Below, piece after piece: positions 1 through 64,000 of a stretch of 64,000 nt of DNA (position 1 is the first letter of the stretch; every line of letters begins with the position of its first letter). This DNA comes from Yuukianura sp. NJ FZ-2021. Lineage: Eukaryota. The notes beneath the pieces are model-generated. The model was not told the DNA's origin. It searched no databases and saw nothing but the letters and a program-made list of their open reading frames with translations. The translations under genes were made by a program, and so were the position numbers. The stretch is from contig JAJCTO010000009.1 in the NCBI GenBank assembly GCA_046563655.1, positions 1,240,001 through 1,304,000 on the forward strand. The letters are read 5' to 3'.

Positions 1-3000
1 GAATCATGACAACTCAGGTTTAACTTAGGATTGAAACTATACAACAAGGTGTTAAACGTTGTGAAAAATGGAACTTATGCCTTTTTACCGCTTATACAAA
101 AATTCTTGGTATTCATCAAATAACGTTCCACTTCGTCGTAGTGCACAACTGACTAAATCACACGTTGAAAAACATGTTGTCAGCGTCCATCCTTGAGCTC
201 AAACTAGAAGTGCCGGTAAAGTGTCAAGCATGCCTTCACTTCAGATGCAACCCATGAGTTTTCACTTTGACATCATAAATCATGGTAACTCACACGTCGA
301 TGGAACTTCTGGGAAAAACCGACCCTTACATTTTCTAAATCAAAAATGAACATTCAGCATTTTTGGCCATTTCTGGATACAATTTTTGGAAAATACTTTT
401 TTATATTTCCTACCAACTTGCACATTAAATAGATCATGTCTGAAAACTTCTGCCCAACAATAGTCCGAAATTGTATTTTAGCCCAGCTCCACCATACCAC
501 AAGTGCATAAGTCTAACTACGATTTAGGTTTAACTTAGGGTTGAAACTATACAACAAGGTGTCAAACGTTGTGAAAAATGGAATTTATGCCTTGTTACCG
601 CTCATACCAAAATTCTTGGTATTCATCAAATAACGGTCCACTTCGTCGTAATGCATAACTGACTAAATCACACGTTGAAAAACATGTTGTCAGCGTCCAT
701 CCTTGAGCTCAAACTAGAAGTGCCGGTGAAGTGTCAAGCATGCCTTCACTTCAGATGCAACCCATGAGTTTTCACTTTGACATCATAACTCACACGTCGA
801 TGGAACTTCTGGGAAAAACCGACCCTTACATTTTCTAAATCAAGAATGAACATTCAGCATTTTTGGCCATTTTTGGATAAAATTTTTGGAAAATACTTTT
901 TTATATTTCCTACCAACTTGCACATTAAATAGATCATGTCTGAAAACTTCTGCCCAACAATAGTCCGAAATTGTATTTTAGCCCAGCTCCACCATACCAC
1001 AAGTGCATAAGTCTAACTACGATTTAGGTTTAAACTTAGGGTTGAAACTATACAACAAGGTGTTAAACGTTGTGAAAAATGGAATTTATGCCTTGTTACC
1101 GCTCATACCAAAATTCTTGGTATTCATCAAATAACGGTCCACTTCGTCGTAATGCATAACTGACTAAATCACACGTTGAAAAACATGTTGTCAGCGTCCA
1201 TCCTTGAGCTCAAACTAGAAGTGCCGGTGAAGTGTGAAGCATGCCTTCACTTCAGATGCAACCCATGAGTTTTCACTTTGACATCATAAATCATGATAAC
1301 TCACACGTCGATGGAACTTCTGGGAAAAACCGACTATTACATTTTCTAAATCAAAATTGAACATTCAGCATTTTTGGATAAAATTTTTGGAAAATACTTT
1401 TTTATATTTCCTACCAACTTGCACATTAAATAGATCATGTCTGAAAACTTCTGCCCAACAATAGTCCGAAATTGTATTTTAGCCCAGCTCCACCATACCA
1501 CAAGTGCATAAGTCTAACTACGATTTAGGTTAAACTTAGGGTTGAAACTATACAACAAGGTGTTAAACGTTGTGAAAAATGGAACTTATGCCTTGTTACC
1601 GCTCATACCAAAATTCTTGGTATTCATCAAATAACGGTCCACTTCGTCGTAATGCATAACTGACTAAATCACACGTTGAAAAACATGTTGTCAGCGTCCA
1701 TCCTTGAGCTCAAACTAGAAGTGCCGGTGAAGTGTCAAGCATGCCTTCACTTCAGATGCAACCCATGAGTTTTCACTTTGACATCATAAATCATGATAAC
1801 TCACACTTCGATGGAACTTCAGGGAAAAACCGACTATTACATTTTCTAAATCAAAATTGAACATTCAGCATTTTTGGCCATTTCTGGATACAATTTTTGG
1901 AAAATACTTTTTTATATTTCCTACCAACTTGCACATTAAATAGATCATGTCTGAAAACTTCTGCCCAACAATAGTCCGAAATTGTATTTTAGCCCAGCTC
2001 CACCATACCACAAGTGCATAAGTCTAACTACGATTTAGGTTTAACTTAGGGTTGAAACTATACAACAAGGTGTTAAACGTTGTGAAAAATGGAATTTATG
2101 CCTTGTTACCGCTCATACCAAAATTCTTGGTATTCATCAAATAACGGTCCACTTCGTCGTAATGCATAACTGACTAAATCACACGTTGAAAAACATGTTG
2201 TCAGCGTCCATCCTTGAGCTCAAACTAGAAGTGCCGGTGAAGTGTCAAGCATGCCTTCACTTCAGATGCAAACCCATGAGTTTTCACTTTGACATCATGA
2301 ATCATGATAACTCACACGTCGATGGAACTTCTGGGAAAAACCGACCCTTACATTTTCTAAATCAAAATTGAACATTCAGCATTTTTGGCCATTTCTGGAT
2401 ACAATTTTTGGAAAATACTTTTTTATATTTCCTACCAACTTGCACATTAAATAGATCATGTCTGAAAACTTCTGCCCAACAATAGTCCGAAATTGTATTT
2501 TAGCCCAGCTCCACCATACCACAAGTGCATAAGTCTAACTACGATTTAGGTTTAACTTAGGGTTGAAACTATACAACAAGGTGTTAAACGTTGTGAAAAA
2601 TGGAATTTATGCCTTGTTACCGCTCATACCAAAATTCTTGGTATTCATCAAATAACGGTCCACTTCGTCGTAATGCATAACTGACTAAATCACACGTTGA
2701 AAAACATGTTGTCAGCGTCCATCCTTGAGCTCAAACTAGAAGTGCCGGTGAAGTGTCAAGCATGCCTTCACTTCAGATGCAACCCATGAGTTTTCACTTT
2801 GACATCATGAATCATGATAACTCACACGTCGATGGAACTTCTGGGAAAAACCGACCCTTACATTTTCTAAATCAAAAATGAACATTCAGCATTTTTGGCC
2901 ATTTCTGGATACAATTTTTGGAAAATACTTTTTAATATTTCCTACCAACTTGCACATTAAATAGATCATGTCTGAAAACTTCTGCCCAACAATAGTCCGA

Positions 3001-6000
3001 AATTGTATTTTAGCACAGCTCCACCATACCACAAGTGCATAAGTCTAACTACGATTTAGGTTTAACTTAGGGTTGAAACTATACAACAAGGTGTTAAACG
3101 TTGTGAAAAATGGAACTTATGCCTTGTTACCGCTCATACCAAAATTCTTGGTATTCATCAAATAACGGTCCACTTCGTCGTAATGCATAACTGACTAAAT
3201 CACACGTTGAAAAACATGTTGTCAGCGTCCATCCTTGAGCTCAAACTAGAAGTGCCGGTGAAGTGTCAAGCATGCCTTCACTTTAGATGCAAACCATGAG
3301 TTCTCACTTTGACACCATGAATCATGATAACTCACACTTCGATGGAACTTCTGGGAAAAACCGACTATTACATTTTCTAAATCAAAATTGAACATTCAGC
3401 ATTTTTGGCCATTTCTGGATACAATTTTTGGAAAATACTTTTTTATATTTCCTACCAACTTGCACATTAAATAGATCATGTCTGAAAACTTCTGCCCAAC
3501 AATAGTCCGAAATTGTATTTTAGCCCAGCTCCACCATACCACAAGTGCATAAGTCTAACTACGATTTAGGTTTAACTTAGGGTTGAAACTATACAACAAG
3601 GTGTTAAACGTTGTGAAAAATGGAACTTATGCCTTGTTACCGCTCATACCAAAATTCTTGGTATTCATCAAATAACGGTCCACTTCGTCGTAATGCATAA
3701 CTGACTAAATCACACGTTGAAAAACATGTTGTCAGCGTCCATCCTTGAGCTCAAACTAGAAGTGCCGGTGAAGTGTCAAGCATGCCTTCACTTTAGATGC
3801 AAACGATGAGTTCTCATTTTGACACCATGAATCATGACAACTCACACTTCAATCGAACTTCAGGGAAAAACCGACTATTACATTTTCTAAATCAAAATTG
3901 AACATTCAGCATTTTTGGCCATTTTTGGATAAAATTTTTGGAAAATACTTTTTTATATTTCCTACCGACTTGCACATTAAATAGATCATGTCTGAAAACT
4001 TCTGCCCAACAATAGTCCGAAATTGTATTTTAGCACAGCTCCACCATACCACAAGTGCATAAGTCTAACTACGATTTAGGTTTAACTTAGGGTTGAAACT
4101 ATACAACAAGGTGTTAAACGTTGTGAAAAATGGAACTTATGCCTTGTTACCGCTTATACCAAAATTCTTGGTATTCATCAAATAACGGTCCACTTCGTCG
4201 TAGTGCATAACTGACTAAATCACACGTTGAAAAACATGTTGTCAGCCTCCATCCTTGAGCTTAAACTAGAAGTGCCGGTAAAGTGTCAAGCATGCCTTCA
4301 CTTTAGATGCAAACGATGAGTTCTCATTTTGACACCATGAATCATGACAACTCACACTTCAATCGAACTTCAGGGAAAAACCGACTATTACATTTTCTAA
4401 ATCAAAATTGAACATTCAGCATTTTTGGCCATTTTTGGATAAAATTTATCAAAAATACTTTTTTATATTTCCTACCGCCTTGCACATTAAATAGATCATG
4501 TCTGAAAACTTCTGCCCAACAATAGTCCGAAATTGTATTTTAGCACAGCTCCACCATACCACAAGTGCATAAGTCTAACTACGATTTAGGTTTAACTTAG
4601 GGTTGAAACTATACAACAAGGTGTTAAACGTTGTGAAAAATGGAATTTATGCCTTGTTACCGCTCATACCAAAATTCTTGGTATTCATCAAATAACGGTC
4701 CACTTCGTCGTAATGCATAACTGACTAAATCACACGTTGAAAAACATGTTGTCAGCGTCCATCCTTGAGCTCAAACTAGAAGTGCCGGTGAAGTGTCAAG
4801 CATGCCTTCACTTTAGACGCAACCCATGAGTTCTCACTTTGACACCATGAATCATGATAACTCTCACGTCGATGGAACTTCTGGGAAAAACCGACTATTA
4901 CATTTTCTAAATCAAAATTGAACATTCAGCATTTTTGGCCATTTTTGGATACAATTTTTGGAAAATACTTTTTTATATTTCCTACCAACTTGCACATTAA
5001 ATAGATCATGTCTGAAAACTTCTGCCCAACAATAGTCCGAAATTGTATTTTAGCACAGCTCCACCATACCACAAGTGCATAAGTCTAACTACGATTTAGG
5101 TTTAACTTAGGGTTGAAACTATACAACAAGGTGTTAAACGTTGTGAAAAATGGAACTTATGCCTTGTTACCGCTCATACCAAAATTCTTGGTATTCATCA
5201 AATAACGGTCCACTTCGTCGTAATGCATAACTGACTAAATCACACGTTGAAAAACATGTTGTCAGCGTCCATCCTTGAGCTCAAACTAGAAGTGCCGGTG
5301 AAGTGTCAAGCATGCCTTCACTTTAGATGCAACCCATGAGTTCTCACTTTGACACCATGAATCATGATAACTCACACTTCGATGGAACTTCTGGGAAAAA
5401 CCGACTATTACATTTTCTAAATCAAAATTGAACATTCAGCATTTTTGGCCATTTCTGGATACAATTTTTGGAAAATACTTTTTTATATTTCCTACCAACT
5501 TGCACATTAAATAGATCATGTCTGAAAACTTCTGCCCAACAATAGTCCGAAATTGTATTTTAGCACAGCTCCACCATACCACAAGTGCATAAGTCTAACT
5601 ACGATTTAGGTTTAACTTAGGGTTGAAACTATACAACAAGGTGTTAAACGTTGTGAAAAATGGAACTTATGCCTTGTTACCGCTCATACCAAAATTCTTG
5701 GTATTCATCAAATAACGGTCCACTTCGTCGTACTGCATAACTGACTAAATCACACGTTGAAAAACATGTTGTCAGCGTCCATCCTCGAGCTCAAGCTAGA
5801 AGTGCCGGTGAAGTGTCCAGCTTGCCTTTATGTCCAGATGCAAACCATGAGTTCTCACTTTGACACCATGAATCATGATAACTGACACGGCAATCGAACT
5901 TCTGGGAAAAACCGACTATTACATTTTCTAAATCAAAATTGAACATTCAGCATTTTTGGCCATTTTTGGATAAAATTTTTGGAAAATACTTTTTTATATT

Positions 6001-9000
6001 TCCTACCAACTTGCACATTAAATAGATCATGTCTGAAAACTTCTGCCCAACAATAGTCCGAAATTGTATTTTAGCACAGCTCCACCATACCACAAGTGCA
6101 TAAGTCTAACTACGATTTAGGTTTAACTTAGGGTTGAAACTATACAACAAGGTGTCAAACGTTGTGAAAAATGGAATTTATGCCTTGTTACCGCTCATAC
6201 CAAAATTCTTGGTATTCATCAAATAACGGTCCACTTCGTCGTAATGCATAACTGACTAAATCACACGTTGAAAAACATGTTGTCAGCGTCCATCCTTGAG
6301 CTCAAACTAGAAGTGCCGGTGAAGTGTCAAGCATGCCTTCACTTCAGATGCAACCCATGAGTTCTCACTTTGACACCATGAATCATGATGACTCACACGT
6401 CGATGGAACTTCAGGGAAAAACCGACTATTACATTTTCTAAATCAAAATTGAACATTCAGCATTTTTGGCCATTTCTGGATACAATTTTTGGAAAATACT
6501 TTTTTATATTTCCTACCAACTTGCACATTAAATAGATCATGTCTGAAAACTTCTGCCCAACAATAGTCCGAAATTGTATTTTAGCACAGCTCCACCATAC
6601 CACAAGTGCATAAGTCTAACTACGATTTAGGTTTAACTTAGGGTTGAAACTATACAACAAGGTGTTAAACGTTGTGAAAAATGGAATCTTATGCCTTGTT
6701 ACCGCTCATACCAAAATTCTTGGTATTCATCAAATAACGGTCCACTTCGTCGTAATGCATAACTGACTAAATCACACGTTGAAAAACATGTTGTCAGCGT
6801 CCATCCTTGAGCTCAAACTAGAAGTGCCGGTGAAGTGTCAAGCATGCCTTCACTTTAGATGCAACCCATGAGTTTTCACTTTGACACCATGAATCATGAT
6901 AACTCACACGTCGATGGAACTTCTGGGAAAAACCGACCCTTACATTTTCTAAATCAAAATTGAACATTCAGCATTTTTGGCCATTTCTGGATACAATTTT
7001 TGGAAAATACTTTTTTATATTTCCTACCAACTTGCACATTAAATAGATCATGTCTGAAAACTTCTGCCCAACAATAGTCCGAAATTGTATTTTAGCCCAG
7101 CTCCACCATACCACAAGTGCATAAGTCTAACTACGATTTAGGTTTAACTTAGGGTTGAAACTATACAACAAGGTGTTAAACGTTGTGAAAAATGGAACTT
7201 ATGCCTTGTTACCGCTCATACCAAAATTCTTGGTATTCATCAAATAACGGTCCACTTCGTCGTAATGCATAACTGACTAAATCACACGTTGAAAAACATG
7301 TTGTCAGCGTCCATCCTTGAGCTCAAACTAGAAGTGCCGGTGAAGTGTCAAGCATGCCTTCACTTCAGATGCAACCCATGAGTTTTCACTTTGACATCAT
7401 AAATCATGATAACTCACACTTCAATCGAACTTCAGGGAAAAACCGACTATTACATTTTCTAAATCAAAATTGAACATTCAGCATTTTTGGCCATTTTTGG
7501 ATAAAATTTTTGGAAAATACTTTTTTATATTTTCTACCGACTTGCACATTAAATAGATCATGTCTGAAAACTTCTGCCCAACAATAGTCCGAAATTGTAT
7601 TTTAGCACAGCTCCACCATACCACAAGTGCATAAGTCTAACTACGATTTAGGTTTAACTTAGGGTTGAAACTATACAACAAGGTGTCAAACGTTGTGAAA
7701 AATGGAACTTATGCCTTGTTACCGCTCATACCAAAATTCTTGGTATTCATCAAATAACGGTCCACTTCGTCGTAATGCATAACTGACTAAATCACACGTT
7801 GAAAAACATGTTGTCAGCGTCCATCCTTGAGCTTAAACTAGAAGTGCCGGTAAAGTGTCAAGCATGCCTTCACTTTAGATGCAAACGATGAGTTCTCATT
7901 TTGACACCATGAATCATGACAACTCAGGTTTAACTTAGGGTTGAAACTATACAACAAGGTGTTAAACGTTGTGAAAAATGGAACTTATGCCTTTTTACCG
8001 CTTATACAAAAATTCTTGGTATTCATCAAATAACGGTCCACTTCGTCGTAGTGCATAACTGACTAAATCACACGTTGAAAAACATGTTGTCAGCCTCCAT
8101 CCTTGAGCTTAAACTAGAAGTGCCGGTAAAGTGTCAAGCATGCCTTCACTTTAGATGCAAACGATGAGTTCTCATTTTGACACCATGAATCATGACAACT
8201 CACACTTCAATCGAACTTCAGGGAAAAACCGACTATTACATTTTCTAAATCAAAATTGAACATTCAGCATTTTTGGCCATTTTTGGATAAAATTTTTGGA
8301 AAATACTTTTTAATATTTTCTACCGACTTGCACATTAAATAGATCATGTCTGAAAACTTCTGCCCAACAATAGTCCGAAATTGTATTTTAGCACAGCTCC
8401 ACCATACCACAAGTGCATAAGTCTAACTACGATTTAGGTTTAACTTAGGGTTGAAACTATACAACAAGGTGTCAAACGTTGTGAAAAATGGAATTTATGC
8501 CTTGTTACCGCTCATACCAAAATTCTTGGTATTCATCAAATAACGGTCCACTTCGTCGTAATGCATAACTGACTAAATCACACGTTGAAAAACATGTTGT
8601 CAGCGTCCATCCTTGAGCTTAAACTAGAAGTGCCGGTAAAGTGTCAAGCATGCCTTCACTTTAGATGCAAACCATGAGTTCTCATTTTGACACCATGAAT
8701 CATGACAACTCACACTTCAATCGAACTTCAGGGAAAAACAGACTATTACATTTTCTAAATCAAAATTGAACATTCAGCATTTTTGGCCATTTTTGGATAA
8801 AATGTTTGGAAAATACTTTCTAATATTTTCTACCGACTTGCACATTAAATAGATCATGTCTGAAAATTTCTGCCCAACAATAGTCCGAAATTGTATTTTA
8901 GCACAGCTCCACCATACCACAAGTGCATAAGTCTAACTACGATTTAGGTTTAACTTAGGGTTGAAACTATACAACAAGGTGTTCAAACGTTGTGAAAAAT

Positions 9001-12000
9001 GGAACTTTATGCCTTGTTACCGCTCATACCAAAATTCTTGGTATTCATCAAATAACGGTCCACTTCGTCGTAATGCATAACTGACTAAATCACACGTTGA
9101 AAAACATGTTGTCAGCGTCCATCCTTGAGCTTAACTAGAAGTGCCGGTAAAGTGTCAAGCATGCCTTCACTTTAGATGCAAACGATGAGTTCTCATTTTG
9201 ACACCATGAATCATGACAACTCACACTTCAATCGAACTTCAGGGAAAAACCGACTATTACATTTTCTAAATCAAAATTGAACATTCAGCATTTTTGGCCA
9301 TTTTTGGATAAAATTTTTGGAAAATACTTTTTAATATTTTCTACCGACTTGCACATTAAATAGATCATGTCTGAAAACTTCTGCCCAACAATAGTCCGAA
9401 ATTGTATTTTAGCACAGCTCCACCATACCACAAGTGCATAAGTCTAACTACGATTTAGGTTTAACTTAGGGTTGAAACTATACAACAAGGTGTCAAACGT
9501 TGTGAAAAATGGAATTTATGCCTTGTTACCGCTCATACCAAAATTCTTGGTATTCATCAAATAACGGTCCACTTCGTCGTAATGCATAACTGACTAAATC
9601 ACACGTTGAAAAACATGTTGTCAGCGTCCATCCTTGAGCTTAAACTAGAAGTGCCGGTAAAGTGTCAAGCATGCCTTCACTTTAGATGCAAACGATGAGT
9701 TCTCATTTTGACACCATGAATCATGACAACTCACACTTCAATCGAACTTCAGGGAAAAACCGACTATTACATTTTCTAAATCAAAATTGAACATTCAGCA
9801 TTTTTGGCCATTTTTGGATAGAATTTTTGGAAAATACTTTTTTATATTTCCTACCAACTTGCACATTAAATAGATCATGTCTGAAAACTTCTGCCCAACA
9901 ATAGTCCGAAATTGTATTTTAGCACAGCTCCACCATACCACAAGTGCATAAGTCTAACTACGATTTAGGTTTAACTTAGGGTTGAAACTATACAACAAGG
10001 TGTTAAACGTTGTGAAAAATGGAATTTATGCCTTTTTACCGCTTATACAAAAATTTTTGGTATTCATCAAATAACGGTCCACTTCGTCGTAGTGCATAAC
10101 TGACTAAATCACACGTTGAAAAACATGTTGTCAGCCTCCATCCTTGAGCTTAAACTAGAAGTGCCGGTGAAGTGTCAAGCATGCCTTCACTTTAGATGCA
10201 AACCATGAGTTTTCATATTGACACCATGAATCATGATGACTCACACTTCGATGGAACTTCAGGGAAAAACCGACTATTACATTTTCTAAATCAAAATTGA
10301 ACATTCAGCATTTTTGGCCATTTTTGGATAAAATGTTTGGAAAATACTTTCTAATATTTCCTACCAACTTGCACATTAAATAGATCTTGTCTGAAAATTT
10401 CTGCCCATTAATAGTCCGAAATTGTATTTTAGCACAGCTCCACCATACCACAAGTGCATAAGTCTAACTACGATTTAGGTTTAACTTAGGGTTGAAACTA
10501 TACAACAAGGTGTCAAACGTTGTGAAAAATGGAACTTATGCCTTGTTACCGCTCATACCAAAATTCTTGGTATTCATCAAATAACGGTCCACTTCGTCGT
10601 AATGCATAACTGACTAAATCACACGTTGAAAAACATGTTGTCAGCGTCCATCCTTGAGCTTTAACTAGAAGTGCCGGTAAAGTGTCAAGCATGCCTTCAC
10701 TTTAGATGCAAACCATGAGTTCTCATTTTGACACCATGAATCATGACAACTCACACTTCAATCGACTTTCAGGGAAAAACCGACTATTACATTTTCTAAA
10801 TCAAAATTGAACATTCAGCATTTTTGGCCATTTTTGGATAAAATTTTTGGAAAATACTTTTTAATATTTTCTACCGACTTGCACATTAAATAGATCATGT
10901 CTGAAAACTTCTGCCCAACAATAGTCCGAAATTGTATTTTAGCACAGCTCCACCATACCACAAGTGCATAAGTCTAACTACGATTTAGGTTTAACTTAGG
11001 GTTGAAACTATACAACAAGGTGTCAAACGTTGTGAAAAATGGAATTTATGCCTTGTTACCGCTCATACCAAAATTCTTGGTATTCATCAAATAACGGTCC
11101 ACTTCGTCGTAATGCATAACTGACTAAATCACACGTTGAAAAACATGTTGTCAGCGTCCATCCTTGAGCTTAAACTAGAAGTGCCGGTAAAGTGTCAAGC
11201 ATGCCTTCACTTTAGATGCAAACGATGAGTTCTCATTTTGACACCATGAATCATGACAACTCACACTTCAATCGAACTTCAGGGAAAAACCGACTATTAC
11301 ATTTTCTAAATCAAAATTGAACATTCAGCATTTTTGGCCATTTTTGGATAGAATTTTTGGAAAATACTTTTTTATATTTCCTACCAACTTGCACATTAAA
11401 TAGATCATGTCTGAAAACTTCTGCCCAACAATAGTCCGAAATTGTATTTTAGCACAGCTCCACCATACCACAAGTGCATAAGTCTAACTACGATTTAGGT
11501 TTAACTTAGGGTTGAAACTATACAACAAGGTGTCAAACGTTGTGAAAAATGGAATTTATGCCTTGTTACCGCTCATACCAAAATTCTTGGTATTCATCAA
11601 ATAACGGTCCACTTCGTCGTAATGCATAACTGACTAAATCACACGTTGAAAAACATGTTGTCAGCGTCCATCCTTGAGCTTAAACTAGAAGTGCCGGTAA
11701 AGTGTCAAGCATGCCTTCACTTTAGATGCAAACGATGAGTTCTCATTTTGACACCATGAATCATGACAACTCACACTTCAATCGAACTTCAGGGAAAAAC
11801 CGACTATTACATTTTCTAAATCAAAATTGAACATTCAGCATTTTTGGCCATTTTTGGATAAAATTTTTGGAAAATACTTTTTAATATTTTCTACCGACTT
11901 GCACATTAAATAGATCATGTCTGAAAACTTCTGCCCAACAATAGTCCGAAATTGTATTTTAGCACAGCTCCACCATACCACAAGTGCATAAGTCTAACTA

Positions 12001-15000
12001 CGATTTAGGTTTAACTTAGGGTTGAAACTATACAACAAGGTGTTCAAACGTTGTGAAAAATGGAATTTATGCCTTGTTACCGCTCATACCAAAATTCTTG
12101 GTATTCATCAAATAACGGTCCACTTCGTCGTAATGCATAACTGACTAAATCACACGTTGAAAAACATGTTGTCAGCGTCCATCCTTGAGCTTAAACTAGA
12201 AGTGCCGGTAAAGTGTCAAGCATGCCTTCACTTTAGATGCAAACGATGAGTTCTCATTTTGACACCATGAATCATGACAACTCACACTTCAATCGAACTT
12301 CAGGGAAAAACCGACTATTACATTTTCTAAATCAAAATTGAACATTCAGCATTTTTGGCCATTTTTGGATAGAATTTTTGGAAAATACTTTTTTATATTT
12401 CCTACCAACTTGCACATTAAATAGATCATGTCTGAAAACTTCTGCCAAACAAAAGTCCGAAATTGTATTTTAGCACAGCTCCACCATACCACAAGTGCAT
12501 AAGTCTAACTACGATTTAGGTTTAACTTAGGGTTGAAACTATACAACAAGGTGTTAAACGTTGTGAAAAATGGAATTTATGCGTTTTTACCGCTTATACA
12601 AAAATTCTTGGTATTCATCAAATAACGGTCCACTTTGTTGTAGTGCATAACTGACTAAATCACACGTTGAAAAACATGTTGTCAGCCTCCATCCTTGAGC
12701 TTAAACTAGAAGTGCCGGTGAAGTGTCAAGCATGCCTTCACTTTAGATGCAAACCATGAGTTTTCATATTGACACCATGAATCATGATGACTCACACTTC
12801 GATGGAACTTCAGGGAAAAACCGACTATTACATTTTCTAAATCAAAATTGAACATTCAGCATTTTTGGCCATTTTTGGATAAAATGTTTGGAAAATACTT
12901 TCTAATATTTCCTACCAACTTGCACATTAAATAGATCTTGTCTGAAAATTTCTGCCCATTAATAGTCCGAAATTGTATTTTAGCACAGCTCCACCATACC
13001 ACAAGTGCATAAGTCTAACTACGATTTAGGTTTAACTTAGGGTTGAAACTATACAACAAGGTGTTAAACGTTGTGAAAAATGGAATTTATGCCTTGTTAC
13101 CGCTCATACCAAAATTCTTGGTATTCATCAAATAACGGTCCACTTCGTCGTAATGCATAACTGACTAAATCACACGTTGAAAAACATGTTGTCAGCCTCC
13201 ATCCTTGAGCTTAAACTAGAAGTGCCGGTAAAGTGTCAAGCATGCCTTCACTTTAGATGCAAACCATGAGTTCTCATTTTGACACCATGAATCATGATGA
13301 CTCACACTTCGATGGAACTTCAGGGAAAAACCGACTATTACATTTTCTAAATCAAAATTGAACATTCAGCATTTTTGGCCATTTTTGGATAGAATTTTTG
13401 GAAAATACTTTTTTATATTTCCTACCAACTTGCACATTAAATAGATCATGTCTGAAAACTTCTGCCCAACAATAGTCCGAAATTGTATTTTAGCACAGCT
13501 CCACCATACCACAAGTGCATAAGTCTAACTACGATTTAGGTTTAACTTAGGGTTGAAACTATACAACAAGGTGTTAAACGTTGTGAAAAATGGAATTTAT
13601 GCGTTTTTACCGCTTATACAAAAATTCTTGGTATTCATCAAATAACGGTCCACTTCGTCGTAGTGCATAACTGACTAAATCACACGTTGAAAAACATGTT
13701 GTCAGCGTCCATCCTTGAGCTCAAACTAGAAGTGCCGGTGAAGTGTCAAGCATGCCTTCACTTCAGATGCAACCCATGAGTTTTCACTTTGACATCATAA
13801 ATCATGACAACTCACACTTCAATCGAACTTCAGGGAAAAACCGACTATTACATTTTCTAAATCAAAATTGAACATTCAGCATTTTTGGCCATTTCTGGAT
13901 ACAATTTTTGGAAAATACTTTTTTATATTTCCTACCAACTTGCACATTAAATAGATCATGTCTGAAAACTTCTGCCCAACAATAGTCCGAAATTGTATTT
14001 TAGCCCAGCTCCACCATACCACAAGTGCATAAGTCTAACTACGATTTAGGTTTAACTTAGGGTTGAAACTATACAACAAGGTGTTAAACGTTGTGAAAAA
14101 TGGAATTTATGCGTTTTTACCGCTTATACAAAAATTCTTGGTATTCATCAAATAACGGTCCACTTCGTCGTAGTGCATAACTGACTAAATCACACGTTGA
14201 AAAACATGTTGTCAGCGTCCATCCTTGAGCTTAAACTAGAAGTGCCGGTGAAGTGTCAAGCATGCCTTCACTTTAGATGCAAACGATGAGTTCTCATTTT
14301 GACACCATGAATCATGACAACTCACACTTCGATGGAACTTCAGGGAAAAACCGACTATTACATTTTCTAAATCAAAATTGAACATTCAGCATTTTTGGCC
14401 ATTTTTGGATAGAATTTTTGGAAAATACTTTTTTATATTTCCTACCAACTTGCACATTAAATAGATCATGTCTGAAAACTTCTGCCAAACAAAAGTCCGA
14501 AATTGTATTTTAGCACAGCTCCACCATACCACAAGTGCATAAGTCTAACTACGATTTAGGTTTAACTTAGGGTTGAAACTATACAACAAGGTGTTAAACG
14601 TTGTGAAAAATGGAATTTATGCGTTTTTACCGCTTATACCAAAAATTCTTGGTATTCATCAAATAACGGTCCACTTCGTCGTAGTGCATAACTGACTAAA
14701 TCACACGTTGAAAAACATGTTGTCAGCCTCCATCCTTGAGCTTAAACTAGAAGTGCCGGTGAAGTGTCAAGCATGCCTTCACTTTAGATGCAAACCATGA
14801 GTTTTCATATTGACACCATGAATCATGATGACTCACACTTCGATGGAACTTCAGGGAAAAACCGACTATTACATTTTCTAAATCAAAATTGAACATTCAG
14901 CATTTTTGGCCATTTTTGGATAAAATGTTTGGAAAATACTTTCTAATATTTCCTACCAACTTGCACATTAAATAGATCTTGTCTGAAAACTTCTGCCAAA

Positions 15001-18000
15001 CAAAAGTCCGAAATTGTATTTTAGCACAGCTCCACCATACCACAAGTGCATAAGTCTAACTACGATTTAGGTTTAACTTAGGGTTGAAACTATACAACAA
15101 GGTGTTAAACGTTGTGAAAAATGGAATTTATGCGTTTTTACCGCTTATACAAAAATTCTTGGTATTCATCAAATAACGGTCCACTTCGTCGTAGTGCATA
15201 ACTGACTAAATCACACGTTGAAAAACATGTTGTCAGCCTCCATCCTTGAGCTTAAACTAGAAGTGCCGGTGAAGTGTCAAGCATGCCTTCACTTTAGATG
15301 CAAACCATGAGTTCTCATATTGACACCATGAATCATGATGACTCACACTTCGATGGAACTTCAGGGAAAAACCGACTATTACATTTTCTAAATCAAAATT
15401 GAACATTCAGCATTTTTGGCCATTTTTGGATAGAATTTTTGGAAAATACTTTTTTATATTTCCTACCAACTTGCACATTAAATAGATCATGTCTGAAAAC
15501 TTCTGCCAAACAAAAGTCCGAAATTGTATTTTAGCACAGCTCCACCATACCACAAGTGCATAAGTCTAACTACGATTTAGGTTTAACTTAGGGTTGAAAC
15601 TATACAACAAGGTGTTAAACGTTGTGAAAAATGGAATTTATGCGTTTTTACCGCTTATACAAAAATTCTTGGTATTCATCAAATAACGGTCCACTTCGTC
15701 GTAGTGCATAACTGACTAAATCACACGTTGAAAAACATGTTGTCAGCGTCCATCCTTGAGCTCAAACTAGAAGTGCCGGTGAAGTGTCAAGCATGCCTTC
15801 ACTTCAGATGCAACCCATGAGTTTTCACTTTGACATCATAAATCATGACAACTCACACTTCAACCGAACTTCAGGGAAAAACCGACTATTACATTTTCTA
15901 AATCAAAATTGAACATTCAGCATTTTTGGCCATTTCTGGATACAATTTTTGGAAAATACTTTTTTATATTTCCTACCAACTTGCACATTAAATAGATCAT
16001 GGCTGAAAACTTCTGCCCAACAATAGTCCGAAATTGTATTTTAGCCCAGCTCCACCATATCACAAGTGCATAAGTCTAACTACGATTTAGGTTTAACTTA
16101 GGGTTGAAACTATACAACAAGGTGTTAAACGTTGTGAAAAATGGAATTTATGCCTTGTTACCGCTCATACCAAAATTCTTGGTATTCATCAAATAACGGT
16201 CCACTTCGTCGTAGTGCATAACTGACTAAATCACACGTTGAAAAACATGTTGTCAGCCTCCATCCTTGAGCTTAAACTAGAAGTGCCGGTGAAGTGTCAA
16301 GCATGCCTTCACTTTAGATGCAAACCATGAGTTCTCATATTGACACCATGAATCATGATAACTCACACTTCGATGGAACTTCAGGGAAAAACCGACTATT
16401 ACATTTTCTAAATCAAAATTGAACATTCAGCATTTTTGGCCATTTTTGGATAGAATTTTTGGAAAATACTTTTTTATATTTCCTACCAACTTGCACATTA
16501 AATAGATCATGTCTGAAAACTTCTGCCAAACAATAGTCCGAAATTGTATTTTAGCACAGCTCCACCATACCACAAGTGCATAAGTCTAACTACGATTTAG
16601 GTTTAACTTAGGGTTGAAACTATACAACAAGGTGTTAAACGTTGTGAAAAATGGAATTTATGCGTTTTTACCGCTTATACAAAAATTCTTGGTATTCATC
16701 AAATAACGGTCCACTTCGTCGTAGTGCATAACTGACTAAATCACACGTTGAAAAACATGTTGTCAGCCTCCATCCTTGAGCTTAAACTAGAAGTGCCGGT
16801 GAAGTGTCAAGCATGCCTTCACTTTAGATGCAAACCATGAGTTCTCATATTGACACCATGAATCATGATGACTCACACTTCGATGGAACTTCAGGGAAAA
16901 ACCGACTATTACATTTTCTAAATCAAAATTGAACATTCAGCATTTTTGGCCATTTTTGGATAGAATTTTTGGAAAATACTTTTTTATATTTTCTACCAAC
17001 TTGCACATTAAATAGATCATGTCTGAAAACTTCTGCCAAACAAAAGTCCGAAATTGTATTTTAGCACAGCTCCACCATACCACAAGTGCATAAGTCTAAC
17101 TACGATTTAGGTTTAACTTAGGGTTGAAACTATACAACAAGGTGTTAAACGTTGTGAAAAATGGAATTTATGCGTTTTTACCGCTTATACAAAAATTCTT
17201 GGTATTCATCAAATAACGGTCCACTTCGTCGTAGTGCATAACTGACTAAATCACACGTTGAAAAACATGTTGTCAGCCTCCATCCTTGAGCTTAAACTAG
17301 AAGTGCCGGTAAAGTGTCAAGCATGCCTTCACTTTAGATGCAAACGATGAGTTCTCATTTTGACACCATGAATCATGACAACTCACACTTCAATCGAACT
17401 TCAGGGAAAAACCGACTATTACATTTTCTAAATCAAAATTGAACATTCAGCATTTTTGGCCATTTTTGGATAGAATTTTTGGAAAATACTTTTTTATATT
17501 TTCTACCGACTTGCACATTAAATAGATCATGTCTGAAAACTTCTGCCAAACAAAAGTCCGAAATTGTATTTTAGCACAGCTCCACCATACCACAAGTGCA
17601 TAAGTCTAACTACGATTTAGGTTTAACTTAGGGTTGAAACTATACAACAAGGTGTTAAACGTTGTGAAAAATGGAATTTATGCGTTTTTACCGCTTATAC
17701 AAAAATTCTTGGTATTCATCAAATAACGGTCCACTTTGTCGTAGTGCATAACTGACTAAATCACACGTTGAAAAACATGTTGTCAGCCTCCATCCTTGAG
17801 CTTAAACTAGAAGTGCCGGTGAAGTGTCAAGCATGCCTTCACTTTAGATGCAAACCATGAGTTCTCATATTGACACCATGAATCATGATGACTCACACTT
17901 CGATGGAACTTCAGGGAAAAACCGACTATTACATTTTCTAAATCAAAATTGAACATTCAGCATTTTTGGCCATTTTTGGATAGAATTTTTGGAAAATACT

Positions 18001-21000
18001 TTTTTATATTTTCTACCGACTTGCACATTAAATAGATCATGTCTGAAAACTTCTGCCAAACAAAAGTCCGAAATTGTATTTTAGCACAGCTCCACCATAC
18101 CACAAGTGCATAAGTCTAACTACGATTTAGGTTTAACTTAGGGTTGAAACTATACAACAAGGTGTTAAACGTTGTGAAAAATGGAATTTATGCGTTTTTA
18201 CCGCTTATACAAAAATTCTTGGTATTCATCAAATAACGGTCCACTTCGTCGTAGTGCATAACTGACTAAATCACACGTTGAAAAACATGTTGTCAGCCTC
18301 CATCCTTGAGCTTAAACTAGAAGTGCCGGTGAAGTGTCAAGCATGCCTTCACTTTAGATGCAAACGATGAGTTCTCATTTTGACACCATGAATCATGACA
18401 ACTCACACTTCGATGGAACTTCAGGGAAAAACCGACTATTACATTTTCTAAATCAAAATTGAACATTCAGCATTTTTGGCCATTTTTGGATAGAATTTTT
18501 GGAAAATTCTTTTTTATATTTCCTACCAACTTGCACATTAAATAGATCATGTCTGAAAACTTCTGCCAAACAAAAGTCCGAAATTGTATTTTAGCACAGC
18601 TCCACCATACCACAAGTGCATAAGTCTAACTACGATTTAGGTTTAACTTAGGGTTGAAACTATACAACAAGGTGTTAAACGTTGTGAAAAATGGAATTTA
18701 TGCGTTTTTACCGCTTATACAAAAATTCTTGGTATTCATCAAATAACGGTCCACTTCGTCGTAGTGCATAACTGACTAAATCACACGTTGAAAAACATGT
18801 TGTCAGCCTCCATCCTTGAGCTTAAACTAGAAGTGCCGGTGAAGTGTCAAGCATGCCTTCACTTTAGATGCAAACCATGAGTTCTCATATTGACACCATG
18901 AATCATGATGACTCACACTTCGATGGAACTTCAGGGAAAAACCGACTATTACATTTTCTAAATCAAAATTGAACATTCAGCATTTTTGGCCATTTTTGGA
19001 TAGAATTTTTGGAAAATTCTTTTTTATATTTCCTACCAACTTGCACATTAAATAGATCATGTCTGAAAACTTCTGCCCAACAACAGTCCGAAATTGTATT
19101 TTAGCACAGCTCCACCATACCACAAGTGCATAAGTCTAACTACGATTTAGGTTTAACTTAGGGTTGAAACTATACAACAAGGTGTTAAACGTTGTGAAAA
19201 ATGGAATTTATGCGTTTTTACCGCTTATACAAAAATTCTTGGTATTCATCAAATAACGGTCCACTTCGTCGTAGTGCATAACTGACTAAATCACACGTTG
19301 AAAAACATGTTGTCAGCCTCCATCCTTGAGCTTAAACTAGAAGTGCCGGTAAAGTGTCAAGCATGCCTTCACTTTAGATGCAAACGATGAGTTCTCATTT
19401 TGACACCATGAATCATGACAACTCACACTTCAACCGAACTTCAGGGAAAAACCGACTATTACATTTTCTAAATCAAAATTGAACATTCAGCATTTTTGGC
19501 CATTTCTGGATACAATTTTTGGAAAATACTTTTTTATATTTCCTACCAACTTGCACATTAAATAGATCATGTCTGAAAACTTCTGCCCAACAACAGTCCG
19601 AAATTGTATTTTAGCACAGCTCCACCATACCACAAGTGCATAAGTCTAACTACGATTTAGGTTTAACTTAGGGTTGAAACTATACAACAAGGTGTTAAAC
19701 GTTGTGAAAAATGGAATTTATGCGTTTTTACCGCTTATACAAAAATTCTTGGTATTCATCAAATAACGGTCCACTTCGTCGTAGTGCATAACTGACTAAA
19801 TCACACGTTGAAAAACATGTTGTCAGCCTCCATCCTTGAGCTTAAACTAGAAGTGCCGGTGAAGTGTCAAGCATGCCTTCACTTTAGATGCAAACCATGA
19901 GTTCTCATATTGACACCATGAATCATGATGACTCACACTTCGATGGAACTTCAGGGAAAAACCGACTATTACATTTTCTAAATCAAAATTGAACATTCAG
20001 CATTTTTGGCCATTTTTGGATAGAATTTTTGGAAAATACTTTTTTATATTTTCTACCAACTTGCACATTAAATAGATCATGTCTGAAAACTTCTGCCAAA
20101 CAAAAGTCCGAAATTGTATTTTAGCACAGCTCCACCATACCACAAGTGCATAAGTCTAACTACGATTTAGGTTTAACTTAGGGTTGAAACTATACAACAA
20201 GGTGTTAAACGTTGTGAAAAATGGAATTTATGCGTTTTTACCGCTTATACAAAAATTCTTGGTATTCATCAAATAACGGTCCACTTCGTCGTAGTGCATA
20301 ACTGACTAAATCACACGTTGAAAAACATGTTGTCAGCCTCCATCCTTGAGCTTAAACTAGAAGTGCCGGTAAAGTGTCAAGCATGCCTTCACTTTAGATG
20401 CAAACGATGAGTTCTCATTTTGACACCATGAATCATGACAACTCACACTTCAATCGAACTTCAGGGAAAAACCGACTATTACATTTTCTAAATCAAAATT
20501 GAACATTCAGCATTTTTGGCCATTTTTGGATAGAATTTTTGGAAAATACTTTTTTATATTTTCTACCGACTTGCACATTAAATAGATCATGTCTGAAAAC
20601 TTCTGCCAAACAATAGTCCGAAATTGTATTTTAGCACAGCTCCACCATACCACAAGTGCATAAGTCTAACTACGATTTAGGTTTAACTTAGGGTTGAAAC
20701 TATACAACAAGGTGTTAAACGTTGTGAAAAATGGAATTTATGCGTTTTTACCGCTTATACAAAAATTCTTGGTATTCATCAAATAACGGTCCACTTTGTC
20801 GTAGTGCATAACTGACTAAATCACACGTTGAAAAACATGTTGTCAGCCTCCATCCTTGAGCTTAAACTAGAAGTGCCGGTGAAGTGTCAAGCATGCCTTC
20901 ACTTTAGATGCAAACGATGAGTTCTCATTTTTACACCATGAATCATGATGACTCACACTTCGATGGAACTTCAGGGAAAAACCGACTATTACATTTTCTA

Positions 21001-24000
21001 AATCAAAATTGAACATTCAGCATTTTTGGCCATTTTTGGATAGAATTTTTGGAAAATACTTTTTTATATTTCCTACCAACTTGCACATTAAATAGATCAT
21101 GTCTGAAAACTTCTGCCAAACAAAAGTCCGAAATTGTATTTTAGCACAGCTCCACCATACCACAAGTGCATAAGTCTAACTACGATTTAGGTTTAACTTA
21201 GGGTTGAAACTATACAACAAGGTGTTAAACGTTGTGAAAAATGGAATTTATGCGTTTTTACCGCTTATACAAAAATTCTTGGTATTCATCAAATAACGGT
21301 CCACTTCGTCGTAGTGCATAACTGACTAAATCACACGTTGAAAAACATGTTGTCAGCCTCCATCCTTGAGCTTAAACTAGAAGTGCCGGTGAAGTGTCAA
21401 GCATGCCTTCACTTTAGATGCAAACCATGAGTTCTCATATTGACACCATGAATCATGACAACTCACACTTCGATGGAACTTCAGGGAAAAACCGACTATT
21501 ACATTTTCTAAATCAAAATTGAACATTCAGCATTTTTGGCCATTTTTGGATAAAATTTTTGGAAAATACTTTTTAATATTTTCTACCGACTTGCACATTA
21601 AATAGATCATGTCTGAAAACTTCTGCCCAACAATAGTCCGAAATTGTATTTTAGCACAGCTCCACCATACCACAAGTGCATAAGTCTAACTACGATTTAG
21701 GTTTAACTTAGGGTTGAAACTATACAACAAGGTGTTAAACGTTCTGAAAAATGGAATTTATGCCTTGTTACCGCTTATACAAAAATTCTTGGTATTCATC
21801 AAATAACGGTCCACTTCGTCGTAATGCATAACTGACTAAATCACACGTTGAAAAACATGTTGTCAGCGTCCATCCTTGAGCTCAAGCTAGAAGTGCCGGT
21901 AAAGTGTCAAGCATGCCTTCACTTTAGATGCAGCCCATGAGTTTTCACTTTGACACCATAAATCATGGTAACTCACACGTCGATGGAACTTCTGGGAAAA
22001 ACCGACTATTACATTTTCTAAATCAAAATTGAACATTCAGCATTTTTGGCCATTTCTGGATACAATTTTTGGAAAATACTTTTTTATATTTCCTACCAAC
22101 TTGCACATTAAATAGATCATGTCTGAAAACTTCTGCCCAACAATAGTCCGAAATTGTATTTTAGCACAGCTCCACCATACCACAAGTGCATAAGTCTAAC
22201 TACGATTTAGGTTTAACTTAGGGTTGAAACTATACAACAAGGTGTTAAACGTTGTGAAAAATGGAACTTATGCCTTGTTACCGCTCATACCAAAATTCTT
22301 GGTATTCATCAAATAACGGTCCACTTCGTCGTAATGCATAACTGACTAAATCACACGTTGAAAAACATGTTGTCAGCGTCCATCCTTGAGCTCAAACTAG
22401 AAGTGCCGGTGAAGTGTCAAGCATGCCTTCACTTCAGATGCAACCCATGAGTTTTCACTTTGACACCATAAATCATGATAACTCACACGTCGATGGAACT
22501 TCTGGGAAAAACCGACCCTTACATTTTCTAAATCAAAATTGAACATTCAGCATTTTTGGCCATTTTTGGATAAAATTTTTGGAAAATACTTTTTAATATT
22601 TTCTACCGACTTGCACATTAAATAGATCATGTCTGAAAACTTCTGCCCAACAATAGTCCGAAATTGTATTTTAGCACAGCTCCACCATACCACAAGTGCA
22701 TAAGTCTAACTACGATTTAGGTTTAACTTAGGGTTGAAACTATACAACAAGGTGTTAAACGTTCTGAAAAATGGAATTTATGCCTTTTTACCGCTCATAC
22801 CAAAATTCTTGGTATTCATCAAATAACGGTCCACTTCGTCGTAGTGCATAACTGACTAAATCACACGTTGAAAAACATGTTGTCAGCCTCCATCCTTGAG
22901 CTCAAACTAGAAGTGCCGGTAAAGTGTTAAGCATGCCTTCACTTTAGATGCAAACGATGAGTTCTCATTTTGACACCATGAATCATGACAACTCACACTT
23001 CAATTGAACTTCAGTGAAAAACAGACTATTACATTTTCTAAATCAAAATTGAACATTCAGCATTTTTGGCCATTTTTGGATAAAATTTATGAAAATTACT
23101 TTTTTATATTTCCTACCGCCTTGCACATTAAATAGATCATGTCTGAAAACTTCTGCCCAACAATAGTCCGAAATTGTATTTTAGCACAGCTCCACCATAC
23201 CATAAGTGCATAAGTCTAACTACGATTTAGGTTTAACTTAGGGTTGAAACTATACAACAAGGTGTTAAACGTTCTGAAAAATGGAATTTATGCCTTTTTA
23301 CCGCTTATACAAAAATTCTTGGTATTCATCAAATAACGGTCCACTTCGTCGTAGTGCATAACTGACTAAATCACACGTTGAAAAACATGTTGTCAGCCTC
23401 CATCCTTGAGCTTAAACTAGAAGTGCCGGTAAAGTGTCAAGCATGCCTTCACTTTAGATGCAAACGATGAGTTCTCATTTTGACACCATGAATCATGACA
23501 ACTCACACTTCAATCGAACTTCAGGGAAAAACCGACTATTACATTTTCTAAATCAAAATTGAACATTCAGCATTTTTGGCCATTTTTGGATAAAATTTTT
23601 GGAAAATACTTTTTAATATTTTCTACCGACTTGCACATTAAATAGATCATGTCTGAAAACTTCTGCCCAACAATAGTCCGAAATTGTATTTTAGCACAGC
23701 TCCACCATACCACAAGTGCATAAGTCTAACTACGATTTAGGTTTAACTTAGGGTTGAAACTATACAACAAGGTGTCAAACGTTGTGAAAAATGGAACTTA
23801 TGCCTTGTTACCGCTTATACAAAAATTCTTGGTATTCATCAAATAACGGTCCACTTCGTCGTAATGCATAACTGACTAAATCACACGTTGAAAAACATGT
23901 TGTCAGCGTCCATCCTTGAGCTCAAACTAGAAGTGCCGGTAAAGTGTCAAGCATGCCTTCACTTCAGATGCAACCCATGAGTTTTCACTTTGACATCATA

Positions 24001-25534
24001 AATCATGGTAACTCACACGTCGATGGAACTTCTGGGAAAAACCGACCCTTACATTTTCTAAATCAAAATTGAACATTCAGCATTTTTGGCCATTTCTGGA
24101 TACAATTTTTGGAAAATACTTTTTTATATTTCCTACCAACTTGCACATTAAATAGATCATGTCTGAAAACTTCTGCCCAACAATAGTCCGAAATTGTATT
24201 TTAGCACAGCTCCACCATATCACAAGTGCATAAGTCTAACTACGATTTAGGTTAAACTTAGGGTTGAAACTATACAACAAGGTGTTAAACGTTGTGAAAA
24301 ATGGAACTTATGCCTTGTTACCGCTCATAACAAAATTCTTGGTATTCATCAAATAACGGTCCACTTCGTCGTAATGCATAACTGACTAAATCACACGTTG
24401 AAAAACATGTTGTCAGCGTCCATCCTTGAGCTCAAACTAGAAGTGCCGGTGAAGTGTCAAGCATGCCTTCACTTCAGATGCAACCCATGAGTTTTCACTT
24501 TGACACCATAAATCATGATAACTCACACGTCGATGGAACTTCTGGGAAAAACCGACCCTTACATTTTCTAAATCAAAATTGAACATTCAGCATTTTTGGC
24601 CATTTTTGGATAAAATTTTTGGAAAATACTTTTTAATATTTTCTACCGACTTGCACATTAAATAGATCATGTCTGAAAACTTCTGCCCAACAATAGTCCG
24701 AAATTGTATTTTAGCACAGCTCCACCATACCACAAGTGCATAAGTCTAACTATTTACGATTTAGGTTTAACTTAGGGTTGAAACTATACAACAAGGTGTC
24801 AAACGTTGTGAAAAATGGAATTTATGCCTTGTTACCGCTTATACAAAAATTCTTGGTATTCATCAAATAACGGTCCACTTCGTCGTACTGCATAACTGAC
24901 TAAATCACACGTTGAAAAACATGTTGTCAGCGTCCATCCTTGAGCTCAAGCTAGAAGTGCCGGTAAAGTGTCAAGCATGCCTTCACTTCAGATGCAACCC
25001 ATGAGTTTTCACTTTGACATCATAAATCATGGTAACTCACACGTCGATGGAACTTCTGGGAAAAACCGACCCTTACATTTTCTAAATCAAAAATGAACAT
25101 TCAGCATTTTTGGCCATTTCTGGATACAATTTTTGGAAAATACTTTTTTATATTTCCTACCAACTTGCACATTAAATAGATCATGGCTGAAAACTTCTGC
25201 CCAACAATAGTCCGAAATTGTATTTTAGCCCAGCTCCACCATATCACAAGTGCATAAGTCTAACTACGATTTAGGTTAAACTTAGGGTTGAAACTATACA
25301 ACAAGGTGTTAAACGTTGTGAAAAATGGAACTTATGCCTTGTTACCGTTCATAACAAAATTCTTGGTATTCATCAAATAACGGTCCACTTCGTCGTAATG
25401 CATAACTGACTAAATCACACGTTGAAAAACATGTTGTCAGCGTCCATCCTTGAGCTCAAACTAGAAGTGCCGGTAAAGTGTCAAGCATGCCTTCACTTTA
25501 GATGCAAACGATGAGTTCTCATTTTGACACCATG
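1..25534. repeat. 510-bp satellite DNA array, block 1 (~50 monomers)
   Basis: Landmark TAGTCCGAAATTG recurs every 510 bp (e.g. 1462, 1972), with occasional small indels and 276-bp truncated monomers. Monomers differ mainly at a shared set of variant sites. Confidence 0.99.
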
Positions 25535-26723
25535 AGCTATACTGGGTGGTAGGGGAATGGCACTTTTTTCAAAATGGCCGCCGTCCTTATCAGCTATTGC
25601 ATCTGCATAAAACGTTTTTTGCTCATGCGCAAAAACGTTTTGCACATGACGTCATCCCCCCCCTCTTCCGCACCCCCCACACCCCCTCCCCCCACTATAT
25701 ATCCCTTCCCCCTATATCCACCCCCCCCCACGTGACCCCGCCCCCCCTTACAAAAAAAAATACAACAATAGAAATTTTGGCAACAATGTAAATTTGACAA
25801 CAATGGATTTTTTTTTGAAATTTTCAAGTAAAAAATATTTTGAAAAAAAAAATAATTTTTTTGAAATTTTAAAATTGAAAAAAAAATTAAATTGAAAATT
25901 CAAATTTCTAAAAAACAAAAAGCAACTTTCCCCAGATTACCCCAACTTTAAATGTCAAGGTCACGCACACTTTTTCAAGGTCACTCCAATTTTTTTTTCA
26001 AGGTCATGCGCGCCATTTGCATTGGCATGTGCATTTGCGTCAGGTCATGCGCGCTGATTTGCAATTTCGTGTAAATTGTTCAATGTCATTCAACTTTTTT
26101 CAAGGTCAAGCGAGCATTTTGAAATTGTCAAGTCCCGGGAGCCCTTTTCTGGGATCCCGGGACCAGGAAGATCAAGTATGGCCCATGGGCAGTATATTCG
26201 GCTGGTCAGAGGATTAGTGGGGTACCACTCGGCCACTGCCAAAAGAAACCGCAAACCACTTCCGGTTAACCTGTTGGAACAAACCGCAAACCACTTCCGG
26301 TCAACTTGCCCGCGCATATGCACGTACGAATCCATTTGAATTTTCACTTGTGTTTGCTAAAAACACCAAGGTCAAAGGTCAAGCCGAGTGACGCGCCACT
26401 GTCAGACGCTTCACTCGGCAATAGACCCGGTCACGCTCGGGGGCGTGGCTAGCCGCCCGACTCGTGAGCCAATCAGTATTGAGCATTTCAAAAGTGGGCG
26501 TGGCTCGAGGAAATGGAGACATTTGATTGGTCGAGACTTGCCGCTACACCCGGGGGTGTGGCCAACTCTGGCCAATGTACGTTTGCAATTTCAAAAAGGG
26601 GCGTGGCCTCAGAAAATGGAGACATTTGATTGGTCGACAAAACTTGCCACACATTGGGCCCGCCCTCAAGCCATAGTGTTGTCATTTCCTGCTTAAACTC
26701 AGACAAGTCGCCCGGGCGGACTG
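25535..26723 (+). repeat. Left terminal inverted repeat of the capsid element
   Basis: Reverse complement of 30591-31770. Homology stops after GGGCGGACTG. Only a handful of substitutions and homopolymer-length differences are visible. Confidence 0.97.
25955..26640 (+). promoter_or_regulatory. Dense cluster of metazoan transcription-factor motifs in the TIR (enhancer/promoter-like)
   Basis: TCAAGGTCA occurs at 25955, 25975, 25998 and 26100, and a DR1 AGGTCAAAGGTCA at 26369-26381. AAACCGCAAACCACTTCCGGT (ETS core) is duplicated. GGGCGTGGC GC boxes and CCAAT/ATTGG boxes recur within a ~48-bp direct repeat (~26487 and ~26590). Confidence 0.55.
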
Positions 26724-26798
26724 GTTAGAGCCTCCACTTGGATTAGATCTGATGGTAGGATCCGTGAGTTCGATTCAATCTGCCCCCAAATAATTTTT
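26714..26798 (+). ncRNA. Candidate RNA polymerase III (tRNA-like/VA-like) small RNA
   Basis: 5' GGGCGGA can pair with TCTGCCC (26779-26785), enclosing 72 nt. It has an A-box-like TGGTTAGAGC, a consensus B box GTTCGATTC at 26768-26776 and a T5 at 26794-26798. It does not form a full cloverleaf. Confidence 0.4.
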
Positions 26799-27215
26799 AT
26801 GTTGTTCAAGCGTTTTCGGAACAATACAAACGCAGGCTTGGCGTTTGTCACTGGCATGCCCGAGTTACTTACGCTTACAACACTATGTTAAATTATATTA
26901 CGGAAACGTGTTTGGAGAAAAACGTACGGCATAAACCTGACTTTGAACAACCGTATAAAACAACCGGCAATTTGTGCCACCACCAACAGCTTTGCAGAAA
27001 ACCAAAACTGAATACAGTTTTTGTTTGTTTTTGTCCTTTTTTTCTCTTTTTTTCTCTTTTTTTTTTGGTTTTTTTTTTCGTTTTTTTACTTTTATTTATA
27101 AAAGACACCATGTTTTTTTTTGAATGAGGAGATTAGTTTATTTTTCAAATGTTGAAAAATTTACAACAAGAAAGACTTGAGACAGGGCTAATGAAGATTA
27201 AAAATAAAGTTATTT

Positions 27216-28527
27216 TTAAAAGAATATTTTTTTGTTGGATGCAAGTCCAGTAATTCTATTTCCATCAATTTGTAAAGTTTCGTCTTCGACTCCGATGATG
27301 AGAACCACCAAATCCTTCGTCGTCGGGGTTTCAAAATCAATTTCCAGCCCGTATTGTCCAGATCTGGTCGCATTGTACCCGTCAGTCCACAAATCCTGGA
27401 CGTCAAATGCAAAGATTGCATTTCCGTTTACAAACTTGTCGTAGGAAATGTCATTTCCTTCAGTCTGACGAGAAACCAACTTGCACAAATTGTGATAGGC
27501 AAGCATGTAATTTTTGTCTTTGAAAATCATTTCTTGATAGACCAACGGTTTTTGCTCAAATTTTAGCAACAGACGGCTAACACCGTGGGGTTTAAAGTTG
27601 AATGGCGACTTTTCAACTTTTATCTTCGTAAACTTCTAGTTCCAAAATGCCAACTAAAAGAAGTTTTGGGTGCATAGTACTGTGGTAGGCATTTGTCAAA
27701 TCAACCGAACTGAGGTTTTTCGACACATATTCTAAACGCATGTGGGCCTGATCGTATGAATAGTTGGCCACTTTGTTTTTTGCAAACCCTTGCCGGATCT
27801 GAGTCACTATTTTTTCGCTGGGATTCACCTGGCGAATATAATACTCGGCCGACTCGACTGTAATTTTGTATTTGGTGGTAGTGGCCGGTCCTCGCAAGCA
27901 AAAGGATGCATCGCTCTTTTTAATTTCAAAATAGAATTGAGTGTTGTGCGGGAATAACTTTTTGGTCGTAAATAGGCCGACAAACGGGCGACCAATCATT
28001 TCAAACGTTTGACTATTTTTTGCCAAGTTTAATCGCGCCTTGTAACTCGGGTTTGTGTCGTCGTAGGTGTCCATGACATCTCCGGCATAATAACCCACTT
28101 TTGACAATGTGCTGCATTTGGTTCCAATGCCGTTAAAGAGTTGAGTGAGCATCCAGGCTTCATACGAGTATGCTCGGTATCCTTGAGCAACTACTTGGCA
28201 ATTGTTGACCAAAACTTTGAAATCCTCAATGAACGCATGAAAAAATAAATTTTCAGGCGCAATTTGGTCTGCATCGGTGAGTGGCGTCCCATCACTTTTT
28301 TTAATTGAAAATACTAGTTTTAAAAAAGAATCCGACAGGTCCAAGTAACCATGTGCCGGCTGTTCCACTCGAAAGTAGATTGGATTAGGGTCTGTCGATG
28401 GTGAAAATGGTTTCACTACTAGATAATTGCCCAAAATGAACGACACATCCGTGGTTGGTTTTGAAAATAGGTCAAATTTGGCACTTGTGGTGACCAATTT
28501 CGAATTCACTGGCACATTAACCTCCAT
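27216..28527 (-). pseudogene. Polinton/Maverick major capsid protein (double jelly-roll, PY-like), ~436 aa, one +1 frameshift near 27618-27621
   Basis: N-terminal motifs are FDLFSKPTT, PIYFRV...YLDLSDSFL, DG.PL...IAPENLFFHAF and YSYEAW. The next frame continues with KSPFNF, AYHNL, GNDISYDKFVNGNAIFAFDV and GQYGLEIDF...LQIDGNR. Removing one A from GATAAAAGTT joins the two ORFs. ATG at 28527 is in AAAATGG context. Confidence 0.88.
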
Positions 28528-28672
28528 TTTAGCACAAAAACACGCACGAGATGTTGCTTTGACGGTTTCCAAATAACGACTGAGCACTATTTTCAAGGGT
28601 TAACGTGTAAACTTTGGGGTAGCACTGCGCACTAGACACGTGTTTACTCGTCGAAATTCAGACGCAGACTGA

Positions 28673-29080
28673 CTAATTGTTGTAAAACAGGCTCCCTTTT
28701 ATAGCTTTTTGCGCCAAATTTTGCAATTTTGCAACAATCTTATGCCTTTTTCGGGCACTTTTAGTAGATTTCTTTGGTTTTCTGCTATTGTCTTTAGAAA
28801 TTTGCAGTTTTCTGCAATTGTTGCAAAGATTTTCGTCTGAATCTGTACTGCTGGACCCACTTTTGGGTAAATTTTGCTTCAAATTTGACACTTTTTTGGG
28901 CCGCGATCGCTTCTTGGCCCTCTTTTTGGGCAACTCCGCGGACATTTTTTGAACAATAGCGGGCGATGATATCGTTTTTGTGGCTAAACTTGCATTGTCG
29001 CACTTGTTTTCGCCATTTTCTGGCGTCACACTGTCACTATTGTTGCTAAAATCAGAGTTTCCTGGTTCGTCAACTTCCAT
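28673..29080 (-). CDS. Small Lys/Arg-rich protein (135 aa) with a CxxC; possibly a DNA-binding core protein
   Basis: ATG-initiated ORF, co-oriented with and between the two capsid genes. It has basic tracts (KKRAKKRSRPKK, RKPKKSTKSARKRHK) and shares a duplicated 5' leader with the major capsid gene. Function is inferred only. Confidence 0.65.
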   Translation of the reverse strand: MEVDEPGNSDFSNNSDSVTPENGENKCDNASLATKTISSPAIVQKMSAELPKKRAKKRSRPKKVSNLKQNLPKSGSSSTDSDENLCNNCRKLQISKDNSRKPKKSTKSARKRHKIVAKLQNLAQKAIKGSLFYNN

Positions 29081-29266
29081 TTTTACACAAAAAATGCACT
29101 AGATGTTGCTTCGACGAGTACAAAGTTGATACTGACGACGTTTTTAAGGGTTTTGGTGTAAATTTTACACTGTTTTGCGCTGTTTTCGTGTTGCTTGGTC
29201 GCAAGTCAGACGTCAACTGAACAGATTTTGTCTTTTGTGGCCGTTAATAACTGGTTTTTGGACAAT

Positions 29267-30337
29267 TTAGGTGGATTTTCTGACGTGAAGAACAAGTTGG
29301 GTTGCGCTGTGTGCTTCAGGAATTGGTGCCAGATTTTCGTCCAAAAGTTGAACGTAAATGGAATTGATCATCGACTGTCCTTTTACCGCAAAATAACGCG
29401 GTACATTGACTTGCAAGTCGACTGGCTTGCCATCCTGATCGCCTTGTGGGAATATTCCAATCAACGGCAGCACCTTGTCTCCAAACTGGGTATATTCCGC
29501 AAGATCGCACACGACAAGGAGATGTTTTGACGTCACTCCAAGGTCAATTTCGGCCTTGGCTGGATTCGTTTGGCTAAATCCCTTGAATGCGGCTCCCATT
29601 GGCAGTCCAAATATTTTTTCCAAAAGTGGCGAGAGGGTCGTAATGTAATTGGCTGTAGATTCTCGGGTGTATTTGAGTACAGCCTCTTCCTCAGAGTACT
29701 TGAATGTAATTTGGAATGTAGCCAAGGCGGCGTTCATGGCTAGAATTAGGCCTCCCACCGTCTTTTCTTTTGGTTCTACCACGGTTGCCAAGTTGACCTT
29801 GTCTTGGAAAATGTGGAGCGTCATGTTAATTGTTGGATCAATTGCGTCAAAAACAGCTTCGGTATATTCATGGCCATGCGTCACTCCATTTGGGAACGTG
29901 TTGGTATCAAAGCCAAACGCTCGGGCATACTCGGCTGTCATGGTAACCAAATGGTCTTTTTCGTCGTTGGTAAGTGAAAAGACCTTGTTTGTGTATGATA
30001 TGACAATTTTTCGGTCAAATTTCTTCAATTCCTTGTTGACATGACCGAAAAACTTTATTATTCCATCCATTTTTGAGATTGTAACCGTCACCTCCAAGTG
30101 CTCGGTTACGTTTATGACATTGTCACCCTCACTGTGGCCAAAAATGTTTCGTTGGGTTTTGGGTGCTGGAGTGTAGTGCATTCCAGAAATGGCAACCTCC
30201 AGTGGTTGCTTCCAGCCATCAAGCACAGGATCCAAATTGGCACGAAACTCGTTTGGTTTATTTTCTGGGTAAAACCTGCTGTTTAAAGCGCTATCCACGA
30301 TAATGTATCGCGAACTGAGTTTAACAACGACGGCCAT
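29267..30337 (-). CDS. Polinton/Maverick minor capsid (penton, single jelly-roll, PX-like), 356 aa
   Basis: N-terminal YIIVDS..NSRFYPENKPNEFRANL...LEVAISGMHY and C-terminal LLVVCDLAE...FGDKVLPLI...PRYFAV...INSIYVQLLDE...LVLHVR match the Polinton penton pattern. The ORF is intact and its first ATG is at 30337. Confidence 0.85.
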   Translation of the reverse strand: MAVVVKLSSRYIIVDSALNSRFYPENKPNEFRANLDPVLDGWKQPLEVAISGMHYTPAPKTQRNIFGHSEGDNVINVTEHLEVTVTISKMDGIIKFFGHVNKELKKFDRKIVISYTNKVFSLTNDEKDHLVTMTAEYARAFGFDTNTFPNGVTHGHEYTEAVFDAIDPTINMTLHIFQDKVNLATVVEPKEKTVGGLILAMNAALATFQITFKYSEEEAVLKYTRESTANYITTLSPLLEKIFGLPMGAAFKGFSQTNPAKAEIDLGVTSKHLLVVCDLAEYTQFGDKVLPLIGIFPQGDQDGKPVDLQVNVPRYFAVKGQSMINSIYVQLLDENLAPIPEAHSATQLVLHVRKST

Positions 30338-30429
30338 TGCTGACGGCGATTTGAACAATAACAAATTAACACTTTCACTTGAACTTTTTTAGGAGAAGGT
30401 AATGTTATCGACGCAGAAGCTAGTGAAAC

Positions 30430-30467
30430 ACTGAGCCGTTTGGGGCAACTTGACGGTCTTATATAGG
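30430..30467 (-). promoter_or_regulatory. TATA box plus initiator upstream of the minor capsid gene
   Basis: Minus strand reads CCTATATAAG (30467-30458), then TCAGT (30434-30430) about 30 nt downstream, ~95 nt before the ATG. Confidence 0.55.
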
Positions 30468-30590
30468 CACAACCAAGGACGTCACCGTAAAAAACTGCAA
30501 AAAAAATGCAGGGGTCGCGTGGCAAGGGGTGAAGACGGGACAGTCGCAATGTAACCACCCACAAGTAAGCATGACCATTTTGTGTATAAA

Positions 30591-31770
30591 CAGTCCGCCC
30601 GGGCGACTTGTCTGAGTTTAAGCAGGAAATGACAACACTATGGCTTGAGGGCGTGCCCAATGTGTGGCAAGTTTTGTCGACCAATCAAATGTCTCCATTT
30701 TCTGAGGCCACGCCCCTTTTTGAAATTGCAAACGTACATTGGCCAGAGTTGGCCACACCCCCGGGTGTAGCGGCAAGTCTCGACCAATCAAATGTCTCCA
30801 TTTCCTCGAGCCACGCCCACTTTTGAAATGCTCAATACTGATTGGCTCAAGAGTCGGGCGGCTAGCCACGCCCCCGAGCGTGACCGGGTCTATTGCCGAG
30901 TGAAGCGTCTGACAGTGGCGCGTCACTCGGCTTGAACTTTGACCTTGGTGTTTTTAGCAAACACAAGTGAAAATTCAAATGGATTCGTACGTGCATATGC
31001 GCGGGCAAGTTGACCGGAAGTGGTTTGCGGTTTGTTCCAACAGGTTAACCGGAAGTGGTTTGCGGTTTCTTTTGGCAGTGGCCGAGTGGTACCCCACTAA
31101 TCCTCTGACCAGCCGAATATACTGCCCATGGGCCATACTTGATCTTCCTGGTCCCGGGATCCCAGAAAAGGGCTCCCGGGACTTGACAATTTCAAAATGC
31201 TCGCTTGACCTTGAAAAAAAGTTGAATGACATTGAACAATTTACACGAAATTGCAAATCAGCGCGCATGACCTGACGCAAATGCACATGCCAATGCAAAT
31301 GGCGCGCATGACCTTGAAAAAAAATTGGAGTGACCTTGAAAAAGTGTGCGTGACCTTGACATTTAAAGTTGGGGTAATCTGGGGAAAGTTGCTTTTTGTT
31401 TTTTAGAAATTTGAATTTTCAATTTAATTTTTTTTTCAATTTTAAAATTTCAAAAAAATTATTTTTTTTTCAAAATATTTTTTACTTGAAAATTTCAAAA
31501 AAAAATCCATTGTTGTCAAATTTACATTGTTGCCAAAATTTCTATTGTTGTATTTTTTTTTGTAAGGGGGGGCGGGGTCACGTGGGGGGGGGGTGGATAT
31601 AGGGGGAAGGGATATATAGTGGGGGGGGGTGGGGGTGCGGAAGTGGGGGGTGACGTCATGTGCAAAACGTTTTTGCGCATGAGCAAAAAACGTCATATGC
31701 AGATGCAATAGCTGATAAGGACGGCGGCCATTTTGAAAAAAGTGCCATTCCCCTACCACTCAGTATAGCT
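30591..31770 (-). repeat. Right terminal inverted repeat of the capsid element
   Basis: Reverse complement of 25535-26723. Confidence 0.97.
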
Positions 31771-32340
31771 ACCATGAATCATGACAACTCACACTTCAAT
31801 CGAACTTCAGTGAAAAACAGACTATTACATTTTCTAAATCAAAATTGAACATTCGGCATTTTTGGCCATTTTTGGATGAAATTTTTGGAAAATACTTTTT
31901 TATATTTCCTACCGCCTTGCCTTGCACATTAATTAGATCATGTCTGAAAACTTCTGCCCAACAATAGTCCGAAATTGTATTTTAGCACAGCTCCACCATA
32001 CCATAAGTGCATAAGTCTAACTACGATTTAGGTTTAACTTAGGGTTGAAACTATACAACAAGGTGTTAAACGTTCTGAATAATGGAATTTATGCCTTTTT
32101 ACCGCTTATACAAAAATTCTTGGTATTCATCAAATAACGGTCCACTTCGTCGTAGTGCATAACTGACTAAATCACACGTTGAAAAACATGTTGTCAGCCT
32201 CCATTCTTGAGCTTAAACTAGAAGTGCCGGTAAAGTGTCAAGCATGCCTTCACTTTAGACGCAAACGATGAGTTCTCATTTTGACACCATGAATCATGAC
32301 AACTCACACTTCAATCGAACTTCAGGGAAAAACCGACTAT
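31771..32340. repeat. 510-bp satellite, ~1.1 monomers separating the two Polinton-like elements
   Basis: Starts with TSD ACCATG and ends with TSD ACTAT. It shares rare variants (GTTCTGAATAATGG, CCATTCTTG, TTTAGACGC) with the monomer just right of 45124. Confidence 0.98.
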
Positions 32341-32954
32341 AGTAGAGAGTAAGGACGTATCTTGCGGCCATTTATTTTTAGCTCAGCCGCGGGGGGTTGT
32401 CGGGCGCAATATTGGGGAGGGGAAACCCCCGCAAAAAATACATTTTATGACAAAATTTCAACATCTAAAGTGACAAAATGTCAAAAATGCCAACAACAAG
32501 AAAGCCTTTTAGTTAATTGTTAATTAATTCTAATCAACAAATACCAATGACTCTGTATTTTTGGAAATGGTATTGGAATGTGACCCCAACCCTTTTCCGG
32601 ATTATGATTTATATTTTTGTACTTCTGAAAACTCCTTCTTCATGTCAGCAACGAAAAAGTTTAAAAAAGTTCTTGTTTGAACTTGTCAATTCCTAGAATT
32701 CTCCAACACCCGAGGCAAAACAAATCCTTTTCTAAAATAGGATTTGTATTTCAGGCTTCAGCTGTCCTTTTAAGTCAAAGAGTTTTTAAAAAATTGTTCA
32801 GTTCATTCCCAACATTTGACCTATTCACTAGTCGAAAATCAAGACACTTAAATTTAAACTCAATTAAAGCACACAGTAGCATATACTATACAAAATCAGC
32901 ACTTACAACAATACGGACTACTACAATAAGGTAAGCAAAACTCGCCAAAGGTTA

Positions 32955-33792
32955 TTAACGTTTTACTAAACAATACAGAACGTAGTTATAAAGTAGCGGA
33001 AGCTACTTTAAGACCTAACTGTCTATCTGTCCGTCTGTCCGTAAAGCATTTAAGCGTTATTTGAATTAACGTTTTACTAAACAATACAGAACGTAGTTAT
33101 AAAGTAGCGGAAGCTACTTTAAGACCTAACTGTCTGTCTGTCCGTCTGTCCGTAAAGAATTTAAGCGTTATTTGAATTAACTGCTTACTAAACAATACAG
33201 AACATAGTTATAAAGTAGCGGAAGCTACTTTAAGACCTAACTGTCTGTCTGTCCGTCTGTCCGTAAGACATTTAAGCGTTTTCTCAATTAAGTTTTTACT
33301 AAACACAGAACTTAGTTAACAAGTAGCGAAAGCTACGTTAAAGCCTTATGTGTCTGTCTGTCCATCTGTCAATAAAGCATTTAAACGTTATTTTAATTAC
33401 GTTTTTACTAAACAATACAGAACGTGGCTATGAAGTAGCGAAAGCTACTTTACGGTCCTGCCTATCTGTTTGTACGTAAAACGTTTCTTCAATGAAAACT
33501 CAGTCATTAAGTGGCGGAAGCTTTATAACATTGTCTCTGTGCCTGTCCATCTGTTCGTAAGGCACCTAAGCAGTTTTCTTTATACTAATCAGCACTAAAC
33601 ACAGTCATTAAGTAGCGAAAGCTGCTTAATTGTCTTATTTATCCGTCTGCCCATCAAGCATGTATTTCAACAAAAACAAAGGTTGTTATTAAGTAGCGGA
33701 AGCTACTTTACGGTGTTCTATTGTAGTTGCCTATCTGTTCGTAAAGCGTTCTGCTAGTGAAAACGCGGTGATTAAGTAGCGGAAGCTACTTA
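32955..33792 (+). repeat. Tandem array (~9 units, 111 bp decaying to ~80 bp) with hairpin AAGTAGC-GGAA/GAAA-GCTACTT and a GTCY microsatellite
   Basis: Units start at 32955, 33066 and 33177. Hairpins lie near 32990, 33101, 33212, 33321, 33432, 33509, 33610, 33691 and 33774. Confidence 0.9.
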
Positions 33793-33873
33793 TCAAATGC
33801 CCGAGAACGATATTAGCATTTTTAAAGTATTTGACTATTTATTAAGGTTAGAACCAAATGTTAGATTTTTTTT

Positions 33874-33904
33874 TACTAACTATTTTATTTTAACTATTTC
33901 TTAG
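33874..33904 (+). other. Branch point and 3' splice site of a 5'-UTR intron of pPolB
   Basis: TACTAAC at 33874-33880, a T-rich tract, then TTAG ending at 33904, one base before the ATG at 33906. Candidate donors are AG|GTAAGC at 32931 or AG|GTTAGA at 33847. Confidence 0.6.
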
Positions 33905-33905
33905 G

Positions 33906-36900
33906 ATGTCGAAGCGTTCAGCACCTCCAGTCGCTGGCTCCTCAAAGCAAATTTGTGTCAGGAATCACGAGTGTCTCATTTGTGGCGTAAAGTTCTATAA
34001 GAAAAAAGACTTGGCAGAACATGTTAGTAGCCATGACGAGGACTTTCGTCAGTTACATTTTGCTAAACTGGCGGATTTTGAGTGTCCAGTTTGTTTTGCT
34101 GGATTCTTCGCTCAAGAAGAGTTGGACCACCACTTCATGGAGCGTCATGATCAAGATTTCCAGGAACCTGCCTCTCTTCCAGTAAACCGTGAAATCCTGC
34201 AAGTATATCGAGAACTTTTGTGTCCACCTTGTGGTTTATCGTTCAACTGTCGAGACAAACTTCAAGAACACTTCCACAATGTGCATCCAGACTTTTATAG
34301 TGCACAAACTGGAGGACTTCGGCCGTCGGCTATAGAACTAATTTTGGTGAAGCCTGTTCTTACTTCCCTTAATATGTGTACAAAGTACTTGGCAGAGTTT
34401 GAGAAATTCCAGTGTGGTAGCGGATTCGATGAGCGTGACTTTTTCAACAGCGTACAACAATCGTCGTTTGATAACATTGAAAATGATCTCAAAAAGTGGA
34501 AGAATGCGAGAGTTTTCTTTTCCATGAAATGTCGCTTCACAAAAACACATGCAGATGGCAGTATTGAAACCAAGGACGCAGGCTTTACTTCTTACCGCCA
34601 TCTTGTCTTCACCCCAGCGTCATTACCTCGTGTGTGGTCAATCATGTGTCATGAAATGTCTGATCAGATTGAAGACTTTACCCATGAAGGAAGCGGTTGG
34701 GATCTAGATTATATCTCAGAATTCAGGTTCGTGACAGCCAAGTACCAGTTCACTAAAGTGGGATCTTATATTGAGACACCGTTTCCACTATCTGAACACA
34801 AAAAGTTGCTGCTTAACATCGACAACAGTGAAATATCTGTTACAAATTCGCACCACAAGTGCTTTCTTTGGTCTATTCTCGCTCATGACAAAGTCGCTGG
34901 CGTTCCTGCTGGTAGAAACAACCATCGCGCCCGAATCGATAAGCTAGTGAAAACATATGCGCCGCATATTCACAAGGTCAACACCACGGGGCTTCACTTT
35001 CCAATCACTCTTGAGCAAATCCCGAAATTTGAAACGCTCAATCCTAACATTTCAGTTACCGTCCTTGGTTATGACATGGATGTACCATCTGCTCCAGAAA
35101 GACGAGAAGGAAAGAAATCAAAAATGGAGGACTTGGAACTATTCAAATATATCCAAAGCAACATATCAGTTCTCTACAATTCAAAACAAGTGAAGGACAT
35201 CCATGTCGATTTAATGTGCCTCATGAAAGGGAATAACGCTCACTTTATGTTGATTCGAAATCTCGAAGCGCTAATGCGACCACCAAATGACGGCAGACCA
35301 AAACACATTTGTCGCAACTGTCTCTCCAATTTTCGCGAAGTCCGTAGCCTTGAACTGCATAAGCCATTTTGTGCTGCCCTTGGTCTGCAGAAAGTCACTT
35401 ATCCAAAAGAAAATGAAAACGAGCTTTACTTTAACAAGTGGGCTAGAACTCAGCCAGTACCTTTTCGATTCTACGCTGATTTTGAAGCCTTTCTGCCAAA
35501 ATTTCATGCCTCAGCCGAACAAGAAGACGAGCGTCGAAAACTTAAGGAACGAGTTACCGGGATCAAAAGTAAGCCAGCAGAAAATCATCGTTGTACGCAT
35601 ACACACAAGCCCTGCGGCTATGCATGGGTCTGTGTGGATTTTGAGGAAGCGCCGCCATGGCGAATACTATCACGCCACAGAAGACGATGAAGACATTGCT
35701 GCACACTTCATGGAAAGCATCCTTCGTTTCTCCAAAACCCTTGGCGAAGAAGTGGACGAGTATGAGCGAATTGCTCCTGATATGCTGGAAAGAAACATGA
35801 CCCCTAGACAGAGAGAAGAGAAAAAGACTGCTCGTTTCTGCTGTTTCTGTGAGAAGCCTTTCGAGAAGAAGGACTGGAAAGTGCGTCATCATTCTCATCT
35901 GCCTCCCTTCAACTATATCGGCATGGCTCATAGAGACTGTAACCTTCAAGCACAGATCAAGAAGGAATTCCCCGTATTCCTCCACAACTTCTCATCATAC
36001 GACGTGCACTTCTTGATTCAGGCCATGGGAAAGCTTAAGGAAGATAAAATCATCAGTCACGTTGAAGTGATCCCAAAGAGTAGCGAGAAGTATTTGTGTG
36101 TCACCGTAGCACCGGAATGTTCGGGGGAAGATTACGTAGAAGAGGAGATCACACGAGAAAACGTGAGGCGACGGGAAAAATACAAGCTCCGTTTTACCGA
36201 CAGTCTCGGCTTCACTCTGAAATCACTGGACAAGCTGGTTGAAGTCATGCGCAAAGACCCAAATGCCAAATTTGACATAACTAGACAGGAGTTTCAGAAA
36301 GAAGTTGAAAATGGTGCCAACATTGATCTTCTCTTCAAGAAGGGCGCCTATCCATATTCACTGATGACGTCATGTCAAGACTTTGAGATGACAAGTTTAC
36401 CTCCGAAAGAAGCGTTCTTCAATGACATGACCGAAACACCAATTCAAGACGCTGTTTACAATCATGCGAAGGAGGTTTGGGAGAGTTTTAACATTCAAAA
36501 CATGGGGGAGTGGCACGACCTCTACGTTCGGCTGGACGTGTCGCTTCTAGCCGATGTGATGGAAGGTGTTCGGAAGCTTATGATGGACAGTTACGGGCTG
36601 GAACTGGGCCATTACTTTTCCCTGCCAATGATGGCGATGGACTGTGTTCTCAAGAAGTCTGGAGTTGTGCTGGAGCTTATTACGGACCCGACGATGCACT
36701 GCTGGATTGAGCATGGAATCAGAGGCGGCTATGTCAGCGTTGGCTCCAGGCGTTCTGCGAAAGCTAACAATCCATACATGGGAGATGAATACGATCCAGA
36801 CAAACCGATCTATTACATTCTCTACATTGACGCGAATAATTTATATGGTAAAGCCATGAGTCTTGCGCTACCCCTTGGACAATTTAAATGGCTCTCAGAA

Positions 36901-38250
36901 GAAGAAATCCAGATAATTTCCAGCAATATCGACGAGTTTGTTGCCGAAACAGAAAGGAAGAAAGTCATTGGCTACATGCTAGAGGTTGACTTGGAGATTG
37001 ATGCTAGTCTACATGAAAAATTGAACGACTATCCTCCAGCCCCAGTTACAAGAACTGTTCCAATGGAAGAGCTCTCTGCCCATCAGCGTAAACTCTTGGA
37101 AGACCTCAAGTCAGGACCTGGACTTTTCAAAGTCAAAAAGCTGGTTGCCGATTTAAACAATAAGAAAAACTACATTCTACATCAGGAGGTACTCAAAGAG
37201 TACCTCAAAATGGGCGCCAAGGTTACAAAAGTCCACCGGGGAATCTCCTTTATCCAAGGTCCATGGATGAAGCAATTCATCGATTTCAATACTGAAATGA
37301 GGAAGAAGGCAACGAGCGATTTCGCCAAGGACTTTTGGAAGTTGCTCAACAACTCGGCATTTGGGAAAACTATCGAACAAGTGAGAAAACGACAAAACGT
37401 TCGGGTTGTTACGACAATGGAGAAGGCGCTGTACTACAACAAGAAGCCCACTGTCCAAAATGTCATCCCAATCAATGAAACGACTTGCATTTTCATGATG
37501 AAGCGGCTGCAAGTCACACTCAATAAACCAATCTTCACAGGAGTCACCATCTTGGACTTGGCTAAGAGTATCATGTATCGACATCACAGCGCCGGAATGC
37601 AGGCACAATATGGCGACAAGTGCCAGCTGATTTACACAGATACAGGTACGTTACCTATTTATAAATTACTTTACATGTTATGTATTGCGAGTTTTTAACT
37701 TAATTTTATTTTAGATTCCTTCATCTATCAGATTCGAACGGATGACGTCTATCAGGACATGCTACAACGCAAGGATCTCTACGATATGAGTGAATACCCA
37801 GAAAATCATCCGCTGTTTGGAAGATTTCACGATTTGACAAATAAGAAAGTCCTTGGAAAATTCAAGGACGAGGCTGCTGGATCGGTGATCACTCATGTCT
37901 ACTGCCCGCGACCAAAGATGTATACCATTCGATCCTTAAAAGTAGCTCAAGTCGGAGGAGAATTCCAAAAGAAGCCGGATGGTGAATGGCTATTGAAGGA
38001 TGAGTATACCAAGAAGGCAAAGGGAATCACAAAAACAGCTGTTAACGGTCAGGTCAAGTATGAAGACTATGAGCGAGTCCTCAAGGAGAATGTGCAGACT
38101 ATGGTTACCATGCGTGGTTTCAGAAGCGTCGAGCACCGAATTTTCACAGAAGTCACCATGAAGAAGGCTCTCAACGGATTGGACACCAAGAGATATGCTG
38201 TAGATAGTGTAAACACTTTAGCTTTTGGACATAAAGATATTCCAAAATAA
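33906..38250 (+). pseudogene. polB: Protein-primed family B DNA polymerase (Polinton pPolB), left copy; 2-bp deletion near 35645; intron 37646-37714
   Basis: Three N-terminal C2H2 fingers, then EGSGW and KCFLWSILAH...HFMLI. Exonuclease motifs are YADFE, HNFSSYD and YVRLD, followed by KGAYPY and GIRGG. Polymerase motifs are YIDANNLYG, KLLNNSAFGK and YTDT|DS (after splicing), then GKFKDE, RPKMY and KAKGI. It reconstructs to 1425 aa. Confidence 0.95.
37646..37714 (+). other. 69-nt GT-AG spliceosomal intron in pPolB (left copy)
   Basis: ACAG|GTACGT...TTTTATTTTAG|ATTCC. Removal restores YTDTDSFIY and fuses to the 163-aa downstream ORF. The intron is AT-rich and contains an in-frame stop. Confidence 0.93.
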
Positions 38251-38516
38251 AAGTTTTTTATTTTATATTTTATATTTTAAGTCAAAATAAATTTAAATTT
38301 AAAAATTGGTTTTAAAATACTGGTATAATAAAAAATTTTTGTCTCTCAAAAAAAAAAAAAAGTCATTTCTGAAGTTGAAGTTTAGTTGTCACTTGCTCTT
38401 TGATCTATGAGTGTATACTCTCGCTGTGGAAACTTATTTTCACGTTTAGACATTGCTAAACGTCACGAAAAAAACTTGTTGAAAATGTCTCTCTGAAGCA
38501 TTGCTCTCGAGTTCTC

Positions 38517-38561
38517 CCACCACCACCACCACCACCACCACCACAACGCCTTGGGATTCCA

Positions 38562-38593
<32 letters not shown>

Positions 38594-38851
38594 ACCGCCG
38601 CCGCCACCGCCGCCACCACCGCCGCCGAGTATAGGCTTGCTCTTGAGCTATGTGAGGAGGAGGAGGAGGAGTATGGGCATGCTCTTGAGCTTTCTGAGGA
38701 TGAGGAGGAGTATGGGCATGCTCTTGAGCTTTCTGAGGATGAGGAGGAGTATAGGCATGCTTTTGAACTGTTTGAGGAAGGGAGGAGGAGGAGGATCCCA
38801 AGGCATTGTGGCGGCGGCGGCGGTGGCGGTGGCGGTGGCGGCGGTGGCGGT

Positions 38852-38882
<31 letters not shown>

Positions 38883-38946
38883 GCGGCGGTGGTGGTGGTG
38901 GTGGTGGAATCCCAAGGCGTTGTGGTGGTGGTGGTGGTGGTGGTGG
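38517..38946. repeat. Low-complexity centre of the palindrome: (CCA/CCG)n, ~4 x 39-bp repeats, (GGC/GGT)n
   Basis: The unpaired spacer ~38627-38808 consists of GAGGAGGAGTATGGGCATGCTCTTGAGCTTTCTGAGGAT-type units. It is flanked by complementary trinucleotide tracts of unequal length. Confidence 0.9.
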
Positions 38947-39212
38947 GAGAACTCGAGAGCAATGCTTCAGAGAGACATTTTCAACAAGTTTTTTTCGTGA
39001 CGTTTAGCAATGTCTAAACGTGAAAATAAGTTTCCACAGCGAGAGTATACACTCATAGATCAAAGAGCAAGTGACAACTAAACTTCAACTTCAGAAATGA
39101 CTTTTTTTTTTTTTTGAGAGACAAAAATTTTTTATTATACCAGTATTTTAAAACCAATTTTTAAATTTAAATTTATTTTGACTTAAAATATAAAATATAA
39201 AATAAAAAACTT

Positions 39213-42200
39213 TTATTTTGGAATATCTTTATGTCCAAAAGCTAAAGTGTTTACACTATCTACAGCATATCTCTTGGTGTCCAATCCGTTGAGAGCCTTC
39301 TTCATGGTGACTTCTGTGAAAATTCGGTGCTCGACGCTTCTGAAACCACGCATGGTAACCATAGTCTGCACATTCTCCTTGAGGACTCGCTCATAGTCTT
39401 CATACTTGACCTGACCGTTAACAGCTGTTTTTGTGATTCCCTTTGCCTTCTTGGTATACTCATCCTTCAATAGCCATTCACCATCCGGCTTCTTTTGGAA
39501 TTCTCCTCCGACTTGAGCTACTTTTAAGGATCGAATGGTATACATCTTTGGTCGCGGGCAGTAGACATGAGTGATCACCGATCCAGCAGCCTCGTCCTTG
39601 AATTTTCCAAGGACTTTCTTATTTGTCAAATCGTGAAATCTTCCAAACAGCGGATGATTTTCTGGGTATTCACTCATATCGTAGAGATCCTTGCGTTGTA
39701 GCATGTCCTGATAGACGTCATCCGTTCGAATCTGATAGATGAAGGAATCTAAAATAAAATTAAGTTAAAAACTCGCAATACATAACATGTAAAGTAATTT
39801 ATAAATAGGTAACGTACCTGTATCTGTGTAAATCAGCTGGCACTTGTCGCCATATTGTGCCTGCATTCCGGCGCTGTGATGTCGATACATGATACTCTTA
39901 GCCAAGTCCAAGATGGTGACTCCTGTGAAGATTGGTTTATTGAGTGTGACTTGCAGCCGCTTCATCATGAAAATGCAAGTCGTTTCATTGATTGGGATGA
40001 CATTTTGGACAGTGGGCTTCTTGTTGTAGTACAGCGCCTTCTCCATTGTCGTAACAACCCGAACGTTTTGTCGTTTTCTCACTTGTTCGATAGTTTTCCC
40101 AAATGCCGAGTTGTTGAGCAACTTCCAAAAGTCCTTGGCGAAATCGCTCGTTGCCTTCTTCCTCATTTCAGTATTGAAATCGATGAATTGCTTCATCCAT
40201 GGACCTTGGATAAAGGAGATTCCCCGGTGGACTTTTGTAACCTTGGCGCCCATTTTGAGGTACTCTTTGAGTACCTCCTGATGTAGAATGTAGTTTTTCT
40301 TATTGTTTAAATCGGCAACCAGCTTTTTGACTTTGAAAAGTCCAGGTCCTGACTTGAGGTCTTCCAAGAGTTTACGCTGATGGGCAGAGAGCTCTTCCAT
40401 TGGAACAGTTCTTGTAACTGGGGCTGGAGGATAGTCGTTCAATTTTTCATGTAGACTAGCATCAATCTCCAAGTCAACCTCTAGCATGTAGCCAATGACT
40501 TTCTTCCTTTCTGTTTCGGCAACAAACTCGTCGATATTGCTGGAAATTATCTGGATTTCTTCTTCTGAGAGCCATTTAAATTGTCCAAGGGGTAGCGCAA
40601 GACTCATGGCTTTACCATATAAATTATTCGCGTCAATGTAGAGAATGTAATAGATCGGTTTGTCTGGATCGTATTCATCTCCCATGTATGGATTGTTAGC
40701 TTTCGCAGAACGCCTGGAGCCAACGCTGACATAGCCGCCTCTGATTCCATGCTCAATCCAGCAGTGCATCGTCGGGTCCGTAATAAGCTCCAGCACAACT
40801 CCAGACTTCTTGAGAACACAGTCCATCGCCATCATTGGCAGGGAAAAATAATGGCCCAGTTCCAGCCCGTAACTGTCCATCATAAGCTTCCGAACACCTT
40901 CCATCACATCGGCTAGAAGCGACACGTCCAGCCGAACGTAGAGGTCGTGCCACTCCCCCATGTTTTGAATGTTAAAACTCTCCCAAACCTCCTTCGCATG
41001 ATTGTAAACAGCGTCTTGAATTGGTGTTTCGGTCATGTCATTGAAGAACGCTTCTTTCGGAGGTAAACTTGTCATCTCAAAGTCTTGACATGACGTCATC
41101 AGTGAATATGGATAGGCGCCCTTCTTGAAGAGAAGATCAATGTTGGCACCATTTTCAACTTCTTTCTGAAACTCCTGTCTAGTTATGTCAAATTTGGCAT
41201 TTGGGTCTTTGCGCATGACTTCAACCAGCTTGTCCAGTGATTTCAGAGTGAAGCCGAGACTGTCGGTAAAACGGAGCTTGTATTTTTCCCGTCGCCTCAC
41301 GTTTTCTCGTGTGATCTCCTCTTCTACGTAATCTTCCCCCGAACATTCCGGTGCTACGGTGACACACAAATACTTCTCGCTACTCTTTGGGATCACTTCA
41401 ACGTGACTGATGATTTTATCTTCCTTAAGCTTTCCCATGGCCTGAATCAAGAAGTGCACGTCGTATGATGAGAAGTTGTGGAGGAATACGGGGAATTCCT
41501 TCTTGATCTGTGCTTGAAGGTTACAGTCTCTATGAGCCATGCCGATATAGTTGAAGGGAGGCAGATGAGAATGATGACGCACTTTCCAGTCCTTCTTCTC
41601 AAAAGCTTCTCACAGAAACAACAGAAACGAGCAGTCTTTTTCTCTTCTCTCTGTCTAGGGGTCATGTTTCTTTCCAACATATCAGGAGCAATTCGCTCAT
41701 ACTCGTCCACTTCTTCGCCAAGGGTTTTGGAGAAACGAAGGATACTCTCCATGAAGTGTGCAGCAATGTCTTCATCGTCTTCTGTGGCGTGATAGTATTC
41801 GCCATGGCGGCGCTTCCCCTCAAAATCCACACAGACCCATGCATAGCCGCAGGGCTTGTGTGTATGCGTACAACGATGATTTTCTGCTGGCTTACTTTTG
41901 ATCCCGGTAACTCGTTCCTTAAGTTTTCGACGCTCGTCTTCTTGTTCGGCTGAGGCATGAAATTTTGGCAGAAAGGCTTCAAAATCAGCGTAGAATCGAA
42001 AAGGTACTGGCTGAGTTCTAGCCCACTTGTTAAAGTAAAGCTCGTTTTCATTTTCTTTTGGATAAGTGACTTTCTGCAGACCAAGGGCAGCACAAAATGG
42101 CTTATGCAGTTCAAGGCTACGGACTTCGCGAAAATTGGAGAGACAGTTGCGACAAATGTGTTTTGGTCTGCCGTCATTTGGTGGTCGCATTAGCGCTTCG

Positions 42201-43558
42201 AGATTTCGAATCAACATAAAGTGAGCGTTATTCCCTTTCATGAGGCACATTAAATCGACATGGATGTCCTTCACTTGTTTTGAATTGTAGAGAACTGATA
42301 TGTTGCTTTGGATATATTTGAATAGTTCCAAGTCCTCCATTTTTGATTTCTTTCCTTCTCGTCTTTCTGGAGCAGATGGTACATCCATGTCATAACCAAG
42401 GACGGTAACTGAAATGTTAGGATTGAGCGTTTCAAATTTCGGGATTTGCTCAAGAGTGATTGGAAAGTGAAGCCCCGTGGTGTTGACCTTGTGAATATGC
42501 GGCGCATATGTTTTCACTAGCTTATCGATTCGGGCGCGATGGTTGTTTCTACCAGCAGGAACGCCAGCGACTTTGTCATGAGCGAGAATAGACCAAAGAA
42601 AGCACTTGTGGTGCGAATTTGTAACAGATATTTCACTGTTGTCGATGTTAAGCAGCAACTTTTTGTGTTCAGATAGTGGAAACGGTGTCTCAATATAAGA
42701 TCCCACTTTAGTGAACTGGTACTTGGCTGTCACGAACCTGAATTCTGAGATATAATCTAGATCCCAACCGCTTCCTTCATGGGTAAAGTCTTCAATCTGA
42801 TCAGACATTTCATGACACATGATTGACCACACACGAGGTAATGACGCTGGGGTGAAGACAAGATGGCGGTAAGAAGTAAAGCCTGCGTCCTTGGTTTCAA
42901 TACTGCCATCTGCATGTGTTTTTGTGAAGCGACATTTCATGGAAAAGAAAACTCTCGCATTCTTCCACTTTTTGAGATCATTTTCAATGTTATCAAACGA
43001 CGATTGTTGTACGCTGTTGAAAAAGTCACGCTCATCGAATCCGCTACCACACTGGAATTTCTCAAACTCTGCCAAGTACTTTGTACACATATTAAGGGAA
43101 GTAAGAACAGGCTTCACCAAAATTAGTTCTATAGCCGACGGCCGAAGTCCTCCAGTTTGTGCACTATAAAAGTCTGGATGCACATTGTGGAAGTGTTCTT
43201 GAAGTTTGTCTCGACAGTTGAACGATAAACCACAAGGTGGACACAAAAGTTCTCGATATACTTGCAGGATTTCACGGTTTACTGGAAGAGAGGCAGGTTC
43301 CTGGAAATCTTGATCATGACGCTCCATGAAGTGGTGGTCCAACTCTTCTTGAGCGAAGAATCCAGCAAAACAAACTGGACACTCAAAATCCGCCAGTTTA
43401 GCAAAATGTAACTGACGAAAGTCCTCGTCATGGCTACTAACATGTTCTGCCAAGTCTTTTTTCTTATAGAACTTTACGCCACAAATGAGACACTCGTGAT
43501 TCCTGACACAAATTTGCTTTGAGGAGCCAGCGACTGGAGGTGCTGAACGCTTCGACAT
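39213..43558 (-). pseudogene. polB: Protein-primed family B DNA polymerase, right copy; 1-bp deletion near 41604; intron 39749-39817
   Basis: Mirror of the left copy. It is intact where the left copy is frameshifted (GAGGGGAAG) but reads AAGCTTTTGAG instead of AAGCCTTTCGAG. It reconstructs to the same 1425 aa. Confidence 0.95.
39749..39817 (-). other. 69-nt GT-AG intron in pPolB (right copy)
   Basis: Reverse complement of 37646-37714. Confidence 0.93.
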
Positions 43559-43671
43559 CCTAAGAAATAGTTAAAATAAAATAGTTAGTAAAAAAAAATC
43601 TAACATTTGGTTCTAACCTTAATAAATAGTCAAATACTTTAAAAATGCTAATATCGTTCTCGGGCATTTGA

Positions 43672-44510
43672 TAAGTAGCTTCCGCTACTTAATCACCGCG
43701 TTTTCACTAGCAGAACGCTTTACGAACAGATAGGCAACTACAATAGAACACCGTAAAGTAGCTTCCGCTACTTAATAACAACCTTTGTTTTTGTTGAAAT
43801 ACATGCTTGATGGGCAGACGGATAAATAAGACAATTAAGCAGCTTTCGCTACTTAATGACTGTGTTTAGTGCTGATTAGTATAAAGAAAAACTGCTTAGG
43901 TGCCTTACGAACAGATGGACAGGCACAGAGACAATGTTATAAAGCTTCCGCCACTTAATGACTGAGTTTTCATTGAAGAAACGTTTTACGTACAAACAGA
44001 TAGGCAGGACCGTAAAGTAGCTTTCGCTACTTCATAGCCACGTTCTGTATTGTTTAGTAAAAACGTAATTAAAATAACGTTTAAATGCTTTATTGACAGA
44101 TGGACAGACAGACACATAAGGCTTTAACGTAGCTTTCGCTACTTGTTAACTAAGTTCTGTGTTTAGTAAAAACTTAATTGAGAAAACGCTTAAATGTCTT
44201 ACGGACAGACGGACAGACAGACAGTTAGGTCTTAAAGTAGCTTCCGCTACTTTATAACTATGTTCTGTATTGTTTAGTAAGCAGTTAATTCAAATAACGC
44301 TTAAATTCTTTACGGACAGACGGACAGACAGACAGTTAGGTCTTAAAGTAGCTTCCGCTACTTTATAACTACGTTCTGTATTGTTTAGTAAAACGTTAAT
44401 TCAAATAACGCTTAAATGCTTTACGGACAGACGGACAGATAGACAGTTAGGTCTTAAAGTAGCTTCCGCTACTTTATAACTACGTTCTGTATTGTTTAGT
44501 AAAACGTTAA
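43672..44510 (-). repeat. Mirror copy of the hairpin/GTCY tandem array
   Basis: Reverse complement of 32955-33792. Confidence 0.9.
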
Positions 44511-45124
44511 TAACCTTTGGCGAGTTTTGCTTACCTTATTGTAGTAGTCCGTATTGTTGTAAGTGCTGATTTTGTATAGTATATGCTACTGTGTGCTTTA
44601 ATTGAGTTTAAATTTAAGTGTCTTGATTTTCGACTAGTGAATAGGTCAAATGTTGGGAATGAACTGAACAATTTTTTAAAAACTCTTTGACTTAAAAGGA
44701 CAGCTGAAGCCTGAAATACAAATCCTATTTTAGAAAAGGATTTGTTTTGCCTCGGGTGTTGGAGAATTCTAGGAATTGACAAGTTCAAACAAGAACTTTT
44801 TTAAACTTTTTCGTTGCTGACATGAAGAAGGAGTTTTCAGAAGTACAAAAATATAAATCATAATCCGGAAAAGGGTTGGGGTCACATTCCAATACCATTT
44901 CCAAAAATACAGAGTCATTGGTATTTGTTGATTAGAATTAATTAACAATTAACTAAAAGGCTTTCTTGTTGTTGGCATTTTTGACATTTTGTCACTTTAG
45001 ATGTTGAAATTTTGTCATAAAATGTATTTTTTGCGGGGGTTTCCCCTCCCCAATATTGCGCCCGACAACCCCCCGCGGCTGAGCTAAAAATAAATGGCCG
45101 CAAGATCCGATCCTAGCCTCTACT

Positions 45125-48100
45125 ACTATTACATTTTCTAAATCAAAATTGAACATTCAGCATTTTTGGCCATTTTTGGATAAAATTTTTGGAAAATACT
45201 TTTTAATATTTTCTACCGACTTGCACATTAAATAGATCATGTCTGAAAACTTCTGCCCAACAATAGTCCGAAATTGTATTTTAGCACAGCTCCACCATAC
45301 CATAAGTGCATAAGTCTAACTACGATTTAGGTTTAACTTAGGGTTGAAACTATACAACAAGGTGTTAAACGTTCTGAATAATGGAATTTATGCCTTTTTA
45401 CCGCTTATACAAAAATTCTTGGTATTCATCAAATAACGGTCCACTTCGTCGTAGTGCATAACTGACTAAATCACACGTTGAAAAACATGTTGTCAGCCTC
45501 CATTCTTGAGCTTAAACTAGAAGTGCCGGTAAAGTGTCAAGCGTGCCTTCACTTTAGACGCAAACGATGAGTTCTCATTTTGACACCATGAATCATGACA
45601 ACTCACACTTCAATCGAACTTCAGGGAAAAACCGACTATTACATTTTCTAAATCAAAATTGAACATTCAGCATTTTTGGCCATTTTTGGATAAAATTTTT
45701 GGAAAATACTTTTTAATATTTTCTACCGACTTGCACATTAAATAGATCATGTCTGAAAACTTCTGCCCAACAATAGTCCGAAATTGTATTTTAGCACAGC
45801 TCCACCATACCACAAGTGCATAAGTCTAACTATTTACGATTTAGGTTTAACTTAGGGTTGAAACTATACAACAAGGTGTTAAACGTTCTGAAAAATGGAA
45901 TTTATGCCTTTTTACCGCTCATACCAAAATTCTTGGTATTCATCAAATAACGGTCCACTTCGTCGTAGTGCATAACTGACCAAATCACACGTTGAAAAAC
46001 ATGTTGTCAGCGTCCATCCTTGAGCTCAAACTAGAAGTGCCGGTAAAGTGTCAAGCATGCCTTCACTTCAGATGCAACCCATGAGTTTTCATTTTGACAT
46101 CATAAATCATGGTAACTCACACGTCGATGGAACTTCTGGGAAAAACCGACCCTTACATTTTCTAAATCAAAAATGAACATTCAGCATTTTTGGCCATTTC
46201 TGGATACAATTTTTGGAAAATACTTTTTTATATTTCCTACCAACTTGCACATTAAATAGATCATGGCTGAAAACTTCTGCCCAACAATAGTCCGAAATTG
46301 TATTTTAGCCCAGCTCCACCATATCACAAGTGCATAAGTCTAACTACGATTTAGGTTAAACTTAGGGTTGAAACTATACAACACGGTGTTAAACGTTGTG
46401 AAAAATGGAACTTATGCCTTGTTACCGCTCATACCAAAATTCTTGGTATTCATCAAATAACGGTCCACTTCGTCGTAATGCATAACTGACTAAATCACAC
46501 GTTGAAAAACATGTTGTCAGCGTCCATCCTTGAGCTCAAACTAGAAGTGCCGGTGAAGTGTCAAGCATGCCTTCACTTCAGATGCAACCCATGAGTTTTC
46601 ACTTTGACATCATAAATCATGATAACTCACACGTCGATGGAACTTCTGGGAAAAACCGACCCTTACATTTTCTAAATCAAAAATGAACATTCAGCATTTT
46701 TGGCCATTTCTGGATACAATTTTTGGAAAATACTTTTTTATATTTCCTACCAACTTGCACATTAAATAGATCATGTCTGAAAACTTCTGCCCAACAATAG
46801 TCCGAAATTGTATTTTAGCACAGCTCCACCATACCACAAGTGCATAAGTCTAACTATTTACGATTTAGGTTTAACTTAGGGTTGAAACTATACAACAAGG
46901 TGTTAAACGTTCTGAAAAATGGAATTTATGCCTTTTTACCGCTCATACCAAAATTCTTGGTATTCATCAAATAACGGTCCACTTCGTCGTAGTGCATAAC
47001 TGACCAAATCACACGTTGAAAAACATGTTGTCAGCGTCCATCCTTGAGCTCAAACTAGAAGTGCCGGTAAAGTGTCAAGCATGCCTTCACTTCAGATGCA
47101 ACCCATGAGTTTTCACTTTGACATCATAAATCATGGTAACTCACACGTCGATGGAACTTCTGGGAAAAACCGACCCTTACATTTTCTAAATCAAAAATGA
47201 ACATTCAGCATTTTTGGCCATTTCTGGATACAATTTTTGGAAAATACTTTTTTATATTTCCTACCAACTTGCACATTAAATAGATCATGGCTGAAAACTT
47301 CTGCCCAACAATAGTCCGAAATTGTATTTTAGCCCAGCTCCACCATATCACAAGTGCATAAGTCTAACTACGATTTAGGTTAAACTTAGGGTTGAAACTA
47401 TACAACACGGTGTTAAACGTTGTGAAAAATGGAACTTATGCCTTGTTACCGCTCATACCAAAATTCTTGGTATTCATCAAATAACGGTCCACTTCGTCGT
47501 AATGCATAACTGACTAAATCACACGTTGAAAAACATGTTGTCAGCGTCCATCCTTGAGCTCAAACTAGAAGTGCCGGTGAAGTGTCAAGCATGCCTTCAC
47601 TTCAGATGCAACCCATGAGTTTTCACTTTGACATCATAAATCATGATAACTCACACGTCGATGGAACTTCTGGGAAAAACCGACCCTTACATTTTCTAAA
47701 TCAAAAATGAACATTCAGCATTTTTGGCCATTTCTGGATACAATTTTTGGAAAATACTTTTTTATATTTCCTACCAACTTGCACATTAAATAGATCATGT
47801 CTGAAAACTTCTGCCCAACAATAGTCCGAAATTGTATTTTAGCCCAGCTCCACCATATCACAAGTGCATAAGTCTAACTACGATTTAGGTTAAACTTAGG
47901 GTTGAAACTATACAACAACGTGTCAAACGTTGTGAAAAATGGAATTTATGCCTTGTTACCGCTCATACCAAAATTCTTGGTATTCATCAAATAACGGTCC
48001 ACTTCGTCGTAATGCATAACTGACTAAATCACACGTTGAAAAACATGTTGTCAGCGTCCATCCTTGAGCTCAAACTAGAAGTGCCGGTGAAGTGTCAAGC

Positions 48101-49749
48101 ATGCCTTCACTTCAGATGCAACCCATGAGTTTTCACTTTGACATCATAAATCATGATAACTCACACGTCGATGGAACTTCTGGGAAAAACCGACCCTTAC
48201 ATTTTCTAAATCAAAAATGAACATTCAGCATTTTTGGCCATTTCTGGATACAATTTTTGGAAAATACTTTTTTATATTTCCTACCAACTTGCACATTAAA
48301 TAGATCATGTCTGAAAACTTCTGCCCAACAATAGTCCGAAATTGTATTTTAGCACAGCTCCACCATACCACAAGTGCATAAGTCTAACTATTTACGATTT
48401 AGGTTTAACTTAGGGTTGAAACTATACAACAAGGTGTTAAACGTTCTGAAAAATGGAATTTATGCCTTTTTACCGCTCATACCAAAATTCTTGGTATTCA
48501 TCAAATAACGGTCCACTTCGTCGTAGTGCATAACTGACCAAATCACACGTTGAAAAACATGTTGTCAGCGTCCATCCTTGAGCTCAAACTAGAAGTGCCG
48601 GTAAAGTGTCAAGCATGCCTTCACTTCAGATGCAACCCATGAGTTTTCACTTTGACATCATAAATCATGGTAACTCACACGTCGATGGAACTTCTGGGAA
48701 AAACCGACCCTTACATTTTCTAAATCAAAAATGAACATTCAGCATTTTTGGCCATTTCTGGATACAATTTTTGGAAAATACTTTTTTATATTTCCTACCA
48801 ACTTGCACATTAAATAGATCATGGCTGAAAACTTCTGCCCAACAATAGTCCGAAATTGTATTTTAGCCCAGCTCCACCATATCACAAGTGCATAAGTCTA
48901 ACTACGATTTAGGTTAAACTTAGGGTTGAAACTATACAACACGGTGTTAAACGTTGTGAAAAATGGAACTTATGCCTTGTTACCGCTCATACCAAAATTC
49001 TTGGTATTCATCAAATAACGGTCCACTTCGTCGTAATGCATAACTGACTAAATCACACGTTGAAAAACATGTTGTCAGCGTCCATCCTTGAGCTCAAACT
49101 AGAAGTGCCGGTGAAGTGTCAAGCATGCCTTCACTTCAGATGCAACCCATGAGTTTTCACTTTGACATCATAAATCATGATAACTCACACGTCGATGGAA
49201 CTTCTGGGAAAAACCGACCCTTACATTTTCTAAATCAAAAATGAACATTCAGCATTTTTGGCCATTTCTGGATACAATTTTTGGAAAATACTTTTTTATA
49301 TTTCCTACCAACTTGCACATTAAATAGATCATGTCTGAAAACTTCTGCCCAACAATAGTCCGAAATTGTATTTTAGCCCAGCTCCACCATATCACAAGTG
49401 CATAAGTCTAACTACGATTTAGGTTAAACTTAGGGTTGAAACTATACAACAACGTGTCAAACGTTGTGAAAAATGGAATTTATGCCTTGTTACCGCTCAT
49501 ACCAAAATTCTTGGTATTCATCAAATAACGGTCCACTTCGTCGTAATGCATAACTGACTAAATCACACGTTGAAAAACATGTTGTCAGCGTCCATCCTTG
49601 AGCTCAAACTAGAAGTGCCGGTGAAGTGTCAAGCATGCCTTCACTTCAGATGCAACCCATGAGTTTTCACTTTGACATCATAAAATATGATAACTCACAC
49701 GTCGATGGAACTTCTGGGAAAAACCGACCCTTACATTTTCTAAATCAAA
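45125..49749. repeat. 510-bp satellite array, block 3 (~9 monomers)
   Basis: Same monomer. The TATT insertion variant (TAACTATTTACG) recurs at ~45831, 46855 and 48389. Confidence 0.99.
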
Positions 49750-50792
49750 CAAGGTAGGGCAATGCTCAAGGGTTGAGCATAGGTCTTCTGGAGGGAGTTG
49801 ACAATTGATACGACATTTAGACCGGCCTACCTCAAAACTGTAGAAGAAATGAGAAACCGTTTTCATGGAGTTGTTGCACCAAAACGTCGCTAAAAAGTTT
49901 CAGTGTGGATGCGAGGTCCTATTTTGTGCATGAGTTGCACCAAAATTGCGTTGGCTGTTCTACCATTTAATTGCACCAAAATCATGTTGCAGTTTTGAGA
50001 CCCAAAATATTTGCACTGAATTGATGTTCTTAATTTGTTGAGCAAGATGCACGTAATGTATTGTCGGGGTTGCCATGGCAATAGACCATTAGCGAAAAGA
50101 GCGTAAACCAAACACCCTCAAAATAATGATATTGAAATTGAGATTTGTGCATGATGCACAAATTTGAACCCTGAGAAGGATGGATCGAATATACCTTCTT
50201 TTAAATCGAAATCGGTTCATGAAGATGCGCATAATGTATCGTCGATGTTGTCAAGGTATGCTCAAGGTAGTTCTCAAACCTGCACAAACCTTCAATTGTG
50301 TGCATCATGCACAAAATTGTACGTTGTGGGGTGGGGTTCGAATATCGCTTGTTTATAATCAAAATTATAAAAATTTCTTGCAAAGGCAAATTTTAACCCT
50401 GCCAAGCACTGTTTCCATATTATGAGTTTCAGCCACATGTTCTACCCTCTAGTTAAGTTTTAATTTAACAACGTGATTAAACTAGCTGTCAGAAAATGAC
50501 AGGATCAAAACTTCGTTGTTTAAATATATTTTGAGTGCAATGTAAAGGTATCAAAAAAATTTAAGTCAGAAGAGTCGGCAATGGAAAGCAGCCGCTAATT
50601 TTCACGTTGTTAATATAACACTTTTAGTGGAATGTAGACCTACTAAAAACGCTTGAGGCATACGTAACCCCCCGCCAAAAATGGAGCTTATGTTTCAGTG
50701 CAAAAAGTTCTAAAAAGTGTGACACACGGACAGACAAAGTCGTATCAATAGTCTTCTTCAGCACGTCGTAGACGTGCGTCTCCAGAAGACTA
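49750..50792 (-). mobile_element. Non-autonomous Helentron-associated / DINE-1-like element (HINE), copy A
   Basis: On the minus strand it reads: 5' subTIR TAGTCTTCTGGAG, hairpin, partial inverted copy GAAGAAGACTA, GTCY microsatellite, ..., 3' subTIR CTCCAGAAGAC, then hairpin ATGCTCAA-CCC-TTGAGCAT. It is inserted in a T run without a TSD and has no coding capacity. Confidence 0.82.
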
Positions 50793-53700
50793 AAATGAAC
50801 ATTCAGTATTTTTGGCCATTTCTGGATACAATTTTTGGAAAACACTTTTTTATATTTCCTACCAACTTGCACATTAAATAGATCATGGCTGAAAACTTCT
50901 GCCCAACAATAGTCCGAAATTGTATTTTAGCCCAGCTCCACGATATCACAAGTGCATAAGTCTAACTACGATTTATGTTAAACTTAGGGTTGAAACTATA
51001 CAACAACGTGTCAAACGTTGTGAAAAATGGAATTTATGCCTTGTTACCGCTCATACCAAAATTCTTGGTATTCATCAAATAACGGTCCACTTCGTCGTAA
51101 TGCATAACTGACTAAATCACACGTTGAAAAACATGTTGTCAGCGTCCATCCTTGAGCTCAAACTAGAAGTGCCGGTGAAGTGTCAAGCATGCCTTCACTT
51201 CAGATGCAACCCATGAGTTTTCACTTTGACATCATAAAATATGATAACTCACACGTCGATGGAACTTCTGGGAAAAACCGACCCTTACATTTTCTAAATC
51301 AAAAATGAACATTCAGTATTTTTGGCCATTTCTGGATACAATTTTTGGAAAATACTTTTTTATATTTCCTACCAACTTGCACATTAAATAGATCATGGCT
51401 GAAAACTTCTGCCCAACAATAGTCCGAAATTGTATTTTAGCCCAGCTCCACGATATCACAAGTGCATAAGTCTAACTACGATTTAGGTTAAACTTAGGGT
51501 TGAAACTATACAACAAGGTGTTAAACGTTGTGAAAAATGGATCTTATGCCTTGTTACCGCTCATACCAAAATTCTTGGTATTCATCAAATAACGGTCCAC
51601 TTCGTCGTAATGCATAACTGACTAAATCACACGTTGAAAAACATGTTGTCAGCGTCCATCCTTGAGCTCAAACTAGAAGTGCCGGTGAAGTGTCAAGCAT
51701 GCCTTCACTTCAGATGCAACCCATGAGTTTTCACTTTGACATCATAAATCATGATAACTCACACGTCGATGGAACTTCTGGGAAAAACCGACCCTTACAT
51801 TTTCTAAATCAAAAATGAACATTCAGCATTTTTGGCCATTTCTGGATACAATTTTTGGAAAATACTTTTTTATATTTCCTACCAACTTGCACATTAAATA
51901 GATCATGGCTGAAAACTTCTGCCCAACAATAGTCCGAAATTGTATTTTAGCCCAGCTCCACGATATCACAAGTGCATAAGTCTAACTACGATTTAGGTTA
52001 AACTTAGGGTTGAAACTATACAACAAGGTGTTAAACGTTGTGAAAAATGGATCTTATGCCTTGTTACCGCTCATACCAAAATTCTTGGTATTCATCAAAT
52101 AACGGTCCACTTCGTCGTAATGCATAACTGACTAAATCACACGTTGAAAAACATGTTGTCAGCGTCCATCCTTGAGCTCAAACTAGAAGTGCCTGTGAAG
52201 TGTCAAGCATGCCTTCACTTCAGATGCAACCCATGAGTTTTCACTTTGACATCATAAATCATGATAACTCACACGTCGATGGAACTTCTGGGAAAAACCG
52301 ACCCTTATATTTTCTAAATCAAAAATGAACATTCAGCATTTTTGGCCATTTCTGGATACAATTTTTGGAAAATACTTTTTTATATTTCCTACCAACTTGC
52401 ACATTAAATAGATCATGGCTGAAAACTTCTGCCCAACAATAGTCCGAAATTGTATTTTAGCCCAGCTCCACCATATCACAAGTGCATAAGTCTAACTACG
52501 ATTTAGGTTAAACTTAGGGTTGAAACTATACAACAACGTGTCAAACGTTGTGAAAAATGGAATTTATGCCTTGTTACCGCTCATTCCAAAATTCTTGGTA
52601 TTCATCAAATAACGGTCCACTTCGTCGTAATGCATAACTGACTAAATCACACGTTGAAAAACATGTTGTCAGCGTCCATCCTTGAGCTCAAACTAGAAGT
52701 GCCGGTGAAGTGTCAAGCATGCCTTCACTTCAGATGCAACCCATGAGTTTTCACTTTGACATCATAAAATATGATAACTCACACGTCGATGGAACTTCTG
52801 GGAAAAACCGACCCTTACATTTTCTAAATCAAAAATGAACATTCAGTATTTTTGGCCATTTCTGGATACAATTTTTGGAAAATACTTTTTTATATTTCCT
52901 ACCAACTTGCACATTAAATAGATCATGGCTGAAAACTTCTGCCCAACAATAGTCCGAAATTGTATTTTAGCCCAGCTCCACGATATCACAAGTGCATAAG
53001 TCTAACTACGATTTAGGTTAAACTTAGGGTTGAAACTATACAACAAGGTGTTAAACGTTGTGAAAAATGGATCTTATGCCTTGTTACCGCTCATACCAAA
53101 ATTCTTGGTATTCATCAAATAACGGTCCACTTCGTCGTAATGCATAACTGACTAAATCACACGTTGAAAAACATGTTGTCAGCGTCCATCCTTGAGCTCA
53201 AACTAGAAGTGCCGGTGAAGTGTCAAGCATGCCTTCACTTCAGATGCAACCCATGAGTTTTCACTTTGACATCATAAATCATGATAACTCACACGTCGAT
53301 GGAACTTCTGGGAAAAACCGACCCTTACATTTTCTAAATCAAAAATGAACATTCAGCATTTTTGGCCATTTCTGGATACAATTTTTGGAAAATACTTTTT
53401 TATATTTCCTACCAACTTGCACATTAAATAGATCATGGCTGAAAACTTCTGCCCAACAATAGTCCGAAATTGTATTTTAGCCCAGCTCCACGATATCACA
53501 AGTGCATAAGTCTAACTACGATTTAGGTTAAACTTAGGGTTGAAACTATACAACAAGGTGTTAAACGTTGTGAAAAATGGATCTTATGCCTTGTTACCGC
53601 TCATACCAAAATTCTTGGTATTCATCAAATAACGGTCCACTTCGTCGTAATGCATAACTGACTAAATCACACGTTGAAAAACATGTTGTCAGCGTCCATC

Positions 53701-54883
53701 CTTGAGCTCAAACTAGAAGTGCCTGTGAAGTGTCAAGCATGCCTTCACTTCAGATGCAACCCATGAGTTTTCACTTTGACATCATAAATCATGATAACTC
53801 ACACGTCGATGGAACTTCTGGGAAAAACAGACTATTACATTTTCTAAATCAAAATTGAACATTCGGCATTTTTGGCCATTTTTGGATGAAATTTTTGGAA
53901 AATACTTTTTTATATTTCCTACCGCCTTGCCTTGCACATTAATTAGATCATGTCTGAAAACTTCTGCCCAACAATAGTCCGAAATTGTATTTTAGCCCAG
54001 CTCCACCATACCACAAGTGCATAAGTCTAACTACGATTTAGGTTAAACTTAGGGTTGAAACTATACAACAAGGTGTTAAACGTTGTGAAAAATGGAACTT
54101 ATGCCTTTTTACCGCTTATACAAAAATTCTTGGTATTCATCAAATAACGGTCCACTTCGTCGTAGTGCATAACTGACTAAATTACACGTTGAAAAACATG
54201 TTGTCAGCCTCCATCCTTGAGCTTAAACTAGAAGTGCCGGTAAAGTGTCAAGCATGCCTTCACTTTAGATGCAAACGATGAGTTCTCATTTTGACACCAT
54301 GAATCATGACAACTCACACTTCAATCGAACTTCAGTGAAAAACAGACTATTACATTTTCTAAATCAAAATTGAACATTCGGCATTTTTGGCCATTTTTGG
54401 ATGAAATTTTTGGAAAATACTTTTTTATATTTCCTACCGCCTTGCCTTGCACATTAATTAGATCATGTCTGAAAACTTCTGCCCAACAATAGTCCGAAAT
54501 TGTATTTTAGCACAGCTCCACCATACCATAAGTGCATAAGTCTAACTACGATTTAGGTTTAACTTAGGGTTGAAACTATACAACAAGGTGTTAAACGTTC
54601 TGAAAAATGGAATTTATGCCTTTTTACCGCTCATACCAAAATTCTTGGTATTCATCAAATAACGGTCCACTTCGTCGTAATGCATAACTGACTAAATCAC
54701 ACGTTGAAAAACATGTTGTCAGCGTCCATCCTTGAGCTCAAACTAGAAGTGCCGGTGAAGTGTCAAGCATGCCTTCACTTCAGATGCAACCCATGAGTTT
54801 TCACTTTGACATCATAAATCATGATAACTCACACGTCGATGGAACTTCTGGGAAAAACCGACCCTTACATTTTCTAAATCAAA
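50793..54883. repeat. 510-bp satellite array, block 4 (~8 monomers)
   Basis: Same monomer. Variant ATCATAAAATATG recurs at 51231 and 52761 (1530 bp, three monomers). Confidence 0.99.
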
Positions 54884-55916
54884 CAAGGTAGGGCAATGCT
54901 CAAGGGTTGAGCATTGGTCTTCTGGAGGGAGTTGACAATTGATACGACATTTAGACCTGCCTACCGCAAAACTGTGGGCGTACAGAGAAACCGTTTTCAT
55001 GAAATTAAAGCTCTAAAACGTCACTGAAAATTCGCACTGAGTGCGAATGTGAGATCCTCCTTTATGCATGAGTTGCACCAAAATTGCCTTGGCAATTTTA
55101 CCGTCATGTTCAAGTTTTGAGGCCGAAAATATCTGCACTGAATTGATGTTGTTAATTTGTTGTGCACAAAATGCACAAAATTGAACGTTTAGGTGAAGGT
55201 GTCGAACATCGTTTTTAATTGATGTTCTTAATTTGTCGAGGAGGATGCACATAATGTATTGTCGATGTTGCCATGGCAATTGACTATTAGCGAAAAGAGC
55301 GTAAACCAAACAGCCTCAAAATAATGATGTTGAAATTGAGATTTGTGCATGATGCACAGAATTTGAACGCTGAGAAGGATGCGCCGAATATAGCTTTTTT
55401 TAGAATGAAAATCGGTTCAAATACATGCACCATGTGTTAAATCAAGTGTATAAGTAATAGAGTCGAGCATAGCATGTTAAAATCAAAATTATAAAAATTT
55501 CTTGCAAATGCAAATTTGAACCCTGTCATGCACTGTTTACGTGTTACCAATTTAAGCCGGATTTTCTCCCCTCTAATCAGTCTTAATTTAACAACGTAAC
55601 TAAACATACTGCCAGAAAATGACCAGATCAAAACTCCGTTGTTTATAAATACTTTGAGTGCAATCGAAACCAAAACTGTTTTGCGGAGCCACGATACTGC
55701 GGGTACGTAAAGTAGCCGCCCAATTCTACGTTGTTAATGTACGACTATAAGTGCAATGTAGACCTAATGAAAACACTTAAGCGATACAAGACACCCCGTC
55801 AATAATGGAGGTAATGTTTGAGCGCAAATTGTCCTAAAAAAAGTTACGGACAGACGGACAAAGTCGTATCAATAGTCTTCTTCAGCATGTCGTAGACATG
55901 CGTCTCCAGAAGACTA
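54884..55916 (-). mobile_element. Non-autonomous Helentron-associated / DINE-1-like element (HINE), copy B
   Basis: Same terminal architecture as 49750-50792 with near-identical ends. The interior is clearly diverged, with many substitutions and indels. Confidence 0.82.
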
Positions 55917-58900
55917 AAATGAACATTCAGCATTTTTGGCCATTTCTGGATACAATTTTTGGAAAATACTTTTTTATATTTCCTACCAACTTGCACATTA
56001 AATAGATCATGTCTGAAAACTTCTGCCCAACAATAGTCCGAAATTGTATTTTAGCCCAGCTCCACCATACCACAAGTGCATAAGTCTAACTACGATTTAG
56101 GTTAAACTTAGGGTTGAAACTATACAACAAGGTGTTAAACGTTGTGAAAAATGGAACTTATGCCTTTTTACCGCTTATACAAAAATTCTTGGTATTCATC
56201 AAATAACGGTCCACTTCGTCGTAGTGCATAACTGACTAAATTACACGTTGAAAAACATGTTGTCAGCCTCCATCCTTGAGCTTAAACTAGAAGTGCCGGT
56301 AAAGTGTCAAGCATGCCTTCACTTTAGATGCAAACGATGAGTTCTCATTTTGACACCATGAATCATGACAACTCACACTTCAATCGAACTTCAGTGAAAG
56401 ACAGACTATTACATTTTCTAAATCAAAATTGAACATTCGGCATTTTTGGCCATTTTTGGATGAAATTTTTGGAAAATACTTTTTTATATTTCCTACCGCC
56501 TTGCCTTGCACATTAATTAGATCATGTCTGAAAACTTCTGCCCAACAATAGTCCGAAATTGTATTTTAGCACAGCTCCACCATACCATAAGTGCATAAGT
56601 CTAACTACGATTTAGGTTTAACTTAGGGTTAAAACTATACAACAAGGTGTTAAACGTTCTGAAAAATGGAATTTATGCCTTTTTACCGCTCATACCAAAA
56701 TTCTTGGTATTCATCAAATAACGGTCCACTTCGTCGTAATGCATAACTGACTAAATCACACGTTGAAAAACATGTTGTCAGCGTCCATCCTTGAGCTCAA
56801 ACTAGAAGTGCCGGTGAAGTGTCAAGCATGCCTTCACTTCAGATGCAACCCATGAGTTTTCACTTTGACATCATAAATCATGATAACTCACACGTCGATG
56901 GAACTTCTGGGAAAAACCGACCCTTACATTTTCTAAATCAAAAATGAACATTCAGCATTTTTGGCCATTTCTGGATACAATTTTTGGAAAATACTTTTTT
57001 ATATTTCCTACCAACTTGCACATTAAATAGATCATGTCTGAAAACTTCTGCCCAACAATAGTCCGAAATTGTATTTTAGCCCAGCTCCACCATATCACAA
57101 GTGCATAAGTCTAACTACGATTTAGGTTAAACTTAGGGTTGAAACTATACAACAACGTGTCAAACCTTGTGAAAAATGGAATTTATGCCTTGTTACCGCT
57201 CATACCAAAATTCTTGGTATTCATCAAATAACGGTCCACTTCGTCGTAATGGATAACTGACCAAATCACACGTTGAAAAACATGTTGTCAGCGTCCATCC
57301 TTGAGCTCAAACTAGAAGTGCCGGTAAAGTGTCAAGCATGCCTTCACTTCAGATGCAACCCATGAGTTTTCACTTTGACATCATAAAATATGATAACTCA
57401 CACGCGATGGAACTTCTGGAAAAAACCGACCCTTACATTTTCTAAATCAAAAATGAACATTCAGTATTTTTGGCCATTTCTGGATACAATTTTTGGAAAA
57501 TACTTTTTTATATTTCCTACCAACTTGCACATTAAATAGATCATGGCTGAAAACTTCTGCCCAACAATAGTCCGAAATTGTATTTTAGCCCAGCTCCACG
57601 ATATCACAAGTGCATAAGTCTAACTACGATTTAGGTTAAACTTAGGGTTGAAACTATACAACAAGGTGTTAAACGTTGTGAAAAATGGATCTTATGCCTT
57701 GTTACCGCTCATACCAAAATTCTTGGTATTCATCAAATAACGGTCCACTTCGTCGTAATGCATAACTGACTAAATCACACGTTGAAAAACATGTTGTCAG
57801 CGTCCATCCTTGAGCTCAAACTAGAAGTGCCGGTGAAGTGTCAAGCATGCCTTCACTTCAGATGCAACCCATGAGTTTTCACTTTGACATCATAAATCAT
57901 GATAACTCACACGTCGATGGAACTTCTGGGAAAAACCGACCCTTACATTTTCTAAATCAAAAAAGAAAATTCAGCATTTTTGGCCATTTCTGGATACAAT
58001 TTTTGGAAAATACTTTTTTATATTTCCTACCAACTTGCACATTAAATAGATCATGGCTGAAAACTTCTGCCCAACAATAGTCCGAAATTGTATTTTAGCC
58101 CAGCTCCACGATATCACAAGTGCATAAGTCTAACTACGATTTAGGTTAAACTTAGGGTTGAAACTATACAACAAGGTGTTAAACGTTGTGAAAAATGGAT
58201 CTTATGCCTTGTTACCGCTCATACCAAAATTCTTGGTATTCATCAAATAACGGTCCACTTCGTCGTAATGCATAACTGACTAAATCACACGTTGAAAAAC
58301 ATGTTGTCAGCGTCCATCCTTGAGCTCAAACTAGAAGTGCCTGTGAAGTGTCAAGCATGCCTTCACTTCAGATGCAACCCATGAGTTTTCACTTTGACAT
58401 CATAAATCATGATAACTCACACTTCAATCGAACTTCAGGGAAAAACCGACTATTACATTTTCTAAATCAAAATTGAACATTCAGCATTTTTGGCCATTTT
58501 TGGATAAAATTTTTGGAAAATACTTTTTTATATTTTCTACCGACTTGCACATTAAATAGATCATGTCTGAAAACTTCTGCCCAACAATAGTCCGAAATTG
58601 TATTTTAGCACAGCTCCACCATACCACATGTGCATAAGTCTAACTACGATTTAGGTTTAACTTAGGGTTGAAACTATACAACAAGGTGTCAAACGTTGTG
58701 AAAAATGGAACTTATGCCTTGTTACCGCTCATACCAAAATTCTTGGTATTCATCAAATAACGGTCCACTTCGTCGTAGTGCATAACTGACTAAATCACAC
58801 GTTGAAAAACATGTTGTCAGCGTCCATCCTTGAGCTTAAACTAGAAGTGCCGGTAAAGTGTCATGCATGCCTTCACTTTAGATGCAAACGATGAGTTCTC

Positions 58901-61900
58901 ATTTTGACACCATGAATCATGACAACTCAGGTTTAACTTAGGGTTGAAACTATACAACAAGCTGTTAAACGTTGTGAAAAATGGAACTTATGCCTTTTTA
59001 CCGCTTATACAAAAATTCTTGGTATTCATCAAATAACGTTCCACTTCGTCGTAGTGCACAACTGACTAAATCACACGTTGAAAAACATGTTGTCAGCCTC
59101 CATCCTTGAGCTTAAACTAGAAGTGCCGGTAAAGTGTCAAGCATGCCTTCACTTTAGATGCAAACGATGAGTTCTCATTTTGACACCATGAATCATGACA
59201 ACTCACACTTCAATCGAACTTCAGGGAAAAACCGACTATTACATTTTCTAAATCAAAATTGAACATTCAGCATTTTTGGCCATTTTTGGATAAAATTTTT
59301 GGAAAATACTTTTTTATATTTTCTACCGACTTGCACATTAAATAGATCATGTCTGAAAACTTCTGCCCAACAATAGTCCGAAATTGTATTTTAGCACAGC
59401 TCCACCATACCACATGTGCATAAGTCTTACTACGATTTAGGTTTAACTTAGGGTTGAAACTATACAACATGGTGTCAAACGTTGTGAAAAATGGAACTTA
59501 TGCCTTGTTACCGCTCATACCAAAATTTTTGGTATTCATCAAATAACGGTCCACTTCGTCGTAATGCATAACTGACTAAATCACACGTTGAAAAACATGT
59601 TGTCAGCGTCCATCCTTGAGCTTAAACTAGAAGTGCCGGTAAAGTGTCATGCATGCCTTCACTTTAGATGCAAACGATGAGTTCTCATTTTGACACCATG
59701 AATCATGACAACTCAGGTTTAACTTAGGATTGAAACTATACAACAAGGTGTTAAACGTTGTGAAAAATGGAACTTATGCCTTTTTACCGCTTATACAAAA
59801 ATTCTTGGTATTCATCAAATAACGTTCCACTTCGTCGTAGTGCACAACTGACTAAATCACACGTTGAAAAACATGTTGTCAGCGTCCATCCTTGAGCTCA
59901 AACTAGAAGTGCCGGTAAAGTGTCAAGCATGCCTTCACTTCAGATGCAACCCATGAGTTTTCACTTTGACATCATAAATCATGGTAACTCACACGTCGAT
60001 GGAACTTCTGGGAAAAACCGACCCTTACATTTTCTAAATCAAAAATGAACATTCAGCATTTTTGGCCATTTCTGGATACAATTTTTGGAAAATACTTTTT
60101 TATATTTCCTACCAACTTGCACATTAAATAGATCATGTCTGAAAACTTCTGCCCAACAATAGTCCGAAATTGTATTTTAGCCCAGCTCCACCATACCACA
60201 AGTGCATAAGTCTAACTACGATTTAGGTTAAACTTAGGGTTGAAACTATACAACAAGGTGTTAAACGTTGTGAAAAATGGAACTTATGCCTTTTTACCGC
60301 TTATACAAAATTCTTGGTATTCATCAAATAACGTTCCACTTCGTCGTAGTGCACAACTGACTAAATCACACGTTGAAAAACATGTTGTCAGCGTCCATCC
60401 TTGAGCTCAAACTAGAAGTGCCGGTAAAGTGTCAAGCATGCCTTCACTTCAGATGCAACCCATGAGTTTTCACTTTGACATCATAAATCATGGTAACTCA
60501 CACGTCGATGGAACTTCTGGGAAAAACCGACCCTTACATTTTCTAAATCAAAAATGAACATTCAGCATTTTTGGCCATTTCTGGATACAATTTTTGGAAA
60601 ATACTTTTTTATATTTCCTACCAACTTGCACATTAAATAGATCATGGCTGAAAACTTCTGCCCAACAGTAGTCCGAAATTGTATTTTAGCCCAGCTCCAC
60701 CATATCACAAGTGCATAAGTCTAACTACGATTTAGGTTAAACTTAGGGTTGAAACTATACAACACGGTGTTAAACGTTGTGAAAAATGGAACTTATGCCT
60801 TGTTACCGCTCATACCAAAATTCTTGGTATTCATCAAATAACGGTCCACTTCGTCGTAATGCATAACTGACTAAATCACACGTTGAAAAACATGTTGTCA
60901 GCGTCCATCCTTGAGCTCAAACTAGAAGTGCCGGTGAAGTGTCAAGCATGCGTTCACTTCAGATGCAACCCATGAGTTTTCACTTTGACATCATAAATCA
61001 TGATAACTCACACGTCGATGGAACTTCTGGGAAAAACCGACCCTTACATTTTCTAAATCAAAAATGAACATTCAGCATTTTTGGCCATTTCTGGATACAA
61101 TTTTTGGAAAATACTTTTTTATATTTCCTACCAACTTGCACATTAAATAGATCATGTCTGAAAACTTCTGCCCAACAATAGTCCGAAATTGTATTTTAGC
61201 CCAGCTCCACCATACCACAAGTGCATAAGTCTAACTACGATTTAGGTTAAACTTAGGGTTGAAACTATACAACAACGTGTCAAACGTTGTGAAAAATGGA
61301 ATTTATGCCTTGTTACCGCTCATACCAAAATTCTTGGTATTCATCAAATAACGGTCCACTTCGTCGTAATGCATAACTGACTAAATCACACGTTGAAAAA
61401 CATGTTGTCAGCGTCCATCCTTGAGCTCAAACTAGAAGTGCCGGTGAAGTGTCAAGCATGCCTTCACTTCAGATGCAACCCATGAGTTTTCACTTTGACA
61501 TCATAAAATATGATAACTCACACGTCGATGGAACTTCTGGGAAAAACCGACCCTTACATTTTCTAAATCAAAAATGAACATTCAGTATTTTTGGCCATTT
61601 CTGGATACAATTTTTGGAAAATACTTTTTTATATTTCCTACCAACTTGCACATTAAATAGATCATGGCTGAAAACTTCTGCCCAACAATAGTCCGAAATT
61701 GTATTTTAGCCCAGCTCCACGATATCACAAGTGCATAAGTCTAACTACGATTTATGTTAAACTTAGGGTTGAAACTATACAACAACGTGTCAAACGTTGT
61801 GAAAAATGGAATTTATGCCTTGTTACCGCTCATACCAAAATTCTTGGTATTCATCAAATAACGGTCCACTTCGTCGTAATGCATAACTGACTAAATCACA

Positions 61901-64000
61901 CGTTGAAAAACATGTTGTCAGCGTCCATCCTTGAGCTCAAACTAGAAGTGCCGGTGAAGTGTCAAGCATGCCTTCACTTCAGATGCAACCCATGAGTTTT
62001 CACTTTGACATCATAAAATATGATAACTCACACGTCGATGGAACTTCTGGGAAAAACCGACCCTTACATTTTCTAAATCAAAAATGAACATTCAGTATTT
62101 TTGGCCATTTCTGGATACAATTTTTGGAAAATACTTTTTTATATTTCCTACCAACTTGCACATTAAATAGATCATGGCTGAAAACTTCTGCCCAACAATA
62201 GTCCGAAATTGTATTTTAGCCCAGCTCCACGATATCACAAGTGCATAAGTCTAACTACGATTTAGGTTAAACTTAGGGTTGAAACTATACAACAAGGTGT
62301 TAAACGTTGTGAAAAATGGATCTTATGCCTTGTTACCGCTCATACCAAAATTCTTGGTATTCATCAAATAACGGTCCACTTCGTCGTAATGCATAACTGA
62401 CTAAATCACACGTTGAAAAACATGTTGTCAGCGTCCATCCTTGAGCTCAAACTAGAAGTGCCGGTGAAGTGTCAAGCATGCCTTCACTTCAGATGCAACC
62501 CATGAGTTTTAACTTTGACATCATAAATCATGATAACTCACACGTCGATGGAACTTCTGGGAAAAACCGACCCTTACATTTTCTAAATCAAAAATGAACA
62601 TTCAGCATTTTTGGCCATTTCTGGATACAATTTTTGGAAAATACTTTTTTATATTTCCTACCAACTTGCACATTAAATAGATCATGGCTGAAAACTTCTG
62701 CCCAACAATAGTCCGAAATTGTATTTTAGCCCAGCTCCACGATATCACAAGTGCATAAGTCTAACTACGATTTAGGTTAAACTTAGGGTTGAAACTATAC
62801 AACAAGGTGTTAAACGTTGTGAAAAATGGATCTTATGCCTTGTTACCGCTCATACCAAAATTCTTGGTATTCATCAAATAACGGTCCACTTCGTCGTAAT
62901 GCATAACTGACTAAATCACACGTTGAAAAACATGTTGTCAGCGTCCATCCTTGAGCTCAAACTAGAAGTGCCTGTGAAGTGTCAAGCATGCCTTCACTTC
63001 AGATGCAACCCATGAGTTTTCACTTTGACATCATAAATCATGATAACTCACACGTCGATGGAACTTCTGGGAAAAACCGACCCTTACATTTTCTAAATCA
63101 AAAATGAACATTCAGCATTTTTGGCCATTTCTGGATACAATTTTTGGAAAATACTTTTTTATATTTCCTACCAACTTGCACATTAAATAGATCATGGCTG
63201 AAAACTTCTGCCCAACAATAGTCCGAAATTGTATTTTAGCCCAGCTCCACCATATCACAAGTGCATAAGTCTAACTACGATTTAGGTTAAACTTAGGGTT
63301 GAAACTATACAACAACGTGTCAAACGTTGTGAAAAATGGAATTTATGCCTTGTTACCGCTCATACCAAAATTCTTGGTATTCATCAAATAACGGTCCACT
63401 TCGTCGTAATGCATAACTGACTAAATCACACGTTGAAAAACATGTTGTCAGCGTCCATCCTTGAGCTCAAACTAGAAGTGCCGGTGAAGTGTCAAGCATG
63501 CCTTCACTTCAGATGCAACCCATGAGTTTTCACTTTGACATCATAAAATATGATAACTCACACGTCGATGGAACTTCTGGGAAAAACCGACCCTTACATT
63601 TTCTAAATCAAAAATGAACATTCAGTATTTTTGGCCATTTCTGGATACAATTTTTGGAAAATACTTTTTTATATTTCCTACCAACTTGCACATTAAATAG
63701 ATCATGGCTGAAAACTTCTGCCCAACAATAGTCCGAAATTGTATTTTAGCCCAGCTCCACGATATCACAAGTGCATAAGTCTAACTACGATTTAGGTTAA
63801 ACTTAGGGTTGAAACTATACAACAAGGTGTTAAACGTTGTGAAAAATGGATCTTATGCCTTGTTACCGCTCATACCAAAATTCTTGGTATTCATCAAATA
63901 ACGGTCCACTTCGTCGTAATGCATAACTGACTAAATCACACGTTGAAAAACATGTTGTCAGCGTCCATCCTTGAGCTCAAACTAGAAGTGCCGGTGAAGT
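55917..64000. repeat. 510-bp satellite array, block 5 (~16 monomers; runs off the window)
   Basis: Same monomer. It includes two deletion junctions (AACTCAGGTTT at ~58924 and ~59710). Confidence 0.99.

Follow-up and report, generated by a model that had tools for sequence, protein, structure and literature searches.

A palindrome with two convergent protein-primed polymerase genes in Yuukianura sp.: a probable member of a small lineage of polymerase-only Polinton derivatives

A 12.8-kb palindrome inserted in satellite DNA

The window analyzed here is the whole 64,000-nucleotide stretch of contig JAJCTO010000009.1 (assembly GCA_046563655.1, Yuukianura sp. NJ FZ-2021) from 1,240,001 to 1,304,000; unprefixed positions refer to it. 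Positions 32341-45124 (12,784 bp) form a palindrome lying in a satellite, with the following features:

31771..32340, + strand: 510-bp satellite forming the left flank; its phase agrees with that of the right flank
32336..32340, + strand: left copy of the target site duplication (TSD), ACTAT, in a satellite monomer (junction comparison)
32341..38627, + strand: left arm, giant terminal inverted repeat (TIR) of 6287 bp (self-BLAST)
32341..32361, + strand: left tip (genome match of the tip sequence)
32954..33452, + strand: 4.5 tandem copies of a 111-bp unit that precede the polymerase gene and are shared with full-length relatives
33906..38250, + strand: polymerase gene, left copy
37646..37714, + strand: GT-AG intron of 69 nt that interrupts polymerase motif C; the palindrome on C3 lacks this intron
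38407..38627, + strand: dead 5' stub of a zinc-finger/packaging-ATPase gene, terminating in a CCA/CCG linker
38628..38792, + strand: unique centre, 39-bp acidic repeats
38793..38799, + strand: turn point GGATCCC, start of the inverted arm
38793..39056, - strand: right-arm dead ATPase stub, with a slightly longer linker
38839..45124, - strand: right arm, 6286 bp (BLAST), extending inward to 38793 through the low-complexity linker
39213..43558, - strand: right copy of the polymerase gene, pointing toward the left one; intron at 39749-39817
44013..44511, - strand: 111-bp tandem repeat, mirror copy
45104..45124, - strand: right tip (genome match of the tip sequence)
45125..45129, + strand: right TSD copy
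45125..45700, + strand: right flank, same satellite on the + strand, restarting 5 bp before the end of the left flank

The arms of about 6.3 kb announced in the original prediction were borne out by self-BLAST, in which 32340-38627 was paired with 45125-38839 at 99.6% identity over 6292 columns (6.29 kb). Arm against arm, the segment 32360-38510 differed by six substitutions and three indel events in 6154 columns. The predicted spacer of about 180 bp was a fair estimate, since the centre measures between 165 bp (38628-38792) and 211 bp, according to how the low-complexity ends of the arms are drawn.

The element begins with AGTAG and ends with CTACT, and the junctions read …CCGACTAT followed by AGTAG on the left and CTACT followed by ACTATTAC on the right. 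The 5-bp TSD (ACTAT) was found to be clean on both sides, as had been claimed, and this motif occurs a single time in undisturbed satellite monomers. The insertion is in register in the 510-bp satellite: in monomer coordinates the left flank stops at 821 and the right one begins at 817. The unchanged orientation of the satellite was confirmed by 106 of 106 matches in the window on the + strand. A candidate empty-site joint (32335-45125) in runs X2 and X4 was rejected, as it came from other satellite monomers.

The tips had been described as non-identical, and they do differ in 6 of the 21 outermost nucleotides. The outermost 17 nt of the left tip were found elsewhere in the genome solely at both ends of a second palindrome, C3:13248785-13259198 (three matches), and the outermost 19 nt of the right tip equal the tips of the full-length Polintons C3:7749332-7763437 and C5:72703 (four matches). 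The AG…CT ends and the TSD fall within the Polinton/Maverick norms (a TSD of 5-8 bp in PMC10748475), whereas the 6.29-kb arms and the total of 12,784 bp fall outside those for TIR (100-1,500 bp) and element length (13-25 kb).

The polymerase encoded by both arms

In each arm lies one gene for a phi29-like protein-primed polymerase (pPolB) that includes terminal-protein-like and vOTU-like domains; of the packaging-ATPase gene, only the frameshifted 5' stub is left. The claim of two convergent pPolB genes and little else was upheld: both genes are present, and a tblastn search (E≤1e-3) with the integrase, protease, capsid, ATPase-core and other parent proteins gave no further match in 32341-45124. 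The polymerase frame is broken once in each arm (left near 35644, right near 41606). Both copies contain a 69-nt GT-AG intron, AATAAA-type signals lie 3' of the stop codon, and contigs from the DNA runs X2 and X3 showed a mirror-image 69-nt skip (39748-39818). A possible protein across the centre (ORF 38483-39007) was discarded as an accident of the low-complexity repeats; it has no start codon and half of it is mirror arm.

The polymerase was identified from homologues and folds. The best fold match was the phi29 polymerase (E=2e-8), and 1504 homologues were retrieved at E≤1e-20, many of them labelled PF03175, a family that went unmatched when the ORF pieces were scanned directly with Pfam. 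Residues 154-281 matched a Y-family little-finger/PAD fold (Z 8.6) and residues 292-451 a viral OTU fold (Z 6.6), Z values of 6-8 for these N-terminal folds being middling on the tool's own scale; C318 and H445 were invariant in 31 of 31 rows. With this reservation on Z, the domain order fits the TP-vOTU-exonuclease-palm arrangement of Polinton pPolB, the same architecture being given in bioRxiv 10.1101/2024.03.18.585575. Pfam and PHROGs scans left the polymerase, capsid and protease pieces unnamed. No match was obtained in a PDB sequence search or, with the N-terminal model, in Foldseek at E≤0.001, and an IMG/VR scan with the polymerase gave no confirmed locus.

Relatives of the palindrome in the same genome

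The arms correspond to C3:7749332-7763437 from its polymerase end as far as the ATPase linker. They derive from that end of a resident Polinton family whose full-length members measure 14-17 kb. The palindrome shares its ends, TSD length and sequence with this full-length family, which has the missing integrase; integrase frames of intact appearance are present in the genome. Among the 20 family elements with both ends, 17 have a 5-bp TSD and 18 have left and right tips identical over 21 nt, despite the existence of 18 distinct tips. The inverted arms are about 100 bp long in full-length copies and reach 1.3-3.8 kb in reduced ones, where they engulf genes.

The original prediction had proposed looking for copies with the same central junction and other TSDs, and one was found on another contig at C3:13248785-13259198 (10.4 kb, TSD TTAGC). 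Its arms are 99.5% identical to each other and about 91.5% identical to those of the window palindrome over the gene (8.5% divergence). Among close polymerase matches, with 108 of 146 candidates scored, these were the two clean polymerase-only palindromes, together with a larger rearranged relative on C10.

The window and C3 palindromes have in common the linker-to-repeat junction, the GGATCCC turn, which is not present in the repeat of the donor family, one tip type and the loss of the first two polymerase introns. A frameshift in the ATPase stub was found in four of four palindrome arms and in none of the four other copies covering the site. The centre is a chimera of the arm stub and 39-bp acidic repeats akin to the centre of a separate, ATPase-bearing palindromic family, and that of the C3 palindrome is related yet different. 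A hetero-joined ancestor (polymerase arm plus ATPase-family arm) was absent from the genome matches inspected.

The existence of this diverged second copy points to a parasite that copies itself at the expense of full-size relatives and not to a one-off accident. Of the two readings first offered, an integrated snap-back genome or a minimal self-replicating pPolB replicon, a one-off snap-back is disfavored because the 8.5%-diverged copy has the same derived centre; the replicon would fit better, as one unable to integrate alone.

Selection and mosaicism of the polymerase gene

The dN/dS between the window and C3 palindromes was 0.083 over 948 codons, and 0.086 (217 codons) and 0.034 (263 codons) in the regions where both are mutually closest among the six and five sequences compared, respectively. 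All of the coding substitutions between arms were synonymous, six of six in the window and three of three on C3 (0.3^9, approximately 2e-5).

The gene is a mosaic, identical in both window arms, with the 5' part and the last exon nearer to full-length copies and the middle nearer to the C3 palindrome. The last-exon tree grouped the window palindrome with full-length copies (85/98); a palindrome clade was not recovered in the trees, and the middle-region tree gave no resolved grouping. Two patches of the window arms are not yet equalised, the tip and a synonymous run at 35715-35862. Because of this recombination, the low dN/dS may reflect import from helpers, the candidate sources including the intron-poor, full-length-type element C1:4610061-4629260. 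One to three polymerase frameshifts were found in each of the four palindrome arms, so no palindrome copy is intact as assembled.

Proposed origin and propagation of the palindrome

In our estimation (probability of about 0.6), the window palindrome belongs, as an integrated copy, to a small lineage of palindromic Polinton derivatives that have only the polymerase. A polymerase-end fragment may have been joined, in the ATPase linker, to repeats of another non-autonomous family, and would then have folded back at a short inverted sequence with its own 5' arm as the fill-in template. Such a fill-in would extend the terminal repeat over the whole gene. A polymerase that includes a terminal-protein domain and a vOTU-like protease could prime at either AGTAG end. 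During propagation, the displaced strand would snap into 6.3 kb of duplex that already has an origin, making a second-strand step unneeded. The same fold-back could homogenise the arms by carrying changes from one into the other, and pieces gained by recombination with full-length helpers would in this way reach both. Integration may be provided in trans by the rve integrase of full-length relatives, the presumed helpers, leaving the 5-bp TSD of the family. A bolder version, which we hold to be doubtful, is that of a Polinton turning into a capsid-less, plasmid-like replicon that persists as a lineage, equalises its arms, swaps patches and tips with helpers and is perhaps the replication unit among reduced polymerase, ATPase and capsid elements that together would resemble a segmented Polinton.

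The alternative that survives best, although rather unlikely, is that of repeated dead-on-arrival snap-backs, produced by separate template switches at a CCA/CCG and GGA-rich hot spot of a non-palindromic, ATPase-defective parent, with a single helper integration and no replication as a palindrome. Terminal-repeat expansion is common in the family and the junctions sit in low-complexity repeats; the polymerase-armed palindrome on C10 has a junction different from that of the window, and the trees and the frameshifts in all arms are also compatible with this origin. However, no non-palindromic copy with the stub-plus-repeat junction was found among 66 centre matches (24 of 24 candidates scored), and the 7-nt turn relic is common to both palindromes. 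Moreover, a lone fold-back would generate identical arms, whereas the observed arms show synonymous-only differences and tips of two element types. The shared derived centre and these differences argue against one-step formation from a helper with arms identical at birth, although an unsampled parent may exist. A hairpin-RNA silencing locus kept by the host was considered as well.

A multipartite Polinton-type virus, in which polymerase palindromes, ATPase-bearing and capsid-only elements would complement one another and be co-packaged, seems improbable. AGTAG-ended elements do hold complementary gene subsets (polymerase only; ATPase with one or two other ORFs), as integrated copies, capsid-only 6.2-kb elements are present in at least five places, 25535-31770 among them, and PMC8363768 describes a pPolB virus whose several segments have related termini. 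By contrast, full-length members of the family persist and no AGTAG-ended integrase-only or capsid-only element was found among the loci read. The capsid-only neighbor at 25535-31770 was rejected for now as a partner segment, since its tips differ, its TSD measures 6 bp and its capsid is only 25-30% identical to that of the family.

An artefact of the assembly or the library, either a chimera made by fold-back or a mis-join collapsing a longer interior, is the least credible reading: no contig from four DNA runs (at most two samples, the best possibly the source; short contigs, centre repeats skipped) spans the element or its centre, short-run indels in all arms resemble consensus errors, and other giant inverted structures exist in the assembly, C9:979353-1032180 among them without a TSD at its visible edges, but the original view that this is no simple fold-back read artefact is sustained by the TSD, the satellite phase, two different tips that each match other elements exactly, the synonymous-only arm differences, a second copy with a related but different centre, and related palindromes on C10 (20 kb) and C1 (6.9 kb) with an insertion in a single arm past which the mirror resumes, which a fold-back read could not produce.

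Comparison with known systems

Like Polintons/Mavericks, as described by Barreat and Katzourakis in 2021 (PMC8097293) and Jeong et al. in 2023 (PMC10748475), the palindrome has pPolB, AG…CT ends and a TSD within 5-8 bp. Its arms reach 6.3 kb, in contrast to terminal repeats of 46-1,447 bp (vertebrates) or 100-1,500 bp, and its polymerase has introns, while the vertebrate Mavericks are reported there as intronless. It differs also in having the polymerase twice and no integrase, protease or capsid genes, but it shares with Polintons its descent from a full-length element, present in the same genome, with integrase, ATPase and capsid-type genes.

The palindrome resembles snap-back or copy-back defective genomes, as one parental end is followed by its inverted copy and the interior is deleted. 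As in the adenovirus snap-back and panhandle forms, a single strand would form a long stem with a duplex origin, and the arms would be equalised in cis; panhandle end repair of adenovirus minichromosomes was reportedly described by Wang et al. in 1991. Unlike these transient by-products, it is integrated with a TSD and appears to persist as a lineage, with purifying selection acting on its replicase.

In models of Polinton replication, the fold-back ("racket" or panhandle) step still awaits direct evidence, as PMC11886824 states for panhandle structures. Gene-wide repeats that are 99.5% alike within a copy and 8.5% apart between copies would be a natural record of arm-to-arm copying. The palindromes also predict an easily assayed molecule in host DNA, a protein-capped linear form that snaps back instantly. 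Since short reads would collapse such palindromes, or these would be discarded as chimeras, they may be widely overlooked.

The Drosophila Vesanto virus and bidnaviruses likewise have pPolB on a small TIR-bounded unit and related termini on others, but according to PMC8363768 their segments are non-integrated and of 3.3-5.8 kb, whereas the Polinton derivatives found here are known as integrated copies. Partial Polintons of C. elegans, with pPolB and TIR and no integrase (bioRxiv 10.1101/2024.01.15.575659), are similar to the palindrome, and integration in trans has been suggested for an integrase-less integrated PLV (10.1101/2023.10.16.562556); these are remnants or capsid-bearing, and no mirror-image polymerase pair is described in the available portions of either source. 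A literature search, with most subscription papers, Repbase and supplements outside its scope, found no description of a polymerase-bearing Polinton palindrome.

Finally, pGKL-type and mitochondrial linear plasmids and transpovirons are, like the palindrome, capsid-less and have terminal repeats and a pPolB including a terminal protein (bioRxiv 10.1101/2024.03.18.585575 and 10.64898/2026.10.13.758929). The palindrome differs in being integrated in an animal chromosome, with a spliceosomal intron, a sole gene and a repeat that is the entire element; the mobile-replicase pPolB examples of the latter source are, as stated there, consistently paired with DDE integrases, which it lacks. Cytoplasmic linear plasmids have been proposed, in these two sources, as polinton descendants by loss of the capsid module. 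The palindromes may show a possible path for such a transition, in which a virus that integrates would become a replicon with nothing but a polymerase.

Structure and Insertion of the Palindrome

The palindrome is real as sequence. In a self-comparison of the window (C9:1240001-1304000; C numbers denote contigs of the 98.7-Mb, 22-contig genome searched and L numbers loci read from it, all chosen for Polinton matches), 32340-38627 pairs in inverted orientation with 45125-38839 at 99.6% over 6292 columns. Excluding the tip and a CCA/CCG tract, the arms differ by 6 substitutions and 3 indel events in 6154 columns. The element spans 12,784 bp, starts with AGTAG, ends with CTACT and has a 165-bp centre with 39-bp repeats. 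ACTAT is found on each side of it and once per undisturbed satellite monomer, the two satellite flanks overlap on the monomer by exactly 5 bp, and all 106 satellite matches in the window lie on the same strand. The giant near-identical arms, the clean 5-bp TSD and the unchanged satellite orientation of the original prediction were therefore borne out. So was its content of two convergent pPolB genes and little else, since homology search of the element detected no integrase, protease, capsid or ATPase core.

Polymerase genes of the palindrome:
33906-38250, + strand, left arm
43558-39213, - strand, right arm

Matches to the left 17-nt tip elsewhere are confined to the two ends of a second palindrome on C3; those to the right 19-nt tip are confined to full-length copies. 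Folding of the central 711 nt gives -351 kcal/mol, a value reached by 0 of 20 shuffles and expected of any such mirror. Separately, 276-bp sub-repeat variants break up the 510-bp satellite at 7650-8202, 58653-59205 and 59439-59991.

The same satellite holds another 6.2-kb element (25535-31770) with 1.2-kb inverted repeats (98.2%), a 6-bp TSD (ACCATG) and different tips. Its three genes, silent in Pfam and PHROGs scans, are presumably, by motif, a minor capsid, a basic protein and a major capsid. Close copies lie on C4, C5, C11 and at C9:1231627-1237949, and at C3:6789746-6803860 (L065, L038, L039) lies a related mirror-image capsid gene pair, one of its arms interrupted by 6.6 kb of inserted sequence.

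The Polymerase Gene

A Pfam scan of the arm gene returned C2H2 fingers only. The open piece 35692-37644 retrieved 1504 proteins at E<=1e-20, many labelled PF03175, with 37-45% identity among the best 120, and the top fold match of its modeled product (mean pLDDT 76.7) was phi29 polymerase, with nine chains at E<=0.001. For the N-terminal open piece, modeled at pLDDT 70.7, residues 154-281 resemble a Y-family little-finger fold (Z 8.6, rmsd 2.8, 105 aligned) and residues 292-451 viral OTU proteases (Z 6.6, rmsd 3.8); C318 and H445 are invariant in 31 alignment rows. Krupovic and colleagues (10.1101/2024.03.18.585575) give the order terminal protein-vOTU-exonuclease-palm for polinton polymerases and link the terminal protein to the little-finger fold. 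The modeled folds follow this order, so the window polymerase bears a predicted terminal-protein domain as its own primer. Each arm carries a 69-nt GT-AG intron within motif C and a single frame break (near 35644 on the left, near 41606 on the right).

The intron count among close copies is three in the full-length C3 and C5 elements, one in the window (37646-37714) and zero in the second palindrome (compared with L011/L012, L014, L016, L033); such exact loss suggests copying from spliced RNA. In a family member of 8.2 kb, one inverted arm contains a 262-aa ORF (L058:1523-2308; C1:132523-133308) with a polymerase-like N-terminus followed by unrelated sequence, which we take to resemble an F-box.

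Parent Family and Source of the Centre

Full-length relatives (C3:7749332-7763437, 14.1 kb; C5:72703 onward; 16.7-16.9-kb copies on C3 and C6) encode the polymerase, a zinc-finger ATPase (Pox_A32) and an rve integrase between inverted repeats of ~100-160 bp; their further genes we read, by motif, as protease and capsids. The window arms correspond to their polymerase end, cut within the low-complexity linker of the ATPase gene. The 165-bp centre is absent from these parents; the 39-bp repeats in it are matched by the central sequence of another, ATPase-bearing palindromic family. Integrase matches in the genome at E<=1e-60 number 15, several of them stop-free.

The donors of the central repeats (C4:8283652-8291569, L026-L027; C1:4515863-4532506, L080, L022, L023; L024-L025; L028-L029) have 3.8-4.8-kb arms, each with a Pox_A32-type ATPase and a 299-aa unknown gene, and share AGTAG ends and a 5-bp TSD with the window palindrome. 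At least nine elements of 5-7 kb (L050, L051, L053, L054, L056, L057, L059, L061, L033/L052) have 1.1-2.4-kb inverted arms and carry, besides a zinc-finger ATPase gene, an unknown one of 460 aa. Arm length forms a continuum, from 0.1 kb in full-length copies through 1.1-2.4 kb in ATPase elements, some engulfing a gene, to 3.8, 5.1 and 6.3 kb; a reduced Polinton of 7,149 bp with 2,402-bp arms is present in the same genome.

Among 20 elements bounded on both sides by AGTAG, the TSD was 5 bp in 17, 6 bp in one and lacking in two; published accounts give 5-8 bp for Polintons (PMC10748475), and a 6-bp TSD with repeats of 46-1,447 bp for vertebrate Mavericks (PMC8097293). Tips compared across 20 family members (window 32341 and 45124; L011, L012, L015, L016, L026, L050-L061 and others) are constant at AGTAG and then hypervariable, with 18 distinct 21-mers that look like shuffled 4-nt blocks. 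Of the left tips, 17 have G at position 9, all 20 at position 13 and 19 at position 17, and both ends of a single element nearly always match. This hypervariability could represent turnover of origin specificity.

A Second Polymerase-Only Palindrome

The second palindrome, C3:13248785-13259198, is 10.4 kb long and intronless; its arms are 99.5% alike and ~91.5% identical to the window palindrome over the gene. It is the one copy found with the same central junction and a different TSD (TTAGC vs ACTAT), the kind of copy that the original prediction had proposed to count. An extra base shifts the frame of the ATPase stub in 4/4 arms of the two palindromes and in 0/4 of the other copies covering the site. 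Both also enter the acidic repeats at the same junction and turn at GGATCCC, a point from which the sequence of the donor family differs. Beyond the turn, the C3 palindrome repeats its own left arm once more, which indicates later re-templating of its centre.

Polymerase dN/dS between the two palindromes was 0.083 (948 codons), and 0.086 and 0.034 where they are nearest neighbors; these ratios show purifying selection on the palindrome polymerase, a signal that recombination could have imported. The first 900 columns of the window gene are 91-97% identical to full-length copies vs 85-93% to the C3 palindrome, the middle is nearer the C3 palindrome, and the last exon has dS of 0.38-0.43 to full-length copies vs 1.0 to the C3 palindrome. 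By these alignments the gene is a mosaic, and since both arms carry the same one, arm-to-arm copying would have followed recombination. Arm-to-arm coding substitutions are all synonymous (6/6 in the window, five in 35715-35862, and 3/3 in C3), a pattern not expected from either sequencing error or neutral decay. The six coding indels (two window, four C3), unaccompanied by any non-synonymous substitution, would be better explained by consensus errors or slippage than by decay in the host.

Proposed Mechanism and Alternatives

The best explanation, to which we assign a probability of about 60%, is a palindromic, self-priming, polymerase-only Polinton lineage. Protein-primed replication proceeds by strand displacement. 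The palindrome would have arisen by fold-back fill-in of a polymerase-end fragment and propagated by self-primed copying in which the displaced strand snaps back, and a helper integrase from full-length relatives would integrate it. Wang et al. (1991) reportedly found adenovirus minichromosome ends repaired via inverted repeats, and Kapitonov and Jurka (2006) are said to have proposed a fold-back model for Polintons. Panhandles are a proposed means of re-initiating replication and of making the two ends homologous again, direct evidence being described as lacking (PMC11886824). The original prediction of a snap-back genome or minimal pPolB replicon is partly supported: the second, diverged copy with its shared centre speaks against a one-off snap-back genome and makes a minimal replicon the better fit, though one that has no integrase and would integrate only via a helper.

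Against a lineage count the absence of an intact polymerase copy among the palindromes as assembled, the finding of just two clean copies among 108 scored of 146 candidates, and trees of 9 and 7 rows in which no palindrome clade was resolved. So does the chance that recombination brought in the signal of selection, given an intron-poor full-length-type copy at C1:4610061-4629260 in which the diagnostic junction is deleted. Repeated dead-end snap-backs are an unlikely but serious alternative, and a segment of a multipartite virus is improbable. Least probable of all is an assembly or library artefact: among contigs of four runs none spans the window palindrome, in a comparison that skipped the centre repeats, but the TSD and satellite phase, two informative tips, synonymous arm differences and a related centre in the second copy are strong indirect evidence against it. 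The original prediction had cited the TSD, the satellite orientation and the tips against a fold-back read. A further argument against an artefact comes from relatives on C10 and C1 in which a single arm is interrupted, by insertions of 20 kb and 6.9 kb, and the mirror resumes beyond them at 99-100%; those palindromes were therefore chromosomal before the insertions. The window palindrome is probably not an artefact.

Larger mirrors were also observed. C10:442764-495267 (L017-L021, L030, L031) is a rearranged palindrome in which polymerase arms of the window family enclose another Polinton in mirror form, with arms of 11.5 kb; its 20-kb element, confined to the right arm, has a 5-bp duplication. 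At C9:979353-1032180 (L067, L040-L044, L068), a near-complete Polinton of another family is mirrored head to head over ~53 kb; a capsid-only element is nested in both arms, and no TSD was seen at the visible edges.

Comparison With Known Systems

In the literature searched, with subscription papers, Repbase and supplements outside its scope, no account of a Polinton palindrome with a polymerase gene was found. Nothing specific came from PMC6431247 and PMC9863843. Other sources describe integrase-less pPolB-end remnants in C. elegans (10.1101/2024.01.15.575659), an integrase-less integrated PLV (10.1101/2023.10.16.562556), a segmented analogue, Vesanto virus (PMC8363768), and mobile pPolB modules consistently paired with an integrase (10.64898/2026.10.13.758929), which the window palindrome lacks. 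It differs from an autonomous Polinton in integrase, capsid genes and repeat length, and is a non-autonomous Polinton derivative. It is like a snap-back defective genome, but retains its replicase, and like a linear plasmid, but one whose integrase would be borrowed.
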